Shown: positions 1 through 64,000 of the stretch, one piece after another | Layout of the letters: each line of letters starts with the position of its first letter | Position numbering within the stretch: the stretch's first letter is position 1 | NCBI GenBank assembly: GCA_944359625.1 | Contig: CALVSW010000004.1 | Span: forward strand, 30,000 to 93,999 | DNA: 64,000 bases | DNA from: an uncultured Bacilli bacterium | GTDB taxonomy: Bacteria > Bacillota_I > Bacilli_A > RF39 > UBA660 | Reading direction: 5' to 3' | The notes under the pieces: generated by a model | The model's database searches: none | Told to the model about the DNA's origin: nothing | What the model saw: only the letters and a program-made list of their open reading frames with translations | Made by a program: the position numbers and the translations under genes

Positions 1-541
1 ATGGACCACCACATGTTCCTAAAAGACGATACCCACCATTGTTACTAATAATATTTAAAGCTTCACTTTTAAAATTAGCTACTTCTTCACCAATATTAAC
101 AGCTATTTTATAATATTTATCTTCTGGCTTAAAGAAATTACCACTACTATCTTTAACTAAAGTAATATACCAATAACTAAAATTAAATTCATGATTAGTA
201 TATGATATATTAACATCACTTACACCTCTACTTGGAGCTTTTAAATTATCCCAAAGTTTTTTTACTTCTTCTTCCTTTTTAGAATCATATACAATATCAT
301 TACTTTCATTTAAAGCTATTTTATCAACAGCATTAAATGAATCATACTTAGTAATAAATTCTTCATCAATACTATCTAAACCACTTTCAATAAAAGCAAA
401 ACCACCACAAGTATTATCAGTTAATTCAACGTCTGTATAATAATAAACATTGTCATTTAAATTTATCATTTCTTCTTCTTTTTTATTTTCACAAGCAGTT
501 AAAAATAATAAACTTATAATAATTATTAAAATTTTTTTCAT
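1..541 (-). CDS. Lipoprotein, 5' part only (gene continues past window start)
   Basis: ATG at 541-539 on the minus strand, GGGAGA RBS 8 nt upstream. Translation begins MKKILIIIISLLFLTAC, a signal peptide with an L-T-A-C lipobox. Open frame runs to the window edge. Confidence 0.55.
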   Translation of the reverse strand, partial: MKKILIIIISLLFLTACENKKEEEMINLNDNVYYYTDVELTDNTCGGFAFIESGLDSIDEEFITKYDSFNAVDKIALNESNDIVYDSKKEEEVKKLWDNLKAPSRGVSDVNISYTNHEFNFSYWYITLVKDSSGNFFKPEDKYYKIAVNIGEEVANFKSEALNIISNNGGYRLLGTCGGP

Positions 542-607
542 AATAATCTCCCATTGCAATTATAACATATGTTTTTTATTTATTATAAAAATATCTTTAA
601 TTAACTA

Positions 608-1585
608 TTAATCTTTATTTAAGAAATTCATTACTAAATCAATCAAAACTTCTTTTTCTTTAGGATTTGATTGCGCTATTAATAAAGTAATAGCAACTAA
701 TGTATTATTATCAATTACTTGTCCTTTAGGACTATAAAGAAGATTATAAAACTTTAAAAAATATATAAACAATGTTGCAGCAATCCTCTTATTACCATCA
801 ATAAAAACATGATTTTTAGTAATTAAATATAAAAAATTAGCAGCTTTTTCTTCTATTGTTGGATATAAGTCTTTGCCATCAAAAGATTGGTATATTGTAG
901 CTACAATTGATTTTAAACCTTCATTTCTTTCTAAAGCAAATATATCACTATCTGAATTAAATTTTAATTTACCAACAATATTTATACAATCTTCATAAGT
1001 TATTTTATTATTATTTTTCGTTCCATTAGGTTTAACTAATCTTCTATGATCATAATCATCAAGTAAATTTAATGCTTTAGAATAATTATTTATTACCTTA
1101 ATTATTTCCTTTGCTTCATTACCAGTTAAATCATTATCAATTCTACCAGCTATATCAATTAATTTAATCGTTTTTTCAAGGTATTCTAATCTCTTATTAT
1201 TAACTGCATATCCTTTAATTAAATAATCTTTAATAACTTTATTAGCCCATTTTCTAAATATAACTCCATTTTTACTCTTAACTCTATAACCAACACTTAT
1301 TATCATATCTAAATTATAATAATCTATATAATGAGTCTGTGTTTTACCTTCAACAGCACCATGTTGTGTGGTATTCTCAAATTTTGCGACAACCACTTCA
1401 TCTTTTAATTCCTCTTTTAAAGAATTATTAATATGTTTTCTTATAGTTTTATAATCTCTGTCAAATAACTCAGCCATTTGCTCTGTATTTAACCAAACTG
1501 TTTCATCCTTCATATTGACTTCTAATTTAACATTTTGATTTTCAAATAATAATATTTCATTTTTCATAATTCCACTACCTCTCAT
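608..1585 (-). CDS. RhuM-family N-terminal domain fused to a Doc (Fic/Doc) toxin-like domain
   Basis: N-terminus (LLFENQNVKLEV...TVWLNTEQMAELF) resembles the RhuM/virulence-protein family. C-terminus carries NHVFIDGNKRIAA, which fits the Doc motif HxFx(D/N)GNKR. Confidence 0.6.
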   Translation of the reverse strand: MRGSGIMKNEILLFENQNVKLEVNMKDETVWLNTEQMAELFDRDYKTIRKHINNSLKEELKDEVVVAKFENTTQHGAVEGKTQTHYIDYYNLDMIISVGYRVKSKNGVIFRKWANKVIKDYLIKGYAVNNKRLEYLEKTIKLIDIAGRIDNDLTGNEAKEIIKVINNYSKALNLLDDYDHRRLVKPNGTKNNNKITYEDCINIVGKLKFNSDSDIFALERNEGLKSIVATIYQSFDGKDLYPTIEEKAANFLYLITKNHVFIDGNKRIAATLFIYFLKFYNLLYSPKGQVIDNNTLVAITLLIAQSNPKEKEVLIDLVMNFLNKD

Positions 1586-1684
1586 ATATTTATTATTATT
1601 TAAAACTTTATGATTTCCTTTTTTTTATAAATAAAACTTACAAATTTTTTTTAAAATTTAAAAACTATAACAAAATTCACTTCG

Positions 1685-1951
1685 TTATAGTTCTTTTAAT
1701 TTATACTTTAAATACTTTTCAAACATTTTTAAGCCATAATCTTTATTATAATAATTAGGAAATTCCTTTAAATGGGCTAAAGCTATTTTAGCTGTTAATA
1801 ATAAATCATCATTAGTAACATTAGTACTTTTATTTATAAGACCATGTTCTAATTCAATATTTAAACCTCGTAATAAATCCTCAGGTGAAAACTTATCAAA
1901 TTTAATGTCTAATATCTCGGCAACATCAAAAGCATCTTTAATACTAAACAT
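1685..1951 (-). CDS. Hypothetical protein (88 aa)
   Basis: ORF with compact spacing to neighbours and no recognisable motif. Confidence 0.4.
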   Translation of the reverse strand: MFSIKDAFDVAEILDIKFDKFSPEDLLRGLNIELEHGLINKSTNVTNDDLLLTAKIALAHLKEFPNYYNKDYGLKMFEKYLKYKLKEL

Positions 1952-1989
1952 AATATCACCATTATATTTTATTCTACCTTAAGTTAAAA

Positions 1990-2343
1990 TTACTTATTAA
2001 TTTCTTTAACTATCCAAGTCATAATAATATCTACTATATAATCTATTTCTTCACTGCTTAGTTCTTTATTTTTAGCTATTTTATGCCATTTATAAAGACA
2101 AGAACGACAACACGTTGCCGTTGCATGTTGGGCAATAAATACGGGATGCCCTTTCATCGGTGTTTGAGCACCATCATTTAAAATAATTTTAGGAGCTAAT
2201 CTTTTATTTATAAAAGCATAAGCATGTTCTTTAATTATATCTAAACCTTTTTCTTCTATATATTTAAGCTCTTTTTCTTTTAAATGAAATTTACTTCGAA
2301 ATTTAGATAGTTCTAATTTTTTTAATATATAATCTTTATTCAT
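1990..2343 (-). CDS. DUF4186-family protein
   Basis: HPVFIAQHATATCCRSCLYKWH block is characteristic of DUF4186 proteins. Confidence 0.6.
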   Translation of the reverse strand: MNKDYILKKLELSKFRSKFHLKEKELKYIEEKGLDIIKEHAYAFINKRLAPKIILNDGAQTPMKGHPVFIAQHATATCCRSCLYKWHKIAKNKELSSEEIDYIVDIIMTWIVKEINK

Positions 2344-2355
2344 AATTCTTCTTTT

Positions 2356-3435
2356 TTAAAATATCTTTAACATATCACTACTATTTATAATAGACGTATT
2401 ATATAATATTAAAATATCTTGATTATCAAAATCAATATAATTACTTAGTAAATTCATATTTATATATCTTAAATCTACTAAAGTTATTTTTTTATAACCT
2501 TCAATTAATAAAGGGGCTAAACTACTACTAAAAGAATCTCTAAATATAATTAATTCTTTATTACTTTTATTAGAATTATTAGTTATTTCTATAATTGAAG
2601 AAGCTCCTCCTAAGAAAACATCATAAGAATCCATTTTACCTAAAGAAGATTCTTCATATACGGTATTTAAATTACTTTCTATATCATAAACACTAGCATT
2701 ATCAATAATATCATTAGTTAAATATACTAGCTTATCAGTAGGTACTTTTAAACCTATTTGACCATAATATGTCCCTTTAAAATCATTAAATTCATGATAT
2801 TTATAATCTTTATTAGTTATCTTAAAATGCATTTTTTCACTTAATAAATCAACTATATCACTAAGATATTCTTGTTTCCAATGAATATCCGTATAATAAT
2901 ACTTACTTAAATCTAATTTATCAGTTATATCAATATACTCCATATAATTTAAGCCATTATTAACCATACTAAATAATAATTTATAATCCATTTTTAAATG
3001 ATTATCACTAGCATAATAATTTTTATCAGGAATAATACTATAATAGACATTCATATCTTTTAAATAAGTATTATATAATAAATTAATTTTATTTATAAAA
3101 CTATTAACTTTATTAGTATTTAAAGGATAATCTATCTTTATAATATGATTATCTTCGATAAATAAATTATTATTATCTAATTTACCTAATATTTTATATT
3201 GAAACCAAGCTTTTATACTTCTAAAAGTATCTCTTAAGATAAATTGATCTGAACTATATTCTTCAAACTGATCAACAACACTACCATTTAATAAACCATT
3301 TAAAGTTATCGTAGGAAATTTAGTTAAATATCTTCGTTCACTATAAGATAAATCAGTATCTTTAATTATAATATTAAATATAAATATCCCACATACGATA
3401 ATTACAAATAATATTGTTATTATTTTATTCTTCAT
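2356..3435 (-). CDS. DHHW-family (AlgJ/AlgX/PatB-like) extracytoplasmic acyl-transfer partner protein
   Basis: N-terminal TM anchor and a YYTDIHW (DHHW-like) motif. Sits immediately downstream of an MBOAT gene, the usual two-gene polysaccharide/peptidoglycan O-acylation module. Confidence 0.6.
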   Translation of the reverse strand: MKNKIITILFVIIVCGIFIFNIIIKDTDLSYSERRYLTKFPTITLNGLLNGSVVDQFEEYSSDQFILRDTFRSIKAWFQYKILGKLDNNNLFIEDNHIIKIDYPLNTNKVNSFINKINLLYNTYLKDMNVYYSIIPDKNYYASDNHLKMDYKLLFSMVNNGLNYMEYIDITDKLDLSKYYYTDIHWKQEYLSDIVDLLSEKMHFKITNKDYKYHEFNDFKGTYYGQIGLKVPTDKLVYLTNDIIDNASVYDIESNLNTVYEESSLGKMDSYDVFLGGASSIIEITNNSNKSNKELIIFRDSFSSSLAPLLIEGYKKITLVDLRYINMNLLSNYIDFDNQDILILYNTSIINSSDMLKIF

Positions 3436-3443
3436 TGTATCAC

Positions 3444-4841
3444 CTAAAATCTAAAATATAAGAATGGATTAAAAGAAGCATCTATTAAAAATGATGTTAC
3501 TACTACTAAAAGTAGTATACTACCACCTACTTCTAAAACACTACCAATTGGTTTTAACATTTTATGTTCAAAAACTTTTTTTACTAACTTAATTACTGGC
3601 GTTGCCAATATACAACTACAAATGAGAATGATAAAATAACTTCTAAAGTAATACATTGTACTAAAGTTACTAAATGGTAAATGATTGAAACCAAAGATAC
3701 TTTTTAAAAATACAAATATTTCTTGAATACTATCAGAATTAAAGATAATAAAACTAATAAATACGAGTATCAATGTATAAACATGACTAAATATACGATG
3801 CTTATCTAAAAAACTCTTTAAGAAATATTTTTCGATTATTAATAATATACCAAAGTAAACTCCCCATAAAATAAAGTTCCAAGATGCCCCATGCCAAAAA
3901 CCAGTTAAAAACCAAACGATAAAGATATTTCGAATATGTTTTAATATTCCTTTTTTATTTCCACCAAGAGGAATATAAACATAATCTCTAAAAAAAGTAG
4001 ATAAAGAAATATGCCATCTGCGCCAGAAATCCGTTATACTTTTAGCAATAAATGGATAATTAAAGTTCTCCGGAAAATGGAACCCAAACATCTTAGCTAA
4101 ACCGATAGCTATATCGCTATAACCAGAAAAATCAAAATATAATTGTAGAGTTTCACTAACGCCAATAAGTAAATAAGTAAGTACTGCTTTATCTGGTAGT
4201 CCTCCTAGAGAAGATGCTAAAGCTCCTAATTCATTAGCTATTAATACCTTTTTACTTAAACCAATAATCACTCTAAATACACCACTACCAAATTGTTCAA
4301 AACTATATTTTCTTTCTTTTAACTCTCCCTCGATATCTCGATATCTTACAATTGGACCACTAATTAATTGAAAGAAAGAAGATACATAAGTAGAAAAATC
4401 AATTAGATTATGACTAGCTTTAACTTTATTATTATAAACATCCACAACATAACTTAAAGTTTGAAAAGTAAAAAAACTTATACCTATAGGCATAACAACA
4501 TTTAATAATTTTAAATTTACATTAAAAATATTATTTAGATTATCAATAAAAAAGTTTAAATATTTAAAATACATAAGTAAGCCAATATTACTTATAATAG
4601 CAATACTAAATACTATTTTAGATAATTTTTTATCTCGATATTTTTCGATTAATAAACCATAAGTAAAATTCATTATACAAGATAATAATAAAATCCATAA
4701 AAATTTACCTTCACCATAAAAATAAAAGAATAAACTACTTAGTAATAAACATAAATTCTTTAATTTATTTGGTATTATAAAATATAAAATTAATACTATC
4801 GGTAAAAAGTAATATATAAAAGTTATACTTGAAAAAACCAT
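3444..4841 (-). CDS. MBOAT-family membrane-bound O-acyltransferase (AlgI/DltB/PatA-like)
   Basis: Polytopic membrane protein containing the WRRWHISLSTFFRDYVYIPLGGN MBOAT signature with the conserved His. Confidence 0.8.
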   Translation of the reverse strand: MVFSSITFIYYFLPIVLILYFIIPNKLKNLCLLLSSLFFYFYGEGKFLWILLLSCIMNFTYGLLIEKYRDKKLSKIVFSIAIISNIGLLMYFKYLNFFIDNLNNIFNVNLKLLNVVMPIGISFFTFQTLSYVVDVYNNKVKASHNLIDFSTYVSSFFQLISGPIVRYRDIEGELKERKYSFEQFGSGVFRVIIGLSKKVLIANELGALASSLGGLPDKAVLTYLLIGVSETLQLYFDFSGYSDIAIGLAKMFGFHFPENFNYPFIAKSITDFWRRWHISLSTFFRDYVYIPLGGNKKGILKHIRNIFIVWFLTGFWHGASWNFILWGVYFGILLIIEKYFLKSFLDKHRIFSHVYTLILVFISFIIFNSDSIQEIFVFLKSIFGFNHLPFSNFSTMYYFRSYFIILICSCILATPVIKLVKKVFEHKMLKPIGSVLEVGGSILLLVVVTSFLIDASFNPFLYFRF

Positions 4842-4874
4842 TTATTAACCTCCAAAAAAGTCTTCATAAGAAGA

Positions 4875-5333
4875 CTATAAGTTTTTAAAATTATTTAATA
4901 TTTTATCAGCTGTATCATTTGAAGCCATAATTAGAATAATAACATCATCATTATTATCAACGATAACTTTTTCAGCTTCAACACATAACCATTTAGCTGG
5001 ATTTACGTTGTCTCTTATTTCTTGTTTAGCTTTTTCGATATCAACGCCATCAGCTACTCTTAATACTACAACTGAATGTGCGATGGAACTCATTATCGGT
5101 TCTGATGCAAGACCTTCTTTAAAATCAATTGTATCAACGCCTAAATAATAAGCCATATTATCTTTAGTAATTTCTGTATTAGCTAAACTTGGTAATTCAT
5201 CTTCGCCAAAGCCTTCATAAACTTTAGTGATAATATCTTCAAGTGACATGTCTAAAGTTTCTTGCTTACCACAGCCTGTAAGAACAACAAGTAAAACACT
5301 AGCTACTAAAAATATGCTAAAAACTTTTTTCAT
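4875..5333 (-). CDS. Lipoprotein (possibly DUF4358-like, often neighbouring MBOAT/DHHW pairs)
   Basis: MKKVFSIFLVASVLLVVLTGCGK, signal peptide plus lipobox. Position next to the MBOAT/DHHW pair. Confidence 0.5.
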   Translation of the reverse strand: MKKVFSIFLVASVLLVVLTGCGKQETLDMSLEDIITKVYEGFGEDELPSLANTEITKDNMAYYLGVDTIDFKEGLASEPIMSSIAHSVVVLRVADGVDIEKAKQEIRDNVNPAKWLCVEAEKVIVDNNDDVIILIMASNDTADKILNNFKNL

Positions 5334-5387
5334 CTTTACAACCTCCTACGAGATTATACTATTGTTAATAATTAATTGCAAGCAAAA

Positions 5388-5678
5388 TTATCTACCAATT
5401 TTTTGATTATGTTGCATCTTATCAAAAAGAAAATCTAAATAAGTTGCTTCTTGTTGTGAGTTACACTCTACTCCATACTTAGTTAAATAAATACCCCTAT
5501 TTAATTTTACTTTTAATTTATTTATCGCATTATTAACTGCTCTAATTTCCATAGTAATATTTTTAAATTCATTAGATTCAGGATTTTTACTAAATATTTT
5601 ATATTGTTCAAATAAATTATTTAGTTCCCTATTTAAATATAAAATATAACTACTTATTTCTTCATTATTAATTTCCAT
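5388..5678 (-). CDS. Hypothetical protein (96 aa, predicted coiled coil)
   Basis: ORF only; overlaps the next gene by a few codons. Confidence 0.35.
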   Translation of the reverse strand: MEINNEEISSYILYLNRELNNLFEQYKIFSKNPESNEFKNITMEIRAVNNAINKLKVKLNRGIYLTKYGVECNSQQEATYLDFLFDKMQHNQKIGR

Positions 5679-6405
5679 AAATATTACCCTTTCTTTTAAA
5701 TTTTAATAAGTATTCTTTATCATATTTTGATACTCGATAAGATTCTCTTATTTTTTGAATAGCTTTATTAATTATAAAATCATTTAATTTACAAGTTTCT
5801 AAATACTTAATTGTTTCTTCTTTAAAATTAATAAATATTTCACATAGTAGCCAAGATATAGCCATATTAACATAATAAGTATCAACTTTAATATTATTTA
5901 TATTTTTAAATATTAAATTTAAATTATCATTAGTTATATAATAATCTAATATCGAAACTATTCCTACTCTAATATAATATTCTTTATTACTATTTAATAA
6001 ATTTAGACATTCTATAAAATATTTATTATCTTTTTTAAATCTTTTTAAACTAGAACAAAAAGTATCAGCTAAAGCCCAATTATCTATTAAATCTAAGTAT
6101 TTATAAAAATATTTATTAAAGATATTATTATCTTTTATACTAGCTATTACTAGTCCATAAATCATTACTTCTTCTAAATAGGTAGAAGTATTATTTTCTA
6201 AAAAAGAAATAATATCAGATTTTAATATATTTTTAGCAATACTTCTTAAAATAGGTATTCTAATACCTAATATTTTATATTTTGTTTTAGTTAATTTAGA
6301 ACTAAATACTTGATATTTATCTTCTTTAATACTTATTAAATAATTTAAATATTTTTTATAAAGATCTTTATTCCAAAATAAATTATTAAAATTCATAAAA
6401 ATCAC
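5668..6405 (-). CDS. DNA alkylation repair protein (HEAT-repeat, AlkD-like family)
   Basis: N-terminal KYKILGIRIPILRSIAKN resembles the conserved G[IV]R.P.LR.[IL]AK block of the DNA_alkylation family. Size about 245 aa. Confidence 0.6.
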   Translation of the reverse strand: MIFMNFNNLFWNKDLYKKYLNYLISIKEDKYQVFSSKLTKTKYKILGIRIPILRSIAKNILKSDIISFLENNTSTYLEEVMIYGLVIASIKDNNIFNKYFYKYLDLIDNWALADTFCSSLKRFKKDNKYFIECLNLLNSNKEYYIRVGIVSILDYYITNDNLNLIFKNINNIKVDTYYVNMAISWLLCEIFINFKEETIKYLETCKLNDFIINKAIQKIRESYRVSKYDKEYLLKFKRKGNIYGN

Positions 6406-6503
6406 AAGTATATATTAACATATTTATATATTTATTTCTATTTAACATAAATTACCTACATTTCTTAAACTTATAAATGATATAATATTTTTAGGAGGTT
6501 TCC

Positions 6504-7751
6504 ATGAATAAGCGAAATATTTTATGTATAGATTTAAAAAGTTTTTTTGCCTCCGTTGAATGTGTTAAAAGGAATTTAGATCCTTTTAAAATTAATTTGG
6601 TTGTTGCTAACCCTAATCAAGGAAAAGGAGCGATTACACTTGCTGTTACCCCACATTTAAAAAGTTTAGGAGTTAAATCACGTGGTCGTTTATATGAAAT
6701 ACCTAACAATATTCAGTATATAATTGCTAGTCCCCATATGAGTACTTATATTGAATATAGTAAAAAAGTTGTTAATATTTATTTAGATTTTGTAGCTGAA
6801 GAAGATTTACATGTTTATTCAATCGATGAATGTTTCTTAGATTTAACTAATTACTTAAAAATGTATAATAAAACGGATTATGAAATAGCAGTAGAAATAC
6901 TTAATACCATATATAAAAAAACAGGATTAACAGCAACTTGTGGAATTGGTCCTAATATGTTACTAGCTAAAATTGCCATGGATACCGAAGCTAAAAAATA
7001 TAAAAATGGAATAGCTAAATGGACTTATGATGATGTTAAAACGAAGTTATGGAGTATTACACCTTTATCTAAAATGTGGTCAATCGGTCCCCGAATGGAA
7101 AAAAGATTAAATAATTTAGGTCTTTATACAGTTGGGGATATCGCTAAATATGATAAATTAAAATTAAAAGATAAGTTTGGGGTAATTGGTGAAGAATTAT
7201 GGCTTCATGCTAACGGCATTGATAATTCGGTAATTAGTGATTGGAAAGAAGCTCCTAAAGATTTAAGTTATTCACATTCACAAGTATTATTTAAAGATTA
7301 TAATGGTAATAATATTAAATTAATAATTGAAGAAATGATTGAAGTAATTACACGAAGATTAAGAGAAAATCATAAACAAGCAGGTTTAATTGGCCTTAAT
7401 ATTGGGTATTCTAAAAATGTAGGTGGTGGATTTTATCATTGTAGTAAAATTATGCCTACTAAATCTTCTAAAGAAATATTAAAAATATGTTTAAATATAT
7501 TTGATAGGTATTATACCGATTTACCAATTAGAAGAGTTAGTATTGTAGCAGGTAAATTAACAGATGATAATTCTTTTCAACTTAATTTATTTGAAGATTA
7601 TAATAAAGTTATCGAAGATGATAAATTAAATGATGCAATTGATGAAGTTAAAAATAAATATGGTAAAAATAGTATTTTAAAAGCTTCTTCTTTATTAAGT
7701 GATTCCACTGCTATTGAAAGAAATAAAAAGATTGGAGGTCATAATGCCTAA
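6504..7751 (+). CDS. Y-family DNA polymerase (DinB/UvrX-like, translesion synthesis)
   Basis: N-terminus ILCIDLKSFFASVECV, ...SIDECFLDL and overall length are typical of UmuC/DinB/UvrX. AGGAGG RBS sits before the ATG. Confidence 0.85.
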   Translation: MNKRNILCIDLKSFFASVECVKRNLDPFKINLVVANPNQGKGAITLAVTPHLKSLGVKSRGRLYEIPNNIQYIIASPHMSTYIEYSKKVVNIYLDFVAEEDLHVYSIDECFLDLTNYLKMYNKTDYEIAVEILNTIYKKTGLTATCGIGPNMLLAKIAMDTEAKKYKNGIAKWTYDDVKTKLWSITPLSKMWSIGPRMEKRLNNLGLYTVGDIAKYDKLKLKDKFGVIGEELWLHANGIDNSVISDWKEAPKDLSYSHSQVLFKDYNGNNIKLIIEEMIEVITRRLRENHKQAGLIGLNIGYSKNVGGGFYHCSKIMPTKSSKEILKICLNIFDRYYTDLPIRRVSIVAGKLTDDNSFQLNLFEDYNKVIEDDKLNDAIDEVKNKYGKNSILKASSLLSDSTAIERNKKIGGHNA

Positions 7752-8061
7752 AAAGACACGTGAAGAAATAATATGGCAACCATTTAATTCTTTAACGCCT
7801 TTAAATGAATTAAAAGATGATTTAAATAAAGGTCGTTTAAAAATAGCAAAACCGGTTTTATCTTCAGATCAAATAAAAGATATTGAAGATAAAATATTAG
7901 ATAGTTATTATAGTAAAGAAGAAATAAATATTACTTACTATCGTGGTGGATACTTATATAAAGTAAAAGTATATATAAAATATATAGATAAATTAAAAAA
8001 GCAATTAATATTAAGTAATGGTTTAATAATATATTTTAAACAAGTAATAGAAATATCTTAA
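7744..8061 (+). CDS. YolD-like protein (accessory of UvrX-type Y-polymerases)
   Basis: Small ORF overlapping the polymerase stop, as in B. subtilis uvrX-yolD. Likely true start is ATG 7744 (MPKKTREEI), preceded by a GGAGG RBS. The ORF-track start at 7699 is probably an artefactual extension. Confidence 0.55.
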   Translation: MPKKTREEIIWQPFNSLTPLNELKDDLNKGRLKIAKPVLSSDQIKDIEDKILDSYYSKEEINITYYRGGYLYKVKVYIKYIDKLKKQLILSNGLIIYFKQVIEIS

Positions 8062-8082
8062 TTATATTATTGTATTTAAGGG

Positions 8083-8107
8083 CTCTTAGCCTTTTTTTAT
8101 TTAAAAA
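8083..8107 (+). terminator. Rho-independent terminator after the yolD-like gene
   Basis: aagGGCTCttagAGCCtttttttat: short GC stem (one G-U pair) followed by a T-run. Confidence 0.45.
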
Positions 8108-8148
8108 ATTATGTTATATTATTTATGTAGGATAGAAAGTGGTACCTA

Positions 8149-9714
8149 ATGCAGAAAATATTAATTGAAATTAAAGAAGATACTTTAGAATTTACTGGGT
8201 TAGTTAAATTAAAACCCGGTATTAGTAATTTATTAAATACAAATATTATATCTAATAACGAATTATTATTTTCTTTAAGTTATTTAAATGAAAATTATAA
8301 TATAGTTAATTTATTTATTAAAGAATTATGTCAAGATAAAAAAATTAAAAAAATACGTATTAGTGATATGTCTTTAGTAGCAGTTATTTGTCGTTTAATA
8401 AATAATGTTAATATTGAAGAAATTAATATTTTAGAAGAAGTAAATATTTCTTATGAAGCTTATGAAGCTTTAATTACGATACCATCTTTAAAAGAAGTTA
8501 GATGTTTTACAACTCCTACTTATATGTTAGATTTATTTGATAAAAAAAATATAGTAGTAGAATCTCGTCAAGAAGTATTATTTACCTCTAAATTTATGGA
8601 AGATAATAAGTTAACATCATATTCTAATATATATTATAAAGATAAAATTACTTTTAATACTATTACCGAAGAAGACTTAGAAGATTTTAAAATATTTTTA
8701 AAAATTAATAAATATTTAAAAACGATATATCTTAATACTTCTATTAAAGAATTTGTTAATAAAGTTGTTGATATATTAGTAAGTTATCGTTTAAAAAAAG
8801 TAAAAATAATAATATTAGATGATAATATTAATAAAGTTAATGCTGATAATTTAAGAGCTCTTAATAAAGAATATAGTAAGTACATTTTAATAAGAATATC
8901 TTATTCAAAAGAATATATACGTAAAAACTATTTAAAACAAATAATCTTAACTACTCTAACCTACTGTTTAATAATTATTATAGGTATCGTTACTATGACT
9001 ATTAGTTATATATTTATTAGTAATTATCAATCAGAACAAAATTTAATTGCTATTCAAGAAGAAATAAATAATATATTAAAAGATTATCCTGACCATGATG
9101 TTGTACCGCCAACATCTAATCCTGATGAAGAAATCCCAAGTATCCCCCAACTTACTCCTAATCAAGCTTATTTAAGTTTAAAAGAACTTAATAGTGATAC
9201 GGTAGGATGGTTAACTGTACCAGGTACTAATATTGATTATCCCGTTGTTAAAACTACTGATAATGAATATTATTTAACTCATAATTTTAAAAAACAAGAT
9301 GATTATAATGGTTGGGTATTTATGCATTATTTAAATAATGATACAATCTTAGATAAAAATACAATTCTTTTTGCTCATAATCGTTATTATAGTGGATTAA
9401 TGTTTGGAACTTTAAATAAAGTAAATAATAAAGATTGGTATAATAATACTAGTAATAATTTAATAACTTTTAATACGATATATAATAATTATAAATGGGA
9501 AGTCTTTTCTATTTATAGTGTTAAAGTAACTGCAGATTATTTAAAAACAATCTTTAATACTGATGAAGAATGGTTAAATTTTATTGATTTATTAAAAGGA
9601 CGCAGTGTATTTAAAAGTGATATTGAAATAGGACCAGATGATAAAATATTAACTTTATCAACATGTTTAGAAAATAATAAAAGATTAGTTGTTCATGCTG
9701 TACTAAGAAAGTAG
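8149..9714 (+). CDS. Class B sortase catalytic domain preceded by a ~260-aa cytoplasmic repeat domain and a TM helix
   Basis: C-terminal half carries VGWLTVPGTNIDYPVV...ILFAHNR...LTLSTC...RLVVHAVL, the SrtB-type His/Cys/Arg triad. A TM segment (LTYCLIIIIGIVTMTISYIFI) precedes it. N-terminal 260 aa is an L/I/N-rich repeat region with no family I recognise. Confidence 0.7.
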   Translation: MQKILIEIKEDTLEFTGLVKLKPGISNLLNTNIISNNELLFSLSYLNENYNIVNLFIKELCQDKKIKKIRISDMSLVAVICRLINNVNIEEINILEEVNISYEAYEALITIPSLKEVRCFTTPTYMLDLFDKKNIVVESRQEVLFTSKFMEDNKLTSYSNIYYKDKITFNTITEEDLEDFKIFLKINKYLKTIYLNTSIKEFVNKVVDILVSYRLKKVKIIILDDNINKVNADNLRALNKEYSKYILIRISYSKEYIRKNYLKQIILTTLTYCLIIIIGIVTMTISYIFISNYQSEQNLIAIQEEINNILKDYPDHDVVPPTSNPDEEIPSIPQLTPNQAYLSLKELNSDTVGWLTVPGTNIDYPVVKTTDNEYYLTHNFKKQDDYNGWVFMHYLNNDTILDKNTILFAHNRYYSGLMFGTLNKVNNKDWYNNTSNNLITFNTIYNNYKWEVFSIYSVKVTADYLKTIFNTDEEWLNFIDLLKGRSVFKSDIEIGPDDKILTLSTCLENNKRLVVHAVLRK

Positions 9715-9721
9715 GTGTATT

Positions 9722-12700
9722 ATGATAGATAATATAATTAAAGATTTAAATAGTATTATAGAATATACTATATATGAAAATATTAAATTAAATGATGAAA
9801 TGCAAGATAAGTTGAATAAAATAATTTTATATATGAATAATAGTAAAAATATAATTAAAGATTTAAATAGTATTATTGAAATTAGAAATAAAGAAAATAA
9901 AATATTTTTAGAAAGATATATAAGTATTATATTATCTAAAACTACCCTTTCTTTTTTAGATATTACTAAACTTCTTAAAACTAATATTTCCTTAAATATT
10001 AAATATATTTTATGGAATAAATTAAATAATAATAATAAAATAAATTATCTACTTAATAATAATATTGATAATGATGATATATCTTTAATAAATATATCTT
10101 TAAATAATAAAAATACTAAGTTATATCATAACATTATAAGTAATGAAGATATCTTAAAAAAATTAAAAGATCTTACTCCTAATATCAATATAATTAAGAT
10201 TGATGATTTTAATAACTTAAATATTTTAAAAGTTATGGATTCTAAAATAGTTAGTAAATATATTATGAAATATTATTATACTTATAATAACTTTAAAAAG
10301 TTAGTAAATAATAATCTAAATATTCTTAATTACGCTAGTAAATATAGTATTAAAATCGATAATATCGATAAAGAAGACTTAAATAAATTAGTATTAGAAT
10401 ACCCTCTTATATTAACTAAGTTAAATACTGATATAAGTATAAATAATTTAACTATTGATACATTAAATACTATTTTAAATAATAATCATGATTTAGATAT
10501 AAATAGTTGTATTAAAGAATTATTAACTATTATCGATAGTAATAATATCTATAAATATTTTAATTTAGATTTTATAAAACAACAAAAAGACTTTACTTTA
10601 AGTATTTATCCATTTGCTAAATTAGATAATAATTTAACTAAAGAAATTATTCATAATTATAATTTATTAAAGAAATTTACTTATAATACAATTGTTACTA
10701 TTATTAATAATTTATATATGGAAGAAGATAAAATAACGTTATTTAGAAATAATAATTTTATTGAAGAAATACCTAGTTATTATTTAGTTCAAATATTAAA
10801 TAATATGAATTTTAGAAATGTATTTAATTTATTACAAAATATTAACTTATTAAATAAGTTAGATAATTTAAATATTAAATTAAATATAGAAGATAATATT
10901 TTTATTAATAGTTATTTAGACTCTCCTACCTTAGTAAATATAAGTAATCCTAAAATGTTATATAATATGTTATTACTAAGTAATAATGTTATTAAATACT
11001 TAAATTTACCATATATAAATTCTAGATTAAATATATTAGATATAATAGATATTCTTGTTAACAAGAATATAAATATATTTAATAGTCCTTTACTAAATAA
11101 TTTTAAACCATTAGAAATTAAAAATTATATTAATAAGATGCTTAAAAAATATCATATTAATTATGATTTATTAATAAATGACTATGTCTTTAATAATATT
11201 TATAATTATAATAAAAATAAATTAACAAGTATGGATTTAGATAATCTTAAATACTTATTTGATAAAATATATACTAAAGGAATTAATACTTCTTCATGTT
11301 ATACAATAGACATTGATTCTTTTAAAAGTTTATTAAGTAGTTATATCTTATTAGGATTTGATAATACTAATAAACTATTTGAAAATGGAACTTATAATAT
11401 ATCATTTAAAAATATTAATAGTTTAAAAAATATATATGTAAAGAAATTTAAAAAAGATTTAAATTTATTAAGTGTTAAAAAAGTAAATAAATTATTTAGT
11501 AAATATTTATTAAAATTAGATAATAATGTAAAAGAAAACTTTTTAGAAAATTATTTACTAGATATCCCAGAAATAAAAAGTTATATTTTATTATTTAATA
11601 ATACTAAATATTCTAGTATTAAAGATACTATTAAATTATGTATGAATTATTTAGATTATAATAACTATAATAATGAAGTAGCTAATAATTTATTAACTAA
11701 TTTTATTAAGAATTTTAATAGTTATTATAAAGATAAATGGATATTAGAATTAAAAAATAGATTTGATAAAATAACGATAAAATCTTCTTTAATTAGTACT
11801 AATGTTTTATATCAAACAGAAAAAAATATTGATGAAGCTTATACTATTAAATTTAAATTAGATTTATTTAAAAAGTTTTTAAAATCTAATTATAAAGATA
11901 AGTATCAAGGATATTTTAATATTGATTTAAAAGATGTTATACCTAAATATTTAAAATATATAAAAACTAAAATTACTTTAGATGATATTATTAATAAAGT
12001 TTTAGTTGATACAGATATTAATAGTATTTTAAATAGTTTAAATATTAATACTCCAATATTTTATAATTTATATAAAGAAATAAATAAAGAAGAAGAATTA
12101 ATTACTAATTATAATAATATTCTTAAAAATAAATTAAAAAATATGCATAGTACTAGAGTGATTACTATTTTAAATTATATTTGTTATAATACTACTATTC
12201 CTTTTATAATAGATAATAAATTAAAAAAAGTTATTAAAAATATAAAAGATAAAATTAGTTCTTTTAATGGTAAAGTAGATGTTAATAAGTATAATAATAC
12301 TTTAGAATATACAAATATATTTACTTTTAATAATCTTAATGAATTAGAAGAATATGATTTAAAATATCAAAAGATAAATAATATTTTAGAAAAGACAAAT
12401 AAATTTATTGATAAATATATTAATACTATCGAAATAAAAGCTAAGTATAAAGATTATTATAAATACTCTTTAGATACATATTTAAGTATTATACCTGTTA
12501 ATAAAAATTATTATTCTTTAAAAAGAAGATATTTATATTTAGATGACTTTAAAAAAATATTTAATGGATATGACTTATCTATTAATCATTATTTAAGTAC
12601 TACTACTAAATCTTTCTTAGTAAATAACTTAGTATATGTAGCTTTAGGTTATGTAGATGATTTTACTAATAATTTTGGTTTAGCTTTAAATAAAATAGAT

Positions 12701-12748
12701 GATACTAAATTATATAATAATATCTATGAATTAGTAGTAAAAAACTAA
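9722..12748 (+). CDS. Large low-complexity N/K/I/L-rich hypothetical protein (1008 aa), no signal peptide
   Basis: Single continuous ORF starting 8 nt after the sortase-fusion gene. Contains internal sequence repeats (e.g. IIKDLNSIIE twice). No sorting signal at the C-terminus. Confidence 0.5.
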   Translation: MIDNIIKDLNSIIEYTIYENIKLNDEMQDKLNKIILYMNNSKNIIKDLNSIIEIRNKENKIFLERYISIILSKTTLSFLDITKLLKTNISLNIKYILWNKLNNNNKINYLLNNNIDNDDISLINISLNNKNTKLYHNIISNEDILKKLKDLTPNINIIKIDDFNNLNILKVMDSKIVSKYIMKYYYTYNNFKKLVNNNLNILNYASKYSIKIDNIDKEDLNKLVLEYPLILTKLNTDISINNLTIDTLNTILNNNHDLDINSCIKELLTIIDSNNIYKYFNLDFIKQQKDFTLSIYPFAKLDNNLTKEIIHNYNLLKKFTYNTIVTIINNLYMEEDKITLFRNNNFIEEIPSYYLVQILNNMNFRNVFNLLQNINLLNKLDNLNIKLNIEDNIFINSYLDSPTLVNISNPKMLYNMLLLSNNVIKYLNLPYINSRLNILDIIDILVNKNINIFNSPLLNNFKPLEIKNYINKMLKKYHINYDLLINDYVFNNIYNYNKNKLTSMDLDNLKYLFDKIYTKGINTSSCYTIDIDSFKSLLSSYILLGFDNTNKLFENGTYNISFKNINSLKNIYVKKFKKDLNLLSVKKVNKLFSKYLLKLDNNVKENFLENYLLDIPEIKSYILLFNNTKYSSIKDTIKLCMNYLDYNNYNNEVANNLLTNFIKNFNSYYKDKWILELKNRFDKITIKSSLISTNVLYQTEKNIDEAYTIKFKLDLFKKFLKSNYKDKYQGYFNIDLKDVIPKYLKYIKTKITLDDIINKVLVDTDINSILNSLNINTPIFYNLYKEINKEEELITNYNNILKNKLKNMHSTRVITILNYICYNTTIPFIIDNKLKKVIKNIKDKISSFNGKVDVNKYNNTLEYTNIFTFNNLNELEEYDLKYQKINNILEKTNKFIDKYINTIEIKAKYKDYYKYSLDTYLSIIPVNKNYYSLKRRYLYLDDFKKIFNGYDLSINHYLSTTTKSFLVNNLVYVALGYVDDFTNNFGLALNKIDDTKLYNNIYELVVKN

Positions 12749-12770
12749 TTATGTATATTATTAATAAATT

Positions 12771-12805
12771 AAAAGCCAGTTTAATTATCTAAACTAGCTT
12801 TTTTC
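12771..12805. terminator. Bidirectional rho-independent terminator between convergent genes
   Basis: AGCCAGTTTA-attatc-TAAACTAGCT (one mismatch) flanked by A-run upstream and T-run downstream. Confidence 0.5.
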
Positions 12806-13219
12806 ATACTCATTAATTGCTTTAATAATACCTTTCCAAGGAAGTATGGCACAAATTTTTCGATTTGGTTGTTTATAAATATCACTAAAAGCTTGGGCAT
12901 CACCTAAAATATTATTTAAATTACCATTTTCTAACATTTCCTCATAATTATTATATAATTCTTTTACTTCAGAAATTGTTTTATTCTGAAGTAACTTAGT
13001 CATAATAGAAGCAGCAGAAGTTGCAATAGCGCATGCTTCCCCATCAAATTTAATATCTTTAATTATATTATCTTCTATTAAGACATAAATATCTAAATTA
13101 TCAATACAAGATACATTATTTGTATTAGCTTTAATATAATTAGAATCACTAGGAATCTCTTTATTACTAGGATTCATATAATTATCTAAAATAGTTTTTC
13201 TTTTTAATTCATTATCCAT
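12794..13219 (-). CDS. sufU: SufU/NifU-type Fe-S cluster assembly scaffold
   Basis: DGEACAIATSAAS block with the conserved Cys. Lies immediately downstream of a cysteine desulfurase. Confidence 0.8.
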   Translation of the reverse strand: MDNELKRKTILDNYMNPSNKEIPSDSNYIKANTNNVSCIDNLDIYVLIEDNIIKDIKFDGEACAIATSAASIMTKLLQNKTISEVKELYNNYEEMLENGNLNNILGDAQAFSDIYKQPNRKICAILPWKGIIKAINEYEKS

Positions 13220-14416
13220 TTATATCATCTCTTTTAATATTTTATCTTTATCTTTAAGTAATTCAATTACTCTATCAATTTCTTCTTTAGTATTATAAAA
13301 ATATAAACTAATTCGACAAGTATTTTTAACTCCTACTTCATCTTTTAATATTTTAGCACAATGGTTTCCTGCTCTAATACAAATATTATATTTATCTAAA
13401 TAAACAGCAACATCTTGCGAAAATATTCCTTCAACATTAAACGTTATAATACCACTATCAGCTTCTAAATTAATTATATCGATATGCTTAAGGGTTAAAA
13501 GTTTATCTATAAAGTAATTTCTTAAAGATAATTCATAATCATGAATATTTTTTAAACCAATATTATTTATATATCTTATTGCTTCTCCTAAACCTAAAAC
13601 ACCTGCTATATTAGGAGTACCAGCTTCTAATCTTGTTGGTAAAGGTTTTAAATAAACATCTTCAATTGAATCAAAAGATTCATTCATTCCCCCACCTAAA
13701 TTAATAGGTTCTAATTCTTCTAATAATTCTTTTTTACCATATAAAACGCCTACTCCCGTTGGACCACACATTTTATGAGCAGAAAAAGCTAAGAAGTCAC
13801 AATCTAAATCTTGAACATCAGTAGGAATATGACCAATACTTTGAGCAGCATCAACAACAACAAATATTCCTCTTTCATGAGCAATCTTACATATTTCTTT
13901 AATTGGTCTAATATCACCAATAACATTAGTAATATGAGCTAAACTAATTACTTTAGTATTAGGAGTAATAGCTTTTAATACATTAGCAATTGTTACATAA
14001 TAATTATTATCTAATTCAATATAATTTACTTGTAAATTTAATTCTTTAGCTAATCTAAACCATGGTAATACATTTGAAGCATGTTCTGACTTAGTTATTA
14101 ATATTTCATCATTAGGTTCTAAAATATTACTAAAAAAACCTGTTACTATATAATTTAAAGATTCAGTTGCTCCACTAGTAAAAATAATTTCACTACGATC
14201 TTTAGCATTAATAAAATCTTTAACTAAGTTTCTAACTAATTCATACTCAGTATCAACTTTTAAAGATATTTTGTAATCACCACGATGAGCATTAGCATTA
14301 TATTCAGTATAATATTCATCCATTTTTTTAATAACACTTAAAGGTTTTTGCGTAGTTGCCCCATTATCTAAATATATAATATCGTTACAAAAAAATGGAA
14401 AATTTTCACGGTGCAT
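13220..14416 (-). CDS. sufS: Cysteine desulfurase (class V aminotransferase, SufS/Csd type)
   Basis: SAHKMCGPTGVGVLYG (PLP-lysine region) and catalytic-Cys region GNHCA. Length about 400 aa. Confidence 0.85.
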   Translation of the reverse strand: MHRENFPFFCNDIIYLDNGATTQKPLSVIKKMDEYYTEYNANAHRGDYKISLKVDTEYELVRNLVKDFINAKDRSEIIFTSGATESLNYIVTGFFSNILEPNDEILITKSEHASNVLPWFRLAKELNLQVNYIELDNNYYVTIANVLKAITPNTKVISLAHITNVIGDIRPIKEICKIAHERGIFVVVDAAQSIGHIPTDVQDLDCDFLAFSAHKMCGPTGVGVLYGKKELLEELEPINLGGGMNESFDSIEDVYLKPLPTRLEAGTPNIAGVLGLGEAIRYINNIGLKNIHDYELSLRNYFIDKLLTLKHIDIINLEADSGIITFNVEGIFSQDVAVYLDKYNICIRAGNHCAKILKDEVGVKNTCRISLYFYNTKEEIDRVIELLKDKDKILKEMI

Positions 14417-14565
14417 ATATTCACCTCCTAATTTATAACTCTACTTTTATTAATATTCTATTCTTGATAATAATATATACATATTGTATTTGCCCCAAGA
14501 AATAAGAAAATTATCGTTATAATTATAACACCAATTATAATCCTAAGCAAATTTTAAAAAATTTC

Positions 14566-14594
14566 TTGAACTATTTACCAATTTATTATATAAT
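14566..14594 (+). promoter_or_regulatory. Sigma-A-type promoter for the tRNA gene
   Basis: TTGAAC-N17-TATAAT with the -10 element about 20 nt upstream of the tRNA 5' end. Confidence 0.5.
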
Positions 14595-14614
14595 CTTAGT
14601 TGTAATCCAGTTAT

Positions 14615-14691
14615 GTCTCCATAGCTCAGCTGGATAGAGCATACGCCTTCTAAGCGTACGGTCGAGTGTTCGAATCACTCTGGGGACACCA
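14615..14691 (+). tRNA. tRNA-Arg (anticodon TCT)
   Basis: Cloverleaf folded by hand. Acceptor stem GTCTCCA/TGGGGAC, D-arm GCTC...GAGC, anticodon loop CT-TCT-AA, T-arm GAGTG-TTCGAAT-CACTC, encoded CCA. Confidence 0.85.
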
Positions 14692-14700
14692 TTAGATATT

Positions 14701-14730
14701 AAAGAGCTTTATAGCTCTTTTATTTTGTTT
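14701..14730 (+). terminator. Rho-independent terminator after tRNA-Arg
   Basis: AAAGAGCT-ttat-AGCTCTTT followed by TATTTTGTTT. Confidence 0.6.
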
Positions 14731-14762
14731 ATATGATATAATTAACCTATTAAGAGGTTTTT

Positions 14763-15458
14763 ATGGAATTAGTTATTGAAAATTTAAAAAAGAGTTTTAA
14801 ACAAAACGAAGTATTAAAAGATATTAATTTTACGTTTCAAGAAGGTAAAATTTATGGACTTCTAGGACGTAATGGTGCTGGTAAAACTACTCTCTTTAAC
14901 TGTTTAAATGAAGACATTGATATAGATAATGGAAACTTTTATTTAGTAGATAACTCTTTAAAAAAAGATATTGAACCAAATGATATTGGTTATGTATTAT
15001 CCACTCCTAATGTACCAGAATTTTTAACAGGAAGAGAGTTTACTAAATTTTTTATAGATATTAATAAAGATCGAATTAAAGATTTAAAAACTATTGATGA
15101 ATACTTTGATTTTATGAAAATAGATGTAAATGATCGTGATAAATTACTAAAAGATTATTCTCATGGAATGAAAAATAAAATGCAAATGCTAGTTAATATT
15201 ATTGCTAGTCCTAAAATTCTATTATTTGATGAACCATTAACTTCTTTTGACGTAGTTGTATCTGAAGAAATGAAAGAAATGTTAAGAAGTATTAAAAATA
15301 ATCATATTATTATTTTTTCTACTCATATTATGGAATTAGCTTTAGATTTATGTGATGAAATTGTCATTTTAAATAAAGGTATATTAACGGAAATAAAAAA
15401 AGATAATTTAGATAATAATAATTTTAAAAATAAGATTATAGAAGCTTTAAAGGAGTAA
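14763..15458 (+). CDS. ABC transporter ATP-binding protein
   Basis: Walker A GRNGAGKTT, Walker B ILLFDEP. Signature motif present but degenerate (SHGMKNK). Confidence 0.8.
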   Translation: MELVIENLKKSFKQNEVLKDINFTFQEGKIYGLLGRNGAGKTTLFNCLNEDIDIDNGNFYLVDNSLKKDIEPNDIGYVLSTPNVPEFLTGREFTKFFIDINKDRIKDLKTIDEYFDFMKIDVNDRDKLLKDYSHGMKNKMQMLVNIIASPKILLFDEPLTSFDVVVSEEMKEMLRSIKNNHIIIFSTHIMELALDLCDEIVILNKGILTEIKKDNLDNNNFKNKIIEALKE

Positions 15459-15461
15459 GAA

Positions 15462-17030
15462 ATGATAAGCACATTTTTAAAAGCATTTAATTTAAAAAAT
15501 ACTTATCAAGTTAATAGTATTATTTATTCAATAAGTCAATTACCTTTAATAGGTAAATTATTACCTAATAGTTTATATAAAAATAAAATTATTAAAATTA
15601 TAGCTTATGTATTAAGTATTATTTGGAATATAGTTCTTATATTCTTAGGAAAATATATTTATGTACTCTTAATGATTTATATCGTAGCTTTATCTTATAA
15701 TAGTAATAATGATAATATCTTCTTAAATATTTTTATCTTTTTAAGTATAATAGGTGGTTTATTAAACACTTACTTATTAGAACCTAGTAAAGATGCATAT
15801 TATGCGATTAATATATTAAAGTTTAATGCTAAAGAATATGGATTAAGTAATTATTTTTATAAATTATTTACTACGATAATTGGTTTTTTACCATTTACTA
15901 TTTATTTTGGTTTCGAACTTAATATAAAATTATATATACTTATTTTATTACCATTTTATATAGTATCTTTAAAACTTATTGTTATGAATATTATAATTAA
16001 TAAATTTAAGAAAAAAAGAAAATTAATAAGGACAGAATATCTTAGTAATAAAGTAATATGGCCAATTATAATTCTTTGTTTAATTAGTGCTTATTTATTA
16101 CCTTTATTTAATATATGTATTAATATAAAAATATTTAATTATCTTTTTATAATTAGTTTAATATTAGGTATTTATAGTTTTCTAAAAATATATTATTTTA
16201 ATGATTATAAAAGGATGTATAATTCAATATTAACCGAAAAAAATATTGCTATTAATACAACAAATATAATCAAAGATAATAGTTTAAAACAAATTAAATT
16301 AGATAAAAATTATGTTAGTAAGAAAAATGGCTTTGCCTTTTTTCATGATTTATTTGTTAAAAGACATAAAAAAATATTAATGGATGCGATTATTAAACAG
16401 ACAATTGTTATAATATTTATAATTATATTTGCTATTTATTTAGTTACAACAAATGATTTTATAAAAGAAAATGTTCATGAATTTTTACTTGATTCCCTAC
16501 CTTATTTTACTTTTATAATGTATTGTATTAATCGAAGTTCAACCGTTACCCAAGCAATGTTTATTAATTGTGATCATAGTATGCTTACTTATCGTATTTA
16601 TAGAACGCCTCAAGTAATATTAGGAATCTTTAAAGAACGTTTAAAAACTTTAATAAAATTAAATATTATTCCGGCTTTATTTATTAGTTTAGGGCTTGAT
16701 ATATTATTATACTTATCTGGAGGAACAAATAATAATTTAAACTATTTAGTAATTATAATATCGATAAGTTCAATGGCAATATTCTTTTGTGTCCATTACT
16801 TAGTAATGTATTATATATTACAACCATATAATATAAATACCGAAATAAAAAGTAGTAGTTATAAAATTATTCAAATTGCTACTTACTTTATATGTTATTA
16901 TATGATGATGATTAAATTACCTACTTTTGTTTTTTGTTTAAATTCTATTATCTTTTGTATAGGATACTCTTTAATTTCTTTACTACTTGTCTATAAATTA
17001 GCTCCTAAAACTTTTAAATTAAAAATATAA
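15462..17030 (+). CDS. Polytopic membrane protein, putative permease partner of the upstream ABC ATPase
   Basis: Start 4 nt after the ATPase stop. 10 or more predicted TM helices. No family signature recognised. Confidence 0.5.
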   Translation: MISTFLKAFNLKNTYQVNSIIYSISQLPLIGKLLPNSLYKNKIIKIIAYVLSIIWNIVLIFLGKYIYVLLMIYIVALSYNSNNDNIFLNIFIFLSIIGGLLNTYLLEPSKDAYYAINILKFNAKEYGLSNYFYKLFTTIIGFLPFTIYFGFELNIKLYILILLPFYIVSLKLIVMNIIINKFKKKRKLIRTEYLSNKVIWPIIILCLISAYLLPLFNICINIKIFNYLFIISLILGIYSFLKIYYFNDYKRMYNSILTEKNIAINTTNIIKDNSLKQIKLDKNYVSKKNGFAFFHDLFVKRHKKILMDAIIKQTIVIIFIIIFAIYLVTTNDFIKENVHEFLLDSLPYFTFIMYCINRSSTVTQAMFINCDHSMLTYRIYRTPQVILGIFKERLKTLIKLNIIPALFISLGLDILLYLSGGTNNNLNYLVIIISISSMAIFFCVHYLVMYYILQPYNINTEIKSSSYKIIQIATYFICYYMMMIKLPTFVFCLNSIIFCIGYSLISLLLVYKLAPKTFKLKI

Positions 17031-17031
17031 A

Positions 17032-17107
17032 AATGCACCATCATAGTGCAAAACTAGGTCTTAAAATAGTAAAAATGCACAATATTTTCAAAATATTGTG
17101 CATTTTT
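17032..17107. repeat. ~75-bp direct repeat, copy 1, containing two hairpins
   Basis: atgcaccatcatagtgcaaaactaggtcttaaaatagtaaaaatgcacaatattttCaaaatattgtgcattttta. Internal palindromes TGCAC...GTGCA and AAAAATGCACAATATTTT/AAAATATTGTGCATTTTT. Confidence 0.8.
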
Positions 17108-17145
17108 ATATTTATTTTGTTATAATCTAAATAGAGGTGAACAAA

Positions 17146-18213
17146 ATGGAAACAGTAAAAATTAATGAATTACCTATTAATTATAATATGGATAAAGAGT
17201 TATTACGCTTACTTGCAGATGCTAATGAAATATATGGTGAATATAAATCAAAATTAAAAAATAGTAAAATAAATTCTAAACTTTTTTTAGATTCTCTTAT
17301 TTTAAAAGAAAGTTTTAAATCTACTCAAATTGAAGGAACTCAAATTTCTCAGGATGATATATATTATTTAAAATATATGCCTAAAACTGACGAAAACTTA
17401 GAAATTCAAAATTTAAAAATGGTAATTGATTATGCTAAAAATTATTTAAAAGAAAATAATAAAATCAATTTAGAATTTATAAATAAAATTCATAAAATTC
17501 TATTAAATAGTGTTCGTGGTAATGAAAAAGAACCTGGTAAAATACGTAGTATTCAAAATTGGATTGGACCAAGAGGATGTACAATTGAGGAAGCTAGTTA
17601 TATTCCTCCATCACCAGAAAAAGTTCCTATTTTATTAGATAATTTATTTAAATACATGAATGATTTATATGCGGATCCCCTATTTATAAATATGGCTATT
17701 TCCCATTGTCAATTTGAATCAATTCATGCTTATAGAGATGGTAATGGAAGATTAGGGAGAGCTTTAATCCCAATCCAATTGGCAGCTTTAACAAATGAAG
17801 AACCTATTTTATTCTTATCTGAAGTTATAGAACTTTATAAACCAACTTATTATCGTTTATTAAACGAAAGCCGTAACGGAAATATATTAGGATTTATTAA
17901 ATTCTTTTTACAATGTATTATTGAACAATGTAATAGTTATGTAAATAAAATAAATCGTATTGAACAAATATATGAAAAGAATAACGAAAAAATAAAAATA
18001 TTAAAAAGTAGTGCTGTATATCAAATAATGCCTATTATTACTAAATTAGTAATTTTTACAAAAAAGGAGATAGAAGAAGAATCTAAGTTATCAAGGAATA
18101 CCGTTTCTAGAATTATTGATAAATTAGTAGAACTTAATATTTTAGTTCCTGATACTAATCATATAAAACTTGGTTATCGTTATCAAGAAATATATAACGT
18201 ATTTATTAAATAA
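17146..18213 (+). CDS. Fic-family protein (AMPylator type) with N-terminal inhibitory motif, i.e. class II Fic
   Basis: HAYRDGNGRLGRAL fits the Fic motif HxFx(D/E)GNGRxxR. Upstream STQIEG fits the [ST]xxxE[GN] inhibitory helix motif. Likely start ATG 17146 (METVKINEL) with AGAGGTG RBS; the ORF-track GTG at 17137 is less likely. Confidence 0.8.
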   Translation: METVKINELPINYNMDKELLRLLADANEIYGEYKSKLKNSKINSKLFLDSLILKESFKSTQIEGTQISQDDIYYLKYMPKTDENLEIQNLKMVIDYAKNYLKENNKINLEFINKIHKILLNSVRGNEKEPGKIRSIQNWIGPRGCTIEEASYIPPSPEKVPILLDNLFKYMNDLYADPLFINMAISHCQFESIHAYRDGNGRLGRALIPIQLAALTNEEPILFLSEVIELYKPTYYRLLNESRNGNILGFIKFFLQCIIEQCNSYVNKINRIEQIYEKNNEKIKILKSSAVYQIMPIITKLVIFTKKEIEEESKLSRNTVSRIIDKLVELNILVPDTNHIKLGYRYQEIYNVFIK

Positions 18214-18288
18214 TGCACCATCATAGTGCAAAACTAGGTCTTAAAATAGTAAAAATGCACAATATTTTGAAAATATTGTGCATTTTTT
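18212..18288. repeat. ~75-bp direct repeat, copy 2 (one mismatch to copy 1)
   Basis: Same sequence as 17032-17107 except C to G in the hairpin loop centre. Begins at the fic stop codon. Confidence 0.8.
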
Positions 18289-18874
18289 AAACAGTAACCT
18301 CTTCTTTAACTGTATTTTCTTTATATATTGATTGAAATAAATCAGTTTCATCATTATCTACTTCATCACTAGGAAGCTTAGGTAAATCATTAATTGTTGC
18401 TAAACCAAAGTAATCAAGAAAATCACTAGTTGTTCCATATAAATTAGGACGACCAGGCATTGTTGATTTTCCAACTTCTTTTACTAAACCTTTAGCTACT
18501 AATTTTCTAATTACCCAAGAATTATTAACACCACGCATTTCATCTACTTCTACACGGGTAATTGGCTGATGATAAGCAATAATGGCTAAAGTTTCTAAAG
18601 CTGATTGGGATAAAGTATTAGTTTCTGGGTTAACTATAAGTTTTTCATAATAAGCTTTATGTTCTTTTTTTGTTGTTAATTTAAAAGCATTACCTAAATA
18701 ACTAATTCTTATTCCTCTACTAGTATCTTCATAAGACTTCTTTAATTCCATTAATAATTCTTTTGCATCTTCCATACCTATTTCTAAAATATTACATATT
18801 TGGTCTAAAGTTAATCCTTCATCACCAACAACAAATAATAAACCTTCTAAAACAGCAATTTTATTATCCTTCAT
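18287..18874 (-). CDS. scpB: Segregation and condensation protein B
   Basis: Length, ScpB-like N-terminus (LEGLLFVVGDEGLTL) and position overlapping scpA. Confidence 0.8.
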   Translation of the reverse strand: MKDNKIAVLEGLLFVVGDEGLTLDQICNILEIGMEDAKELLMELKKSYEDTSRGIRISYLGNAFKLTTKKEHKAYYEKLIVNPETNTLSQSALETLAIIAYHQPITRVEVDEMRGVNNSWVIRKLVAKGLVKEVGKSTMPGRPNLYGTTSDFLDYFGLATINDLPKLPSDEVDNDETDLFQSIYKENTVKEEVTV

Positions 18875-19622
18875 TTAAAACACCTTCTACTATAATAGGA
18901 CTATAACTATTTTCCTGAAATATCTTTAATTCTTTATTTTTACTCATTTGTAAGATAGCTAAAAAAGTAACAACAATATATTCTCTATTAACAATATCAA
19001 ATAAACTAAAAAATTCTAATTTCTTATTAACTTTAATAAGTTCTTTTATAGAATTTATACGATCTTCAACACTTAATTCTTTTTTAGTAATCTTAGTATT
19101 AAGAGGCTTTAAAAATTTAGCTCTTTTTTGATATTCTAATAAAGCTTGATATAAATCATCAGTTGTAAATAAACCTTTAATAAGTTTATTATCTTTAGAA
19201 TAAACTTTTAAATTTTCTGGTACTTTAGTATATACTTCACTTCTTTTTTCTTCTAAATCTTTAAAAGTATTAGTAATATTTTTAATTTCTTCATACTCAA
19301 TTAATTTATTTCTTAAATCCTCTTCACTATTAATACTAAATTCTTCTTCACTACTAACCTCTTCATCTGGTCTATTTACTAATAAACGTGCTTTTAAATT
19401 AACTAATTCAGCAGCCATTACTAAATAACTTGAGGCAATATCAATATTTAAAGATTCAAAATTATTGATAATATCTAAATACTGATTAATTATCTCACTG
19501 ATATTAATTTCATAAATATCCATTTTTGATTGTTTAACTAAATGTAAAAGAAGATCTAGAGGACCTTCAAAATCATTTATATGAAAATTATAATTCATAA
19601 TTTTCCCCCTTATTAATGACAA
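18864..19622 (-). CDS. scpA: Segregation and condensation protein A
   Basis: FEGPLDLLLHLVKQSKMDIYEINISEI is the typical ScpA N-terminus. Confidence 0.8.
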   Translation of the reverse strand: MSLIRGKIMNYNFHINDFEGPLDLLLHLVKQSKMDIYEINISEIINQYLDIINNFESLNIDIASSYLVMAAELVNLKARLLVNRPDEEVSSEEEFSINSEEDLRNKLIEYEEIKNITNTFKDLEEKRSEVYTKVPENLKVYSKDNKLIKGLFTTDDLYQALLEYQKRAKFLKPLNTKITKKELSVEDRINSIKELIKVNKKLEFFSLFDIVNREYIVVTFLAILQMSKNKELKIFQENSYSPIIVEGVLNEG

Positions 19623-20941
19623 GTAAAACCAAGTGATTCTATTTCATAATTTAGAACATCTTTACTAGTATCCTTTTTATAATAAAATGGATCTTCAGTA
19701 GTTAAATCAACATCAGTCGTATAATTAATATTAGCTGTATAAGTAAAACCAGTATCAATCGCAAGAACACTAGCAGTTGCTACATCACTTTCATCAATTT
19801 TCATAGCCTTAGCTTGATAATTTAGGAAATTAACTGTATAGCTATTATCATCAACACGTGTATAATTATAAACATCTTTAATATTAACTAATTTATTATC
19901 TTGAAATGTATAAGTTAGTGTACGATTAGGAGCTTCACATGTAATTACGGTTCCTAATTCTGAAATTGGATAATCAGATACGCTTCTATTTATTACTTGA
20001 AAGGAATTTGCATTATTATAAACAGTTTCATTAATTGGGCTTTGTAATGTAGTATTAGCACCACCACCTAAATTATCAATGTTAATTAATGCCCGACCTA
20101 AATAAGTATTATCTTGATAAAAATCTATATAAATACGATTAGTAGCAAAATCAAAGCTATTTTGAATATCAGTATTTTTAAGTGTGTAATTAAAATAATA
20201 GATATTATCAGCTAATGTTTTAGAAACATTACTAATTTCTAAATTTTCATATTTAGCAATAATAGTAGGATCTATTAAATATGTTTGAATAACTGGTTCT
20301 TCATCCACTGGTTCTTCATCTTCAGAATCATCTGGTTGTGGTGGTGTTGGTATTTCTTCAAAAACATCTGAATTATCACTAATATGTAATTTATCTAATA
20401 AATCACTAAAATATGGTGTTATTTCAGGAACAAAAAAGATTGTACCGATTAAAACTGTAAATAAAATTAACATAGCAACAGGACTTTTTTGTTTATCTTT
20501 CTTAATTGTTCCAATACTTTTACTTTCTAAAATAGAAACTTCTGGAGTAGATGGTGGAACACTTTGTTGTTGGGAATTTGCTACCTGCTGTTGATTTACA
20601 CTATTTTGATTTACTGCTTGGCCAGCTTGTATTGTAGATTGGGTTGAAGCAGCCATTCCATTACTTAAAGTATTATGTTCATTTAATTGCTTATTAACAT
20701 CTATTTGATTAAAAAAAGTATTATGAGCTCCCTCTTGTTGTGTACTTTTTAAAGTAGGTATATCAGGTTGCTCTAAAACTTGCTTTTTTTCTTCACCAAG
20801 ATTACCAACTATTTTAGGTGTATCTAAGGCCTCAATTGGTTTATTATTTTCTTCTTGAACTTCTTGCTTTTCTTTTGGTGTCTCTATTTTACGACCCCAT
20901 ATATCTGTATTTATATTATCACTAGGATTATTGTTATTCAT
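19613..20941 (-). CDS. Membrane-anchored hypothetical protein (442 aa)
   Basis: Q/N-rich N-terminal region, single TM (VAMLILFTVLIGTIFFV) and a large extracytoplasmic domain. Confidence 0.45.
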   Translation of the reverse strand: MNNNNPSDNINTDIWGRKIETPKEKQEVQEENNKPIEALDTPKIVGNLGEEKKQVLEQPDIPTLKSTQQEGAHNTFFNQIDVNKQLNEHNTLSNGMAASTQSTIQAGQAVNQNSVNQQQVANSQQQSVPPSTPEVSILESKSIGTIKKDKQKSPVAMLILFTVLIGTIFFVPEITPYFSDLLDKLHISDNSDVFEEIPTPPQPDDSEDEEPVDEEPVIQTYLIDPTIIAKYENLEISNVSKTLADNIYYFNYTLKNTDIQNSFDFATNRIYIDFYQDNTYLGRALINIDNLGGGANTTLQSPINETVYNNANSFQVINRSVSDYPISELGTVITCEAPNRTLTYTFQDNKLVNIKDVYNYTRVDDNSYTVNFLNYQAKAMKIDESDVATASVLAIDTGFTYTANINYTTDVDLTTEDPFYYKKDTSKDVLNYEIESLGFTCH

Positions 20942-21037
20942 ATTATCCCTCTTTTTCTTATACTCTAATTATACCAAGTTTTAATAAGCTTTGTAAATAT
21001 TAGAACAAAATAAAACTTCTAAAGTAATAATTAGAAG

Positions 21038-21388
21038 TTAGTCTTTTGCTTTACAAAATAAAGTTATAAAAAAGGCAAATATAATAGCACTACATATTCC
21101 TGCTGATGTAGTCGATAATAAATTACTAAATAAGCCTAAAGCACCCTTAGTATAATAACCTTCAATACAGGCTTTATATAATAAATTACCAAATGATGTT
21201 ATTGGTACACTACTAGCTACCCCTGCCCATTCAGTAAAATAATCATAAATTCCAAAAAAGGATAATATTGCTCCAAGAACAACAAATAAGGATGTAATAT
21301 GTCCTGCTGTTAATTTCGTATTATCAAGAATTAATTCTCCAAGTAAACAAATAATACCACAAAAAATAGCTCCATTAAGATAAATCAT
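21038..21388 (-). CDS. spoVAEb: Stage V sporulation protein AEb-like membrane protein
   Basis: 116-aa small membrane protein directly downstream of spoVAD; paralogous in style to SpoVAC. Confidence 0.6.
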   Translation of the reverse strand: MIYLNGAIFCGIICLLGELILDNTKLTAGHITSLFVVLGAILSFFGIYDYFTEWAGVASSVPITSFGNLLYKACIEGYYTKGALGLFSNLLSTTSAGICSAIIFAFFITLFCKAKD

Positions 21389-22355
21389 CTTCCACCTCCA
21401 AACTTATAGCATGACAAATTGCGGGAATAGTTTTTTTCTGATTAACTAATGTTGTTGAATGTAATGATCCCGTTGCTAATAATAAAATACGATGATACTT
21501 CTTAGTTTTTAATATTTTATTGAAAACAACTAAAGGTAATGTAACTGGTCCCGAAGAACCCGCTATAGCAAATTCTTCTTCTTTAAAAAGAAGTGAACCA
21601 GCATCAATATAATTATCTAATTTAATATTATTTTCTTTTAATAATTCTTTAAATATTTTAGAACCTACTCTTCCTAAATCACCAGTAATTATTAAATCAT
21701 AATAATTAGAATCTATTTTAAAATCTTCTAAATGTTTTTTTAAAGTAGTAAAAGCTGCTGGAGCCATTACTGCGCCCATATTAAGACAATCACTAATACC
21801 ATAATCAACAACTTCGCCAATAGTAGCACTAGTAACTTTAATATTACTTTCTTTATTACTTAGATAAACTCCTACTGCTCCAGTAGCTGTTAAAGTACTT
21901 CTTTTTATCTTAGGTGCACCATATTCGATTGGATAACGAAATTGTCTTTCAGCAACATTAATATGACTACTAGTTAGACTAATAGCGTTTTTAATCTTTT
22001 TACTATCAATCATATTAGAAGCAATTATTAAACTTTCGTTAAAAGAAGCACAAGCACTATAGCATCCTAAATAAGGTATTTGATACTTTGCCATTACATC
22101 ATTAGATATTGCTAGTTGATTAGATAACTCCCCTGCTACTACTAAATCCACTTTAGTTTCTATTTTATTTTTAGATATTATATTATCTAAACAAGCTTGT
22201 TGCATTTTTTCTTCAGCATCTTCAAATGTTTTCATTCCAAAATAGTAGTCAGTAATTACTTGATCATAATTTTTAATACTACCCTTTATTTCATTTGGTC
22301 CTGCTATCGAATAAGTGTCTAATATATATACATTTTTAAATTTAAAACTAGCCAT
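21375..22355 (-). CDS. spoVAD: Stage V sporulation protein AD
   Basis: Blocks LTSSHINVAERQFRYPIEYG, DYDLIITGDL and IPAICHAIS align with B. subtilis SpoVAD as I recall it (thiolase-like fold). Confidence 0.8.
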   Translation of the reverse strand: MASFKFKNVYILDTYSIAGPNEIKGSIKNYDQVITDYYFGMKTFEDAEEKMQQACLDNIISKNKIETKVDLVVAGELSNQLAISNDVMAKYQIPYLGCYSACASFNESLIIASNMIDSKKIKNAISLTSSHINVAERQFRYPIEYGAPKIKRSTLTATGAVGVYLSNKESNIKVTSATIGEVVDYGISDCLNMGAVMAPAAFTTLKKHLEDFKIDSNYYDLIITGDLGRVGSKIFKELLKENNIKLDNYIDAGSLLFKEEEFAIAGSSGPVTLPLVVFNKILKTKKYHRILLLATGSLHSTTLVNQKKTIPAICHAISLEVEDDLS

Positions 22356-22782
22356 ATAAAACCACCTTAATAACGGCTAAGATAAATGCTGATACAATAC
22401 CATATAAAATAACTGAACCTGCTAGTTTAAAGACATTAGCACCTAATCCTGTAATTAAACCATCTTTTTTATAATCTAGGGCACTTGATGTAACTGAATG
22501 AGCAAAACCAGTAATTGGAATAATTAAGCCGCAGCGTACTTTAGCAACCCAATTATCAAAAAAACCTAATCCTGTAAATAGACTTGCTAAAAATATTAAG
22601 ATAATAATGGTCCAGACATTTGCTTCTTTATCACCAATATTATAACTAGTTAATATTTGAAAGATAATAATAGATATTATTCCTATTAAAGCACCAGTTA
22701 TAAAAGCCATTAAAGCATTTTTAAGTCTTTCTTCACTAGGAGTATACTTCTTTACTAATAATTTATAATCATCTTTATTCAT
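22348..22782 (-). CDS. spoVAC: Stage V sporulation protein AC-like membrane protein
   Basis: 144-aa, 4-TM protein immediately upstream of and overlapping spoVAD, the conserved spoVAC-AD-AEb order. Confidence 0.65.
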   Translation of the reverse strand: MNKDDYKLLVKKYTPSEERLKNALMAFITGALIGIISIIIFQILTSYNIGDKEANVWTIIILIFLASLFTGLGFFDNWVAKVRCGLIIPITGFAHSVTSSALDYKKDGLITGLGANVFKLAGSVILYGIVSAFILAVIKVVLYG

Positions 22783-22831
22783 AAAAAATCCTCCATAGTT
22801 ATTATGAAGGATTATTTTATTTTTTATTCAA

Positions 22832-23473
22832 TTAATGTAAATGTTGATATAAATCATTTAAACTTTTTTTCTCATACCTTGATACCATTACTTGTGTAAG
22901 TTTTAATTTCTTAGCAACTTCTTGTTGGGTATAATCATTAAAATATCGTAATTTTATAATACTTTTATAAGGTTCTTCTAAATTATCTACTGACCATTTT
23001 AAATCTAAATAATCTAGTTTATTTTCTTTATCATCTTTAATCGTATTATATAAAGAACTATCATTATCTGATTCACTATCTAAACTTAAAATACTATATG
23101 TAGAACTTATAGCCATATTTATTAAATTAGGATCAATATTTAAATACTTAGCTATTTCTAAAGTAGTTGGTACTTTTCCTAAGCTTTGGGTTAAATAAAC
23201 ATTAGTCTTTTCAATTAACTTAGTTAATTTTAATAAATCTCTATTTTGTTTTAAAGCTTTAGCAGATAACATATAATTATACATTTCGCCAAATATATAT
23301 TTATAGGCATAAGAAGAAAACTTTGTTTTACCATCACTTTTATAATTCTTATAAGCTTGAATTAATCCTAATACACCTGCTTGATATAAATCATTATATT
23401 CTACACCATAAAAATTACTAGCAATACTCTTTATTAAAGGTTTAAATTCTTCGATAGGTATATCAATATTCAT
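22832..23473 (-). CDS. Sigma-70 family sigma factor (sporulation-type, SigF/SigG-like by position)
   Basis: Region 2 (YNDLYQAGVLGLIQAYKNY) and region 4 HTH (YTQQEVAKKLKLTQVMVSRYEKKSL). Probable start ATG 23473 (MNIDIPIEE) with AGGAGG RBS; the ORF-track 5' extension to 23536 is likely spurious. Sits directly upstream of spoVAC. Confidence 0.65.
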   Translation of the reverse strand: MNIDIPIEEFKPLIKSIASNFYGVEYNDLYQAGVLGLIQAYKNYKSDGKTKFSSYAYKYIFGEMYNYMLSAKALKQNRDLLKLTKLIEKTNVYLTQSLGKVPTTLEIAKYLNIDPNLINMAISSTYSILSLDSESDNDSSLYNTIKDDKENKLDYLDLKWSVDNLEEPYKSIIKLRYFNDYTQQEVAKKLKLTQVMVSRYEKKSLNDLYQHLH

Positions 23474-23567
23474 GATATCTATCCTCCTTACCCGTAATAT
23501 AGAATACTTTTTTTTAAATTTAAACAATTTCGACAAAACTTCTTAATATATCTTTATTAATTGACAA

Positions 23568-24743
23568 TTAAAACTTTGTTCCTTTGACACCTTTAGTACC
23601 ATTAAAGTTACTTAAAATATTACTATCAAAAGAATTTATTTTTTTCTGCTTATATTGATAATTACGAATTCCAATTTTAATTAATTCATCTAATAATTCC
23701 GAATACTTTTTATTACTTAGTTCCCATAAATAGAAAGATAAAGACCCAGGACAAGTATTAATTTCATTAATATAAACTTTTTTAATTTCATTATCGATTA
23801 AAAAATCTATTCTAACTACTCCCGAATTTCCTAATGCTAAAAAAGCTTTTTTAGCAATATCAACTATTTCTTCTTGCATTTTTTTAGAAATATCAGCAGG
23901 AATTTTTCTAGAACTACCAGACATACCCTTAGTTTTATTACCATTTAAATATTTATCATCAAAAGTTAATATATGATGACTATTATTTACCTCTTCAATT
24001 AAAGAAGTATCAATACTTTGATAATTTCCTAAAACAGATATATTAACTTCTTTTAAATCAGTAAGACATTTTTCTACTAATATCTTTTTATCATAATTAA
24101 TAGCTTCTTTAATAGCTTTTTGTAGTTCATCTTCATTTTTAGCTACGGCAATACCAATACTACTACCTAGATTAGCTGGTTTAACAATTACTGGATAACC
24201 TAATTGATTAATCTTTTTTAAATATTCTTCGCTATCATTATTATATTCATAATCATAAAACCATATATATGGTAATATCGGTAATTTATTAACTTCATAA
24301 ATAGCTTTTTGTGCAACTTTATCTTGTCCTAAAGCACTTGCTAAAACATCACTACCAACATAAGGAACATTAATTGTTTCTAAATAACCTTGAAGTTTAC
24401 CATCTTCAACATTAGTACCATGGACAATAGGAAATATTATATCAATTTCATATTTATATCGTTTAAATAAACCAGTTGTTTGTAAGTAAAACTTATTTTC
24501 TTTATTTACTAAAATACATTCATTAGTAAATCTTTTTAATTCATCCATATCTTTATAAATATTAATATCTTTTAATATTTCACCTGTATGCCATACTCCC
24601 TTTTTATCTATATAAATAGGTATTATTTCATACTTATTTAAATCCATATTCTTGATTGCTTGAAGTGCTGAAATAATACTTACTTCATGTTCAACACTAA
24701 CACCACCAAATAATACACCAACTTTTATTTTCATAATAATCAC
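23568..24743 (-). CDS. ddl: D-alanine--D-alanine ligase
   Basis: N-terminal KVGVLFGGVSVEHEVSIISA and ATP-grasp body. Adjacent to murF as in many Firmicutes. Confidence 0.85.
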   Translation of the reverse strand: MIIMKIKVGVLFGGVSVEHEVSIISALQAIKNMDLNKYEIIPIYIDKKGVWHTGEILKDINIYKDMDELKRFTNECILVNKENKFYLQTTGLFKRYKYEIDIIFPIVHGTNVEDGKLQGYLETINVPYVGSDVLASALGQDKVAQKAIYEVNKLPILPYIWFYDYEYNNDSEEYLKKINQLGYPVIVKPANLGSSIGIAVAKNEDELQKAIKEAINYDKKILVEKCLTDLKEVNISVLGNYQSIDTSLIEEVNNSHHILTFDDKYLNGNKTKGMSGSSRKIPADISKKMQEEIVDIAKKAFLALGNSGVVRIDFLIDNEIKKVYINEINTCPGSLSFYLWELSNKKYSELLDELIKIGIRNYQYKQKKINSFDSNILSNFNGTKGVKGTKF

Positions 24744-24749
24744 TACTTT

Positions 24750-26345
24750 CTATTCATTATATGTATCAGGTAAATCATTTTCATATAAAGCATAAATATC
24801 TTTTTTTAAATTTAATTTAGCTATTAAAAGATAAGTACTACGAACATCGTTAGTAACAATAATATTTTCTTTTTTATATTTAGCTTCTATTAAACCATCA
24901 TAAATTGGTTTAGTTTGTTTTTCACCTACTAAAATAACCATATCAGCTACTTTAGCTATTTCTTGACCAAATTCTTTATTATATTTTTCTTCTTCTTTAC
25001 CTAATTCAACCATTCCTGGAGTAACTACAATTTTAGCCCCAGGCATCATATCTAATACTTCTAAAGCTACTTTAGCTCCTACGGGATTAGAATTGTAAGC
25101 ATCATCAATTTGATAAAAATTACCTATTCTTTTTAATTCTAGACGATGTTCTACCGGTTTTATATTATTAACTGCTTCAATTAATTTAGGTATTGGAATC
25201 CCAAATGTATAACCTACCGCTATTCCCGCTATAATATTACTTATATTATGTCTTCCTAATAACTTAGTAGTAAACTTATAACTTTGTTTTAAATCTTTAA
25301 AAACTACTTCAAAAGTTGAACCAGTATTACTACAAGTAATATTTTTAGCATAAAAATCAGCATCTTTATTATTTAAAGCATACCATACAACTTTAACCTT
25401 ATTTTTTAAATGATAATTTACTTGAAATTTATCATCTTTATTTAGAAAAGCTATGCCATCTTTAGGTAAACTTTCAATAAGTTCAAATTTAGTTTTAACT
25501 ATATTTTCTTGCGAACCAAATGTTTCTAAATGAGCTTGACCAATCGTCGTTAATAATCCATATTTAGGTGATACTAAATTACAAGCATTTTTAATCCTAC
25601 CTACTCTATAAGCTCCCATTTCCGCAATGAATATTTCATCAAAAACAGTTAAATCATTATTAATAGTAGTCATTAAACCTACATCAGTATTAAAGTTTTT
25701 AGGTGTAGGATGAGTAATATATTTAATACTTAATATTTCATTTAAAACATTCTTAGTACTAGTTTTACCATAAGAACCTGTTATACCTATTGTTACTAAA
25801 TTATTTAAAGAATGTAACTTATTAACAGCTTGATGCCAAAACTTTTTATATATTAATCTTTCAATAGGATTATTAATAACTTTAACTATATAAACAATAA
25901 AATAATTTAGAATTAATAAAACAATAGCTATAAGTAAGAAGATATTTCCTAAATGAGAATTAAATGTATAAAATATAAATGGTAATAAATTAAGAATATA
26001 TAAAGTTAACATTTGTCTTTTAACTCTAGCTGTTTTTACTAATGGTTTTTTAGCTTTTTCAAGCATAGTAGTATATTTTATAACTTCGGAATCAATTAAT
26101 AATATAAATATACTAATAATAATTAAAACATAAGAAATAAAATTATTTAAGATAGCAGCTACTAATATTAAGAAACCGGCTAATAAATCATAATGATAAA
26201 AAGCACTTTTTAAATTATGTTTTAACCATTTTAAATAACGATTATTTTCATTATAAAGATTTTGCTGTAACATATGTAATGATTTACGTGATTTTATTGT
26301 AACTACATAAAAAATTACTACAAAAGCTAATAAATAAACTAACAT
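24750..26345 (-). CDS. murF: Mur ligase (MurF-like) with an unusual N-terminal polytopic membrane domain
   Basis: GITGSYGKTSTK P-loop and the Mur ligase central and C-terminal domains. Roughly 190 aa precede the P-loop and contain about four predicted TM helices, in place of the usual soluble MurF domain 1. Confidence 0.65.
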   Translation of the reverse strand: MLVYLLAFVVIFYVVTIKSRKSLHMLQQNLYNENNRYLKWLKHNLKSAFYHYDLLAGFLILVAAILNNFISYVLIIISIFILLIDSEVIKYTTMLEKAKKPLVKTARVKRQMLTLYILNLLPFIFYTFNSHLGNIFLLIAIVLLILNYFIVYIVKVINNPIERLIYKKFWHQAVNKLHSLNNLVTIGITGSYGKTSTKNVLNEILSIKYITHPTPKNFNTDVGLMTTINNDLTVFDEIFIAEMGAYRVGRIKNACNLVSPKYGLLTTIGQAHLETFGSQENIVKTKFELIESLPKDGIAFLNKDDKFQVNYHLKNKVKVVWYALNNKDADFYAKNITCSNTGSTFEVVFKDLKQSYKFTTKLLGRHNISNIIAGIAVGYTFGIPIPKLIEAVNNIKPVEHRLELKRIGNFYQIDDAYNSNPVGAKVALEVLDMMPGAKIVVTPGMVELGKEEEKYNKEFGQEIAKVADMVILVGEKQTKPIYDGLIEAKYKKENIIVTNDVRSTYLLIAKLNLKKDIYALYENDLPDTYNE

Positions 26346-26346
26346 A

Positions 26347-27081
26347 TTAATTACCTCCTATAAAACTTTTAATAATTTTTATAACATAGTCTAAATGTTC
26401 TAAATATGCATAATGTGATGCTCCATCTATTTTAATTAAAGCACCATCACTTAATAATTTTTCAAGCTTTTCGGCATCAGCAAGTGGTGCTTGGGTATCA
26501 TTTGTTCCCCAAATTAAGATTGTCGGTACCTTAATTTTTTTAGCACACTCTGATAAGTCTTCATTTATTGTCTTTACAAGAATACCTCGCATTATAGGAG
26601 TAGCTTTCTTATAATCAGTGGAACCAATATAATTTTTAGCAACTTCTACTAACATTTTCGTACCGGGTATTTTTTTAATAGTTTTTAATATCTTTTCCTT
26701 AGTACTAGGTTTTCTATCTCTTACACATGGTGCTCCAAATAAAATTAGTTTTTCAACATCATATTTACTAGCATATATTATACCTATTCTTCCCCCAAAA
26801 GAATGTCCTATAATAATCGGTTTTTTTAAACCTAATTTTTTGACAAATTCATGAATAATTTCTGTATATTCATATATATCATAAGATGTAATAGGTTCAC
26901 TAGAACTACCAAAGCCAGGTAAGTCTAAAATAGTTATTCTAAAATTATCTAATTTTTTACCAATTGGTAACATCATTTCTTTATTTTGACCCCAACCATG
27001 TAATAATAAAATATCTTTTCCACTACCAAACATAATATAAGAAATATTTATATCTTTTATAACTATATTCATAAAGCACAT
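26347..27081 (-). CDS. Alpha/beta hydrolase-fold protein
   Basis: HGWG ... GHSFGG nucleophile elbow. Confidence 0.7.
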   Translation of the reverse strand: MCFMNIVIKDINISYIMFGSGKDILLLHGWGQNKEMMLPIGKKLDNFRITILDLPGFGSSSEPITSYDIYEYTEIIHEFVKKLGLKKPIIIGHSFGGRIGIIYASKYDVEKLILFGAPCVRDRKPSTKEKILKTIKKIPGTKMLVEVAKNYIGSTDYKKATPIMRGILVKTINEDLSECAKKIKVPTILIWGTNDTQAPLADAEKLEKLLSDGALIKIDGASHYAYLEHLDYVIKIIKSFIGGN

Positions 27082-27141
27082 CCTTGCTTACTAATTATAT
27101 CATAATAAGTCTTAATTAATTAATAAAATGCGTTAAAAAAA

Positions 27142-27993
27142 CTATTTAGACTCGATATATTCTTCGACTTCTAAAATAGTTTTATTAAAATCATTATAAC
27201 ATGTATTAAACCACTTTACGTTCATTTGATGATTAAACCAAGTATATTGTCTTTTTGCATAATGACGTGAATTTTTCTTTATTAAATCAATTGCATCATC
27301 TAACGTAATTTTACCATCTAAATAAGAATATATCTCTTTATAACCAATACCTGTAAGTAATGCTTTACTACGAATATTTGAATTATAAAACTTCTTCACT
27401 TCATTAACCAAACCTAATTCAAGCATTTTATAAACACGTTCATTTATTTTTTTATATAATGTTTCTCTATCAGTAGTTAAACCAATAACTTTAATATCAT
27501 ATAAAGGTTTTGGTTCAACATTTATTATATCTTTTTTATTTAAAAAACGAATTAAACGTTTACGATTATTTACATGGATATTACAATTCTTATCTTTTTT
27601 TAAACACATATCATATAATTCTTCATTAGTATATTCATCATAAGTTTTATTATCATCATCAATACTAAAGCGATAATCATATAAAGCAGCTTTTAAATAT
27701 AACCCAGTTCCTCCTACAAAGATTATATTATGATCTTTATATTCTTTTAAAATATTTCTGGCATCTTTTTGATAATCAAAGACAGTATAATTATAATTTA
27801 CATCAACAAAATCTAATAGTTTATGAGGAATCCCTTCCATCTCTTCCTTAGTTACTTTAGCAGTACCAATATCTAATCCTTTATATACTTGCATAGCATC
27901 ACAATTAATTATAATTGCATTATACTTTTTAGCTAACTCAATTGATAATTTAGTTTTGCCAACTGCTGTTGGTCCTACTACACATAAAATCAT
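27142..27993 (-). CDS. miaA: tRNA dimethylallyltransferase
   Basis: ILCVVGPTAVGKTKLSIELAK...AIIINCDAMQVYKGLDIGTAK is the typical MiaA N-terminus. Confidence 0.85.
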   Translation of the reverse strand: MILCVVGPTAVGKTKLSIELAKKYNAIIINCDAMQVYKGLDIGTAKVTKEEMEGIPHKLLDFVDVNYNYTVFDYQKDARNILKEYKDHNIIFVGGTGLYLKAALYDYRFSIDDDNKTYDEYTNEELYDMCLKKDKNCNIHVNNRKRLIRFLNKKDIINVEPKPLYDIKVIGLTTDRETLYKKINERVYKMLELGLVNEVKKFYNSNIRSKALLTGIGYKEIYSYLDGKITLDDAIDLIKKNSRHYAKRQYTWFNHQMNVKWFNTCYNDFNKTILEVEEYIESK

Positions 27994-27995
27994 AT

Positions 27996-28988
27996 TTACC
28001 TCGTTAATCCTAATACTTTCTTAAAATCTTTAGTATCTTCATTATTATTTTTTAAATACTGTTTTAAAAAATATACTTTATCTAAATTAGTATTAAATAT
28101 TAAATCACAAAATTCTAAAGCATTATCTAGATGAATCATATTATAATTAGAAAAATATAAATAATTTTTAGTATTTATTCTTCTTCTATTTAAAATTATA
28201 TCATAATTAAATCTATCACTTGTAACATAATATAACATTTTCATAAATAAATTAATATTATTTTGCCATATTACAGGGTTAAGAGTACCATTAGGATTAC
28301 GAAATTCAATCGTATTATTAAATCTATATACTCCTAATAAAGAACATTTTTCAAAACTAACAGCATTATTATCCATCTTTCTTAATTCATTAAATACTTG
28401 AAGAAAAGTACTTTCTTTTCTAACACTTAATAAATTATAATATTCATTAAAATCAAAATTGCATTGTAAGGCATAATCATTAATACCACTACGGGTTATT
28501 GAATATTCACCGTTACAAAACCTATAAATAACATCTTCATATGTTGCCCATAGCAATAAAAAACGGGAAAATATTTCCCAATTATTTGGCAATATTTGAG
28601 CCCCAACATGAACATGGGCGGCACATTTATCATTTATACTGCTATAATTTTTTAAAATATTACATACTCTTTTAATAGCTAACCAAGAATCTTTGTCATC
28701 TGATAATGCAGGAGAAGTAAATTCTAGTCCATCATCTAAACTAGAATCTTCTTTTTTGATCCACCCTTCATCTTCATAAATAGCAAATGCACTAAATATA
28801 TCATTATAATCGATAATATCTTCTGTTTCTATTTCGATTCCAAATGTATCTTTAGATTCTAAATTAAGAGTCTTGCGATATTCTAATAAATATAAATTTA
28901 AATAATATATAATTTCTTCTAAATCTTTTTTAGATAATTTAGAAAATAATAAATTTTCTTCTTTATTAATAAAATCAAATATTTCCAT
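27996..28988 (-). CDS. Hypothetical protein, possibly carboxylate-amine ligase/amidoligase-like
   Basis: Contains CAAHVHVG, reminiscent of GCS2/amidoligase metal-binding blocks. Weak assignment. Confidence 0.3.
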   Translation of the reverse strand: MEIFDFINKEENLLFSKLSKKDLEEIIYYLNLYLLEYRKTLNLESKDTFGIEIETEDIIDYNDIFSAFAIYEDEGWIKKEDSSLDDGLEFTSPALSDDKDSWLAIKRVCNILKNYSSINDKCAAHVHVGAQILPNNWEIFSRFLLLWATYEDVIYRFCNGEYSITRSGINDYALQCNFDFNEYYNLLSVRKESTFLQVFNELRKMDNNAVSFEKCSLLGVYRFNNTIEFRNPNGTLNPVIWQNNINLFMKMLYYVTSDRFNYDIILNRRRINTKNYLYFSNYNMIHLDNALEFCDLIFNTNLDKVYFLKQYLKNNNEDTKDFKKVLGLTR

Positions 28989-29104
28989 AATTACTCCTAA
29001 ATAACTAAAAGTAATTGCTATTATACTCTTTTTTTATTAATAATTATATATATGTCCTAATATTACCTATTTTACTTTACATATTATTTACTATAATTAA
29101 AATA

Positions 29105-30856
29105 TTAATTCATAACTCTTTTAAACATTCTTTCTAAATCATAATTAGTAAATTTAATCATAGTAGGTCTTCCATGAGGACAATTATAGGGATTATCTGT
29201 TTTTACTAATTCATCTAATAGTTCACTCATAGCTTCTTTGGATATATGCATATTAGCTTTAATAGACATTTTACATGCTAAAGTAATCGCAGCACCTTCT
29301 CTAAATTTATCAGGATCAAATTTATTACCATAACTAATTACTAAATCGATAATTCTTCGAATACTTTCTTCTTCATACCCTTGTAGTAACCATGTAGGAT
29401 GTTCAGATATTTTAAAAGTATTAATACCAAATTCTTCTATTTTAAAACCAATACTATTTAAAAAATCTAGATGTTCTTTAATAATTAATGCTTCACTAGC
29501 ATTTAATTCAATAGTAATAGGAAATAAAGTTTTAATAGTTGTCGTTTTACTATCTTTTAAAGCTTTAAAAAATCTTTCATAATTTATTCTTTCTTGAGCT
29601 GCATGTTGATCAATTAAATACATTCCATCTTCATTTTCAGCAATAATATAAGTACCATGAACAGCTCCTACAGGAAATAATTTAAGTTGTTTTACTTCTT
29701 TATTAGGACTTACTATATCTAAAGGAGATTCTTCTACAGTAAATAAATCTAGCTCTGTTTGTTCTTCTTCTTTTTTTTCTTCTTTAATATTATCTTCAAT
29801 TATTTTATTAATTTCTTTTTTAGTAAAAACATCATTAGTTGCTTCAATTCTTCCTAAAGCACTTGGAATAAGTAAATTATTATATAAGGCATTTTTAATA
29901 GTATTCATGATTAAATCTGTTAATCCACTTATCTTACTTAACTTAATATCTTGTTTAGTTGGATGAATATTAACATCGATTAAAGTAGGATCAGTATTAA
30001 TATTAATAACTACTATTGGAAATTTAATATCTGGTTTATAAGTATAATAAGCATCATTTATAGCTTTATTTAATTCATTATTTCTAACTACTCTGCCATT
30101 TACAATTGTAGTCATATGATAACGATTAGATTTTAAAATTTCCGGTTTACATATATATCCATAAATATCATAATCATCATTTGAAGCTTTAATTTCAATT
30201 AACTTTGAAGATACTTGTAAACCATATATTTCATGAATAGTCTTTTTTAAATTTCCTGAACCACTAGTATTTACAATAACACGTTCGTTATTTGTTAGTT
30301 TAAAGCTAATATTTGGATAACTTAAAGCTATTTTTTCTAAGTAAGAAACACAATTAGCTAATTCAGTTGCTTCAGTTTTTAAATATTTTAAACGTGCAGG
30401 AGTATTATAAAATAAATTTTTTACTTCTATTTTAGTACCAATTAAACTATCAGAATTTTCATTAACTAATAATTTTCCTCCCTTAATTTTAATATGGGTA
30501 CCAACACCACCAGTTGAAGTAGTTAAATCAACTTCACTTACCGCTGCAATAGAAGGAAGAGCTTCACCACGAAATCCTAAGGTATCGATAAAAAATAAAT
30601 CATCTTCTCTTAATAATTTTGAAGTAGCATGTCTTTGAAAAGCAAGTAAGGCATCATCTTTATCCATACCAATACCATTATCAATAACTTTAATACCATT
30701 TAAACCACCATTAATTAGTTCTACTTTTATATCATTAGCTAACGCATCTATAGAATTTTCTACTAATTCTTTAACTACCGAAGCAGCTTTTTCAACAACT
30801 TCTCCAGCTGATATTTTATTAGATAAATTTTCACTCATTATGTTAATTTTACCCAT
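29105..30856 (-). CDS. mutL: DNA mismatch repair protein MutL
   Basis: N-terminal GHKL ATPase block KISAGEVVEKAASVVKELVENSIDA. The ORF-track start at 30871 overlaps yqeH; a start around 30856 (MGKINIM) is more plausible. Confidence 0.85.
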   Translation of the reverse strand: MGKINIMSENLSNKISAGEVVEKAASVVKELVENSIDALANDIKVELINGGLNGIKVIDNGIGMDKDDALLAFQRHATSKLLREDDLFFIDTLGFRGEALPSIAAVSEVDLTTSTGGVGTHIKIKGGKLLVNENSDSLIGTKIEVKNLFYNTPARLKYLKTEATELANCVSYLEKIALSYPNISFKLTNNERVIVNTSGSGNLKKTIHEIYGLQVSSKLIEIKASNDDYDIYGYICKPEILKSNRYHMTTIVNGRVVRNNELNKAINDAYYTYKPDIKFPIVVININTDPTLIDVNIHPTKQDIKLSKISGLTDLIMNTIKNALYNNLLIPSALGRIEATNDVFTKKEINKIIEDNIKEEKKEEEQTELDLFTVEESPLDIVSPNKEVKQLKLFPVGAVHGTYIIAENEDGMYLIDQHAAQERINYERFFKALKDSKTTTIKTLFPITIELNASEALIIKEHLDFLNSIGFKIEEFGINTFKISEHPTWLLQGYEEESIRRIIDLVISYGNKFDPDKFREGAAITLACKMSIKANMHISKEAMSELLDELVKTDNPYNCPHGRPTMIKFTNYDLERMFKRVMN

Positions 30857-31820
30857 TATTATTGCCCCCAAATATAGATATTCTAGTACTTACTATATCT
30901 AAATATTTATTACTAATTTTTAAATTACAAGCTTTTTTAATATTTATAAAACCTAGTCCGGTTATAACTAAATCAGTATTATCTGGAATAAATATACTAC
31001 TAAAATCTTTTATATCTAAATTAAATTTTTTTTCTAATTTTATATCATTACTAAAATAAGTCGTAATACTATTAATACCAAAATTACTAATAACTAAATC
31101 ATTTTCTATTACTAAACTAGTATTTTCTTTAGTTTGATAAGTTATTGTTTTAATTTCTTTCATACAATTTACTTTTTTTACTAATTTACTATTTATATCT
31201 ACTATACTTTTTTTATACTTAAAACCAGGTGTATCAGTAATAGTTAAATCATCAATTTTAATATTTAAAAAATCTAATGTAGTATCTGGTAAATAACTTT
31301 CAGTTATAATTTTATTATCTAATAAAGAATTTATTAATGTACTTTTACCAGAATTAGTATAGCCAACAATATAACAGCTATTAATACCTTTATTAAGCAT
31401 CTCTTTTATTATAATATTTTTATTTTCTTTTTTCTTAGCAGATACTAAATAAATATCTTCTTCTATATTATAATTATTTCTTAAATATTCAATAATATTA
31501 TTATCTTTAATACTTTTAGGAATAATATCTTTTTTTGTAATTAATAAAGTTTTTGAATATTTAAATTTTTTATATGTTTTAATTACTTCATCACTAATAT
31601 TTAAAATATCAATTAAAAAGAAAACATGTTTCTTATTTTCATTAATTATTTTTATTAATGTATCATTATCTTTATTTACAACTTCTTTTTTTAATTCACC
31701 ATAATTCTTTAATCGATGACAACGCATACATATTTTAAATTTTAAATCTGGTACATATCCATTAATTTCCTTATCAGTATTTTGAAGAACTGCACCACAT
31801 CCAAGACATCTTTTAACCAT
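30849..31820 (-). CDS. yqeH: Ribosome biogenesis GTPase YqeH (circularly permuted GTPase with N-terminal zinc ribbon)
   Basis: MVKRCLGCGAVLQ...CMRCHRLKNY zinc-finger N-terminus, then a GTPase. Start ATG 31820 with GAGGT RBS; overlaps the yqeG stop, as in the B. subtilis yqeG-yqeH operon. Confidence 0.8.
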   Translation of the reverse strand: MVKRCLGCGAVLQNTDKEINGYVPDLKFKICMRCHRLKNYGELKKEVVNKDNDTLIKIINENKKHVFFLIDILNISDEVIKTYKKFKYSKTLLITKKDIIPKSIKDNNIIEYLRNNYNIEEDIYLVSAKKKENKNIIIKEMLNKGINSCYIVGYTNSGKSTLINSLLDNKIITESYLPDTTLDFLNIKIDDLTITDTPGFKYKKSIVDINSKLVKKVNCMKEIKTITYQTKENTSLVIENDLVISNFGINSITTYFSNDIKLEKKFNLDIKDFSSIFIPDNTDLVITGLGFINIKKACNLKISNKYLDIVSTRISIFGGNNNG

Positions 31821-32334
31821 AATAATTACCTCGTTTAAAACTTCCTTTTTTCTCAAAAGAATTTAATATTTTTCTTTCTATAAATCGATTTAATTTAGTC
31901 CATACAAAATCTTCTTCATTAATTTTATCAACAAAAATAGATGTAAAATTCATTTTATTAGCACCCCAAATATCTGTTAATATTTGATCTCCTATACATG
32001 CTATTTCACTATCTTTATAACCATATTTTTGTTTAATTATTTTATACTTTTTTTTAAGCGGTTTACAAGAAGAATAAGCCGAATCAACATTTAATTCTTC
32101 TTTAAAAGGTGTTACTCTTTTTTTACCACTATTAGACATAATAATTATTTTAAAACTTAAATCATCTAAATAAGCAAAAAGTTCTTTTATTTTTCTTGTA
32201 GGTCTTTTGGCATAAATAGACACTAAAGTATTATCTAAATCAAATATTAAACACTTTATTCCGTTTTCTTTTAATTTTTTATAATCGATTTTATATATAT
32301 CTTTAGCATAAATATCTGGATAAAATGAATTCAT
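31813..32334 (-). CDS. yqeG: YqeG-family HAD-IIIA phosphatase
   Basis: IKCLIFDLDNTLV HAD motif I; about 170 aa; sits upstream of yqeH. Confidence 0.8.
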   Translation of the reverse strand: MNSFYPDIYAKDIYKIDYKKLKENGIKCLIFDLDNTLVSIYAKRPTRKIKELFAYLDDLSFKIIIMSNSGKKRVTPFKEELNVDSAYSSCKPLKKKYKIIKQKYGYKDSEIACIGDQILTDIWGANKMNFTSIFVDKINEEDFVWTKLNRFIERKILNSFEKKGSFKRGNYYG

Positions 32335-32377
32335 AAATATTTTCCTTTCTTATTAAAAGCAAGATATATCTTGCTTT

Positions 32378-32935
32378 TTAATTACAATCATCAGTTTTAC
32401 TTTTTGTTAAAAATCCTGTACATTCACTATCTAAACACAAAAATTTATCCTTATAATATAATTTAAAATTATCAAGTGTTAAAACATTATTTTTTTCTTC
32501 ATACTTTCCTTTATATTCCTTGGCATCAACATTATCTAAATTTAATCCGTAATTATAAGTACCATCTTTAAGAACTAATTTTTGACTAGTTACTTCAAAA
32601 CTTTTAACTTCAACACTTTTTACACCATCTAAATCTTTTAAGATATCTTCACTATCATTCATTCCTACTTTATTATTAAAATAAATATTTATCGTTGTAT
32701 TTCCTTTTTCAATATCATCAACAATATCAAAACCTCTTAAATAATTTAGATTTTCTACTTTATCTAAAATGTTATTATATTCTTTAGTTGTATAATTATC
32801 TTCTAAAATAACTAATGTACTGAAGACTTCACTTTTTTGACACCATGTTCCCTCATATTTAGAACACCCACAAAGTAACATAATCATAAATATTAATGTT
32901 AGAATTTTTTTCATAAATACTCCTAAAAACACCAT
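32378..32935 (-). CDS. Lipoprotein (hypothetical)
   Basis: MKKILTLIFMIMLLCGCS signal peptide plus lipobox. Confidence 0.5.
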   Translation of the reverse strand: MVFLGVFMKKILTLIFMIMLLCGCSKYEGTWCQKSEVFSTLVILEDNYTTKEYNNILDKVENLNYLRGFDIVDDIEKGNTTINIYFNNKVGMNDSEDILKDLDGVKSVEVKSFEVTSQKLVLKDGTYNYGLNLDNVDAKEYKGKYEEKNNVLTLDNFKLYYKDKFLCLDSECTGFLTKSKTDDCN

Positions 32936-32965
32936 TATTATATCATAAGAATTAAGCTTTTTAAA

Positions 32966-33223
32966 TTAATTATCAAGTAGTACTTGAGTTACATCATAAT
33001 TATAAATTTCTAAAATGCTAGCTAATCTTCTACTTTTACTACCATGACGACAATAAACATAATACTTTTTACTTTTATCTAAAAGAGTAGCAAAATTATA
33101 AATTAATTCATTATACGGAATATTTATAGCCCTTTTATCATGCCATTGTTGATAACTATAATTATCTTCTAAATCTATTAAGATGCCATCATTCGGATAT
33201 TCACTTAATTTTATAGATTTCAT
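32966..33223 (-). CDS. Single-domain rhodanese-like protein
   Basis: YVYCRHGSKSRRLA active-site Cys loop; 85 aa. Confidence 0.6.
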   Translation of the reverse strand: MKSIKLSEYPNDGILIDLEDNYSYQQWHDKRAINIPYNELIYNFATLLDKSKKYYVYCRHGSKSRRLASILEIYNYDVTQVLLDN

Positions 33224-33254
33224 ATAATACCTCCTAAAGTAAAATATGCTTTTT

Positions 33255-33480
33255 TAACTCTAGCAGTTATTACAATTCCCACACAGATTGATTAACGGAC
33301 GCAAGCCATGGCCGTGCGTCACATTGTAGTAGCCGCTAGCATAGCCAGTCGCGCTCTGAATGAACTCATAAGCAGCCGAACCGCCAATGTGGAAATAGGA
33401 CGGCGACATGGACCAATAAGAGCCATTTGGGTAGTATTAGTTAAGCGATTCATATATCCGGTGGCAAATATCAAAATGTA
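33255..33480. other. GC-rich (~58% GC) island in a ~25% GC background; candidate structured non-coding RNA of unidentified family
   Basis: Sharp compositional jump with no SD-preceded ORF. Sits between a terminator (33483-33515) and the rhodanese gene. See findings. Confidence 0.35.
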
Positions 33481-33482
33481 TT

Positions 33483-33515
33483 AAAAAACTCGTTTTTATA
33501 AAGTTAAAACGAGTT
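33483..33515 (-). terminator. Rho-independent terminator ending the T4SS-like operon
   Basis: Minus strand reads AACTCGTTTT-aactttata-AAAACGAGTT followed by TTTTTT, 8 nt after the VirD4-like stop. Confidence 0.6.
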
Positions 33516-33523
33516 AATATTTA

Positions 33524-36082
33524 TTAATAGTCATCATCACCAAAGAAATCATCAAAGAATTCATCATCAGATATTATATTATTATTAACAACAACAGAAT
33601 CAACATCAACATTAATCTTTGGTTTATCTTCTTTTTTGCTTTCAATAACCAAATTATCATTCGTTACTGGAGTAGTCTTTATTTCTGTTTTTGGTACTTC
33701 ATCTAGAACTTCGACATCCTCTGCATCTTTTTCTGAAGATAAATCATTATAACTTGGAAGCTCATAGTTGGTATCAATAGATACTTTTATTGGTTCACTC
33801 TTATTTATTTCTGGTTTTATAAGCTTAGGATTTTCTTTTGGAGTAACCTCTTTTTCCTTTATAATTTCAGGAATCTCTTCAGTAATCTTAGGTTCTTCCT
33901 CTACCTTCTTTTGTTCTGGTTGCTCAATAGGAATTTCTTTTTCAATAGGTTTTATGTCTTCCTTAGGTTTAGAATCTAATTTAGATGTATCTAATTTCAT
34001 AGTCATACCTAAGTAATCATCGATATTTGGCTTTTTAACACTATCTTCTAAATTCTTTAAAGCAGCTTCCGTCATGGCTTTACTATCAGGAATTTTATTA
34101 TTTAAATTTTCTTTTTGACGAGCTTCTTCAGCATCTAATTCCGCAATTTTTTTATCAATATCACGCATCATCGCATCTAAATCTATTTTATTACTTCCGC
34201 CAAAAGGATTGGAAGTTTCTGGTTTAGTTGGTGTACTTTGAAATGGATTAGATGTTGCAAATGGATTATTTGATGCAAAAGGATTAAATGGCATATCAAA
34301 AGGATTACCACCAAAGCCTGGATTTGAACCGAAAGGACTATTTCCAAAATTAGCCATACTTTTTTCTTTCTTCTTTTCATTAACAAAACCTTTGATATCA
34401 AATAAAGCTACAGGTTTAGCAGCTCTTTGTGGAAAAGATGCATCGCTTGCTTGATAGCCCCAATCGACCTTATCATTGAAAGGTAACTTTGTTTTAAATG
34501 GACTCTTTCGAATACGCATTAATATCGCTTCACCAAACTTTAATTTTTGTAAATCTGTTACCGTTACTAAAGGTGTAGAAGCTGTTTTATCTTTTTCTTT
34601 AGATTTTACTTCACCACACATTTTACTAATTTCTTCTAAAGCAGCAAGTTCGGTAGATATTAAATAAATTGTATTACCACAGTTACCACGAATTACTTCC
34701 GCTACTTCTTTACCATAAACATCATTTAATTGGGCAAAGTTTTGAATAATAAATGTAAAGCGCATTTGTCTACTACGGGCAGCAGTTACCATTGAATCAA
34801 CATCTTTTAATGGTGGCATGTTAGCAAACTCATCTAAAATGAAGTTAGTTCTAATTGGTAATTTACCACCATTTTCTTGGGCAACATCAATTAGTGTTTC
34901 ATAACATTGTTTAATAAAAATAGTAGCTAATGCATGATAAGTAGTTTTTTCATCATGAACAACTATAAATACAGCAGTTTTTTCACGGCCAATATCTAAG
35001 ATACTAAAATCACTATGACCTAACATCTCTGATAAATTTTCACGAGATGCAAATAAACGTATTTTTTGTCTAAAAGTTGAAACTATACCACCTTTAGTAT
35101 CACTTGGAGCATTAATTGTTCCTGATGCAAAAGTGTAGGCACTTGAAGATTCACCTTTTAATAAGAAATATTCTTTAGCATAGTTAGAAGCTCCTAATCT
35201 TTCTTCACCAATCGTAGCCATTAAACTAATAGAATTAATATTTATTTCTTCTTCTTTAGCATCTTGAAATAGTCCTAAAGCTAAACCAGAAAAGTAATCA
35301 GCTGCAGATTTTTCCCAGAATGGTTCGCCCTTATTATTAGCATCATACAAAATATTTAAAGCAACATCATCTAATAATTCAGTAGCTTTATCCATATTTC
35401 CCATCTTGTAATATTGATATGGTAAGGTCAAAGGATTCCAAGCATTACCTTTTAATGGATCACGAAAATTTAAAATAATTACTTTGTAGCCTAATTCTTT
35501 TAATTTATTAGCAGCAGCAACATATAACTCACCCTTAGGGTCAGTTATAATCATAGATTCACCCTTTTTTGCTAACAAATTAACCATCGGTTTAACTACA
35601 CAACGTGATTTACCAGAACCAGAAGAACCAATTACTAAAGTATGATATTCACCATTATCAACCCACATTTCATTATTTTTACCTGTACATAAAGGAACAC
35701 CAGCAGCATTTAATGTTGCATCAGTAGTAATTACTTTAGCGACATCTCTATCAGTTTTAATATCTTTATCTTTAGCCCAACTAGAATAGCCTTTTTCTTC
35801 TTTTTCTTTAACTATAATACCTAATCCTTTTTTTTCTCTTTCAAAAACATAAGAAGATACAGAAGAGAAAATCATAATTAGTGCTAGAAAAAATAAAAGT
35901 AACGTTATTGGTAAATAAACACCTGAAAAAGCAGGAATAGGATTTAAACCCCATAATCTTCCTTCAGCACCAAAATTAATAAAATTTAAAACACTGATTG
36001 CACATAAATATAATAAAAATAAGCAAAATATCACAAATATAATTAAATCTTTAGAAGTTATTCTAAATTTCATTAACAACAC
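33524..36082 (-). CDS. Type IV secretion coupling protein (VirD4/TraG/TcpA/PcfC-like ATPase)
   Basis: N-terminal TM helices, Walker A VIGSSGSGKSR, Walker B FILDEFANMP. Long low-complexity acidic/proline C-terminal tail. Confidence 0.8.
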   Translation of the reverse strand: MLLMKFRITSKDLIIFVIFCLFLLYLCAISVLNFINFGAEGRLWGLNPIPAFSGVYLPITLLLFFLALIMIFSSVSSYVFEREKKGLGIIVKEKEEKGYSSWAKDKDIKTDRDVAKVITTDATLNAAGVPLCTGKNNEMWVDNGEYHTLVIGSSGSGKSRCVVKPMVNLLAKKGESMIITDPKGELYVAAANKLKELGYKVIILNFRDPLKGNAWNPLTLPYQYYKMGNMDKATELLDDVALNILYDANNKGEPFWEKSAADYFSGLALGLFQDAKEEEININSISLMATIGEERLGASNYAKEYFLLKGESSSAYTFASGTINAPSDTKGGIVSTFRQKIRLFASRENLSEMLGHSDFSILDIGREKTAVFIVVHDEKTTYHALATIFIKQCYETLIDVAQENGGKLPIRTNFILDEFANMPPLKDVDSMVTAARSRQMRFTFIIQNFAQLNDVYGKEVAEVIRGNCGNTIYLISTELAALEEISKMCGEVKSKEKDKTASTPLVTVTDLQKLKFGEAILMRIRKSPFKTKLPFNDKVDWGYQASDASFPQRAAKPVALFDIKGFVNEKKKEKSMANFGNSPFGSNPGFGGNPFDMPFNPFASNNPFATSNPFQSTPTKPETSNPFGGSNKIDLDAMMRDIDKKIAELDAEEARQKENLNNKIPDSKAMTEAALKNLEDSVKKPNIDDYLGMTMKLDTSKLDSKPKEDIKPIEKEIPIEQPEQKKVEEEPKITEEIPEIIKEKEVTPKENPKLIKPEINKSEPIKVSIDTNYELPSYNDLSSEKDAEDVEVLDEVPKTEIKTTPVTNDNLVIESKKEDKPKINVDVDSVVVNNNIISDDEFFDDFFGDDDY

Positions 36083-36124
36083 CCAATTTCTATATTACAT
36101 TATACAATAACAAATAAATAATAT

Positions 36125-36859
36125 CTATGTATTTTTATTCTTTTTTTTCAATATAAGAATCATTAAAATTATATAAACTAAAAATCCTACAATTATCAAA
36201 ATGATATTTATAATACTATTATTTTCTTCAGTATTTTGACTATCTGGAATATCTTCATTATCAGGATTTTCCTCTTCTTCTTTATTTTTAGCAAGGGAAA
36301 TAAAAATATTTTTATTTAAATAATTATCACGACTAAATAACCATGTATACTCATTATTATTTACTAAATCAGCATTACTATTCGTAACAGCTAAATCAGT
36401 TTTAATCGTAATAATAACACTAGTTAAATCAGGAGCTAAATCAAAGTATTTAAGACCTTTACTAGTCGAAATAATTATATTATCATTATTATCTAAAAAA
36501 CTTTTAGTATTATTAGCAAATAACCATGTTGGTGTATTATTTAATTTTTCTAATTGATTATTATTATTTAAACTATACATATAACCAGTATCATTTTGTA
36601 ATAATAAGTTTTTAGCATAACAATCTTCTAGTTTTTCACATATAAGATTATTTAACTCAGTTAGTTCAGTTATTTCACGAGGATAATATTCGTTATAAGT
36701 ATTAGCAATATCTGTTATATTTCTAGTAGTAGTAACAAAATCATTAACGATTACTTCCTCATCAAAACTATCTTCAGTAATCGTAATGTTATAGTTAACA
36801 GTACAACCACTCATTATTAAACTAAATAATAATATTAAAATTAATTTAATTTTGTTCAT
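36125..36859 (-). CDS. T4SS-associated lipoprotein with C-terminal TM anchor
   Basis: Probable start MNKIKLILILLFSLIMSGC (lipobox). Hydrophobic C-terminus IINIILIIVGFLVYIILMILIL. Lies between the hydrolase and coupling-protein genes. Confidence 0.5.
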   Translation of the reverse strand: MNKIKLILILLFSLIMSGCTVNYNITITEDSFDEEVIVNDFVTTTRNITDIANTYNEYYPREITELTELNNLICEKLEDCYAKNLLLQNDTGYMYSLNNNNQLEKLNNTPTWLFANNTKSFLDNNDNIIISTSKGLKYFDLAPDLTSVIITIKTDLAVTNSNADLVNNNEYTWLFSRDNYLNKNIFISLAKNKEEEENPDNEDIPDSQNTEENNSIINIILIIVGFLVYIILMILILKKKNKNT

Positions 36860-36864
36860 TTTTA

Positions 36865-39237
36865 TCACCCACACAATCCTGGTAAATATGTTAATGGATC
36901 TACTCGACTTCCATTTACAAACACTTCAAAATGCAAATGGTTTCCAGTAGCAGCACCAGTTTGACCTACATAACCGATTAAAGTGCCCGCAGTAACTGTA
37001 GAACCAATTTGTAAATCTGAAGGCTTTATCATATGAGCATAGAGAGTTTCAATCCCATTATTTCCAGCTATTCGAACATAATACCCATAACCATCAGAAT
37101 CATTACCATTTATCGTAACTGTACCATCATGTGCAGCATATATTGGTGTATTAGCTGGTCTAGCTATGTCGATGCCATTATGATTTTTTTGAACACCACT
37201 TATTGGATGAACACGATTGCCATACATCGAAGAACAATTACCCGTAGTTTCTAATGGATACATTAATCCATACGAATTAACTTCCCCATTTAAATTATAA
37301 TTCTTTAAACTTGAAGATAATACTGCATTATCATAATAGAAATTTAATATTTCATTATAAAGTTTTCCTTGTACGGTTGACATATAATAAGCACCATACT
37401 GACTCATTCCACGGCCATGACCACCATCACCATCAGTTCCACAAGGATGTTCTAAATACGATGTTCCACTCCATTTTGGAACATTTTCATAAGCCCAAGC
37501 AATTGGTATAGCTTGATGTTTTTGGGCTAAATAATAGTTAGTGCTATCTTTAGATTCATAGCAAAAAGCATCATATTCAGTTGAAACTAAATTACCGGCA
37601 CCATCAGTCATTATTTGACCAGTAGTTTGCGATACAGCATCAATAATTTGTTGATTAGTTGTTGGACGGAATGCTTGCGTATTAGTACTACTTGTAATAT
37701 AGCATACACCATCAGTATTTTGCGATCTTGTAAATAAATACGTACGTGCTGCTACAGAGAAAGCTTTAAAAGTTTCAGTATCTTGAAATCCTCCTACTTC
37801 ATGGCTAATAACACCAGCTACATAATCATCTAAAGTATAAGTTCCCATGTAATCACCAGATGTAACAGTAACATTATCACAGCCATTAACATCTACATAT
37901 GATAGTTCTGGAGAAGGCTGATACATATCACAAATTGGAAATATTTCAAATGGCTCTAATTCTAATTTTTCTACTTTAAATAATTTTTTAATAGTTTCAT
38001 CATAGTTAGTTCCCTGATTCAAAGCACTTAAGTCTAATTCTATTTTAGGAGCATAACCGATAATTATCTCACTTTTACCTAAAGATACAGCATTAGTAAT
38101 ATTATCTTGACTATCATCTGTTGATTCAGTATTATTTTCAGGAATATTTAATAAAGTATATTTATTGGTATCTTTTAATGTACAAGTACTTTCACCACTA
38201 TTAATAGACGAATTAATTAATAAATCAGAATTTACTACCACTCCTAAAGCATGATAATCTTCAGCATTACTAGTATATGAGCCAAAATAATAATTAACAG
38301 CACCTGCTAAATATTCATCAATTGTATAAGTACCTGCAGAGGGACCATCTGGTATAATAACGGTATTACAAGTAGGATTATTAACACAGTTAACATCAGC
38401 ATCTTCATTATAATCATAAATGTTATTTGAAACTATTCCAGATATTATAAAAATTATAATTAATAAAGCAAGTATTATTACTATAAATAACATAATAAAT
38501 GGGATTAAGGGAGCAATAACAGAAAGTGTTAACTTAAATGAAGTAGATCTTCCTAATAATATATTTTTTGTAAATTTTTTATTTTCATTTGTAGGTTCAT
38601 CATTATTATCAGATTTTTCTTTTTGAGATTCATTATTACTTTTAGAATTTTTATCTTTTAAAGGTTCTGAACTATCATCTTGTTTATCATCAAAACTTTC
38701 TTCTTCTGGTAAAGAATCTATAGTTTGATTAAACTTATTTTGTATATTTTTGCCATAATTCTTTATTTTATTTCTAGTTTTTCCTACCAAAGAAGCAGCT
38801 GTTCCTAACATTCCTAATTTGCTTTTAGGATTTAAAATGTTAGATAATTTTTCTTTATTTTCTTTTGTTTCTTCACTTACTTTTGGTGAACTATTTTTGC
38901 TTTCTTTTTCGTCTTCATTTACTTTTGGTATAGTGTCTTTATTTTCTTTTTCTAAAGATTTTTTTTGTGATTTATTAAGTGCTTTCCCACCATTTTCAAG
39001 CATTTTATCAACAGCTGGATTATCTAAAGTTTTTTTTACAGCCTGTCCTGCTGCAGCTCCAGCAGGTCCTCCAATTGCACCACCAATTACTGGAGCAGCA
39101 TTTTTTATTACTTTACGCCCAAGCTTTGATTGCAAACCTTTACTAGCTAAATTGCCAACCATATTTTTATTATAGGAAATCGGTTGCTTTGGATTTTGCT
39201 GAGGTTCTGTAGAAGAGTTCTTTTTTTCTTCGTCCAT
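36865..39237 (-). CDS. Bifunctional cell-wall hydrolase: SpoIID/LytB-like lytic transglycosylase domain plus C-terminal M23 (LytM) peptidase; functional VirB1 analogue
   Basis: GGHGRGMSQYGAYYMS is the SpoIID-family signature. C-terminus HNGIDIA...GNHLHFEV is the M23 HxxxD/HxH motif. Long charged cytoplasmic N-tail and one TM, as in PrgK/TcpG-type T4SS hydrolases. Confidence 0.75.
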   Translation of the reverse strand: MDEEKKNSSTEPQQNPKQPISYNKNMVGNLASKGLQSKLGRKVIKNAAPVIGGAIGGPAGAAAGQAVKKTLDNPAVDKMLENGGKALNKSQKKSLEKENKDTIPKVNEDEKESKNSSPKVSEETKENKEKLSNILNPKSKLGMLGTAASLVGKTRNKIKNYGKNIQNKFNQTIDSLPEEESFDDKQDDSSEPLKDKNSKSNNESQKEKSDNNDEPTNENKKFTKNILLGRSTSFKLTLSVIAPLIPFIMLFIVIILALLIIIFIISGIVSNNIYDYNEDADVNCVNNPTCNTVIIPDGPSAGTYTIDEYLAGAVNYYFGSYTSNAEDYHALGVVVNSDLLINSSINSGESTCTLKDTNKYTLLNIPENNTESTDDSQDNITNAVSLGKSEIIIGYAPKIELDLSALNQGTNYDETIKKLFKVEKLELEPFEIFPICDMYQPSPELSYVDVNGCDNVTVTSGDYMGTYTLDDYVAGVISHEVGGFQDTETFKAFSVAARTYLFTRSQNTDGVCYITSSTNTQAFRPTTNQQIIDAVSQTTGQIMTDGAGNLVSTEYDAFCYESKDSTNYYLAQKHQAIPIAWAYENVPKWSGTSYLEHPCGTDGDGGHGRGMSQYGAYYMSTVQGKLYNEILNFYYDNAVLSSSLKNYNLNGEVNSYGLMYPLETTGNCSSMYGNRVHPISGVQKNHNGIDIARPANTPIYAAHDGTVTINGNDSDGYGYYVRIAGNNGIETLYAHMIKPSDLQIGSTVTAGTLIGYVGQTGAATGNHLHFEVFVNGSRVDPLTYLPGLCG

Positions 39238-39283
39238 AAAAACACCACCATCACTATGTAAATTTTATCATAAAATAGTGGTT

Positions 39284-39312
39284 AAAAAAAGTCTAAACAT
39301 TAATTTAGACTT
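39284..39312 (-). terminator. Internal hairpin/terminator between the VirB4 and hydrolase genes
   Basis: Minus strand reads AAGTCTAAA-ttaatg-TTTAGACTT followed by TTTTTT. Confidence 0.45.
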
Positions 39313-39315
39313 ATT

Positions 39316-41103
39316 CTAAAATCCACCACCAGTTCCAAAAGAATCTAACTCTTCTTGAGTACATATTACATAAATTTGCATTCTTCTAGAACCACAAATA
39401 AATAATCCTTGGCCTTGATTATAATACTTAATATTATTCATTTCAGCTTCGGTTAAATCAATCAAACTTGACAAATCATCTACAGCTTGCTTTTTTAATC
39501 CCATTACCAAATAATAAGAGGCATTATCAAATATTGCTTTACCATGCATAATTAAATTTGGAGAAGCAAAGTCAGTAGGTTGTTGAGTAATAATAATTGT
39601 CCCACTATTATATTTACGAGATCTTCTTTGAATTTGAGCTAAAAATTCAGCACCTAATTCATTATGAGAGGATAATAAAACATGAGCTTCATCAACACTC
39701 AACACTGAAGTTACTGTTTTATCCAAACATAAACCCCAAGCATATTTTAAGATATTGAAAAATATTGCATTACGAATATTTTCATCGCTATTCATTAATT
39801 CACGAATATTAAAAACCACAAAATCACTTTGAATATTTAAAGTTGTATGACCATTAAAGTAATAACGAAGTTCCCTAGTAAATGGTCTAATTTTAAGTTC
39901 TAATCTTTCTAAAATATCTTTTTCCCTAGTTTTTTCAGGAATAGAAAGTAATCTACCTCTAATTGTAGCATATACATCATCAAATGTTGGATAATCTTGA
40001 CTAGTAAGGCGTGAAAAATCAGTATCATAATCTATTTTAAATCTTTTATAAGTATCTTGAGCAATTTCACTAAACATTGTTAAAACATCTTCTTCAATAT
40101 CTGGTGAATAATATTTCAAGAAAGCTTTTAAAGATTGTAAAGCTCTTGTTAAGACCGTATAACCTAATCCTTGAGCTAAATCTTCTTCATCAGCATCAGC
40201 AACGACTTCAAGGGGATTTATCATCCCAAATTCGCCACCTTTTCCTAAATCTAGAAAATCACCATCTAAAAATTTAGCCATTTCTTCGAGTTCACCTTCA
40301 GGATCAATAGCAATTACCTTATAACCATTACGAATATGAGATCTTAAAAGTAATTTGCTTGCTGTTGATTTACCACTACCAGATGTACCTAAAATTATCA
40401 TATTAGCATTGTTTCGATTATGTTCTTTTTTAATTTGATAAAGAAATTGATTAAATAAAACAACTCCACCAGAATAATCAACACCTAATAAAGTAGAATT
40501 TCCAATATCTTTAACACTATCAAATATAAATGGATACATAGCCGCAATTGTAGGAGAAGGAATTGGCGTACCAATTCTTTCTTCTAAATCTTGTTTAGGA
40601 AATATTGGTAAAATAGATTTTAAAACTTTTTCTTGTTCAAACATTAAAGGTATACCACGCATTCCCATAGCGTCTAAGAAACTCAAAAGATTAACTTTTT
40701 TACTTTCCAAATCTTCCTTAGAATCCGCAACTACCATCAAATGTAATTGAAAATCAAATATTCTTGATTGTGTTGCTGCTAACATCTGGACAAATTGTTC
40801 TAAAGATTCATAATCTTGTCTAATTCTTTCTTGAATAGTACGATCATTTTCATTTTGATATCTTTGTTTCAAATCAGCAATTTCTTTATTAATCATCTTA
40901 CTCATTGTACTAAATTCAATTGGAATATGCTTAGCAACTACTTTAACACCATTAATATTACTTAAATCTGATAAATAACCCGGAGATATATATTTAGGAT
41001 AACTTATAATCGTATAAATTGTACAATATTTACCACTCATAATAAAATCAGTAATATTATACTTCATTCCTTTAGGAGCTAATTCACTTTTTAAATTCAA
41101 CAT
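39316..41103 (-). CDS. VirB4-family T4SS ATPase (TcpF/PrgJ/Orf16-like)
   Basis: Walker A ILGTSGSGKST, Walker B SVDEAH, about 600 aa. This is the Gram-positive VirB4 architecture. Confidence 0.85.
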   Translation of the reverse strand: MLNLKSELAPKGMKYNITDFIMSGKYCTIYTIISYPKYISPGYLSDLSNINGVKVVAKHIPIEFSTMSKMINKEIADLKQRYQNENDRTIQERIRQDYESLEQFVQMLAATQSRIFDFQLHLMVVADSKEDLESKKVNLLSFLDAMGMRGIPLMFEQEKVLKSILPIFPKQDLEERIGTPIPSPTIAAMYPFIFDSVKDIGNSTLLGVDYSGGVVLFNQFLYQIKKEHNRNNANMIILGTSGSGKSTASKLLLRSHIRNGYKVIAIDPEGELEEMAKFLDGDFLDLGKGGEFGMINPLEVVADADEEDLAQGLGYTVLTRALQSLKAFLKYYSPDIEEDVLTMFSEIAQDTYKRFKIDYDTDFSRLTSQDYPTFDDVYATIRGRLLSIPEKTREKDILERLELKIRPFTRELRYYFNGHTTLNIQSDFVVFNIRELMNSDENIRNAIFFNILKYAWGLCLDKTVTSVLSVDEAHVLLSSHNELGAEFLAQIQRRSRKYNSGTIIITQQPTDFASPNLIMHGKAIFDNASYYLVMGLKKQAVDDLSSLIDLTEAEMNNIKYYNQGQGLFICGSRRMQIYVICTQEELDSFGTGGGF

Positions 41104-41675
41104 TAAATCATCACCGTCCCAAAATTAGTACTAACGCCACCATTTAAGAAATTATCTAATATCATTCTTAAATCACCATTAGAGACTTGCATTGAATTTA
41201 ATCCACAATTTGCTAAGCCCGTAATTAATATTCTCAATCTTTTTTGAATTATATCGATTCTTTTTTCTTTAAAAAGGATAAAGTATTCGGTATCAACAAC
41301 ATTGTACTCAGCACCCATAAAAGCATTTGCTTTATTAATATCTTGCATTATTAATTTGCGAGTAATATTACTATTTGATTTTTGATATAAAACTTGTAAT
41401 TGCGCTAAATAAGGAGCAATATCTACTGGGCGATCCGCTATTATTAGCCAAAATTCAAAATCAATAGTATTATAAAAATTTCGTAATTGAGTAATAATAT
41501 TATTTTGAGAACCAGTGTCCATTATGAATATATTGCGTGGCTGAATTTTTACACCACAAACAAAATTACCATCCTCTAACTGAATCATCCCATTAACAAT
41601 ATTTTTAACAGGTAACCAGTCCTCACAATACTTATAATTATTTTCATTCTTCTCTATCTTTGCCGTAGACATCTT
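41103..41675 (-). CDS. Hypothetical T4SS operon protein (~190 aa)
   Basis: ORF between the VirB3-like and VirB4 genes. Likely start at internal Met (MSTAKIEKNEN); the longer ORF-track version overlaps the upstream gene by 76 nt. Confidence 0.4.
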   Translation of the reverse strand, partial: KMSTAKIEKNENNYKYCEDWLPVKNIVNGMIQLEDGNFVCGVKIQPRNIFIMDTGSQNNIITQLRNFYNTIDFEFWLIIADRPVDIAPYLAQLQVLYQKSNSNITRKLIMQDINKANAFMGAEYNVVDTEYFILFKEKRIDIIQKRLRILITGLANCGLNSMQVSNGDLRMILDNFLNGGVSTNFGTVMI

Positions 41676-41973
41676 TAACACACCAGCCTTTCCAAATATA
41701 TTCTCTAGGATTTTTTGCACTATAATAATTTAATACGTTACCAATAAATGTCATAACATTATGATAATTAGGTACTGGCATTACTAAAAATAATGAAATT
41801 AATAAAGGTAAACATAATAAAATTATTTGATTAATATTATTAGCATTAATCATTATTAATAATAAAAGGGTAACACCTGCACCAGTACCAAATACAGCCA
41901 AATCAATTGGAGTAAAAAAGCCAAATATTAACTTAGACTTTTTACTATTTGCCGGGATTAAAAAGTTTCGCAT
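41644..41973 (-). CDS. VirB3/TcpE/PrgI-like small two-TM T4SS protein
   Basis: 109 aa, two hydrophobic helices, immediately upstream of VirB4, which is the canonical position. Confidence 0.55.
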   Translation of the reverse strand: MRNFLIPANSKKSKLIFGFFTPIDLAVFGTGAGVTLLLLIMINANNINQIILLCLPLLISLFLVMPVPNYHNVMTFIGNVLNYYSAKNPREYIWKGWCVKDVYGKDREE

Positions 41974-41988
41974 AAACTCCTCCTTATT

Positions 41989-44181
41989 CTACTTTTTATT
42001 AGCATCTTTTTTAACTTGTTCAAAACGTAATGATGTTGCCATCTTACCAGCACTAGAGCTAATTTTCTTCGCAGCAGTGCTAACTACATCTGATCCATCA
42101 AAGCCTTGACCATTTTCAATCATTTTAACCAAACTATCAATTCCTTTATCGCTAACAAGATCTTCTATTTGAGCAAAATCACTACCACTCATAGTTTTTT
42201 GTAAAGCATAGGCAACTAAACTACGATTTGCCGCAATTGACTGAGCATAATTTTCTAAATTATGTTTCATTGCTACATCACCTTTAGCAACAAGATCTTT
42301 AATTACTTCAGCACGTTTTGCAGATTTTCTAGAATCCCATTCTTTTTGTAAATTTTTAATTCTATCTTGCTTAGCATCAATAGTATTTTTACTCATTTGA
42401 TCTAACTCAAGTTTTAATTTATTTTCTTCATCTAATAATGGATTTAAACGAGCAGCTTTTTCAGAATCACTCATTGTTACGGAATTACGAATATTATCCA
42501 TTTGAGATTGTAAATTTTTCAATTTGCTATTCGCATTATTAATATCATCTTGTGAATAAGTACGAGATTCTTTAATTCTAGATATTTCGCCTTCATAAGT
42601 AGCATTTAACGCTTTTATGCCATCGTTTTTATCAGCAGCATCATTAATAGCATCCATATATTTTTTTATCTTATCCAATATATCAGCCTTAGCATTTTGA
42701 CTACTCTTCCCAGATCCATGTGCCCATTCATCAATTGAAGTTCCAATATCGCCAACATGACCTTTAACTACACCAGACAAATTACCGCCATGAGTATTAC
42801 GATAGTATTCTCTTTTAATTCTTGCTGAAGCAACATCGTTTGCTGCTCTACTAGTATTACTTGCTAAATCGTGATAATTTTTAGAGCCTTTATTAGCGGT
42901 AAAACCACGAGCTAAACCACTTCCAGCACCTGCTAAAGCACTTAAACCTTTAGAAAATTTGCTTCCTTCTTTATTAAGTGCATTTTGAACAGCTCCGGTA
43001 GTAGCAGCACCCATTGCACCCATTGCTTGAAACATTCCAGATTCAGCAAGTTTGTCTTTAACGCCTAATTTAAACCCTTTACTATCTAAACCTGTAACTT
43101 CTGATACAAATTTTGGTGCTGTTTTAATAAACCAGAATAAACCAACTATTGTAGCAGCTTTAACTAATAGAAAAACAACTCCACCAATTTCACCACAATA
43201 TACACCACCAGTGCCAAAGAAAGTATCATAGACACTATCAAGGGTACGCATAATGTAAGCAACGAATACTACAACAAATAAACGCGTAAATACTTCAATA
43301 AAACAGCTAATTGTCTTTTTTAGCCAATTAGAAAATACTTTCTTTTGACCTGGAATAATTATCGTTAAAATTGGTAATGGCGCTATTACTTGTAGGTACG
43401 ATAGTTTAACTGCTCGTAAAGCCATATCTAAACATAATGAAGCTAAAACATAAACACAAAATCCTCCAGCAATTGTCGATATTATAAATACATACCCAAT
43501 TTCTTCATCTACTACTGCATCTGAAAATTTTCTTAAAGCAGAAAATGGAGCACCAGCCTCAATTTCAGCATAAGCTTGTTCTAAAGTCTTACAATCTGCA
43601 CCATCACAATCATTTTCATATATGTGAGAAGCAGCACCTCCAGTTTGCGAAATATCAACAGGTTCACCGTTTTCGTCAAGAGGATAGAAAAATGATTTAA
43701 AAAGCAAAGTTGCCATTTGAGCACCAATTTGATTTGGTTCCTCACTATTAACATCAAAGCCGTCGCTATACGAATTTCCTAATATCAACTTAGGAATAAC
43801 ATTACCGCACAAAATAGCATGTTGGACATCGTACATTACATTAAAAGCAGATGGAACAATCGCAATACCAATAATTGCTAATGCAATATTTGGTACAACC
43901 TTACCTAAAGAATGCTCTTTATTATTACTATCAGGATTAATTATAGCTAATAATAAAGCATAAGCAACTAAAAATAATGCAACTACGCCAATTATAATAT
44001 AAATTCTTTGAGATAAGTCATTTAAATCTTGATTACTAAATATTCTAATTTGACTTATAGCTAAAAAAGTTTGATATGCTAAATTCACTAACCAATAAAC
44101 AAATGTATCTATAAATAAAAATATATGTGTCAATACTCTTTCAATTAAATCACCTATTGGTCCTAATATTGCCTGGGCCAT
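41989..44181 (-). CDS. VirB6/TrbL-like polytopic T4SS channel protein with C-terminal coiled-coil/low-complexity extension
   Basis: Six or more TM helices in the N-terminal 400 aa, then a long hydrophilic coiled-coil region. Position relative to VirB3/VirB4 matches PrgH/TcpH/Orf15. Confidence 0.6.
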   Translation of the reverse strand: MAQAILGPIGDLIERVLTHIFLFIDTFVYWLVNLAYQTFLAISQIRIFSNQDLNDLSQRIYIIIGVVALFLVAYALLLAIINPDSNNKEHSLGKVVPNIALAIIGIAIVPSAFNVMYDVQHAILCGNVIPKLILGNSYSDGFDVNSEEPNQIGAQMATLLFKSFFYPLDENGEPVDISQTGGAASHIYENDCDGADCKTLEQAYAEIEAGAPFSALRKFSDAVVDEEIGYVFIISTIAGGFCVYVLASLCLDMALRAVKLSYLQVIAPLPILTIIIPGQKKVFSNWLKKTISCFIEVFTRLFVVVFVAYIMRTLDSVYDTFFGTGGVYCGEIGGVVFLLVKAATIVGLFWFIKTAPKFVSEVTGLDSKGFKLGVKDKLAESGMFQAMGAMGAATTGAVQNALNKEGSKFSKGLSALAGAGSGLARGFTANKGSKNYHDLASNTSRAANDVASARIKREYYRNTHGGNLSGVVKGHVGDIGTSIDEWAHGSGKSSQNAKADILDKIKKYMDAINDAADKNDGIKALNATYEGEISRIKESRTYSQDDINNANSKLKNLQSQMDNIRNSVTMSDSEKAARLNPLLDEENKLKLELDQMSKNTIDAKQDRIKNLQKEWDSRKSAKRAEVIKDLVAKGDVAMKHNLENYAQSIAANRSLVAYALQKTMSGSDFAQIEDLVSDKGIDSLVKMIENGQGFDGSDVVSTAAKKISSSAGKMATSLRFEQVKKDANKK

Positions 44182-44192
44182 GACTATCCCTC

Positions 44193-45107
44193 CTAACTAA
44201 TACCACATACTCCATAAATTCCAACTAGTTTAAAAGTCCAATCTAGCAAACTTGGTATAATAAATAACATTATTGCATAAATTAACCTTTTTAAAGTTTT
44301 AACTCCTAATTTAGTTAATTCATCATTTTTACCATTTGCTAATACTTTTATTAAATCAACAATTGTCATCACAACAACTAAAATTGGCCCTGCAAACTTA
44401 ATTATTTCCAATAATTTAGCTAAATAATAGCCTAGATATTCTGGGTCATCATAGTCACCTAAAACGTAGTCACATGTTAATGAGCCATTATTATTAGACG
44501 AATTATTACTTTCATCATCGCCAGCCTCGTTCCACCAGTAATCCTTATCTTCTGTTGTTACATGGACAATTTTTGTACCATTACCAGCGCCAACTGTAAC
44601 ATTTGCAGAACAATTTGGTGCTATCGCATGAAGCGTACAAGAATAAGTACCAGCAATTGAAGAAGCCGTAGAAGAATTTGCTGAAACACAACTTGGATTA
44701 TCAGAAACACATGTTGCTGAACCACTTTGATAAGAAGTACTATCTTCTAATTTCATAGTAATATCAATTTCTTCTGAAGGAGTAACAGGTTCTGCTTGAC
44801 TAGGATCACCAACTGTAACGTTAATAACCCTTGAACTTGTACCACCACCAATTGTTACCGTAGAATTACAATTATCACCAATAGCAACAAAAGTGCAATG
44901 ATAAAGTCCAGATTGATTCGTATAACTTTCACTAGCAGAAACACACATAGGGTTAGAAGATTTACAACCAGATAAATTAGAATTAATAATGTGGTTCTGT
45001 CCTTTAGACATTGTCATTTCTTCTGCATACGTCAAATAGTGACAAGAAAAAATGGCTACAAAAATAAATAAAAAAGAAAAGATAACATGTTTAATATTCT
45101 TTTTCAT
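44193..45107 (-). CDS. Secreted Cys-rich two-repeat ectodomain fused to a VirB2/TrbC-like C-terminal membrane hairpin
   Basis: Signal peptide (MKKNIKHVIFSFLFIFVAIFS). Two ~60-aa Cys-rich repeats (...NPMCVSASESYTNQSGLYHCT... / ...NPSCVSANSSTASSIAGTYSCT...). C-terminal FAGPILVVVMTIVDLIKVLANGK...IYAIMLFIIPSLL hairpin resembles TrbC/VirB2 pilins. Confidence 0.5.
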   Translation of the reverse strand: MKKNIKHVIFSFLFIFVAIFSCHYLTYAEEMTMSKGQNHIINSNLSGCKSSNPMCVSASESYTNQSGLYHCTFVAIGDNCNSTVTIGGGTSSRVINVTVGDPSQAEPVTPSEEIDITMKLEDSTSYQSGSATCVSDNPSCVSANSSTASSIAGTYSCTLHAIAPNCSANVTVGAGNGTKIVHVTTEDKDYWWNEAGDDESNNSSNNNGSLTCDYVLGDYDDPEYLGYYLAKLLEIIKFAGPILVVVMTIVDLIKVLANGKNDELTKLGVKTLKRLIYAIMLFIIPSLLDWTFKLVGIYGVCGIS

Positions 45108-45168
45108 TAAGCCACCTCTAACAAAAAAATTATAACATAAAAAAAGTAATATTTGCAAAAAATATTAC

Positions 45169-45495
45169 CTATAAATACAAATATGACTTACAGTCAATCC
45201 ATCCTCTAGCATTAGTATCACCAGTTTCAGCAACGGTCTCCATAATTAAGCCAACGATAGATGGAATAAAGAATATCAATACAGCAGCAAGCGCACGGAA
45301 AGCAAAACTTTTAATATTTTTAGTAATTTCTTCTGGTTTTCCAGCTACAACACTTTTACCAACATCTAACATACCAAATAAAATTAATAAAATAGGAATA
45401 ATAATTTTAACAGCCGTTATAAGCATTCCTAACAAATTTAAAAATGGCTTTAACTCACCACATACAGTAGCTGGTGATAAACTCATTAATAACAT
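45169..45495 (-). CDS. VirB2/TrbC-like pilin-family small membrane protein
   Basis: Helix, loop and helix arrangement ITAVKIIIPILLILFGMLDVGKSVVAGKPEE ... AAVLIFFIPSIVGLI, as in Firmicute TrbC/VirB2-family proteins. Confidence 0.45.
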   Translation of the reverse strand: MLLMSLSPATVCGELKPFLNLLGMLITAVKIIIPILLILFGMLDVGKSVVAGKPEEITKNIKSFAFRALAAVLIFFIPSIVGLIMETVAETGDTNARGWIDCKSYLYL

Positions 45496-45558
45496 ATAGC
45501 AAACATCTCCTTCATCTAGCTTTATTTTAATATAAAATAATTAATATTGTCAAGAAAA

Positions 45559-46614
45559 TTACTCATCCTTTACAATGCCAAATATCTTTCCTACAGGTTT
45601 TTTGATACCACCAACCGGTTCTTGACGATCAAAACCCAACTTATATAATAAATCATTTAAAATTGGATTTTGATCTTTTTTGTCATCTAAAGGTGGAATA
45701 GATTCAAACACTTTACAACGAGATTCATATTCAAATTCAGAAACATCCTTAGAACTTAATAAACATTTATTTAAAACTATCTTATATTTTTTCATCTTAG
45801 TTAATACCGTACGATCAGTTCTAATTAATTTATTTAATTTAATAGTAGTTGGTTCAATTAAATGAATCACTTCTTTTATAGAAGCAACTTTAGGAGAAGA
45901 ATTAATGTCAACTAATATTATTTCATAATTACTATTAGGATTTTTAATAATTGAATCAACCTCACCAGTTGAGCAAGTACGTAAATCAGGATCATTAAAA
46001 TAAACAAAATCATTTTTATCGACTTCTAGGGCTAAAACTTTATAATTTCTTTCTAATTGTTTTTTTAACATATAAACCAAGGTAGTAGCCCCAGCATGCT
46101 CCGTAACATTTTTAAAAGCTATAACTCGAGAACCCATAAACACTTTATTAATTGAATCATTAAAAAAGTTAGAATTTACATTACCAACGTTTAAATTAAT
46201 ATTTAAATTATTTTGATTATTAGTACCATTATCGCCAATAATATGATATTGAGCTACATCTTTATAAGTATTAGGATTATTAATTAAGTATTCAATTGAA
46301 TCAATATTACGTGTAAAATTATATATTCCCATCGATACTAATCCAGATAAATAACTAGGTGAATTAACCTCAGGCGAATCATCTAAAAGAACAATAACTT
46401 TATTCATATCAAGTCCTGAGGCTAATTTTTGAATTGTAGCAATATTTTTATAACCGATAACAGCCGTAATATCTAAAATCATTTTATTAAAAAAGAAGTT
46501 TTCAAAATTAGCAATTATTACTTCCGGCTCATATTCACCACGAACATTTTTAATTATATCGATATTTAAATTAGTTAACATTTCACTATATCGATTAGAA
46601 ATTATAACATTCAT
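45559..46614 (-). CDS. ParA/MinD-fold protein with degenerate Walker A (TadZ/CpaE-like pseudo-ATPase?) and N-terminal receiver-like domain
   Basis: RVIAFKNVTEHAGATTLVYML occupies the deviant Walker A position (consensus KGGVGKTT) but lacks the Lys. Overall size and architecture resemble TadZ. Confidence 0.4.
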   Translation of the reverse strand: MNVIISNRYSEMLTNLNIDIIKNVRGEYEPEVIIANFENFFFNKMILDITAVIGYKNIATIQKLASGLDMNKVIVLLDDSPEVNSPSYLSGLVSMGIYNFTRNIDSIEYLINNPNTYKDVAQYHIIGDNGTNNQNNLNINLNVGNVNSNFFNDSINKVFMGSRVIAFKNVTEHAGATTLVYMLKKQLERNYKVLALEVDKNDFVYFNDPDLRTCSTGEVDSIIKNPNSNYEIILVDINSSPKVASIKEVIHLIEPTTIKLNKLIRTDRTVLTKMKKYKIVLNKCLLSSKDVSEFEYESRCKVFESIPPLDDKKDQNPILNDLLYKLGFDRQEPVGGIKKPVGKIFGIVKDE

Positions 46615-46626
46615 ATATCCGTCCTC

Positions 46627-47127
46627 CTAAACACCAAATAAGTCTTGGTCATATGTTGCGTCTAATTCAGTTGTACTTCCTGTTGCTCTAAAGGTAAATA
46701 ATTGCCCTAATACAGGTAAATCTAAATTAAAAAACAAAACAACATTATAATAACTTTTAACTTTAGTACCTGTAAAAGTTACTTTTTGAACACAATAATA
46801 ATATTTCTTATTATTATTGTTATCAACATATTCAAAAGCACTTGGAGTAAAATCATCTAAGCGTACTGCCCCATAATAGCCTGCAGTACATGCACCTTTT
46901 GAATGATATCCAGAAGCTAATAAATAATTATTAACTATACCTATCCCTTTTAAACCACCACTAGTTAATCCCTCATATTTTTCAATTATACTTACTACTT
47001 CATTTTTAGACTTAAAAGCCTTAGCATAATTAGTCATAATAGCTAAGTAGGAAGCAAATATTAGAATAAATGCAATTACTAGTTGAAATATCCAAGTCGT
47101 ACCTATTGTTTCTCTCATACTGAACAA
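46627..47127 (-). CDS. Prepilin/pseudopilin-like protein (166 aa) with conserved [KR]E[AST]xG N-terminus
   Basis: MFSMRETIGTTWIFQLVIAFILIFASYLAI: charged leader, Gly, then about 20 hydrophobic residues. Paralogue of 47115-47591. Confidence 0.45.
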   Translation of the reverse strand: MFSMRETIGTTWIFQLVIAFILIFASYLAIMTNYAKAFKSKNEVVSIIEKYEGLTSGGLKGIGIVNNYLLASGYHSKGACTAGYYGAVRLDDFTPSAFEYVDNNNNKKYYYCVQKVTFTGTKVKSYYNVVLFFNLDLPVLGQLFTFRATGSTTELDATYDQDLFGV

Positions 47128-47591
47128 CTCCCCCCATTAACAGGATAATAAAGAGTTTTAGTCGTTCCACTTAAACTAAAATTAAATACATTATTTATAA
47201 TTGGTAAGTCTAAAGAGAAAAAGACTTTAACCTTATAATAACTAGCATTAGGAAATTGTTTATAAGGATCATTTAAATTAACATTTATATTTACACATTT
47301 AATACAATAATTAGCTTTAGTTTGACTACGACCACCAGATAAAGTATATCCTATACCATCTTCTTCATCACAGCTTCCTAATGAACGATAACTAACTTCA
47401 TTTAAATGCCCTGCTATTTCATCTATTGTAGAACCATCAACACCATTATGTCTTTGAATAATATTTACTAATTCATTTTTTACGTTATAAGCCTTAGTTT
47501 GATTAACTGAAATACATAAATAACCAGAAAAAAGAATTATTAAAGTAACAAATATCGTAGTTATACTTAATGCTCCAAACGACTCTTTCAT
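47115..47591 (-). CDS. Prepilin/pseudopilin-like protein (158 aa) with conserved [KR]E[AST]xG N-terminus
   Basis: MKESFGALSITTIFVTLIILFSGYLCI: same architecture as the neighbouring paralogue. Confidence 0.45.
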   Translation of the reverse strand: MKESFGALSITTIFVTLIILFSGYLCISVNQTKAYNVKNELVNIIQRHNGVDGSTIDEIAGHLNEVSYRSLGSCDEEDGIGYTLSGGRSQTKANYCIKCVNINVNLNDPYKQFPNASYYKVKVFFSLDLPIINNVFNFSLSGTTKTLYYPVNGGSCSV

Positions 47592-47597
47592 ACTATA

Positions 47598-47831
47598 CTA
47601 ACCTTTCCACGGACACATAATAGTATCATTATTATCCCCATAGTGACAAACAACCATCTTGCATCCACTTGAATCTGTACACTTTTCACACCAAGCATCA
47701 CTACACTTACTATTTTGATCCATATTCTTTTTTAGCATTGGCCAAATAACCATGTAGAAAAAAGCCACTAGGATACTAACAGCTATAACAACAATAACAG
47801 TCGAATTTAATTCCCCAGTAGCTTCTTTCAT
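47598..47831 (-). CDS. Small Cys-rich pilin-like protein (77 aa)
   Basis: MKEATGELNSTVIVVIAVSILVAFFYMVIWP followed by a 6-Cys C-terminal domain. N-terminus near-identical to the 83-aa paralogue. Confidence 0.5.
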   Translation of the reverse strand: MKEATGELNSTVIVVIAVSILVAFFYMVIWPMLKKNMDQNSKCSDAWCEKCTDSSGCKMVVCHYGDNNDTIMCPWKG

Positions 47832-47874
47832 CTTTTATCTTCTTTCTATATAATTATATCTTTTTTCTATATAA

Positions 47875-48126
47875 TTACTTGTTGCTTACTCCACTTTGAT
47901 TTGGGCAAGTTATTTTTTCAGTTGAAATAGTTCCATCGTCTTCATAGTAACTACATTGACATGTATCACCATCACATGTGCAATTAACTGAATTAGCACA
48001 TCTAGTACTTTGCTGAATACTTCCTTGAATTGCTGGCCATACAAAAGCATAGAAGAATGCACCAATAGCAGCAATAGCAACTACTGTAACTACAGTCATA
48101 TTTAATTCACCTGTTGCTTCTTTCAT
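47875..48126 (-). CDS. Small Cys-rich pilin-like protein (83 aa)
   Basis: MKEATGELNMTVVTVVAIAAIGAFFYAFVWP followed by a 6-Cys C-terminal domain. Confidence 0.5.
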   Translation of the reverse strand: MKEATGELNMTVVTVVAIAAIGAFFYAFVWPAIQGSIQQSTRCANSVNCTCDGDTCQCSYYEDDGTISTEKITCPNQSGVSNK

Positions 48127-48199
48127 TTAATAATCTCCTCTCCTTATCGTATGATTTTATTATATAATTTTTTTTAGCTATAAGCAAGAATTATTTATT

Positions 48200-64000: not shown

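Follow-up and report, generated by a model that had tools for sequence, protein, structure and literature searches.

The 521-aa protein described here belongs to a previously undescribed, lineage-restricted family of class B sortases with a folded cytoplasmic domain. In the reading that we consider probable, the family combines this cytoplasmic N-domain with a dedicated NPxTG substrate, and the substrate gene has been displaced in the lineage of the window, i.e. the whole 64-kb stretch of DNA that was analysed.

The sortase and its predicted cytoplasmic domain

The sortase is encoded by an ORF at positions 8149-9714 (+). ORFs were called from the first start codon, and some start sites may be off. 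The features of the locus are given below, with their coordinates in the window.

8078..8094, + strand: terminator-like hairpin with a T-run, separating yolD from the sortase gene (7-bp stem, 3 GC pairs, TTTTTATTT)
8149..8940, + strand: predicted cytoplasmic N-domain of the sortase, residues 1-264, β/α repeats tentatively LRR-like (AF2, Foldseek, conservation)
8941..9024, + strand: predicted single TM helix of the sortase, residues 265-292, N-in/C-out (KD 2.47, charge +4/-3)
9025..9165, + strand: putative extracellular linker rich in Pro, Asp and Glu, residues ~293-339, poorly conserved (conservation profile)
9166..9714, + strand: class B sortase catalytic domain, residues ~340-521, with His410, Cys506 and Arg512 (the end includes the stop codon)
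9722..12748, + strand: 1008-aa protein, predicted to be a cytoplasmic, all-α, ARM/HEAT-like solenoid (AF2, Foldseek, homologs)
10679..11401, + strand: conserved core of the 1008-aa protein, residues ~320-560 (invariant columns, HMM)
12771..12802, - strand: terminator-like hairpin, 14 pairs, separating the 1008-aa gene from convergent sufU, at the end of the putative two-gene operon

The protein exceeds the curated cutoff of the NCBIfam model TIGR03064 “class B sortase” (167.2 bits over residues 265-514, cutoff 153.75), and residues 355-519 match the Pfam Sortase domain (E 1e-12). The nearest solved structure is SrtB of B. anthracis (1rz2, E 3e-37), followed by SrtB of C. difficile, L. monocytogenes and S. 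aureus. The catalytic residues lie in the motifs ILFAH410NR, LSTC506 (LTLSTC) and KR512LVVHAVL. They align with those of B. anthracis SrtB and show 100% conservation across the 80 full-length relatives. By these sequence criteria the protein is a class B sortase (TIGR03064/MEROPS C60B) with an intact triad, in agreement with the original prediction, which was made from the DNA sequence alone. By analogy with other SrtB enzymes, it would cut its substrate after Thr and join it to peptidoglycan.

The segment at residues 265-292 is the only hydrophobic one in the protein. Because the net charge is +4 on its N-terminal side and -3 on its C-terminal side, the N-terminus was placed inside and the catalytic domain outside, which agrees with the TM helix originally proposed to follow a cytoplasmic region. 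According to the positive-inside rule, the sortase would thus be a type-II membrane protein composed of a cytoplasmic domain, a TM helix, a Pro-rich stalk and an external SrtB domain.

No Pfam or NCBIfam model matched residues 1-264, and Pfam LRR models gave no match there at E <= 0.1. The AF2 model of this region (pLDDT 86.9) consists of about nine β-α units with a spacing of 20-30 residues. The best Foldseek match was ribonuclease inhibitor (E 1.6e-3, prob 0.97), with a TM score of only 0.29; the LRR of NLRP3 was also matched, and designed TIM barrels scored alike (E ~1e-3). A profile search against the PDB returned only the LRR of the TSH receptor, as a weak match (E 0.32). These comparisons weakly suggest an LRR-like fold of β/α repeats. 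Several polar residues are invariant, including N30, T31, N32, D131, E142, S147, N153, D176 and D179, as is the motif I186-N187-x-Y189-L190-K191, which reads INKYLK in the window. Based on the model and on conservation in relatives, the N-terminal 264 residues are, as had been suspected from the sequence, a separate folded domain, neither a propeptide nor a lid.

At least 227 species genomes, from uncultured gut Bacilli of low GC, encode sortases with this fusion. In public records the hosts go by “Mycoplasma sp. CAG:956/776”, “Coprobacillus sp. CAG:605” or uncultured Bacilli/Tenericutes, and they probably belong to the GTDB order RF39. Complete ORFs at 80 species loci all encode proteins of 512-572 aa in which both domains are present. 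A profile search of 1.84e9 proteins gave 257 clusters at 50% identity. In the best 150 of these 257, the N-domain was seen solely at the N-terminus of sortases of 507-565 aa, with no longer protein and no other architecture. The 80 loci comprise 28 of clade A, with a large protein encoded downstream from the sortase, and 52 of clade B, without it.

The substrate gene in relatives and in the window's lineage

A gene of one cluster (cluster 1) lies upstream of the sortase gene at 70 of the 75 loci having upstream sequence (70/84 loci overall). It is always on the opposite strand, divergent from the sortase gene and a median of 127 nt away. Its product is a small secreted protein of 173-286 aa with a signal peptide and with cysteines, five of which are invariant among 19 aligned clade-A members. 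The protein ends in a sorting signal made of N-P-x-T-G, x-x-Φ-[PN]-Y, a hydrophobic helix and the basic tail K-Φ-Y-[KRT]-[IV]-COOH. Within the motif, G is present in 71/71 substrates, T in 69/71, N in 52/71 and P in 47/71. The length of the signal is nearly fixed, with 31 residues after TG in 69/71, and the tail has K at position -5 in 69/71 and Y at position -3 in 65/71. From gene order and signal, we conclude that the sortase family has a dedicated substrate.

Substrates matched the LPXTG_anchor model weakly, with one above the cutoff, and matches to Rumino_NPXTG (NF033846) were also weak (L018, 19.1 bits for a cutoff of 23.5). The latter model describes an already catalogued C-terminal N-P-x-T-G class in Firmicutes, which the substrate signal resembles. 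What sets the substrate signal apart from that class is its fixed length of 31 residues, together with the conserved C-terminus K-Φ-Y-[KRT]-[IV].

In the window, no C-terminal sorting signal was found among the ORFs, and a profile of the family's substrate gave no match in six-frame segments, which upholds the earlier observation that a nearby substrate is absent. Outside the window's lineage, the only locus lacking an adjacent substrate is L053, with a transposase-like gene upstream. DinB-YolD is found upstream of the sortase only in the window's lineage (the window and L010-L012). The original prediction had stressed this direct adjacency; it is real, but the link is incidental: the hairpin at 8078..8094 stands between the genes, and the adjacency is not kept beyond the closest relatives. 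Two terminator-like sites were detected in the region, versus 0.2 expected.

We found candidates for the missing substrate elsewhere. Five proteins of 200-201 aa (P0041, P0043, P0044, P0045 and P0207) share 42-44% identity with the L014 substrate, and the signal and C-terminus of P0041 read PTPDTG...KFYRV. Genes of this type have no sortase in their vicinity; they lie on contigs of the ONAT22-1 and BRZ assemblies, from which the sortase loci of the window's lineage also come. For example, L092 (BRZ_GD NODE_7354, coverage 7.5), which carries a P0041-type gene, and the sortase locus L012 (BRZ_GD NODE_2108, coverage 8.03) come from one assembly. The long P0041-type contigs, L091 and L092, have 22.8% GC, and the GC3 of P0041-type genes is 7-10%. 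Their neighbours are relA and a gene for a membrane protein of the MOP family (Polysacc_synt/MatE). None of the P0041-type contigs came from exactly the samples holding the window's sortase, and tetranucleotide similarity did not discriminate in linking these contigs to the window's genome. The P0041 type is probably the unlinked substrate ortholog of the window's lineage, and the evidence assigning it to the window's own genome is circumstantial. The substrate gene would have left its ancestral position in this lineage, and DinB-YolD would now stand there, behind a terminator of its own.

The original prediction had read the locus differently, as a sortase repurposed in an unknown system. In such a case the enzyme would have lost wall anchoring and would form, with the 1008-aa protein, a self-contained two-gene system, in which a cytoplasmic sensor or scaffold would control an extracellular transpeptidase with no classical substrate. 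The 64 kb devoid of any sorting-signal protein, the conserved and tightly linked gene pair and the other genes occupying the ancestral substrate position would all fit. Relatives with the same pair nevertheless keep an adjacent NPxTG substrate (L014, L009, L007, L021, L045 and others), a matching unlinked substrate family of the same GC exists in the same assemblies, and the triad and the entire catalytic domain of the window's sortase are conserved to the same degree as in relatives. We therefore regard the loss of anchoring as quite unlikely, and the idea of a sortase without a substrate did not survive the comparison with its relatives. A canonical SrtB-type substrate, which the prediction itself had named as evidence against repurposing, has essentially been found, because of the adjacent substrates in relatives and the P0041 type.

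The 1008-aa protein and possible partners of the N-domain

A 7-nt spacer separates the sortase gene from the gene of the 1008-aa protein. The latter begins at 9722, and the AGGTG preceding its start overlaps the stop codon of the sortase gene. The two genes are probably cotranscribed and translationally coupled. Asn (17%), Leu (14%), Ile (14%) and Lys (12%) dominate the composition of the protein, and its N/K/I bias follows from a gene GC of only 13.9%. A hydrophobic N-terminus, a signal peptide and a TM segment were looked for in the protein and not found, and since it contains zero [TS]G dipeptides, it has no LPXTG- or NPxTG-like motif. It would not be a substrate of the sortase.

No sequence match was obtained for the 1008-aa protein in Pfam, NCBIfam, PADLOC or PDB. 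Its AF2 model is entirely helical (pLDDT 86.9, pTM 0.51), and Foldseek aligned this model with β-catenin, CAND1, SF3B1 and importins (E 1.5e-3 to 1e-2) at very low TM scores. Homologs form 12 clusters of 940-1392 aa and are conserved end to end at identities as low as 27%. Most invariant residues fall in the core (E334, R342, N360, N369, Q372, D391, S401 and others), and mini-versions of 281 aa and 486 aa in L016 and L026 retain only this part (HMM positions 324-575). The protein had originally been described as of low complexity and without a sorting signal. The latter part stands; low complexity is ruled out by the ordered all-α model and by conservation over the full length.

A homolog of the 1008-aa protein is encoded directly 3' of the sortase, on the same strand, in 28/28 clade-A loci from several unrelated contexts, and in 0/52 clade-B loci. 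The gene pair, whose conservation had been left to be checked, is thus a stable one in clade A. Conservation of the N-domain is 0.50 and 0.49 within the two clades and 0.39 between them, and almost no position is specific to one clade. Since the N-domain is equally conserved in both clades, its conserved function would be independent of the 1008-aa protein, and the latter was ruled out as its general partner by the 52 loci that lack it.

We propose that the N-domain may be a protein-binding module working from the cytoplasmic side. As its partner we favour the C-terminal tail of the substrate, which is invariant and would lie in the cytoplasm. The sorting signal would thereby be read on both membrane faces. 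The 1008-aa α-solenoid could be a cytoplasmic accessory protein particular to its clade, with a scaffolding or regulatory role in the sortase-substrate complex. Binding of the N-domain to the tail is proposed from the co-occurrence of two unusual conserved features.

Alternatively, the N-domain could dock the sortase onto a housekeeping machine (Sec translocon, divisome, or lipid II synthesis or flipping) and not onto the substrate. Anchoring would then be placed at wall-growth sites, and the α-solenoid would be an adaptor in clade A. Equal conservation of the N-domain with or without the α-solenoid would point to a universal partner, and both LRR-like and α-solenoid folds are general-purpose scaffolds for contacts between proteins. 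Docking would, however, leave the strict conservation of the substrate tail and of the signal length unexplained. No housekeeping neighbour of the sortase is conserved across clades, and the MOP-family genes near the loci resemble each other at the paralog level only. We consider this alternative somewhat unlikely and prefer the substrate tail as the partner.

Comparison with known sortase systems

The catalytic domain of the window's sortase is homologous to that of canonical SrtB from S. aureus and B. anthracis, which is NPQTN-specific and encoded in Isd heme-uptake loci. Canonical enzymes and the new family share the His-Cys-Arg triad and an N-terminal membrane anchor, and an N-P-x-T-x substrate adjoins the sortase in most family members. 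Canonical SrtBs have merely a few residues before the TM helix, whereas the new family has a folded 264-aa cytoplasmic domain there. The motif of the new family ends in G and not in N, and its substrate is a Cys-containing protein unrelated to those of Isd-linked SrtB. No NEAT or Isd Pfam domain was found among the genes around the sortase, either in the window or in four further contexts, consistent with the earlier remark that iron- or heme-uptake genes are absent. With such neighbours absent and a motif ending in G, an Isd-type heme-uptake locus was rejected.

Some class B sortases assemble pili, e.g. Spy0129 (PMC3019223). The sortase could likewise be a pilus polymerase as in S. pyogenes, and the small Cys protein could be a polymerised pilin instead of a wall-anchored monomer. 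Spy0129 (3psq) is a detectable relative of the sortase (E 7e-17), and the locus does consist of one enzyme and one dedicated substrate. We nonetheless judge this very unlikely, given that the solved structures closest to the sortase belong to anchoring SrtBs (Bacillus, Clostridioides and Listeria) and that the substrate matched no pilin or Cna-B Pfam domain. Neither minor pilins nor a second sortase or second substrate gene were found per locus in flanks of ±7-10 kb. With one substrate gene per locus in place of major and minor pilins, a Spy0129-type pilus-assembly operon was rejected.

C. difficile has a single sortase, SrtB, with (S/P)PxTG and NVQTG signals. It has x-P-x-T-G-type signals in common with the new family, and 5gyj and 4ux7 are among the best solved matches of the window's sortase (E ~1e-33). 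Unlike the new family, it lacks a cytoplasmic domain and an α-solenoid partner, and its several substrates are dispersed, where the new family has one dedicated substrate, encoded next to the enzyme. It is a class B enzyme (PMC4155245, PMC4371152). The SrtB-AbpA locus of oral streptococci pairs a dedicated class B sortase with a single substrate bearing an unusual extended signal (PMC4974636), a layout shared by the new family. This LPKTxAVK-specific enzyme (NF040525) gave the second-best NCBIfam match of the window's sortase, at 93 bits far under the cutoff of 200; unlike the new family, it recognizes another motif and lacks a cytoplasmic domain.

A precedent for the N-domain is SrtE1 of S. 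coelicolor, the only sortase we found described as having a cytoplasmic N-terminal extension of importance in vivo. When parts of this extension are deleted, aerial development is impaired; the authors speculate about contacts with other proteins (PMC5148588). SrtE1 is a class E enzyme with an LAxTG signal from a different phylum, while the new family is of class B. Its extension is described in terms of conserved stretches, acidic or basic, to which no domain has been assigned, where the new family has a predicted 264-aa repeat domain.

The sortase and its N-terminal domain

The sortase region lies in a very AT-rich stretch (~22-24% GC for the window) and comprises the following features:

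8078-8094: terminator-like hairpin between yolD and the sortase gene
8149-9714, plus strand: sortase gene (521 aa)
9722-12748, plus strand: gene for a 1008-aa protein, after a 7-nt spacer downstream of the sortase gene
12771-12802: terminator-like hairpin closing the sortase/1008-aa gene pair

Textbooks describe sortases as extracellular enzymes whose membrane anchor is minimal. Residues 355-519 of the 521-aa protein match the Pfam Sortase model, and the protein scores 167.2 bits against the NCBIfam class B sortase model TIGR03064 (curated cutoff 153.75). The closest solved structures are SrtB of B. anthracis (E 3e-37), followed by those of C. difficile, L. monocytogenes, S. aureus and C. perfringens. 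His410, Cys506 (in the motif LTLSTC) and Arg512 are all found and are invariant across 80 full-length relatives. By all testable sequence criteria, the catalytic domain is thus a class B sortase, in agreement with the original prediction. The protein has one hydrophobic helix at residues 265-292, with a net charge of +4 before and -3 after it. According to the positive-inside rule, this suggests an N-in/C-out topology, so that residues 1-264, hereafter the N-domain, would be cytoplasmic.

No Pfam or NCBIfam model matches the N-domain, and profile searches against Pfam, NCBIfam, PADLOC and PDB sequences gave nothing significant for either the N-domain or the 1008-aa protein. The AF2 model of the N-domain (19 homologs, mean pLDDT 86.9) contains nine β-strand/α-helix units with a spacing of 20-30 residues. 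Foldseek searches against the PDB returned only weak matches, to ribonuclease inhibitor (E 1.6e-3), the LRRs of NLRP3 and SKP2, and designed TIM barrels (TM ~0.29). Since these matches are weak and mixed, we call the predicted fold a β/α-repeat, LRR-like domain and do not claim membership of the LRR family. About 30 positions of the N-domain, many of them polar, are at least 95% conserved, indicating a strong constraint; they include N30, T31, N32, S42, Y45, N49, D131, E142, S147, N153, D176, D179, N187, Y189, K191, Y252, Y256, N260 and Q264. A near-invariant N-T-N-I-I-S motif occupies residues 30-35 (window 8236-8253) and overlaps the sole low-confidence stretch of the model (residues 21-33). 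This loop, conserved yet apparently flexible, is a candidate binding site.

The N-domain was also used as the query in a word-indexed protein search. This returned 21 metagenomic proteins, mostly truncated; in two of them (P0003 and P0010) the N-domain is followed by a TM helix and then a sortase domain. A genome scan using a 7-sequence alignment as the query, with one genome per species, found relatives encoded in at least 227 genomes. The best 80 matches are gut or rumen MAGs labelled as uncultured Bacilli, Tenericutes or Mycoplasma, with names such as “Mycoplasma sp. CAG:956/776” and “Coprobacillus sp. CAG:605”. This group is presumably the GTDB order RF39. According to a published survey, RF39 keeps srtA/B sortases (PMC10868615). 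All complete ORFs at these loci are 512-572 aa long, with both the N-domain and the sortase domain present. When 1.84 billion representative proteins were searched exhaustively with HMMER, the N-domain profile matched 257 of them at E <= 1e-3. Among the best 150 of these 257 matches, the full-length proteins are 507-565 aa long and the others are fragments, none being longer, which argues that within this set the N-domain is known solely as the N-terminus of this sortase. We found no description of this fusion of a sortase to a folded cytoplasmic domain, or of the 1008-aa protein, in the literature.

The downstream 1008-aa protein

The 1008-aa protein was originally described as a low-complexity protein lacking a signal peptide and any sorting motif. 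The second part of this description was borne out, with no hydrophobic N-terminus, TM segment or [TS]G dipeptide detected in the sequence. Because it lacks a signal peptide, a TM segment and any TG dipeptide, the protein was ruled out as a sortase substrate. The first part did not stand, as AF2 predicts an ordered, all-α fold (pLDDT 86.9, pTM 0.51). The richness in N, K, I and L reflects the GC content of the gene, which is 13.9% versus 21-27% for its neighbours (sortase 20.8%, dinB 26.5%, sufS 25.4%). Weak Foldseek neighbours of the model include β-catenin, CAND1, SF3B1 and importins, so the predicted fold resembles an ARM/HEAT-like solenoid (hereafter the α-solenoid).

An AGGTG sequence in the 7-nt spacer overlaps the sortase stop codon, which suggests translational coupling of the two genes. 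The positions of the two hairpins point to a two-gene operon formed by the sortase and α-solenoid genes, with DinB-YolD as a separate unit. DinB-YolD was ruled out as a component of the system by the terminator-like hairpin at 8078-8094 and because its position next to the sortase gene is not conserved outside the closest relatives.

Homologs of the α-solenoid form 12 clusters in the protein database; they are 940-1392 aa long and can be aligned from end to end, at identities as low as 27%. In a neighbour-joining tree, 80 sortases fell into clade A (28 loci, including the window) and clade B (52 loci). With the family HMM, a homolog was found directly downstream and on the same strand in every clade A locus, and none was found within up to ~9 kb downstream in clade B loci. 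The genomic contexts otherwise differ, with cotJB/cotJC near the pair in loci L007 and L008, an ABC transporter in L009 and suf genes in the window, the gene pair itself being conserved throughout clade A. The α-solenoid would thus be a cytoplasmic accessory of the sortase that is specific to this clade and whose gene is tightly linked to the sortase gene. Two clade members encode mini versions, L016:11666-12511 (281 aa) and L026:11652-13112 (486 aa), in which only HMM positions ~324-575 are kept. This region, equivalent to residues ~320-560 of the window protein, carries most invariant residues and is the putative functional, minimal conserved core of the family. The C-terminal extension of the long forms (~1390 aa) contains no known domain.

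The mean identity of the N-domain is 0.50 and 0.49 within the two clades and 0.39 between them, so its conservation is the same in both. A search for residues specific to clade A, as a possible interface with the α-solenoid, yielded essentially none (a single position). Together, these comparisons argue that the conserved job of the N-domain cannot be binding of the α-solenoid.

In about 17-19 clade B loci (L032, L034, L036 and others), a conserved set of three other genes lies 0-3 kb after the sortase gene. Judged by eye, the first encodes a TrmB-type methyltransferase-like protein of 211-216 aa and another a MurJ/SpoVB-type flippase-like membrane protein of 547 aa; the remaining product is N/Q-rich, 110 aa long and ends in a coiled-coil-like segment (RLSKIERQLNRLD).

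The substrate and its position in the window's lineage

For 84 non-redundant loci, we clustered all ORFs lying up to 7 kb to either side of the sortase gene. One family, cluster 1, was present in 70 of the 84 loci; its gene is in each case on the strand opposite to the sortase gene, and the median distance between it and the sortase start is 127 nt. Its members are 173-286 aa long with a typical signal peptide, and five cysteines are invariant among 19 aligned clade A members. They carry an N-P-x-T-G sorting motif (N in 52/71, P in 47/71, T in 69/71 and G in 71/71), followed by x-x-Φ-[PN]-Y, a hydrophobic helix and the tail [RK]-[KR]-x-x-K(69/71)-Φ-Y(65/71)-[KRT]-[IV]-COOH. The distance from TG to the C-terminus is exactly 31 residues in 69 of 71 proteins. 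NCBIfam gave weak matches to LPXTG_anchor (16.2 for the L014 protein, cutoff 15.9) and Rumino_NPXTG. Judged by these features, the cluster 1 protein is the expected substrate for a SrtB-type enzyme. The tail of known sorting signals is merely basic; the fixed length and conserved extreme C-terminus of this signal are unusual. The dedicated SrtB-substrate pairing resembles Isd/IsdC, AbpA-SrtB (PMC4974636) and C. difficile SrtB, the signals of the latter system being PxTG. The sortase locus here is not an Isd locus, and there is no sign of a pilus operon at it.

Among the 14 loci without cluster 1, 9 end within 200 nt upstream of the sortase gene. The true exceptions are L053 and a single lineage made up of the window, L010, L011 and L012. 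In L053 the pairing of sortase and substrate has been disrupted for a second time, independently; a 577-aa gene, transposase-like by eye, lies at the usual substrate position (L053:907-2640, minus strand). In the window and L010-L012, dinB-yolD and a DNA-alkylation repair gene occupy the upstream position.

No sorting signal was detected in the window when every ORF of 60 aa or more was scanned with a regex. Substrate HMMs (full-length and C-terminal, from 70 substrates) gave nothing below E 0.003 in six-frame translations of the window, L001, L002 and L010-L013, their best match being a different protein, a T4SS-associated membrane protein. The nearest clade A outgroup of the window, L014 (Coprobacillus sp. 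CAG:605, sortase 55% identical), holds all three genes (substrate, sortase and a 1005-aa protein), and every other clade A lineage sampled retains its own adjacent substrate.

Searching with a profile of the 19 clade A substrates brought up a set of proteins 200-201 aa in length (P0041, P0043, P0044, P0045 and cluster member P0207), hereafter P0041-type, which share 42-44% identity with the L014 substrate. A signal peptide and the conserved cysteines are present in them, along with the sequence ...CPTPDTGAFANYA...SRKNKFYRV. The contigs that encode them and those of the window's lineage originate from the same two projects, the ONAT22-1 and BRZ assemblies. The GC content of the long P0041-type contigs (L091 and L092) is 22.8%, versus 21-22.4% for the window's lineage and at least 24.8% for all other relatives examined, and GC3 of the genes is 7-10%. 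One of these contigs, BRZ_GD NODE_7354 (coverage 7.5, also at NCBI), belongs to the same assembly as L012 (BRZ_GD NODE_2108, coverage 8.03, bin14); none is from exactly the samples holding the window's protein. Tetranucleotide signatures did not discriminate between P0041-type contigs and others relative to the window, all low-GC relatives giving 0.90-0.98. The simplest reading is that P0041-type proteins are relocated substrates of the window's lineage. The original proposal of a repurposed sortase with no substrate was thus not upheld, given the NPxTG substrate in 70 of 84 related loci and this candidate copy elsewhere in the lineage's assemblies. The missing substrate in the window would mean a local rearrangement of one lineage and not a new function.

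P0041-type genes adjoin a MOP-family (Polysacc_synt/MatE) gene, relA, dtd, a sigma-70 gene and polA, and no sortase gene lies in their vicinity. The MOP-family gene is only distantly related to the clade B flippase-like protein, and a shared flippase neighbour was rejected as a functional link because the similarity is merely paralog-level. Synteny between L014 and L093 was also rejected, as the equal-sized 444-aa genes beside the substrate are not homologous.

Possible recognition on both membrane faces, and other features of the window

The analysis shows that the SrtB is intact and carries a domain predicted to be folded and cytoplasmic, that the family has a dedicated substrate of the NPxTG type, and that in one clade a putative α-solenoid is encoded in the same predicted operon. 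The sortase would anchor a small Cys-containing protein to peptidoglycan, the N-domain may serve as a protein-binding module, and in clade A the α-solenoid could scaffold or regulate the sortase complex. There is a precedent for a functional cytoplasmic extension in S. coelicolor SrtE1, where it is needed in vivo and the authors speculated about contacts with other proteins (PMC5148588).

As the universal partner of the N-domain, our preferred but doubtful option is the invariant cytoplasmic tail of the substrate, which would account for the constant spacing of 31 residues as well as for the conservation of the C-terminus. A conserved housekeeping machine (Sec, the divisome or the lipid II pathway) would fit as an alternative universal partner. 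If the substrate tail is the partner, the signal could be read on both membrane faces, with the SrtB domain outside taking N-P-x-T-G and the N-domain inside capturing the K-Φ-Y-[KRT]-[IV] tail 31 residues downstream. What is anchored, and when, would then be under cytoplasmic control, via the α-solenoid in clade A; we consider this full scheme unlikely. The family is a conserved architectural novelty with a testable hypothesis of two-sided recognition. In an order-level group of abundant uncultured gut Bacilli, the sortase carries a cytoplasmic domain that is both large and strongly conserved, and its substrate has a signal of fixed length and conserved cytoplasmic end. If two-sided recognition is true, this sortase would be the first known to have a cytoplasmic domain for substrate recognition or regulation. 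Coupling of the N-domain and the tail could allow surface display to be gated from inside the cell. It would be relevant to sortase biology and sortase-based protein engineering, and would bear on the sole surface protein conserved in a little-known gut lineage whose genomes are reduced.

Elsewhere in the window, a conjugative type IV secretion-like cluster (33524-48126, minus strand) has a GC content of 28-33% versus ~22%, and is probably an integrated conjugative element. It includes:

33524-36082, minus strand: VirD4/TraG coupling protein (PF02534, E 1e-52)
36865-39237, minus strand: SpoIID+M23 wall hydrolase
39316-41103, minus strand: VirB4/TraG-P-loop ATPase
41989-44181, minus strand: polytopic membrane protein (730 aa)
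47598-47831 and 47875-48126, minus strand: two small Cys-rich proteins starting with MKEATGELN, then a TM helix

Two Fic-domain genes, identified through the Pfam domains annotated on L001, an identical contig, flank the sortase region, and the sole Rfam match in the window is a tRNA gene:

608-1585, minus strand: RhuM/Fic gene
17137-18213, plus strand: Fic_N+Fic gene
14615-14688, plus strand: tRNA gene (RF00005, 66.7 bits)

Follow-up and report, generated by a model that had tools for sequence, protein, structure and literature searches.

A gene for a Fic-domain protein in the genome of an uncultured Bacilli bacterium is bracketed by two nearly identical 76-nucleotide (nt) direct repeats, each made of two palindromes at a set distance. 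In every full-length homologue examined that is at least 70% identical, and across unrelated genomic contexts, the same module is found immediately upstream of the fic promoter; comparison of these loci indicates that the repeats are copies of a fic-specific cis-acting module and not part of an insertion site. We propose, with about even confidence and partly by inference, that the module acts as a bidirectional terminator and as an operator for the winged helix at the C terminus of Fic, and that its two copies recombine to delete the gene.

A Fic gene between two copies of a palindromic module

The window, which is the whole 64,000-nt stretch of DNA analysed here, contains the two repeats (DR1 and DR2) at a period of 1,180 nt (Table 1). 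They are identical at 75 of 76 positions. The original prediction had described two near-identical copies with one base difference at the apex of a hairpin; this holds, with the second copy ending at 18287 and not, as given there, at 18288. A 56-nt core of the repeat matched twice in the window and never in 100 shuffles, and a pattern for the 37-nt palindrome also matched twice (0 expected). Each copy holds the near-palindrome TGCACCATCATAGTGCA (hp1) and the perfect palindrome AAAAATGCACAATATTTT-N-AAAATATTGTGCATTTTT (hp2), giving an architecture of a 17-bp TGCAC-N7-GTGCA palindrome, an A-rich spacer of 23–25 nt and an A-tract/TGCAC-N17-GTGCA/T-tract hairpin. The sole mismatch, C at 17089 and G at 18269, is the central base of hp2, so the hairpins of DR1 and DR2 are exact reverse complements of each other.

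Table 1 Features of the fic locus, in positions of the window
Feature	Position	Strand	Basis
tRNA-Arg(TCT), upstream landmark	14615–14691	+	ARAGORN
ABC transporter pair: ATPase (14763–15458) and 522-aa permease-like protein (15462–17030)	14763–17030	+	Pfam ABC_tran
Module copy 1 (DR1): hp1, spacer, hp2	17032–17107	+	
hp1 of DR1, 17-bp near-palindrome TGCACCATCATAGTGCA (TGCAC-N7-GTGCA)	17034–17050	strandless	
hp2 of DR1, A5-TGCACAATATTTT-C-AAAATATTGTGCA-T5, bidirectional terminator-like palindrome	17071–17107	strandless	
Putative extended −10 element of fic, TGTTATAAT	17118–17126	+	read from sequence
Ribosome-binding site (RBS) of fic, GAGGTG	17134–17139	+	read from sequence
fic, 355-aa class II Fic, SoFic type	17146–18213	+	Pfam Fic_N and Fic; PADLOC SoFic model
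Inhibitory motif STQIEG, residues 59–64	17320–17337	+	translation; invariant in homologues
Catalytic motif HAYRDGNGRLGR, residues 194–205	17725–17760	+	translation
C-terminal winged-helix region (predicted)	18016–18183	+	AF2 model, 7cb8 alignment
Predicted recognition helix, residues 317–329	18094–18132	+	AF2 model
Module copy 2 (DR2): hp1 (18214–18230), hp2 (18251–18287)	18212–18287	+	
scpB, convergent neighbour	18287–18874	−	Pfam, NCBIfam
scpA, beyond scpB	18864–19622		Pfam, NCBIfam

The repeats fit closely between the genes. DR1 begins 1 nt beyond the stop codon of the permease (17028–17030), in line with the earlier description of an upstream operon that ends just before the first copy. 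The TAA stop codon of fic (18211–18213), which had been placed precisely at the start of the second copy, instead runs into it, and the last base of DR2 is covered by the stop codon of scpB (18287–18289, minus strand), such that DR2 overlaps a stop codon at either end; fic and scpB are 73 nt apart. The only open reading frame between the two direct repeats is fic itself; a transposase, terminal inverted repeats and a short target-site duplication were not found, and we rejected an insertion sequence (IS) or transposon.

The surroundings vary between related genomes. The tRNA-Arg(TCT) gene is also found upstream of the fic locus in a sister species (L144), a congener (L151) and another genus (L011/L012). 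The ABC transporter pair is missing in the sister species and, as read from the sequence, is reduced in the congener to an 86-aa remnant that fuses N- and C-terminal parts. The fic locus is a variable spot downstream of tRNA-Arg; no att-type repeat of the 3′ end of this tRNA was detected between positions 14300 and 19000 of the window.

Translation of fic likely starts at the ATG at 17146 and not at the GTG at 17137, which matches the 355-aa form in the databases. A simple promoter scan did not list the fic promoter because it has no good −35 element; equivalents of its −10 element (TGnTAnAAT) and RBS (AGGTGA) are conserved in all homologous loci. The right half-site of hp2 overlaps the −35 position of fic in the window, and does so likewise in a distant clade (L204).

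The earlier assignment of the protein to class II of the Fic family stands: it matches Pfam Fic_N (E = 1.1e-12) and Fic (E = 2.7e-17) and carries the inhibitory motif. The catalytic motif, which had been called intact, departs from the consensus HxFx(D/E)GNGRxxR in having Y for F; the catalytic H, D, G, N, G, R and R are invariant among homologues. The PADLOC SoFic model matches at full length (residues 7–351, E = 2e-86), and the NCBIfam SoFic equivalog model NF046030 scores 86.8 bits against a cut-off of 550, so the protein is a distant family relative of SoFic and not an equivalog. ‘Sofic’ proteins of class II of the Fic family have been reported as a defence system, and the gene here is a candidate SoFic-type anti-phage defence gene. 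Relatives of known structure are 7cb8 (aligned as far as residue 339), 3eqx (SoFic) and 7xux (CccR). In an AF2 model, residues 291–350 have the H-H-H-β-hairpin topology of a winged helix–turn–helix (wHTH) with pLDDT values of 75–86; the model as a whole is poor (mean pLDDT of 55), and the C-terminal domain alone was used.

Sequence analysis and folding recovered both hairpins in each copy, including the bidirectional terminator-like palindrome of the original prediction. hp2 folds at −20 kcal/mol (z = −7.8) with a stem of 17–19 bp flanked by T5 and A5, which is a stable stem–loop followed by a T/U tract, as in an intrinsic terminator, and it scored as terminator-like on both strands. The scan found 5 terminator-like sites where 0.4 were expected. 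As an RNA hairpin, hp1 is weak (−5.1 kcal/mol). An Rfam search returned no family, only hairpin noise below threshold. Inspection led us to reject an attenuator or antiterminator, for which the alternative pairing extends over just 5 bp, and, against the consensus sequences, a CodY, Rex or CIRCE box.

The module among relatives of fic

We surveyed metagenomes with the Fic protein, not the motif, as the seed. Homologues with the module occur in settings that include sites behind tRNA-Arg, tRNA-Leu (3 anticodons), tRNA-Thr (2 anticodons) and tmRNA. The idea that the repeat is a generic intergenic terminator that fic happened to enter is not borne out, as the module accompanies fic into other species and contexts. 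A second copy directly after the fic stop codon was present in approximately 12 of around 32 lineages; about 60% of lineages are without it. The two-sided layout turns up at scattered points of the Fic tree and also in the outgroups, and is therefore ancestral. One locus (L051) has an odd arrangement, with an inverted 5′ fragment of fic after the module; an intron suspected there had no Rfam match.

All homologues that are at least 70% identical have TGCAC/GTGCA half-sites at a distance of 10–120 nt upstream of the −10 element. Across 53 distinct elements, hp1 is conserved and shares its half-site with hp2, and the hp1–hp2 spacing stays at 23–25 nt while the spacer sequence varies. The outer TGCACA/TGTGCA bases are invariant; inner stem positions are paired in just 74–92% of elements, and the changes are mostly uncompensated. 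This pattern suggests that the module is conserved for its sequence rather than its structure.

More distant Fic clades carry other palindromes: TGCACTA/TAGTGCA with a 64%-identical Fic (L200), in which the interior of hp2 is not self-complementary; GTATCATAAATT...AATTTATGATAC with a 55%-identical Fic (L204–206); and ATCACTAT in L224. In both L200 and L204–206, palindromes stand upstream and downstream of fic. In the clades of 64%, 60% and 55% identity, which have different palindromes, the predicted recognition helix and wing differ as well, a co-variation that is confounded with overall divergence and would also arise from drift combined with homogenization within the locus.

Both copies could be strong bidirectional intrinsic terminators that insulate fic, the product of an ancient duplication whose copies gene conversion has kept similar, with no protein that recognizes them. 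We consider it unlikely that this is the whole of their function. hp2 is an excellent terminator-like hairpin with its A-tract and T-tract; some compensated stem changes (CGCACAAT...ATTGTGCG in L171 and L097) show that selection acts on the stem as well; the concerted evolution of the copies is demonstrated (see below); and the distant L204 clade has a single terminator-like palindrome at each end of the gene. However, termination would not account for hp1, which is weak, has no T-tract and is conserved all the same, nor for the fixed spacing between hp1 and hp2, the invariance across genera of the outer 6 nt next to tolerated mismatches in the inner stem, or the retention of half-sites in L200. 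Homologous Fic–wHTH proteins are, moreover, known to bind their own promoters. The module resembles the bidirectional (Rho-independent) terminators of convergent genes in that a perfect hairpin, preceded by an A-tract and followed by a T-tract, lies between fic and scpB; it differs from ordinary examples in that its sequence, beyond its structure, is kept across genera, and in having a second palindrome at a fixed distance and a duplicate upstream of the same gene.

We therefore favour a module with a terminator and an operator function. Judging from its structure, the large palindrome would be a strong intrinsic terminator in both directions that insulates the gene of a potentially toxic AMPylase from read-through out of the upstream ABC operon and the convergent scpAB operon. 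The TGCAC half-sites, at fixed spacings and next to or over the −35 position, would be operators for the winged helix of a dimeric Fic, leading to autorepression. This step draws on comparative patterns and on analogy with two proteins. CccR of Yersinia pseudotuberculosis is likewise a class II Fic with an S/TxxxEG inhibitory motif and a C-terminal HTH, acts as a dimer, and is related to the window protein at a detectable level of sequence similarity (structure 7XUX); the CccR dimer acts as a repressor at its own promoter, where its operator is a pair of inverted repeats, AGATAATCAT-N26-ATGATAATCT, with an unusually long 26-bp spacer (PMC9755527). SoFic of Shewanella oneidensis, from a single-gene anti-phage family, has the same domain order, and its dimer binds the stretch of 100 bp that precedes its own start codon (bioRxiv 10.64898/2026.07.09.737422). 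As with these operators, inverted-repeat half-sites occur at the promoter of fic itself.

The differences are also clear. CccR has low sequence identity to the window protein and is a type VI secretion (T6SS) effector, of which the window Fic bears no sign; the half-sites here are of the TGCAC type and are candidate binding sites, and the module consists of two palindromes at a fixed spacing, doubles as a terminator and is repeated downstream of the gene. The window fic has no small downstream antitoxin ORF like AS1 of SoFic, and we found no description of flanking repeats around SoFic in the SoFic literature examined. It is unusual for an operator to lie downstream of its gene. The end of hp2 in most species is 5–6 nt upstream of the conserved −35 element (TTTACT), not over the core promoter, and this position is not classic for a repressor.

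Single-copy sites and the probable loss of fic

The original prediction called for a search for empty sites, and these exist. A conspecific contig (L161) has one module and no fic between the same permease and scpB, with flanks 98.4% and 99.4% identical to those of the window, and a congener (L148–L151) has the same single module without fic. scpB served as the anchor in this search; permease homologues (57–60% identity) were not syntenic, had no scpB neighbour and were uninformative. Taken alone, a single-copy site is compatible both with deletion and with a state before insertion. At the same site, the sister species L144 has repeat–fic–repeat, also with a period of 1,180 nt, and its fic (91.6% nt identity) has diverged like its neighbours. 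Because the sister species shares this arrangement, the single-copy sites are most simply explained as crossover deletions. The exact window Fic protein was found in one context only across 104 data blocks, and together these observations turn the direction first suggested, insertion of a cassette, around: loss of fic is more likely than its insertion. L161 could also reflect an assembler that skipped a repeat-bounded loop; many fic contigs are around 1.2 kb in length, which indicates that assemblers struggle at this locus.

The two copies within a locus are more alike than their counterparts between species, with 1 of 75 (window) and 4 of 75 (L144) differences between paralogous copies and 7–8 of 75 between orthologous copies. 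Among 28 strains, markers have been exchanged between DR1 and DR2, and the central base of hp2 toggles between C and G, as expected for inversion of a palindrome loop or gene conversion, a comparison that covers the dynamics of the repeats and not their function. Comparison across strains and species thus shows, at the level of sequence, that DR1 and DR2 evolve in concert. With one module at each end of fic, the two would recombine; gene conversion and loop flip-flop, as shown comparatively, would keep them nearly identical, and a crossover between them would delete fic precisely and leave one module, the end-state seen in the conspecific contig and the congener.

Occupied and single-copy sites would also both exist if the module were an att-like site (compare integron attC, Xer/dif and CIME) at which a recombinase encoded elsewhere excises module, promoter and fic as a circle of 1,180 bp, which it then integrates at solo modules. 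hp1 resembles the core of a tyrosine-recombinase site, with inverted arms on either side of a 7-bp centre, which the two copies of a locus carry in identical or inverted form; one strain (L164) has the DR1 and DR2 markers swapped, as excision followed by reintegration would give; solo modules occur in L127, L080 and L093; fic adjoins seven different tRNA or tmRNA genes; and in the tmRNA clade the 3′ end of the tmRNA is duplicated so that it flanks fic on both sides, which resembles an att signature. Nevertheless, we judge a site-specific mobile cassette of this kind to be quite unlikely. In none of the loci is a recombinase linked to fic; the exact Fic protein keeps to its single context, and where other exact proteins have variable flanks, this is explained by unrelated islands or by IS elements in the adjacent tRNA. 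The module brackets no other cargo gene, and cassette arrays are absent. The fic gene has a promoter of its own, and its divergence between sister species tracks that of its neighbours.

As in integrons, a single gene is bounded by similar palindromic sites in occupied and empty states. By contrast, an adjacent integrase (intI), an array and the R′′-L′′/L′-R′ asymmetry and extrahelical bases of attC were all absent at the window locus, where the palindromes are perfect and the gene, unlike a promoterless cassette, has an extended −10 promoter; the exact protein in one context gives no sign of recent movement. Integrase-less, CIME-like islets offer a second likeness, as fic lies directly 3′ of a tRNA or tmRNA gene in many species. 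Flanking repeats of a tRNA or tmRNA 3′ end, which are absent between positions 14300 and 19000 of the window, were found in L184, L190 and L202; the repeat in the window is instead a palindromic module, and the ABC operon separates tRNA-Arg from fic. Viral contigs contributed one tmRNA-linked fic and one solo hp2. Phage homologues of Fic were only around 30% identical (Streptococcus Javan ‘MloA’ and Brochothrix BL3 gp26) and did not have the flanking-repeat layout.

A further explanation, in line with the one first suggested, is that a circle or fragment carrying fic entered an existing permease–scpB terminator by Campbell-type homologous recombination, duplicating a sequence that serves termination only. 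The single-copy sites in L161 and L151 are exactly the empty site that this predicts, and the repeats abut both neighbouring stop codons. We nonetheless regard such a scar as improbable. The module accompanies fic at other sites in other genera and is therefore not the native permease/scpB terminator; fic is vertically inherited in the sister species with the same layout and period; the two-sided layout recurs in outgroup Fic clades; and more distant relatives that carry scpB (L152–156) are without the module there.

We can virtually dismiss a dispersed REP-, BIME- or MITE-like family, put forward earlier as an alternative, that flanks fic by chance: the element is indeed short, palindromic and intergenic, with the few solo copies in other genomes noted above, but the 64-kb window holds two copies, both at fic, the related loci examined that lack fic have none, terminal inverted repeats and target-site duplication are absent, and each metagenome-assembled genome (MAG) matched in a scan of a genome collection gave one locus among the matches listed. 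The pattern used in that DNA scan, AAATGCACAN{10,16}TGTGCATTT, was too permissive; the matches were mostly chance terminators in unrelated phyla, and approximately 15 of 119 loci were relevant among those listed.

Possible consequences for defence-gene regulation and loss

The operator and recombination functions could be joined in a self-contained excisable cassette, in which Fic dimers bridge the operators at the two ends into a repression loop of around 1.2 kb with the toxin gene inside it, and the paired sites stimulate excision of the 1,180-bp circle and its re-insertion in a reversible manner, through site-specific recombination or with help from the bound protein. We consider this extension improbable. 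If true, it would provide a means of acquiring and discarding a costly abortive-infection gene and would represent an undescribed cassette system in low-GC Firmicutes.

The combined terminator–operator module that we favour bears on the regulation of the family more directly. Fic proteins with a C-terminal winged helix have recently been shown to bind their own promoters, and the SoFic defence family has so far been without a defined operator. The locus described here and around 60 related loci provide a conserved candidate operator, with TGCAC half-sites, fixed spacings and clade-specific variants, in a two-sided layout that we did not find reported in the literature examined. Autoregulation of a defence toxin would be directly testable with a 75-bp probe. 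There is also a practical warning, as genes bounded by repeats fragment assemblies or are skipped by assemblers. The locus would document a simple route to the clean loss of a single defence gene, by crossover between its own flanking regulatory modules, and population polymorphism can be seen in gut metagenomes.

A two-palindrome module at each end of fic

The window is AT-rich (GC content of ~22–25%) and carries spoVA, scpAB, sufSU and ddl, which identify its source as a spore-forming Firmicute; the contigs that match it are gut-metagenome assemblies of uncultured organisms. The 76-nt direct repeats on either side of fic, DR1 and DR2, have a period of 1180 nt and one mismatch, at the centre of hp2, the second of two palindromes in each copy. 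As only this base differs, the hp2 elements of DR1 and DR2 are exact reverse complements of one another. hp2 has a folding energy of -20 kcal/mol (z = -7.8) and is called as a terminator on both strands; the hp1 hairpin is weak (-5.1 kcal/mol). The bracketing of fic by repeats noted in the original prediction is real, and more structured than that prediction could show.

Features of the window and of related loci or contigs (L-numbers) from other strains, species and metagenomes
Source	Position	Strand	Feature
Window		minus	sufU, sufS; first in the layout, before tRNA-Arg(TCT)
Window	8149-9714		521-aa protein with C-terminal sortase domain
Window	9722-12748		1008-aa ORF directly after the 521-aa protein; no Pfam match; within a 13.7% GC stretch (10001-12000)
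Window	14615-14691		tRNA-Arg(TCT)
Window	17028-17030 (permease stop)		ABC ATPase and 522-aa permease-like gene, then DR1
Window	17032-17107		DR1; hp2 central base C (17089)
Window	17118-17126		extended -10 element TGTTATAAT between DR1 and fic, RBS after
Window	17146-18213		fic, between the DR1-side promoter and DR2
Window	18212-18287		DR2; hp2 central base G (18269)
Window	each copy		hp1, palindrome: TGCACCATCATAGTGCA
Window	each copy		hp2, perfect palindrome: A5-TGCACAATATTTT-N-AAAATATTGTGCA-T5
Window		minus	scpB; the final base of DR2 falls within its stop codon
Window	19613-20941	minus	442-aa protein, no Pfam family; syntenic in every relative, with spoVAE on one side and scpA on the other; 73% identity in sister species, 471-513 aa in remoter relatives
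L151	1551-1811	minus	86-aa ORF; by inspection, in-frame fusion of ABC ATPase N-terminus (MELIIENFKK...) and permease C-terminus (...VYKLAPKTFK)
L127	699-769, 1430-1510		solo modules, fic absent; tmRNA 3' fragment 700 nt upstream
L080	2190-2262		solo module, fic absent
L093	~2165-2260		solo module, fic absent
L226	12877-12905		one solo hp2, predicted viral contig
L184	68-173/1384-1488		direct repeats, tmRNA 3' end plus small hairpin
L190	2832-2872/4159-4199		direct repeats, tmRNA 3' end plus small hairpin
L202	2839-2866/4153-4180		direct repeats, tmRNA 3' end plus small hairpin
L013	721-2001		integrase island inserted in tRNA-Arg(TCT), at its anticodon loop; this tRNA lies next to fic
L160	1429-3151		GC-rich ParA/ParB element inside tRNA-Leu near fic
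L015-L017	from 6239		IS605-type tnpB, starting ~160 nt after fic; contigs diverge downstream ('Candidatus Onthousia faecavium'-like)
L051 (MAG contig CALVHJ010000049.1)	~270-1055	reverse	tRNA-Leu seemingly split past the anticodon region; insert of ~700 nt encodes HNH endonuclease
L051	~1083-1260	reverse	tRNA-Leu, normal hp1-hp2 module, inverted 45-nt fic 5' fragment (RBS, ATG and 8 codons), unrelated gene
MK448993.1 (Javan616)	39209-40339		phage Fic homologue annotated 'MloA'
HM144386.1 (BL3)	23362-24489		phage Fic homologue, gp26

Comparison across genomes assigns the repeat to fic rather than to the insertion site. A metagenome survey seeded on the Fic protein returned 55 loci, in which the module precedes the start codon of every full-length homologue with ≥70% identity by no more than ~120 nt and is followed by a conserved -35-like TTTACT, an extended -10 element and AGGTGA. 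Where Fic is 70–80% identical, the module precedes fic in widely differing neighbourhoods (tRNA-Arg/radical SAM in L011-14, tRNA-Leu in L015 and L157, tRNA-Thr, tmRNA or no tRNA), and a second copy lies 0–25 nt past the stop codon in ~12 of ~32 lineages. The alternative of a dispersed REP/MITE-like family is rejected because the module tracks fic, is absent from the fic-less loci compared (permease-homologue loci and distant scpB loci) and occupies one locus per relevant MAG among the genome-scan matches listed; within the 64 kb, the 56-nt core of the repeat and its 37-nt palindrome have no further copies, with none expected by chance.

In 53 distinct elements the hp1–hp2 spacer is 23–25 nt long and variable in sequence. 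The half-site is common to hp1 and hp2, with core spacings of N7 and N17, and the outer bases of TGCACA/TGTGCA are invariant among the elements compared, with five of these six positions fixed by the extraction pattern and only the sixth an independent observation. Inner stem positions of hp2 are paired in just 74–92% of elements, and changes are mostly uncompensated, with a few compensated outer changes (CGCACAAT...ATTGTGCG). Remoter Fic clades keep the architecture with a changed palindrome: L200 (Fic 64% identity) has TGCACTA/TAGTGCA on both sides and an hp2 interior that is not self-complementary, L204-206 (55%) have GTATCATAAATT..AATTTATGATAC upstream, overlapping the -35, and directly past the stop codon, and the palindrome of L224 is ATCACTAT. 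The predicted recognition helix and wing of Fic differ in these clades. Because two-sided modules are scattered across the Fic tree and found in outgroups, this layout is probably ancestral and was lost repeatedly. Among the solo elements (L127, L080, L093 and L226), hp1 is decayed in some modules.

Exchange between the copies and probable loss of fic

In the sister species (ScpB 89%; L144-147), tRNA-Arg is followed by ~100 nt, DR–fic–DR and scpB, with the same 1180-nt period and the ABC genes absent. Its fic (94% amino acid and 91.6% nucleotide identity to that of the window) has diverged in line with the flanking genes (77–93% nucleotide identity), so the arrangement is vertically inherited. 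Copies within a genome differ at 1 of 75 (window) or 4 of 75 (L144) positions and orthologous copies at 7–8 of 75; this greater similarity within genomes is concerted evolution. Among 28 conspecific contigs, the hp2 apex base and a spacer SNP shift between DR1 and DR2 (apex G/G in four strains, C/C in two, markers swapped in one), a pattern that gene conversion and flip-flopping of the palindrome loop could produce. DR1 and DR2 are homogenised by recombination. Strains in which the hp2 centre toggles between C and G are L164-L167, L239, L241 and L243; the hp1 centre likewise toggles (G/C) in L172, L176 and L195 when the upstream copy is compared with the downstream one, and both patterns resemble the outcome of gene conversion or of a flip-flop of the loop.

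A crossover between DR1 and DR2 would delete fic precisely, leaving one module. Empty sites of this form exist. On a conspecific contig, L161, whose flanks share 98.4% and 99.4% identity with the window, the permease gene is followed by TAA-AA, one module and scpB, and fic is absent; four contigs of a congener (ScpB 84%; L148-151) carry tRNA-Arg, the 86-aa ORF, one module and scpB. In this ORF the ABC operon is seen in decay; the window has the operon intact, and the sister species lacks it. Repeat-bounded loops confuse assemblers, and as many fic contigs are ~1.2 kb long and one (L007) ends within hp2, L161 taken by itself could result from a collapse during assembly; with four independent contigs from the congener, the solo state is credible. 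The original prediction had proposed that a fic cassette was inserted by recombination at a repeated intergenic element. Empty sites speak for that proposal, since they would formally represent the pre-insertion state as well as the exact expected crossover products, whereas their phylogenetic distribution favours loss. Putative deletion of fic through its repeats is well supported by structure and comparison.

Recent cassette mobility is not supported by the contexts compared, because the exact window Fic has one and the same context in all 104 data blocks, and where other exact Fic proteins vary in their flanks, this stems from unrelated islands or IS elements within the neighbouring tRNA. 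A dedicated site-specific cassette mechanism for fic is a minority possibility.

The Fic protein and its candidate operator

Window Fic has Fic_N and Fic domains, the inhibitory motif STQIEG and the catalytic motif HAYRDGNGRLGR, in which Y replaces the consensus F. It is a full-length match to the PADLOC SoFic model (E = 2e-86) and scores far under the cut-off of the NCBIfam SoFic equivalog; related solved structures include 7cb8, SoFic (3eqx) and CccR (7xux). Its AlphaFold model is poor overall, with a confident C-terminal winged helix (residues 291–350, pLDDT 75–86) and a recognition helix predicted at ~residues 317–329. Class II 'Sofic' proteins are reported single-gene anti-phage systems with toxic activity (PMC12249575). 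Distant phage homologues (~30% identity) occupy positions typical for accessory genes, 'MloA' as the final gene in Streptococcus prophages and gp26 near the integrase in Brochothrix phage BL3; the flanking module is absent around both.

CccR, a Fic protein with an HTH at its C-terminus, binds AGATAATCAT-N26-ATGATAATCT in its own promoter as a dimer and represses it (PMC9755527), and a SoFic dimer binds the 100-bp stretch that precedes its own start codon (bioRxiv 10.64898/2026.07.09.737422). Given such binding, the TGCAC half-sites are good candidates for the operator of window Fic. The repeats would constitute fic's own operator/terminator-like module, one at each end; we infer the operator function by reasoning from these relatives, and the putative terminator function is well supported by structure and comparison.

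Long-term movement of fic

At many loci, the 12 nt past hp2 (ATTTACTTTTAT) match fic codons 4–7 in reverse complement, which, with the inverted fic fragment of L051, hints at inversion between short inverted repeats. The tRNA-Leu insert on the same contig may be a group I intron that carries a homing endonuclease; it has no Rfam match at the gathering threshold.

Across the loci compared, seven different tRNA/tmRNA genes have fic immediately 3' of them. In the tmRNA clade, a duplication that covers the final 40–107 nt of tmRNA brackets the module, promoter and fic together, with no integrase at the loci that have these repeats (L184, L190 and L202), which reads as an att-like signature without integrase; the same tmRNA 3' fragment follows fic even where fic now lies behind tRNA-Leu (L157 and L175). 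Defence genes commonly move as cargo of integrative elements, and over the long term fic, too, has clearly moved in this way.

Follow-up and report, generated by a model that had tools for sequence, protein, structure and literature searches.

We identified two adjacent genes on the minus strand of the analyzed stretch of DNA (64,000 nucleotides, hereafter the window), which we interpret, with moderate confidence, as encoding pilin-type subunits of a chromosomally encoded monoderm T4SS. In the best reading of the data, the pair consists of a small core subunit and a modular, strain-variable, adhesin-bearing subunit of this system, in which the filament is putative. Sequence comparison assigns both proteins to the two-helix hairpins of the PF18895 (T4SS_pilin) family, at scores that are sub-threshold for the window proteins themselves. 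Both are predicted by the models to be N-out/C-out, with a basic cytoplasmic loop and a conserved Cys on each extracytoplasmic flank. In the second paralog, one or two Ig-like domains are located between the signal peptide and the hairpin.

The smaller gene (45169..45495, minus strand) encodes a pilin-like protein of 108 aa, as judged from the ORF and its RBS, a PF18895 match, an AF2 model, and hydropathy. The start ATG lies 9 nt past a GGAG motif. The hydropathy profile places transmembrane segments at residues 21–39 and 68–86, with a loop of net charge +2 between them; the basic loop is GKSVVAGKPEEITKNIKS. The AF2 model (pLDDT 84) shows a hairpin of helices H16–51 and H54–91. No signal peptide was found in the 108-aa protein. 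Its short N-terminal tail contains Cys12 and its C-terminal tail Cys102, and both residues are invariant in the family alignment A2. This paralog, which lacks an ectodomain, is 58–89% conserved across genera.

The larger gene (44193..45107, minus strand) encodes a modular pilin-like protein of 304 aa, in which a signal peptide is followed by two Ig-like domains, a linker of low complexity, and a pilin-type hairpin at the C-terminus. Its ATG at 45107 is preceded by AGAGGTGG; the program-made ORF list starts this ORF at an upstream TTG, giving 321 aa. A preliminary description of this DNA had reported the two ORFs, with 305 aa for the larger product. Both are real on the minus strand, the length was essentially right, and the fused layout that it gave, a signal peptide followed by two repeats and a hairpin, was correct.

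All parts of the 304-aa protein are encoded on the minus strand. The signal peptide (aa 1–28; 45024..45107) has a hydrophobic segment at residues 8–26, an n-region charge of +3, and an AF2 helix at residues 3–21. Cleavage likely occurs after the conserved YA|EE, with family-wide conservation of A28, E29, and E30. Ig-like domain 1 (aa 29–100; 44808..45023) is modeled with seven strands at a pLDDT of about 77, and its four Cys residues (C48, C55, C71, and C80) are invariant in alignment A1. Ig-like domain 2 (aa 112–186, the extent of the AF2 strands; 44550..44774) contains C133, C140, C157, and C166, and corresponds to the repeat missing in the 220-aa relatives. It is followed by a disordered linker rich in Asn, Ser, and acidic residues (aa 187–224; 44436..44549), which carries the conserved Cys212 and drops below a pLDDT of 50 at residues 190–213. 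The C-terminal hairpin (aa 225–304; 44196..44435) is formed by helices H225–258 and H262–295, with Cys301 near the C-terminus. By hydropathy, the ectodomain behind the signal-peptide-like segment is acidic (net −18), and TM1 (235–253) and TM2 (279–297) are separated by a basic loop (254–278, net +4).

Each pilin gene has a promoter-like site on the minus strand in the gap upstream of it. The site of the small gene (45524..45553; TTGACA, 18-nt spacer, TAAAAT) matches at 11 of 12 positions, and that of the large gene (45129..45158; TTGCAA, 18-nt spacer, TG-TATAAT) at 10 of 12. Both constitute weak evidence, because this AT-rich region yielded 40 such sites when 29 were expected.

The two Cys-rich repeats of the 304-aa protein are 37% identical over 73 aa (E = 6e-14) and contain four Cys each. 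The preliminary description was right about these repeats but put their length at ~60 aa, when it is about 75 aa. The structure prediction that it proposed for the ectodomain yielded two seven-strand beta-sandwich domains (AF2, pLDDT 75–82), and Foldseek retrieved tandem Ig-like structures (pIgR, titin, LigA, and SbsC; E 3e-7 to 3e-5). The models thus indicate that the repeats fold as tandem Ig-like beta-sandwiches, for which we take the Big_2-type bacterial Ig-like domains as a comparison. No Pfam Ig-like family matched the ectodomain, its sole Pfam match being a chance-level one to Phage_spike_2 (E = 0.097).

The hairpins of the two proteins are paralogous (BLASTP, 33% identity over 60 aa, E = 5e-7), and K30, P34, E56, A71, F75, I77, and P78 do not vary in any of 30 members drawn from the two paralog families. 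Each hairpin consists of two long, strongly hydrophobic helices joined by a basic loop; polar residues at the edges of the membrane are conserved, and both termini are predicted to lie outside (AF2, hydropathy, and charge). A six-frame HMM scan of the window detected exactly two copies (E = 1.6e-48 and 8.6e-39; next best E = 0.028), and revealed neither a third hairpin nor a pilin-like N-terminus in the VirB6-like protein, an idea raised in PMC9905601.

PF18895 is the only Pfam family matched by the hairpins. The 108-aa protein scored 23.9 bits (E = 4.3e-5, profile positions 10–71 of 71) and the last 95 aa of the large protein 15.6 bits (E = 0.017), both below the gathering cut-off of 26.6 bits. 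Among the relatives, 20 of 21 match PF18895 as their best family (best E = 1.5e-6), and many close relatives already carry it as a precomputed annotation. The preliminary description had called the hairpins TrbC/VirB2-like. Their T4SS-associated, pilin-type character is upheld by PF18895 and by adjacency to the T4SS core genes VirB6, VirB3, and VirB4, but the link to TrbC/VirB2 proper is not: the proposed search with PF04956 (TrbC/VirB2) gave no match to the window proteins (hmmscan, E up to 0.1 or 10) or to the 21 relatives. An hhalign comparison of A2 with A4, an alignment of eight annotated plasmid VirB2/TrbC proteins, returned a probability of 0.3% and E = 0.18, identical to the negative control A5; the sensitivity of this comparison is limited because both alignments are shallow (Neff 2–3). 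As PF04956 and the classic VirB2 profile fail to match, the basis for the designation "VirB2-like" is PF18895, together with topology and gene position. An NCBIfam scan of both proteins and 30 relatives found no pilin-like or other credible family. The hairpin alone draws spurious weak matches to helical membrane families (GPCR transmembrane pairs, MamI, and msc), and the only PDB matches to its profile in the sequence search, the GPCR transmembrane pairs, were at chance level and were rejected.

The hairpin profile matches 10,150 protein clusters (E <= 0.001), and a second, word-indexed search with the family alignment added almost nothing. Among the best 150 representatives of these clusters, 74 are at least 180 aa long, and the hairpin is C-terminal in 64 of these; nearly all 74 have a signal-peptide-like N-terminus and a Cys before the hairpin. 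Of 105 representative members, 104 carry the Cys pair on the two sides of the hairpin. One N-terminal ectodomain in the family is a GDSL esterase. No name for the family appeared in the literature and databases searched.

The pilin genes are part of a larger minus-strand cluster. Immediately downstream is a gene for a VirB6-like polytopic membrane protein of 730 aa (41989..44181), whose NCBIfam matches, MMCAP2_0566 (E = 9.4e-10) and the Mbov_0396 ICE transmembrane protein (E = 3e-8), are both below the curated cut-offs. It is followed by a VirB3/PrgI/TcpE-like small membrane protein of 109 aa (41644..41973; Pfam TcpE, E = 7e-4, and PrgI on an orthologue), and by a VirB4 (39316..41720) split into a TraC-like N-terminal ORF (41103–41720) and a 595-aa P-loop ATPase (39316–41103). 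The split is the same in all related loci, and its identity in all lineages marks it as ancestral, as opposed to the product of a frameshift. Further downstream are a 790-aa cell-wall hydrolase with SpoIID and Peptidase_M23 domains, of VirB1/PrgK-type role (36865..39237), and an 852-aa VirD4-type coupling protein (33524..36082; T4SS-DNA_transf, E = 1.4e-52). The preliminary description had placed the system in MPF-FA; the machinery is closer to Mycoplasma-ICE and PrgI/TraC-like systems (MPF-FATA-type) and not demonstrably MPF-FA. No VirB5, VirB7, VirB9, or VirB10 was found. Upstream, the conserved cluster continues with a 351-aa protein and four small proteins of 166, 158, 77, and 83 aa (45559..48126). 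The four small proteins share the start M[KR]E[AST]xG, behind which lies a hydrophobic helix. The 351-aa protein has no PDB, Pfam, or NCBIfam relative, and a TadZ/ParA-like identity, suspected from its sequence, gained no supporting family match.

All related loci examined keep the gene order pilin, pilin, VirB6-like, VirB3-like, VirB4, hydrolase, VirD4, and the synteny of the pilin genes with VirB6-like, PrgI-like, and VirB4 genes extends over at least five chromosomal contexts. The position of the cluster on the chromosome differs between lineages. In 10 further metagenomic contigs of the window's species, it lies between the same neighboring genes, one contig having a gap where the others have the VirB6-like gene call. 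The window yielded no match to a relaxase or integrase family (54 ORFs scanned, including 53 of the 55 of at least 100 aa; cut-offs 1e-4 to 0.1), and no lysis or bacteriocin genes were found near the hairpin genes. Plasmids gave no match by megablast with the 7-kb pilin region or by tblastn with both pilin proteins, and phages gave no tblastn match to the large pilin, indicating that the cluster corresponds to no known plasmid or phage element. It is a chromosomal cluster of an uncultured gut Bacilli bacterium, and not an evident conjugative element. The host carries the sporulation genes SpoVAD, SpoIID, Ddl, and Mur ligase. The literature searched contained nothing relevant on T4SS or pilins in RFN20/RF39-type gut Bacilli.

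The ectodomain of the large protein is variable in both repeat number and sequence. The window protein has two Ig repeats, the relatives P0016–P0018 have one, and a 130-aa protein of Coprobacillus sp. CAG:605 has none, consisting of a signal peptide and the hairpin. The sister-species loci L007 and L008, from two strains, have unrelated two-repeat ectodomains. Between these two loci, TrmD and the small pilin are 100% identical and VirB4 is 99% identical, while the large pilins share 25% identity in the ectodomain and 62% in the hairpin. Among 11 strains of the window's species, diversity is highest at the large pilin gene. The pN/pS of the ectodomain is 0.21, as against 0.00–0.07 in other T4SS genes, and the hairpin of the large pilin shows zero nonsynonymous differences. 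The most polymorphic stretch of the gene is the linker (nucleotide diversity pi = 0.145 at aa 191–211). The ectodomain is the fastest-evolving part of the cluster, and the hairpin is almost invariant. Strict positive selection on the ectodomain (pN/pS above 1) was not found, the value being 0.21. VirB4 remains 88–97% identical across genera.

These observations might also be explained if the hairpins were resident membrane subunits of the translocation channel that are never extruded. The large protein would then be a surface adhesin or receptor-binding protein, anchored by a T4SS-docking hairpin and taking the place of wall-anchored adhesins like PrgB of other Gram-positive systems. We consider this explanation a serious possibility, albeit one that we do not expect to hold. 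Monoderm T4SSs have been described as pilus-less and adhesin-dependent (PMC4027160 and PMC12102498), and the long, strongly hydrophobic helices with polar residues conserved at the membrane boundaries would suit resident subunits. The modeled Ig domains and the flexible linker of ~40 aa could reach through or along the wall, and variability of the kind seen in the ectodomain is typical of adhesins. The GDSL esterase found elsewhere in place of an adhesin-like domain likewise fits a generic anchor at the machine. However, such an anchor needs neither a second, ectodomain-free paralog conserved at 58–89% across genera nor a family-wide Cys pair around the hairpin. The Pfam-level likeness to the pilin arrays of Patescibacteria (PMC12102498) is also superfluous to it. 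In addition, the strong promoter-like site of each pilin gene is a weak, sequence-based hint of high, structural-subunit-like expression.

Two further explanations deny the pair a part in a working secretion system. The spurious matches of the isolated hairpin to many helical membrane families and the sub-threshold PF18895 scores would be compatible with proteins unrelated to secretion, such as a holin-like, bacteriocin-immunity, or other small membrane pair beside T4SS genes. This is the least probable explanation, given the tight T4SS synteny in every locus examined, the rank of PF18895 as best family for nearly all relatives, and the lack of lysis or bacteriocin genes nearby. It is hardly less improbable that the pair belongs to a degenerate, no longer functional remnant of an integrated conjugative element. 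The differing chromosomal positions between lineages, the two VirB4 ORFs, and the lack of a detected relaxase or integrase in the window point in that direction. Against it, the core genes are all intact and under strong purifying selection, VirB4 is highly conserved across genera in its ancestral split form, and the flanking genes are the same in the 10 further contigs, including the one with the gap at the VirB6-like gene.

If the two proteins are pilin-type subunits, as we prefer, the hairpins would enter the membrane via Sec in the case of the large protein and without a signal peptide in the case of the small one. The adjacent VirB6-like, VirB3-like, and VirB4 machinery would recruit them, and they might assemble as a short conduit or fiber across the peptidoglycan, opened by the SpoIID/M23 hydrolase. 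The small protein would serve as the bulk subunit and the large one as a minor or distal subunit. The minor role is an assumption, because a VirB2-type helix would leave little steric room for a 160-aa N-terminal load on every subunit, by estimate and not by computation. The N-terminal Ig-like domains of the large subunit would point away from the cell and act in a strain-specific way, as an adhesin or as a recognition module. The tip or adhesin pilin role given to this protein in the preliminary description is plausible. The flanking Cys pair may staple the hairpin ends, in a topological analogy to head-to-tail cyclised VirB2/TrbC, or may cross-link neighboring subunits. Against our reading, no PF18895 protein has to our knowledge been shown to form a pilus, and pili are described as absent from monoderm conjugation systems (PMC9905601 and PMC4027160). 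Similarity to PF04956 and to the eight annotated VirB2/TrbC proteins was undetectable, the PF18895 scores of the window proteins lie below the gathering cut-off, and the pN/pS of the ectodomain, although raised, is below 1. We regard as possible, although unlikely, the full proposition, in which a plain subunit and a modular subunit with exchangeable, strain-specific Ig-like (elsewhere enzymatic) domains make up a VirB2-type T4SS fiber of a walled, Gram-positive gut bacterium.

The classic VirB2/TrbC pilins (PF04956; A. tumefaciens VirB2 and RP4 TrbC) resemble the hairpins described here in their two hydrophobic helices, short basic loop, and predicted N-out/C-out topology, and in a gene position a little upstream of genes of the virB3 and virB4 types. 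The orthologue with no repeats, in which a long signal peptide leads directly into the hairpin, is similar to VirB2, and the hairpin ends may be joined in both cases, by the Cys pair here and by cyclisation there. In contrast, sequence or profile similarity is undetectable, a signal peptide is missing from the small paralog, and the helices exceed those of the classic pilins in length. In addition, the pilin genes are separated from the virB3-like gene by one for a VirB6-like protein, and VirB5, VirB7, VirB9, and VirB10 counterparts were not found. In modular type IV pilins of Gram-positive bacteria (such as Streptococcus sanguinis PilB and PilC) and in two-domain tip adhesins (FimH), a pilin module is fused to a surface-exposed adhesion module. 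These would share a design principle with the large protein, namely a polymerization module joined to a functional module beside a plain major subunit. They belong to type IV pili or chaperone-usher systems and not to T4SSs, and their functional module is C-terminal or lectin-like, so the resemblance is an analogy only.

A close parallel is offered by the T4SS on the chromosome of Patescibacteria/CPR, with its VirB2-like pilin arrays of family PF18895 (PMC12102498, and Wang et al. 2023, cited in PMC12857230). The arrays and the present pair share the Pfam family, tandem divergent paralogs beside VirB6-, VirB3/PrgI-, and VirB4-type genes, a monoderm host, a chromosomal site, and no relaxase detected nearby. 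Variation in pilin copies is interpreted there as adaptation to partners (PMC12857230 and PMC12102498). Unlike the CPR epibionts, the host here is a walled Bacilli bacterium with sporulation genes, and it has just two paralogs, along with a VirB1-type hydrolase and VirD4. One of the paralogs carries inserted Ig-like domains, a fusion unmentioned in the passages of PMC12857230 and PMC12102498 that were searched. The Bartonella Trw T4SS, with its variable multicopy TrwL (VirB2) and TrwJ (VirB5), is likewise a case in which T4SS surface subunits diversify, apparently for different partners, and the ATPase core is conserved (PMC12857230). That system is diderm and of PF04956 type, and it diversifies by gene amplification, as opposed to an inserted ectodomain and allelic replacement here. 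As for the Mycoplasma ICE T4SS, its families Mbov_0396, Mbov_0397, and MMCAP2_0566 are the best NCBIfam matches of the VirB6-like and VirB4 N-terminal proteins; these matches fall well short of the curated cut-offs, and the present cluster shows no ICE hallmarks.

Pili have been called absent from monoderm conjugation systems (PMC9905601 and PMC4027160), and according to reviews and comparative studies VirB2-type pilins are missing from Gram-positive T4SSs, the only recent exception being Patescibacteria (PMC4027160, PMC9905601, and PMC12857230). These sources bear out the preliminary description, which called pilus-like components atypical for Firmicute systems. The study of Patescibacteria (PMC12102498) leaves the origin of their pilins open between an MPF-FATA ancestor and co-option from elsewhere, because pilins are thought to be absent from MPF-FATA. 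The occurrence of the same Pfam pilin family in a FATA-like T4SS on a Bacilli chromosome bears directly on this question. If the full proposition of a fiber built from a plain and a modular subunit is true, T4SS pilins among monoderms are not confined to Patescibacteria, and modular T4SS pilins would be a large unrecognized class, with 10,150 clusters and an ectodomain in about half of the best 150 representatives. Since the hairpin family is large and carries no name in the sources consulted, a dedicated profile would annotate thousands of metagenomic proteins. The chromosomal location, the lack of a relaxase found nearby, and the purifying selection on the core would then point to cell-cell recognition or exchange, and not to classical plasmid conjugation. 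With its signal peptide, conserved hairpin, and ectodomains that can be swapped, the modular protein would provide a concrete handle on partner recognition by monoderm T4SSs.

Two adjacent genes on the minus strand (44193-45495) encode the proteins that we term the small and large pilins, a label that here rests on genes and models, with the filament being putative. The small pilin gene (45169-45495) encodes 108 aa from an ATG located 9 nt after GGAG. The large pilin gene encodes 304 aa from an ATG at 45107, preceded by AGAGGTGG; the mechanical ORF list extends it to a TTG further upstream. The small pilin aligned with residues 229-287 of the large pilin (33% identity, E = 5e-7), and K30, P34, E56, A71, F75, I77, and P78 (small-protein numbering) were invariant across both paralog families (30 members). 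Based on hydropathy and charge, the small pilin is predicted to contain two TM segments (21-39 and 68-86) with a loop charge of +2 and no signal peptide, and the large pilin a signal-peptide-like segment (8-26, n-region +3) and an acidic 208-aa ectodomain (net -18). In the large pilin, the ectodomain is followed by TM1 (235-253), a basic loop (254-278, +4), TM2 (279-297), and a 7-aa tail. The two ectodomain repeats share 37% identity over 73 aa (E = 6e-14) with four Cys apiece, and a six-frame scan of the window with the family HMM returned exactly two copies, corresponding to the two pilins. These agreeing results confirmed the preliminary description of two hairpin genes, one with tandem Cys-rich repeats; its sole correction is the repeat length, about 75 aa rather than the claimed ~60 aa.

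By sequence comparison, PF18895 (Pfam T4SS_pilin) appears to be the only credible family for both hairpins. The small pilin scored 23.9 bits (E = 4.3e-5), below the cut-off of 26.6, and the last 95 aa of the large pilin scored 15.6 bits (E = 0.017). PF18895 was matched by 20 of 21 relatives (best E = 1.5e-6), and many relatives carry a precomputed PF18895 annotation. The PF04956 (TrbC/VirB2) HMM search proposed in the preliminary description was negative for both window proteins and the 21 relatives. An hhalign comparison of the window family with eight alphaproteobacterial plasmid proteins annotated as VirB2/TrbC (Prob 0.3%, E = 0.18) gave the same result as the negative control, the neighbouring VirB3/PrgI-like proteins. 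Classic VirB2 homology was thus not demonstrable with the PF04956 HMM or against these eight proteins, and the designation "VirB2-like" is based on PF18895 together with the topology and the position of the genes. In passages of PMC12102498, PF18895 is pooled with VirB2 homologues.

When 1.84 billion representative proteins were scored with a profile built from both paralogs, it matched 10,150 clusters at E ≤ 0.001 and 5,606 at E ≤ 1e-10. Among the best 150 of the 10,150 clusters, 74 members were at least 180 aa long; 64 of these carried the hairpin at the C-terminal end, and nearly all of the 74 had a signal-peptide-like N-terminus and a Cys before the hairpin. In one related protein (P0114), a GDSL esterase sits behind a signal peptide and is joined to the hairpin by a linker, and another (P0081) carries two hairpin modules within a single 483-aa protein. 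Of 105 representatives in which TM motifs could be recognised, 104 have Cys on both sides of the hairpin, ahead of TM1 and behind TM2; the hairpin core of these 105 contains 0.3% Cys. No source gave a name for proteins of the hairpin family.

The AlphaFold2 model of the large pilin, built from a 13-sequence alignment (mean pLDDT 68, pTM 0.30), showed a signal helix (3-21), two seven-strand β-sandwiches (28-99 and 112-186, pLDDT about 75-82), a disordered Asn/Ser/acidic linker (190-213), and a helical hairpin (H225-258 and H262-295). Foldseek searches against the PDB matched tandem Ig-like domains (E = 3e-7 to 3e-5), including those of pIgR, titin, Leptospira LigA, and the S-layer protein SbsC. 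These matches indicate that the Cys-rich repeats are, as modelled, Ig-like domains; no Pfam Ig family matched them by sequence. In its confident model (pLDDT 84), the small pilin forms one long hairpin (H16-51 and H54-91) flanked by short helices.

The T4SS cluster runs on the minus strand from 48126 down to 33524. Four small proteins (83, 77, 158, and 166 aa; 46627-48126) come first in transcription order. Their N-termini are prepilin-leader-like (M[KR]E[AST]xG, then ~20 hydrophobic residues), and all four are kept in every related cluster; the two shortest have Cys-rich tails, the 158-aa and 166-aa proteins had no family match, and no prepilin peptidase was seen near these ORFs. A 351-aa protein follows (45559-46614), with no relative in Pfam, NCBIfam, or PDB. 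It is 76-96% identical across genera, the best-conserved cluster gene except for the two VirB4 halves, and, judged by its sequence, it may have a degenerate fold of the ParA/MinD type, preceded by a receiver-like N-domain. The pilin genes are followed by a 730-aa VirB6-like protein (best NCBIfam matches, the Mycoplasma ICE families MMCAP2_0566 and Mbov_0396), a 109-aa protein matching TcpE/PrgI (VirB3-like), a split VirB4 (39316-41720; a TraC-like ORF and a 595-aa ATPase), a 790-aa hydrolase with SpoIID and M23 domain matches, a 249-aa protein, and finally VirD4 (852 aa). The VirB4 split, into a TraC-like ORF of ~190-205 aa and an ATPase of 594-595 aa, recurs in five related loci (L001, L005, L007, L010, and L012). 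A frameshift was ruled out because the junction is identical in all lineages, indicating a stable gene arrangement.

Housekeeping genes flank the cluster, encoding a YqeG-like HAD phosphatase, RsgA-type GTPase, MutL, MiaA, Mur ligase, Ddl, sigma factor, SpoVAD, ScpA, and ScpB, among others, on one side, and a metallophosphoesterase, SDR, GH3, and LCP-PASTA protein on the other. The window (GC content about 24%) is from the chromosome of a walled gut member of the Bacilli carrying sporulation genes. Relaxase and integrase families had no matches among the 54 ORFs scanned, including 53 of the 55 window ORFs of at least 100 aa. Plasmids yielded no match to the 7-kb pilin region or either pilin protein, and phages none to the large pilin. 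Elsewhere in the window, a 521-aa protein ending in a sortase domain precedes a 1008-aa ORF without a Pfam match (8149-12748, plus strand), and GC drops to 13.7% at 10001-12000; the product of the 1008-aa ORF could be the substrate of a sortase or a surface protein of low complexity. At 56751-62215 (plus strand), two large neighbouring ORFs of 884 and 909 aa had no Pfam match at E ≤ 0.001. Two Fic-domain proteins are encoded at 608-1585 (minus strand) and 17137-18213 (plus strand), one fused to a RhuM-family domain.

The cassette of pilin gene(s), VirB6-like, PrgI-like, TraC-like, VirB4, and hydrolase genes was seen in five or more distinct chromosomal contexts. The second paralog is built of modules, with 0, 1, or 2 Ig repeats among relatives. 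That of Coprobacillus sp. CAG:605 (130 aa) has a signal peptide and hairpin with no ectodomain, the classic VirB2 layout; the 220-aa forms P0016-P0018 have one repeat, the window protein has two, and those of a sister species (L007 and L008) have two of unrelated sequence. In L010, the VirB6-like gene comes after a run of three genes lacking annotation (213, 263, and 209 aa), the 213-aa product being a pilin-family protein. A PP2C and a PASTA kinase directly follow the hydrolase there, so VirD4 appears to be missing from this cluster.

Compared with the nearest species, identity was 97% for VirB4, 96% for the 351-aa protein, 89% for the small pilin, and 75% for VirB6; within the large pilin it was 81% for the hairpin and 56% for the ectodomain. 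L007 and L008 belong to one species (TrmD 100%, RimM 99%, VirB4 99%, small pilin 100%), whereas their large pilins are 36% identical overall (ectodomain 25%, hairpin 62%). The VirB6-like proteins (44%; L007 11464-13830, L008 11573-13876), hydrolases (64%; L007 16558-19341, L008 16607-19315), and 91/86-aa leader-type proteins (47%) are nearly as divergent, and the variable genes of the cluster thus differ together. Among 11 strains of the window's species (window 39169-51495 and L013-L022), nucleotide diversity peaked at the large pilin (π = 0.021); broken down by region of this gene, the linker had 0.145, the Ig domains 0.017-0.021, and the hairpin 0.0007. The pN/pS ratio was 0.21 for its ectodomain versus 0.00-0.07 in the other T4SS genes. 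This pattern is characteristic of a conserved assembly module that bears a surface-exposed module facing partners or predators. In the same strains, pS of the T4SS genes (0.03-0.07) was 20-50 times that of the upstream SDR and 381-aa genes (0.001-0.002), and synonymous diversity peaked around the large pilin, VirB6, and VirB3, a pattern suggestive of either balancing selection or import by recombination at the locus.

The family, predicted topology, fold, synteny, modularity, and evolutionary pattern are directly supported, and on balance we lean towards both proteins being pilin-type subunits of a monoderm T4SS. Both hairpins would insert N-out and C-out, and the adjacent VirB6/VirB3/VirB4 machinery would recruit them. 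They would span the wall, opened by the SpoIID/M23 hydrolase, as a short fibre or a conduit. The small pilin would be the bulk subunit and the large pilin a minor or distal one, whose Ig-like domains would point outward and act as a strain-specific adhesin. The two Cys residues on either side of the hairpin could staple its ends or cross-link subunits; stapled ends would topologically resemble cyclised VirB2/TrbC. The main rival, which we regard as possible and less probable, holds that the hairpins stay in the membrane permanently and that the large pilin serves as an adhesin docked at the secretion machinery. A decayed ICE remnant is improbable, and a function unrelated to secretion slightly more so; both fit poorly with the synteny and the purifying selection.

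Guglielmini et al. state, in a passage of PMC4027160, that there are "no homologs to T4SS pilins in MPF_FATA", and a 2025 nomenclature review names Patescibacteria as the one exception in its corresponding passage (PMC12857230). A passage of a Patescibacteria study (PMC12102498) does not decide between an ancestral origin and co-option of their VirB2-like pilins, "given their absence in MPF_FATA". The Patescibacteria pilins in that passage and the window pilins share PF18895, the latter in a Bacilli T4SS whose remaining components are similar to those of Mycoplasma ICEs and to PrgI/TraC-like ones. The locus is not categorically new, as PF18895 pilin arrays beside monoderm T4SS genes have already been described; the passages of these three papers do not mention the modular pilin architecture. 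The window locus places PF18895 pilins in a Bacilli T4SS and adds this modular architecture.

Follow-up and report, generated by a model that had tools for sequence, protein, structure and literature searches.

We propose that a 351-aa protein encoded in a 64-kb stretch of DNA from an uncultured Bacilli bacterium (the whole stretch, hereafter the window) is a divergent functional analogue of TadZ/CpaE, probably a very distant homologue, which acts as an organiser of a Tad-like (type IVc) pilus. We hold this view with moderate confidence. The first-pass annotation had read the protein as a TadZ/CpaE-like pseudo-ATPase, and this reading is supported by the fold (the structure 3ea0 was the first match), by profile comparison (CpaE was the best match), and by a gene context of pilin-like genes and, in most relatives, CpaF-like genes.

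The 351-aa gene and its family

The ORF starts with ATG and is preceded by AGGAGGA. Since this Shine-Dalgarno sequence overlaps the TAG stop codon of the pilin-like gene located upstream, the 351-aa gene is translationally coupled to that gene. A homologue search gave 5,738 clusters at 90% and 551 clusters at 50% identity, and relatives were found in at least 567 species-level genomes. This conservation ruled out a chance ORF, and the 351-aa ORF is a real gene. The hosts of the family are uncultured gut Bacilli, a single-membrane lineage, and all named members carry the label "hypothetical". Pfam and NCBIfam scans of the 351-aa protein up to E ≤ 10 gave no match, and a Pfam scan of 63 homologues at E ≤ 10 gave only sporadic matches to AAA_31 (4/63, E ≥ 0.008) and CbiA (2/63). 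PDB sequence-profile searches with two alignments of the family returned only chance matches, to serine hydroxymethyltransferase. A TadZ-like placement would give a testable role to this very large unannotated family of more than 5,700 clusters.

Table 1 Features of the 351-aa protein gene and of its neighbours in the window.
Feature	Position	Strand	Basis or remark
Type IV secretion module	33524..45495	-	Pfam and NCBIfam matches
Promoter-like site TTGACA-18-TAAAAT, between the 351-aa gene and the type IV secretion module	45524..45553	-	11/12 matches
Gene for the 351-aa TadZ/CpaE-like protein	45559..46614 (including stop)	-	ORF calling, homologue search, AlphaFold2
C-terminal tail ...GKIFGIVKDE, residues 342-351	45562..45591	-	pLDDT below 50; short hydrophobic/basic motif
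MinD/ParA-fold C-domain, residues 160-341	45592..46137	-	AlphaFold2 domain model and Foldseek
L281-N-K283, at the ILNR-motif position of 3ea0/CpaE	45766..45774	-	N282 98%; alignment
Switch II-like motif L252-I-E-P-T-T-I-K-L-N-K262	45829..45861	-	E254 99%, P255 95%, N261 94%
Walker B-like strand I232-I-L-V-D-I-N238	45901..45921	-	D236 100%, N238 98%
Walker A'/switch I-like acidic motif E197-V-D-K-N-D202	46009..46026	-	E197 100%, D202 97%
Non-canonical P-loop K168-N-V-T-E-H-A-G-A-T-T178	46081..46113	-	AlphaFold2 models, hhalign, family alignment
Asn-rich linker, residues 128-159	46138..46233	-	pLDDT below 50; disordered, length-variable
N-terminal domain, residues 1-127	46234..46614	-	DSSP of AlphaFold2 model; five alternating strand/helix units
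Shine-Dalgarno AGGAGGA of the 351-aa gene	46622..46628	-	Read from sequence; overlaps TAG stop of upstream pilin-like gene
Pilin-like gene (minor pilin or pseudopilin-like), 166 aa	46627..47127	-	Conserved N-terminus M-R-E-x-I-G, then hydrophobic helix
Pilin-like gene, 158 aa, paralogue of the 166-aa gene	47115..47591	-	ORF, sequence comparison
Small pilin-like gene, 77 aa, N-terminus MKEATGELN	47598..47831	-	N-terminus invariant in ~80 orthologues
Small pilin-like gene, 83 aa, N-terminus MKEATGELN	47875..48126	-	Sequence comparison

Fold of the C-terminal domain

AlphaFold2 modelled the full-length protein with a pLDDT of 86 and the C-domain alone with a pLDDT of 92 and a pTM of 0.88. When the full-length and C-domain models were compared with the PDB using Foldseek, solely MinD/ParA-type (SIMIBI class) structures were retrieved, all with a probability of 1.00; these included 3ea0, HypB, ParA, ParF, MinD, FlhG, and BcsQ. 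For the C-domain, the E values were ca. 1e-4 to 1e-5 and the TM scores ca. 0.45–0.57. The models thus indicate a MinD/ParA-type fold for the C-domain, as the first-pass annotation had surmised. The first-ranked match of the isolated C-domain was 3ea0, whose P-loop KGGDGGS is of the CpaE/TadZ type and which was also the best ATPase-domain match for a genuine CpaE of Azospirillum. The TadZ structure of Eubacterium rectale (3FKQ) was absent from the top 50 Foldseek matches.

P-loop and the other nucleotide-site motifs

In both AlphaFold2 models, residues 166–179 of the protein (AFKNVTEHAGATTL, nt 46078–46119) run through the first strand (163–169), the following loop (170–175), and the start of the helix (176–187) of the C-domain, which in these models places AFKNVTEHAGATTL at the Walker A position. 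hhalign paired RVIAFKNVTEHAGATTL with KVIAVTGARGGVGASTL of CpaE. Careful alignment uncovered no intact canonical P-loop; the models and hhalign agreed on the register and no homologue carried GK[ST], so that a canonical loop hidden by misalignment was ruled out.

T171 takes the position of the signature lysine, and A176 that of the Walker A (canonical GK[ST]) lysine. Among the 230–231 homologues covering both positions, Lys never occurred at either; position 171 was T (87%) or S (13%), and position 176 was A (79%), S (18%), or T (3%). The first-pass annotation had stated that the signature Lys was gone while Gly-x-Thr-Thr was kept. The Walker A motif is indeed non-canonical, but both lysines are missing and not the signature lysine only. 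The P-loop keeps its normal length, with both lysines and the Gly-Gly pair replaced (T-[ED]-[HG]-A-G); three of its four glycines are replaced, and G175 stays (100% conserved). Position 172 inside the loop was acidic (E or D) in 72% of the sequences, and K168 was K or R in 94%.

The E197–D202 motif aligned with VDISL of 3ea0 and VDLDL of CpaE, the I232–N238 strand with YIIVDFG of 3ea0, and the L252–K262 motif with IVTTPSLQSLR of 3ea0; hence, the Walker A', Walker B, and switch II-like motifs were all recognisable. L281-N-K283 may contribute to base contact, to go by its aligned position. G175, T177 (97%), E197, D236, E254, and N282 were 97–100% conserved in ca. 230 homologues, a pattern which indicates that the P-loop site is under selection and not decaying. 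With the altered loop and the remaining nucleotide-site motifs conserved at about 95–100%, the word "crippled" that had been applied to this Walker A wrongly implies decay. A P-loop devoid of both these lysines and of Gly-Gly under such strong selection would be a natural experiment on a ParA/MinD fold without ATP hydrolysis.

The C-domain could alternatively be a working nucleotide-dependent switch, that is, an unconventional NTPase or a tight ATP/GTP binder that cycles like MinD/FlhG, perhaps via K168 or R163. The preserved P-loop length, the near-total conservation of T177, E197, D202, D236, E254, and N282, and the prevalence of K/R at position 168 would fit such a switch, and TadZ reportedly binds ATP although it is without the canonical lysine. 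However, the replacement of both lysines and of three glycines makes a switch unlikely, as does the mostly acidic position 172, since an acidic residue in the P-loop argues against triphosphate binding. In addition, the PDB sequence-profile searches found no solved relative with such a loop.

Comparison with TadZ/CpaE

The published P-loop consensus of TadZ/CpaE, K/RGGxGxS/T, is without the canonical Walker A lysine, and the genuine CpaE P-loops that we examined read RGGVGAS, VGGAGAS, and TGGVGAS. Therefore, the missing canonical lysine is normal for TadZ/CpaE. The 351-aa protein goes beyond this norm in being also without the GG pair and the K/R. It reads T-E-H-A-G-A-T-T and shares with the consensus the G-x-[ST] end only (G-A-[ST]-T in the 351-aa family and G-A-S-T in CpaE), whereas GG and K/R are absent family-wide.

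In hhalign comparisons, the CpaE profile gave the best score (P = 5e-4 to 7e-4, the latter with 178 co-linear columns over both domains), at an hhalign probability of only 26–30%. The controls gave P values of 0.018–0.033 for VirB4 and T2SSE ATPases and 0.15–0.5 for unrelated families. In single-sequence comparisons, CpaE scored 0.001–0.007, Soj 0.043, and MinD 0.37. CpaE was thus ahead of Soj and MinD, and no unrelated family scored better, in line with the earlier assignment. There was no significant sequence or HMM match between the 351-aa protein and TadZ/CpaE, and its apparent sequence similarity to CpaE is weak. Rhizobium proteins annotated as CpaE were likewise without Pfam matches.

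TadZ/CpaE proteins consist of an atypical receiver domain and an atypical ParA/MinD ATPase domain (PDB 3FKQ, 3ea0, and 4n0p), and the 351-aa protein has the same domain order, namely an alpha/beta N-domain, a linker, and a MinD/ParA-fold domain. Hallmarks of TadZ/CpaE are ATP-dependent dimerisation, a low ATPase activity, and the localisation or recruitment of TadA. A tad-type locus encodes TadA/CpaF, TadB/C, CpaB, and Flp/TadE-like pilins; in most relatives of the 351-aa protein, CpaB-like and CpaF-like proteins, two membrane proteins, and pilin-like proteins are encoded alongside. On the other hand, the C-domain has ca. 180 aa compared with ca. 210–260 aa in 3ea0, CpaE, and MinD, and the Asn-rich linker and the C-terminal KxFGIVK tail are features of the 351-aa family that differ from TadZ/CpaE. 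In gene order, the 351-aa gene takes the final place, behind the pseudopilin-like genes, whereas cpaE directly precedes the ATPase gene in the proteobacterial loci examined. The family also differs from TadZ/CpaE in its host, single-membrane gut Bacilli, and in the type IV secretion module that usually adjoins its cluster.

Pilin-like genes and the putative pilus locus

The four neighbouring genes at 46627–48126 that the first-pass annotation had called prepilin-like encode short-leader, N-terminally hydrophobic products, which confirmed that description; the L001 orthologue of the 83-aa gene showed a weak match to the Pfam archaeal Pilin_N family (E 0.1). Of 72 loci, 71 had these four genes immediately upstream of the 351-aa gene. 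The 10 kb upstream also contained the gene of a CpaF-like (CpaF/VirB11-like) ATPase in 43 of 56 loci, in 42 of them (42/56) together with the genes of both membrane proteins, and a CpaB-like gene and a DUF5411 gene were each present in 40 of 56. The usual order of the cluster in relatives is CpaB-like, CpaF-like ATPase, two membrane proteins, pilin-like genes, and the 351-aa gene. These counts bear out the suggested link to a pilus-assembly module. When the two membrane proteins were compared with annotated TadB/C (T2SS-F family) using hhalign, one gave a weak match (E 0.004) and the other none. The loci examined showed no prepilin peptidase, and a search of a Bacillus conjugative-plasmid locus, whose ATPase, membrane, and small-protein genes are arranged in much the same way, yielded no homologue of the 351-aa protein.

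tblastn with the L001 pilus-motor genes detected no CpaF-type ATPase in the 64-kb window. In the clade-related genomes checked, the CpaF set was located at a second, separate locus; in L089 it lies downstream of ftsZ, which would be its expected place in this organism too. The CpaF-set protein P0333 and the homologue P0035, for both of which the longest contig is 1,256,952 bp, are probably encoded on one contig.

As a TadZ-like organiser, the 351-aa protein would hydrolyse little or no ATP. Its conserved pocket (T171, G175, T177, E197, D202, D236, E254, and N282) may still accommodate a ligand, with a nucleotide as the likeliest candidate, or else it may fix the loop in one state that supports dimerisation. 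The dimer would dock at the membrane via the N-domain face formed by N7, D48, T50, and N99, perhaps also via the KxFGIVK tail, and the docked dimer would recruit or position the CpaF-like motor and the platform proteins responsible for polymerising the MKEATGELN pilins. In this organism, the protein would act on a partner encoded elsewhere, as the window contains no motor genes. If so, a Tad-like pilus module that standard profiles miss is widespread in uncultured gut Bacilli.

The adjoining type IV secretion module

The immediate downstream neighbours of the 351-aa gene encode VirB2-like pilins of a type IV secretion system (T4SS) and belong to a secretion module, not to the Tad components. 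The module comprises two T4SS_pilin-like genes and genes for VirB6-like, TcpE-like, and TraC-like proteins, VirB4, an M23/SpoIID hydrolase, a 249-aa protein of unknown function, and a VirD4-type coupling protein. A VirB4 secretion module was present downstream of the 351-aa gene in 34 of 52 loci, and the pilin block and the 351-aa gene occurred without VirB4 within 10 kb in 15 of the 44 fully flanked loci. The promoter-like site that precedes the module was the best on its strand in the region, such sites overall being no commoner than in shuffled sequence; it sits in a 63-bp gap, at the junction where synteny breaks. The secretion genes probably form a transcription unit of their own, one that is a frequent companion of the pilus module. 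Gene order around the 351-aa gene was conserved across genomes, and the flanks of the module region are housekeeping genes, with the GC content at 33–48 kb slightly above that of the flanks. No integrase, relaxase, replication gene, or transfer origin was found in the 64-kb window, and the window ORFs searched against Pfam and NCBIfam included no min or flagellar genes.

This arrangement could mean that the 351-aa protein is a VirC1-like adaptor of the secretion module, which couples the pilus to the secretion channel and is not itself a pilus organiser. VirC1 is a ParA-type protein with a canonical Walker A motif that brings the substrate to the T4SS and works with the relaxosome. Like VirC1, the 351-aa protein has a ParA fold, is encoded next to VirB4/VirD4-type genes, and may have a recruiting role. 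In the window, its gene lies between the pilin-like genes and the VirB2-like, VirB6, VirB4, and VirD4 genes; such an adaptor would also agree with the VirB4 genes downstream in most loci, and the clade of the window keeps the 351-aa gene beside the secretion module with the CpaF set elsewhere. However, the tightest genetic link of the gene is to the pilin-like genes, to one of which it is coupled and which accompany it in nearly all loci, whereas VirB4 is missing nearby from a third of the fully flanked loci. Before the secretion module, on the other hand, comes the gap with its promoter-like site. Moreover, unlike in the case of VirC1, there is no relaxase in the window, nor a transfer origin to be recruited. 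We therefore consider an adaptor role improbable.

We assign a similarly small chance to a physical hub, in which the 351-aa protein would join two machines normally found apart, the Tad-like pilus and the chromosomal T4SS (with no relaxase in the window), into a single apparatus through which cells take up or exchange DNA or make contact, its P-loop pocket now serving dimerisation without a nucleotide or the binding of a non-ATP ligand. That the pilus module is frequently joined to a T4SS, with no relaxase in the window, hints that this prevalent uncultured gut lineage has machinery by which its cells exchange DNA, take it up, or make contact.

N-terminal domain and C-terminal tail

For the N-domain, a flavodoxin-like or atypical-receiver-like fold is the candidate suggested by the model. 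In Foldseek, the alignment to IcmF covered 410 columns with the full-length model and 231 with the C-domain alone. In IcmF, a flavodoxin-like B12 domain precedes a G-domain, and the longer alignment of the full-length model suggests that the N-domain is flavodoxin-like. N7, G26, D48, T50, and N99 were 97–100% conserved; D48 (100%) is located at the end of the third strand, and T50, N99, and N7 (97–99%) share that face. In contrast, the linker columns were gapped and variable in the family alignment.

With D48 at the position of the phospho-acceptor Asp of receivers and T50, N99, and N7 on the same face, the N-domain might be a receiver (phosphorylatable or ligand-sensing) and the protein a signalling protein that regulates pilus or secretion genes, with the C-domain a mere scaffold. 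However, N7 stands in place of the acidic pair after the first strand and N99 in place of the lysine after the fifth strand. Neither Response_reg nor TadZ_N of Pfam matched the 351-aa protein or the 63 homologues scanned, the N-domain gave no significant hhalign match to the N-domains of CpaE or to the CheY/Spo0F receivers (E 0.2–0.7), and no kinase gene is nearby. We regard a signalling role as very unlikely.

The KxFGIVK motif of the tail was present in 136 of 181 full-length homologues. The tail, to go by its sequence, is possibly a membrane- or partner-binding peptide; with its hydrophobic/basic character it recalls the amphipathic membrane-targeting helix at the C-terminus of MinD/FlhG.

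Other ParA-fold systems

The first-pass annotation had also raised the possibility of a plasmid-partition remnant. A decayed ParA partition ATPase of an integrated plasmid or conjugative element would share the ParA/MinD fold and account for the adjoining conjugation-type genes and the GC content, but it was rejected: the full-length conservation across the family, with motifs at 95–100%, bespeaks purifying selection instead of decay, the pilin-like genes are linked throughout, no ParB-like gene is among the annotated neighbours, the protein has an extra N-domain, and the window has housekeeping flanks and is without an integrase, relaxase, or replication gene. The deviant Walker A motif of ParA/Soj with both lysines (KGGxxGK[ST]) was likewise found in none of the 230–231 family sequences.

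The overall fold and the recognisable Walker A', Walker B, and switch II-like motifs are common to the 351-aa protein and MinD, FlhG (FleN), ParA/Soj, and ParF. Unlike these proteins, it is without KGGxGK[ST], has the extra N-domain, and is encoded in a context with no MinC/MinE, ParB, or flagellar genes; in hhalign, MinD and Soj scored worse than CpaE. BcsQ (PDB 6yay), a MinD/ParA-like subunit of cellulose secretion, matched in fold and shares the general idea of a ParA-like protein that serves the assembly or localisation of a machine in the cell envelope. It belongs to an unrelated system, the 351-aa gene having no cellulose synthase context, and according to the entry titles BcsQ was crystallised with ADP and ATP.

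Genomic context of the 351-aa protein gene

AGGAGGA precedes the ATG of the gene for the 351-aa TadZ/CpaE-like protein and overlaps the TAG stop codon of the pilin-like gene upstream, an arrangement that couples the translation of both genes. A protein search returned homologues in 5,738 clusters at 90% identity, almost all named 'hypothetical' or having no name, and a profile search of 1.84 billion representatives gave 551 clusters at 50% identity matching the family profile. In a scan of species-representative genomes, at least 567 genomes carried a relative; all are MAGs labeled Bacilli, 'Tenericutes', Candidatus Coprovivens, or Candidatus Ventrenecus. These cluster and genome counts rule out a chance ORF. 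No Pfam or NCBIfam model matched the 351-aa protein, and searching PDB sequences with two family profiles gave nothing meaningful.

Two small proteins starting with MKEATGELN and two pilin-like proteins of ca. 160 aa are encoded, in this order, directly upstream on the same strand, confirming the pilin-like neighbors seen in the first-pass annotation. The 351-aa protein gene is followed by a 63-bp gap and a complete-looking Gram-positive-type type IV secretion module, which encodes in order two T4SS_pilin-like proteins, VirB6-like, TcpE-like, and TraC-like proteins, VirB4, an M23/SpoIID hydrolase, a 249-aa protein of unknown function, and a VirD4-type coupling protein. The window has a GC content of ca. 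23%, and the module is chromosomal, amid housekeeping genes: one flank of the cluster encodes MutL, MiaA, MurF, Ddl, SpoVA, and ScpAB, and the other an SDR, a GH3 hydrolase, and LytR. The ORFs searched over the 64 kb yielded no relaxase, integrase, or replication gene. With no relaxase within the window, the module resembles the relaxase-less chromosomal type IV secretion systems described in Patescibacteria (PMC12102498).

The 63-bp gap contains TTGACA-18-TAAAAT (11/12), the best promoter-like site on the strand in this region; the overall count of promoter-like sites was not above that in shuffled sequence. Pilus/secretion synteny in other genomes breaks exactly at this gap.

MKEATGELN.T is invariant at the N-terminus of both small proteins across about 150 orthologues, the ca. 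160-aa proteins start with M-R-E-x-I-G-G-T-W, and DUF5411 proteins in related loci with MKESYWGYW. Like class III (prepilin) signals, each of these N-termini combines a very short leader, Gly, and a hydrophobic helix; however, the usual Glu at +5 is missing in the pilin-like and DUF5411 proteins. No prepilin peptidase gene was seen near the pilin-like genes. The place taken by the ATPase set in most relatives, directly upstream of the pilin block, is occupied in the window by genes for a calcineurin-like metallophosphoesterase (247 aa) and a 381-aa membrane protein. Of the 84 loci compared, only one, in a 96%-identical genome, also has this pair.

Features of the window and of loci in other genomes (positions outside the window refer to the named loci or plasmid)
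Feature	Position	Strand	Remark
351-aa protein gene	45559-46614	-	
C-terminal tail GKIFGIVKDE	45562-45591	-	residues 342-351; consensus K-[LI]-F-G-[IL]-[VF]-[KR]
AGGAGGA	46622-46628		
Pilin-like proteins, ca. 160 aa	47115-47591; 46627-47127	-	
MKEATGELN proteins	47875-48126; 47598-47831	-	
Type IV secretion module	33524-45495	-	
Promoter-like site	45524-45553	-	
Metallophosphoesterase and 381-aa protein	48200-50079	-	
Fic/DOC-domain protein	608-1585	-	
Fic/DOC-domain protein	17137-18213	+	
Sortase-domain protein and 1,008-aa ORF	8149-12748	+	
GC minimum	10001-12000		
450-aa ORF	52219-53571	-	
884-aa ORF	56751-59405	+	
909-aa ORF	59486-62215	+	
CpaF half-cluster near P0333	1338-11119		L089/L090
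Plasmid array	5627-9147		L085, NZ_CP128115.1

Synteny in related genomes

In the 84 loci sampled from related genomes (denominators differ per neighbor), four pilin-like genes lie directly upstream in 71/72. A CpaF/VirB11-type ATPase gene was found within 10 kb upstream in 43/56, with both membrane protein genes in 42/56, and CpaB-like and DUF5411 genes were each found in 40/56. The pilus-assembly sub-module proposed from the sequence is supported by these frequencies of the pilin block and the ATPase, and in most relatives the pilin block with the 351-aa protein gene last belongs to a Tad-like gene set. The ATPase matched PF00437 (E 1.5e-25) as well as NCBIfam models of VirB11 and the TadA family (ca. 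1e-30), and the CpaB-like gene TIGR03177 with an E value of 2.6e-8, short of the curated cutoff. DUF5411 was noted earlier in predicted CpaF-containing pilus-like operons of Clostridia (PMC9523054).

VirB4 was encoded within 10 kb downstream in 34/52. Among 44 fully flanked loci, the ATPase and VirB4 were both present in 22, the ATPase only in 11, VirB4 only in 7, and neither in 4; therefore, 15/44 lack VirB4 within this distance. The 351-aa protein gene is linked most tightly to the pilin block and next to the motor set; the secretion module often lies nearby but is dispensable. That the protein is an adaptor for the secretion module or couples pilus to channel is unlikely: the gene adjoins the module in the window, whereas the loci without VirB4 and the translational coupling to a pilin-like gene argue against it.

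The ATPase set is missing within 10 kb in the window and its closest relatives (at least 68% identity to the 351-aa protein), and none was found anywhere in the window. The CpaF-family protein P0333 and the 68%-identical homologue P0035 are probably encoded on one contig, since the longest contig given for each is 1,256,952 bp. Near P0333, downstream of ftsZ, lies a full CpaF half-cluster encoding a 1,448-aa protein, DUF5411, 260-aa and 259-aa proteins, the CpaF-family ATPase, and 300-aa and 262-aa membrane proteins. Therefore, the pilus operon is split, not lost, in the related genomes of the window's clade that were checked; the same split is likely in the window's own organism. A separate N_methyl-type pilin gene is located ca. 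6 kb beyond the half-cluster.

Among plasmid-encoded proteins, the CpaF-like ATPase is most closely related to 'CpaF/VirB11 family' ATPases from Bacillus, Listeria, and Enterococcus, including those on plasmids of B. anthracis, B. thuringiensis, and B. subtilis natto. A Bacillus halotolerans plasmid encodes a thioester adhesin, the ATPase, two ca. 250-aa membrane proteins, and several 47-65-aa Flp-like proteins; this array is a pilus-like sub-module within a conjugation-type region, and the locus lacks a homologue of the 351-aa protein.

Predicted fold and the Walker A site

AlphaFold2 gave a confident full-length model from a 63-sequence alignment (mean pLDDT 86). Residues 1-127 form five alternating strand/helix units, residues 128-159 a disordered, Asn-rich linker of variable length, and residues 160-341 a second alpha/beta domain (alone, pLDDT 92 and pTM 0.88). 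Every PDB match found by Foldseek was of the MinD/ParA type (SIMIBI class) with probability 1.00, HypB, ParA, ParF, MinD, FlhG/FleN, BcsQ, BioD, and MeaB among them, in agreement with the ParA/MinD fold assigned earlier to the C-domain. The best match of the isolated C-domain was 3ea0_B, a Chlorobium 'ParA family ATPase' whose P-loop, SAKGGDGGS, is of the CpaE/TadZ type. An annotated Azospirillum CpaE, used as the query against the PDB, matched 3ea0 best over its ATPase domain (E 2e-13), with MinD ranking lower. 3FKQ, the solved TadZ of Eubacterium rectale, was absent among the best 50 Foldseek matches.

Residues 166-179 are AFKNVTEHAGATTL, as the first-pass annotation read them at the Walker A position. 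In both AlphaFold2 models, AFKNV forms the first C-domain strand, TEHAG the loop, and the first helix starts with ATTLVYMLKKQLE, a strand-loop-helix with the geometry of a P-loop. hhalign set RVIAFKNVTEHAGATTL opposite CpaE KVIAVTGARGGVGASTL, independently agreeing with the models, and the register was thus fixed. In this register, T171 takes the place of the 'signature lysine', E172-H173 that of the Gly-Gly pair, and A176 that of the canonical GK[ST] lysine; T177 is at the Mg-binding Ser/Thr position.

Across the 230-231 homologues covering the region, position 171 is T (87%) or S (13%) and position 176 is A (79%), S (18%), or T (3%), Lys never occurring at either, while G175 (100%) and T177 (97%) are conserved. 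The Walker A'/switch I (E197, 100%; D202, 97%), Walker B (D236, 100%; N238, 98%), and switch II (E254, 99%; P255, 95%; EPTT opposite TTPS of 3ea0) motifs are all present, as is the LNK motif (N282, 98%; opposite ILNR). By these frequencies, the nucleotide site is altered yet under strong purifying selection. Therefore, 'crippled' holds for a non-canonical Walker A and should not be taken as 'decaying'. The conserved motifs would suit a genuine, unconventional nucleotide switch, but we regard this as improbable with both lysines and three glycines gone and an acidic residue within the loop.

In IcmF, a G-domain follows a flavodoxin-like B12 domain. Since its Foldseek alignment was longer with the full-length model (410 columns, E 2e-5) than with the C-domain alone (231 columns, E 1.8e-3), the N-domain may be flavodoxin-like. 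hhalign of the N-domain against CpaE N-domains and CheY/Spo0F gave no significant match, which leaves 'receiver-like' no more than plausible. D48 lies at the phospho-acceptor position, but the remaining receiver site is missing and no kinase gene is nearby, making a signaling protein of receiver type very unlikely.

Relation to TadZ/CpaE and proposed role

A CpaE profile (35-sequence alignment) aligned with the 351-aa family at P = 7e-4 over 178 co-linear columns, which run from the second half of the N-domain through the linker to the P-loop/Walker A' region, with an hhalign probability of only 26%. P values were 0.001-0.007 for single CpaE sequences, 0.043 for both 3ea0 and Soj, 0.37 for MinD, and 0.15-0.51 for six unrelated control families; the control VirB4 (0.018) and T2SSE ATPase (0.033) families gave short alignments of the P-loop only. 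Thus, in the comparison with TadZ/CpaE, MinD, and Soj suggested earlier, CpaE is the best match, by more than tenfold among the families compared, but with a weak signal. Rhizobium proteins annotated 'pilus assembly protein CpaE' also have no Pfam domain; therefore, the missing Pfam match alone does not exclude kinship with CpaE.

The published TadZ/CpaE consensus is K/RGGxGxS/T (bioRxiv 10.64898/2026.07.08.737194), and actual CpaE P-loops read RGGVGAS, VGGAGAS, TGGVGAS, and KGGDGGS. The canonical lysine is missing there too, whereas the 351-aa family additionally lacks the Gly-Gly pair and K/R, and its position 172 is mostly acidic. The two have in common the fold, the order of domains, a P-loop lacking the canonical lysine and, in most relatives, the locus type. 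However, the 351-aa protein has neither the K/RGGxGxS/T motif nor detectable profile membership, both TadZ criteria, and the receiver-like character of its N-domain is still putative; therefore, we describe a distinct TadZ-like family and do not file it under TadZ.

We consider it fairly probable that the 351-aa protein acts like TadZ/CpaE, as a dimeric hub that is largely or wholly non-catalytic. The hub would sit at the membrane and recruit or position the CpaF-like motor and platform proteins. Its conserved pocket may yet bind nucleotide without turnover, as was reportedly the case for E. rectale TadZ, or may be locked in a single conformation. Candidate partner or membrane contacts are a conserved face of the N-domain (N7, D48, T50, and N99) and the C-terminal KxFGIVK tail. 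The tail motif occurs in 136/181 full-length homologues past a variable spacer, is disordered in the model, and recalls the membrane-targeting tail of MinD/FlhG. The earlier alternative of a decayed plasmid ParA can be dismissed: it is contradicted by the conserved family and the pilin context, and the ORFs searched in the window include no gene for ParB, replication, an integrase, or a relaxase.

The fold and role of the protein are unsurprising given its context. The large number of unannotated family members, a P-loop strictly conserved without either lysine, and a locus that combines pilus and secretion genes in prevalent uncultured gut bacteria make a targeted experiment worthwhile.

Other features of the window

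A 1,008-aa ORF without a Pfam match comes after the gene for a sortase-domain protein (521 aa); inside this ORF, the GC content falls to 13.7%, the window minimum. One of two Fic/DOC-domain proteins is fused to a RhuM-family region. Three further ORFs (450, 884, and 909 aa) have no Pfam match, and the 450-aa product has a hydrophobic segment at its N-terminus.
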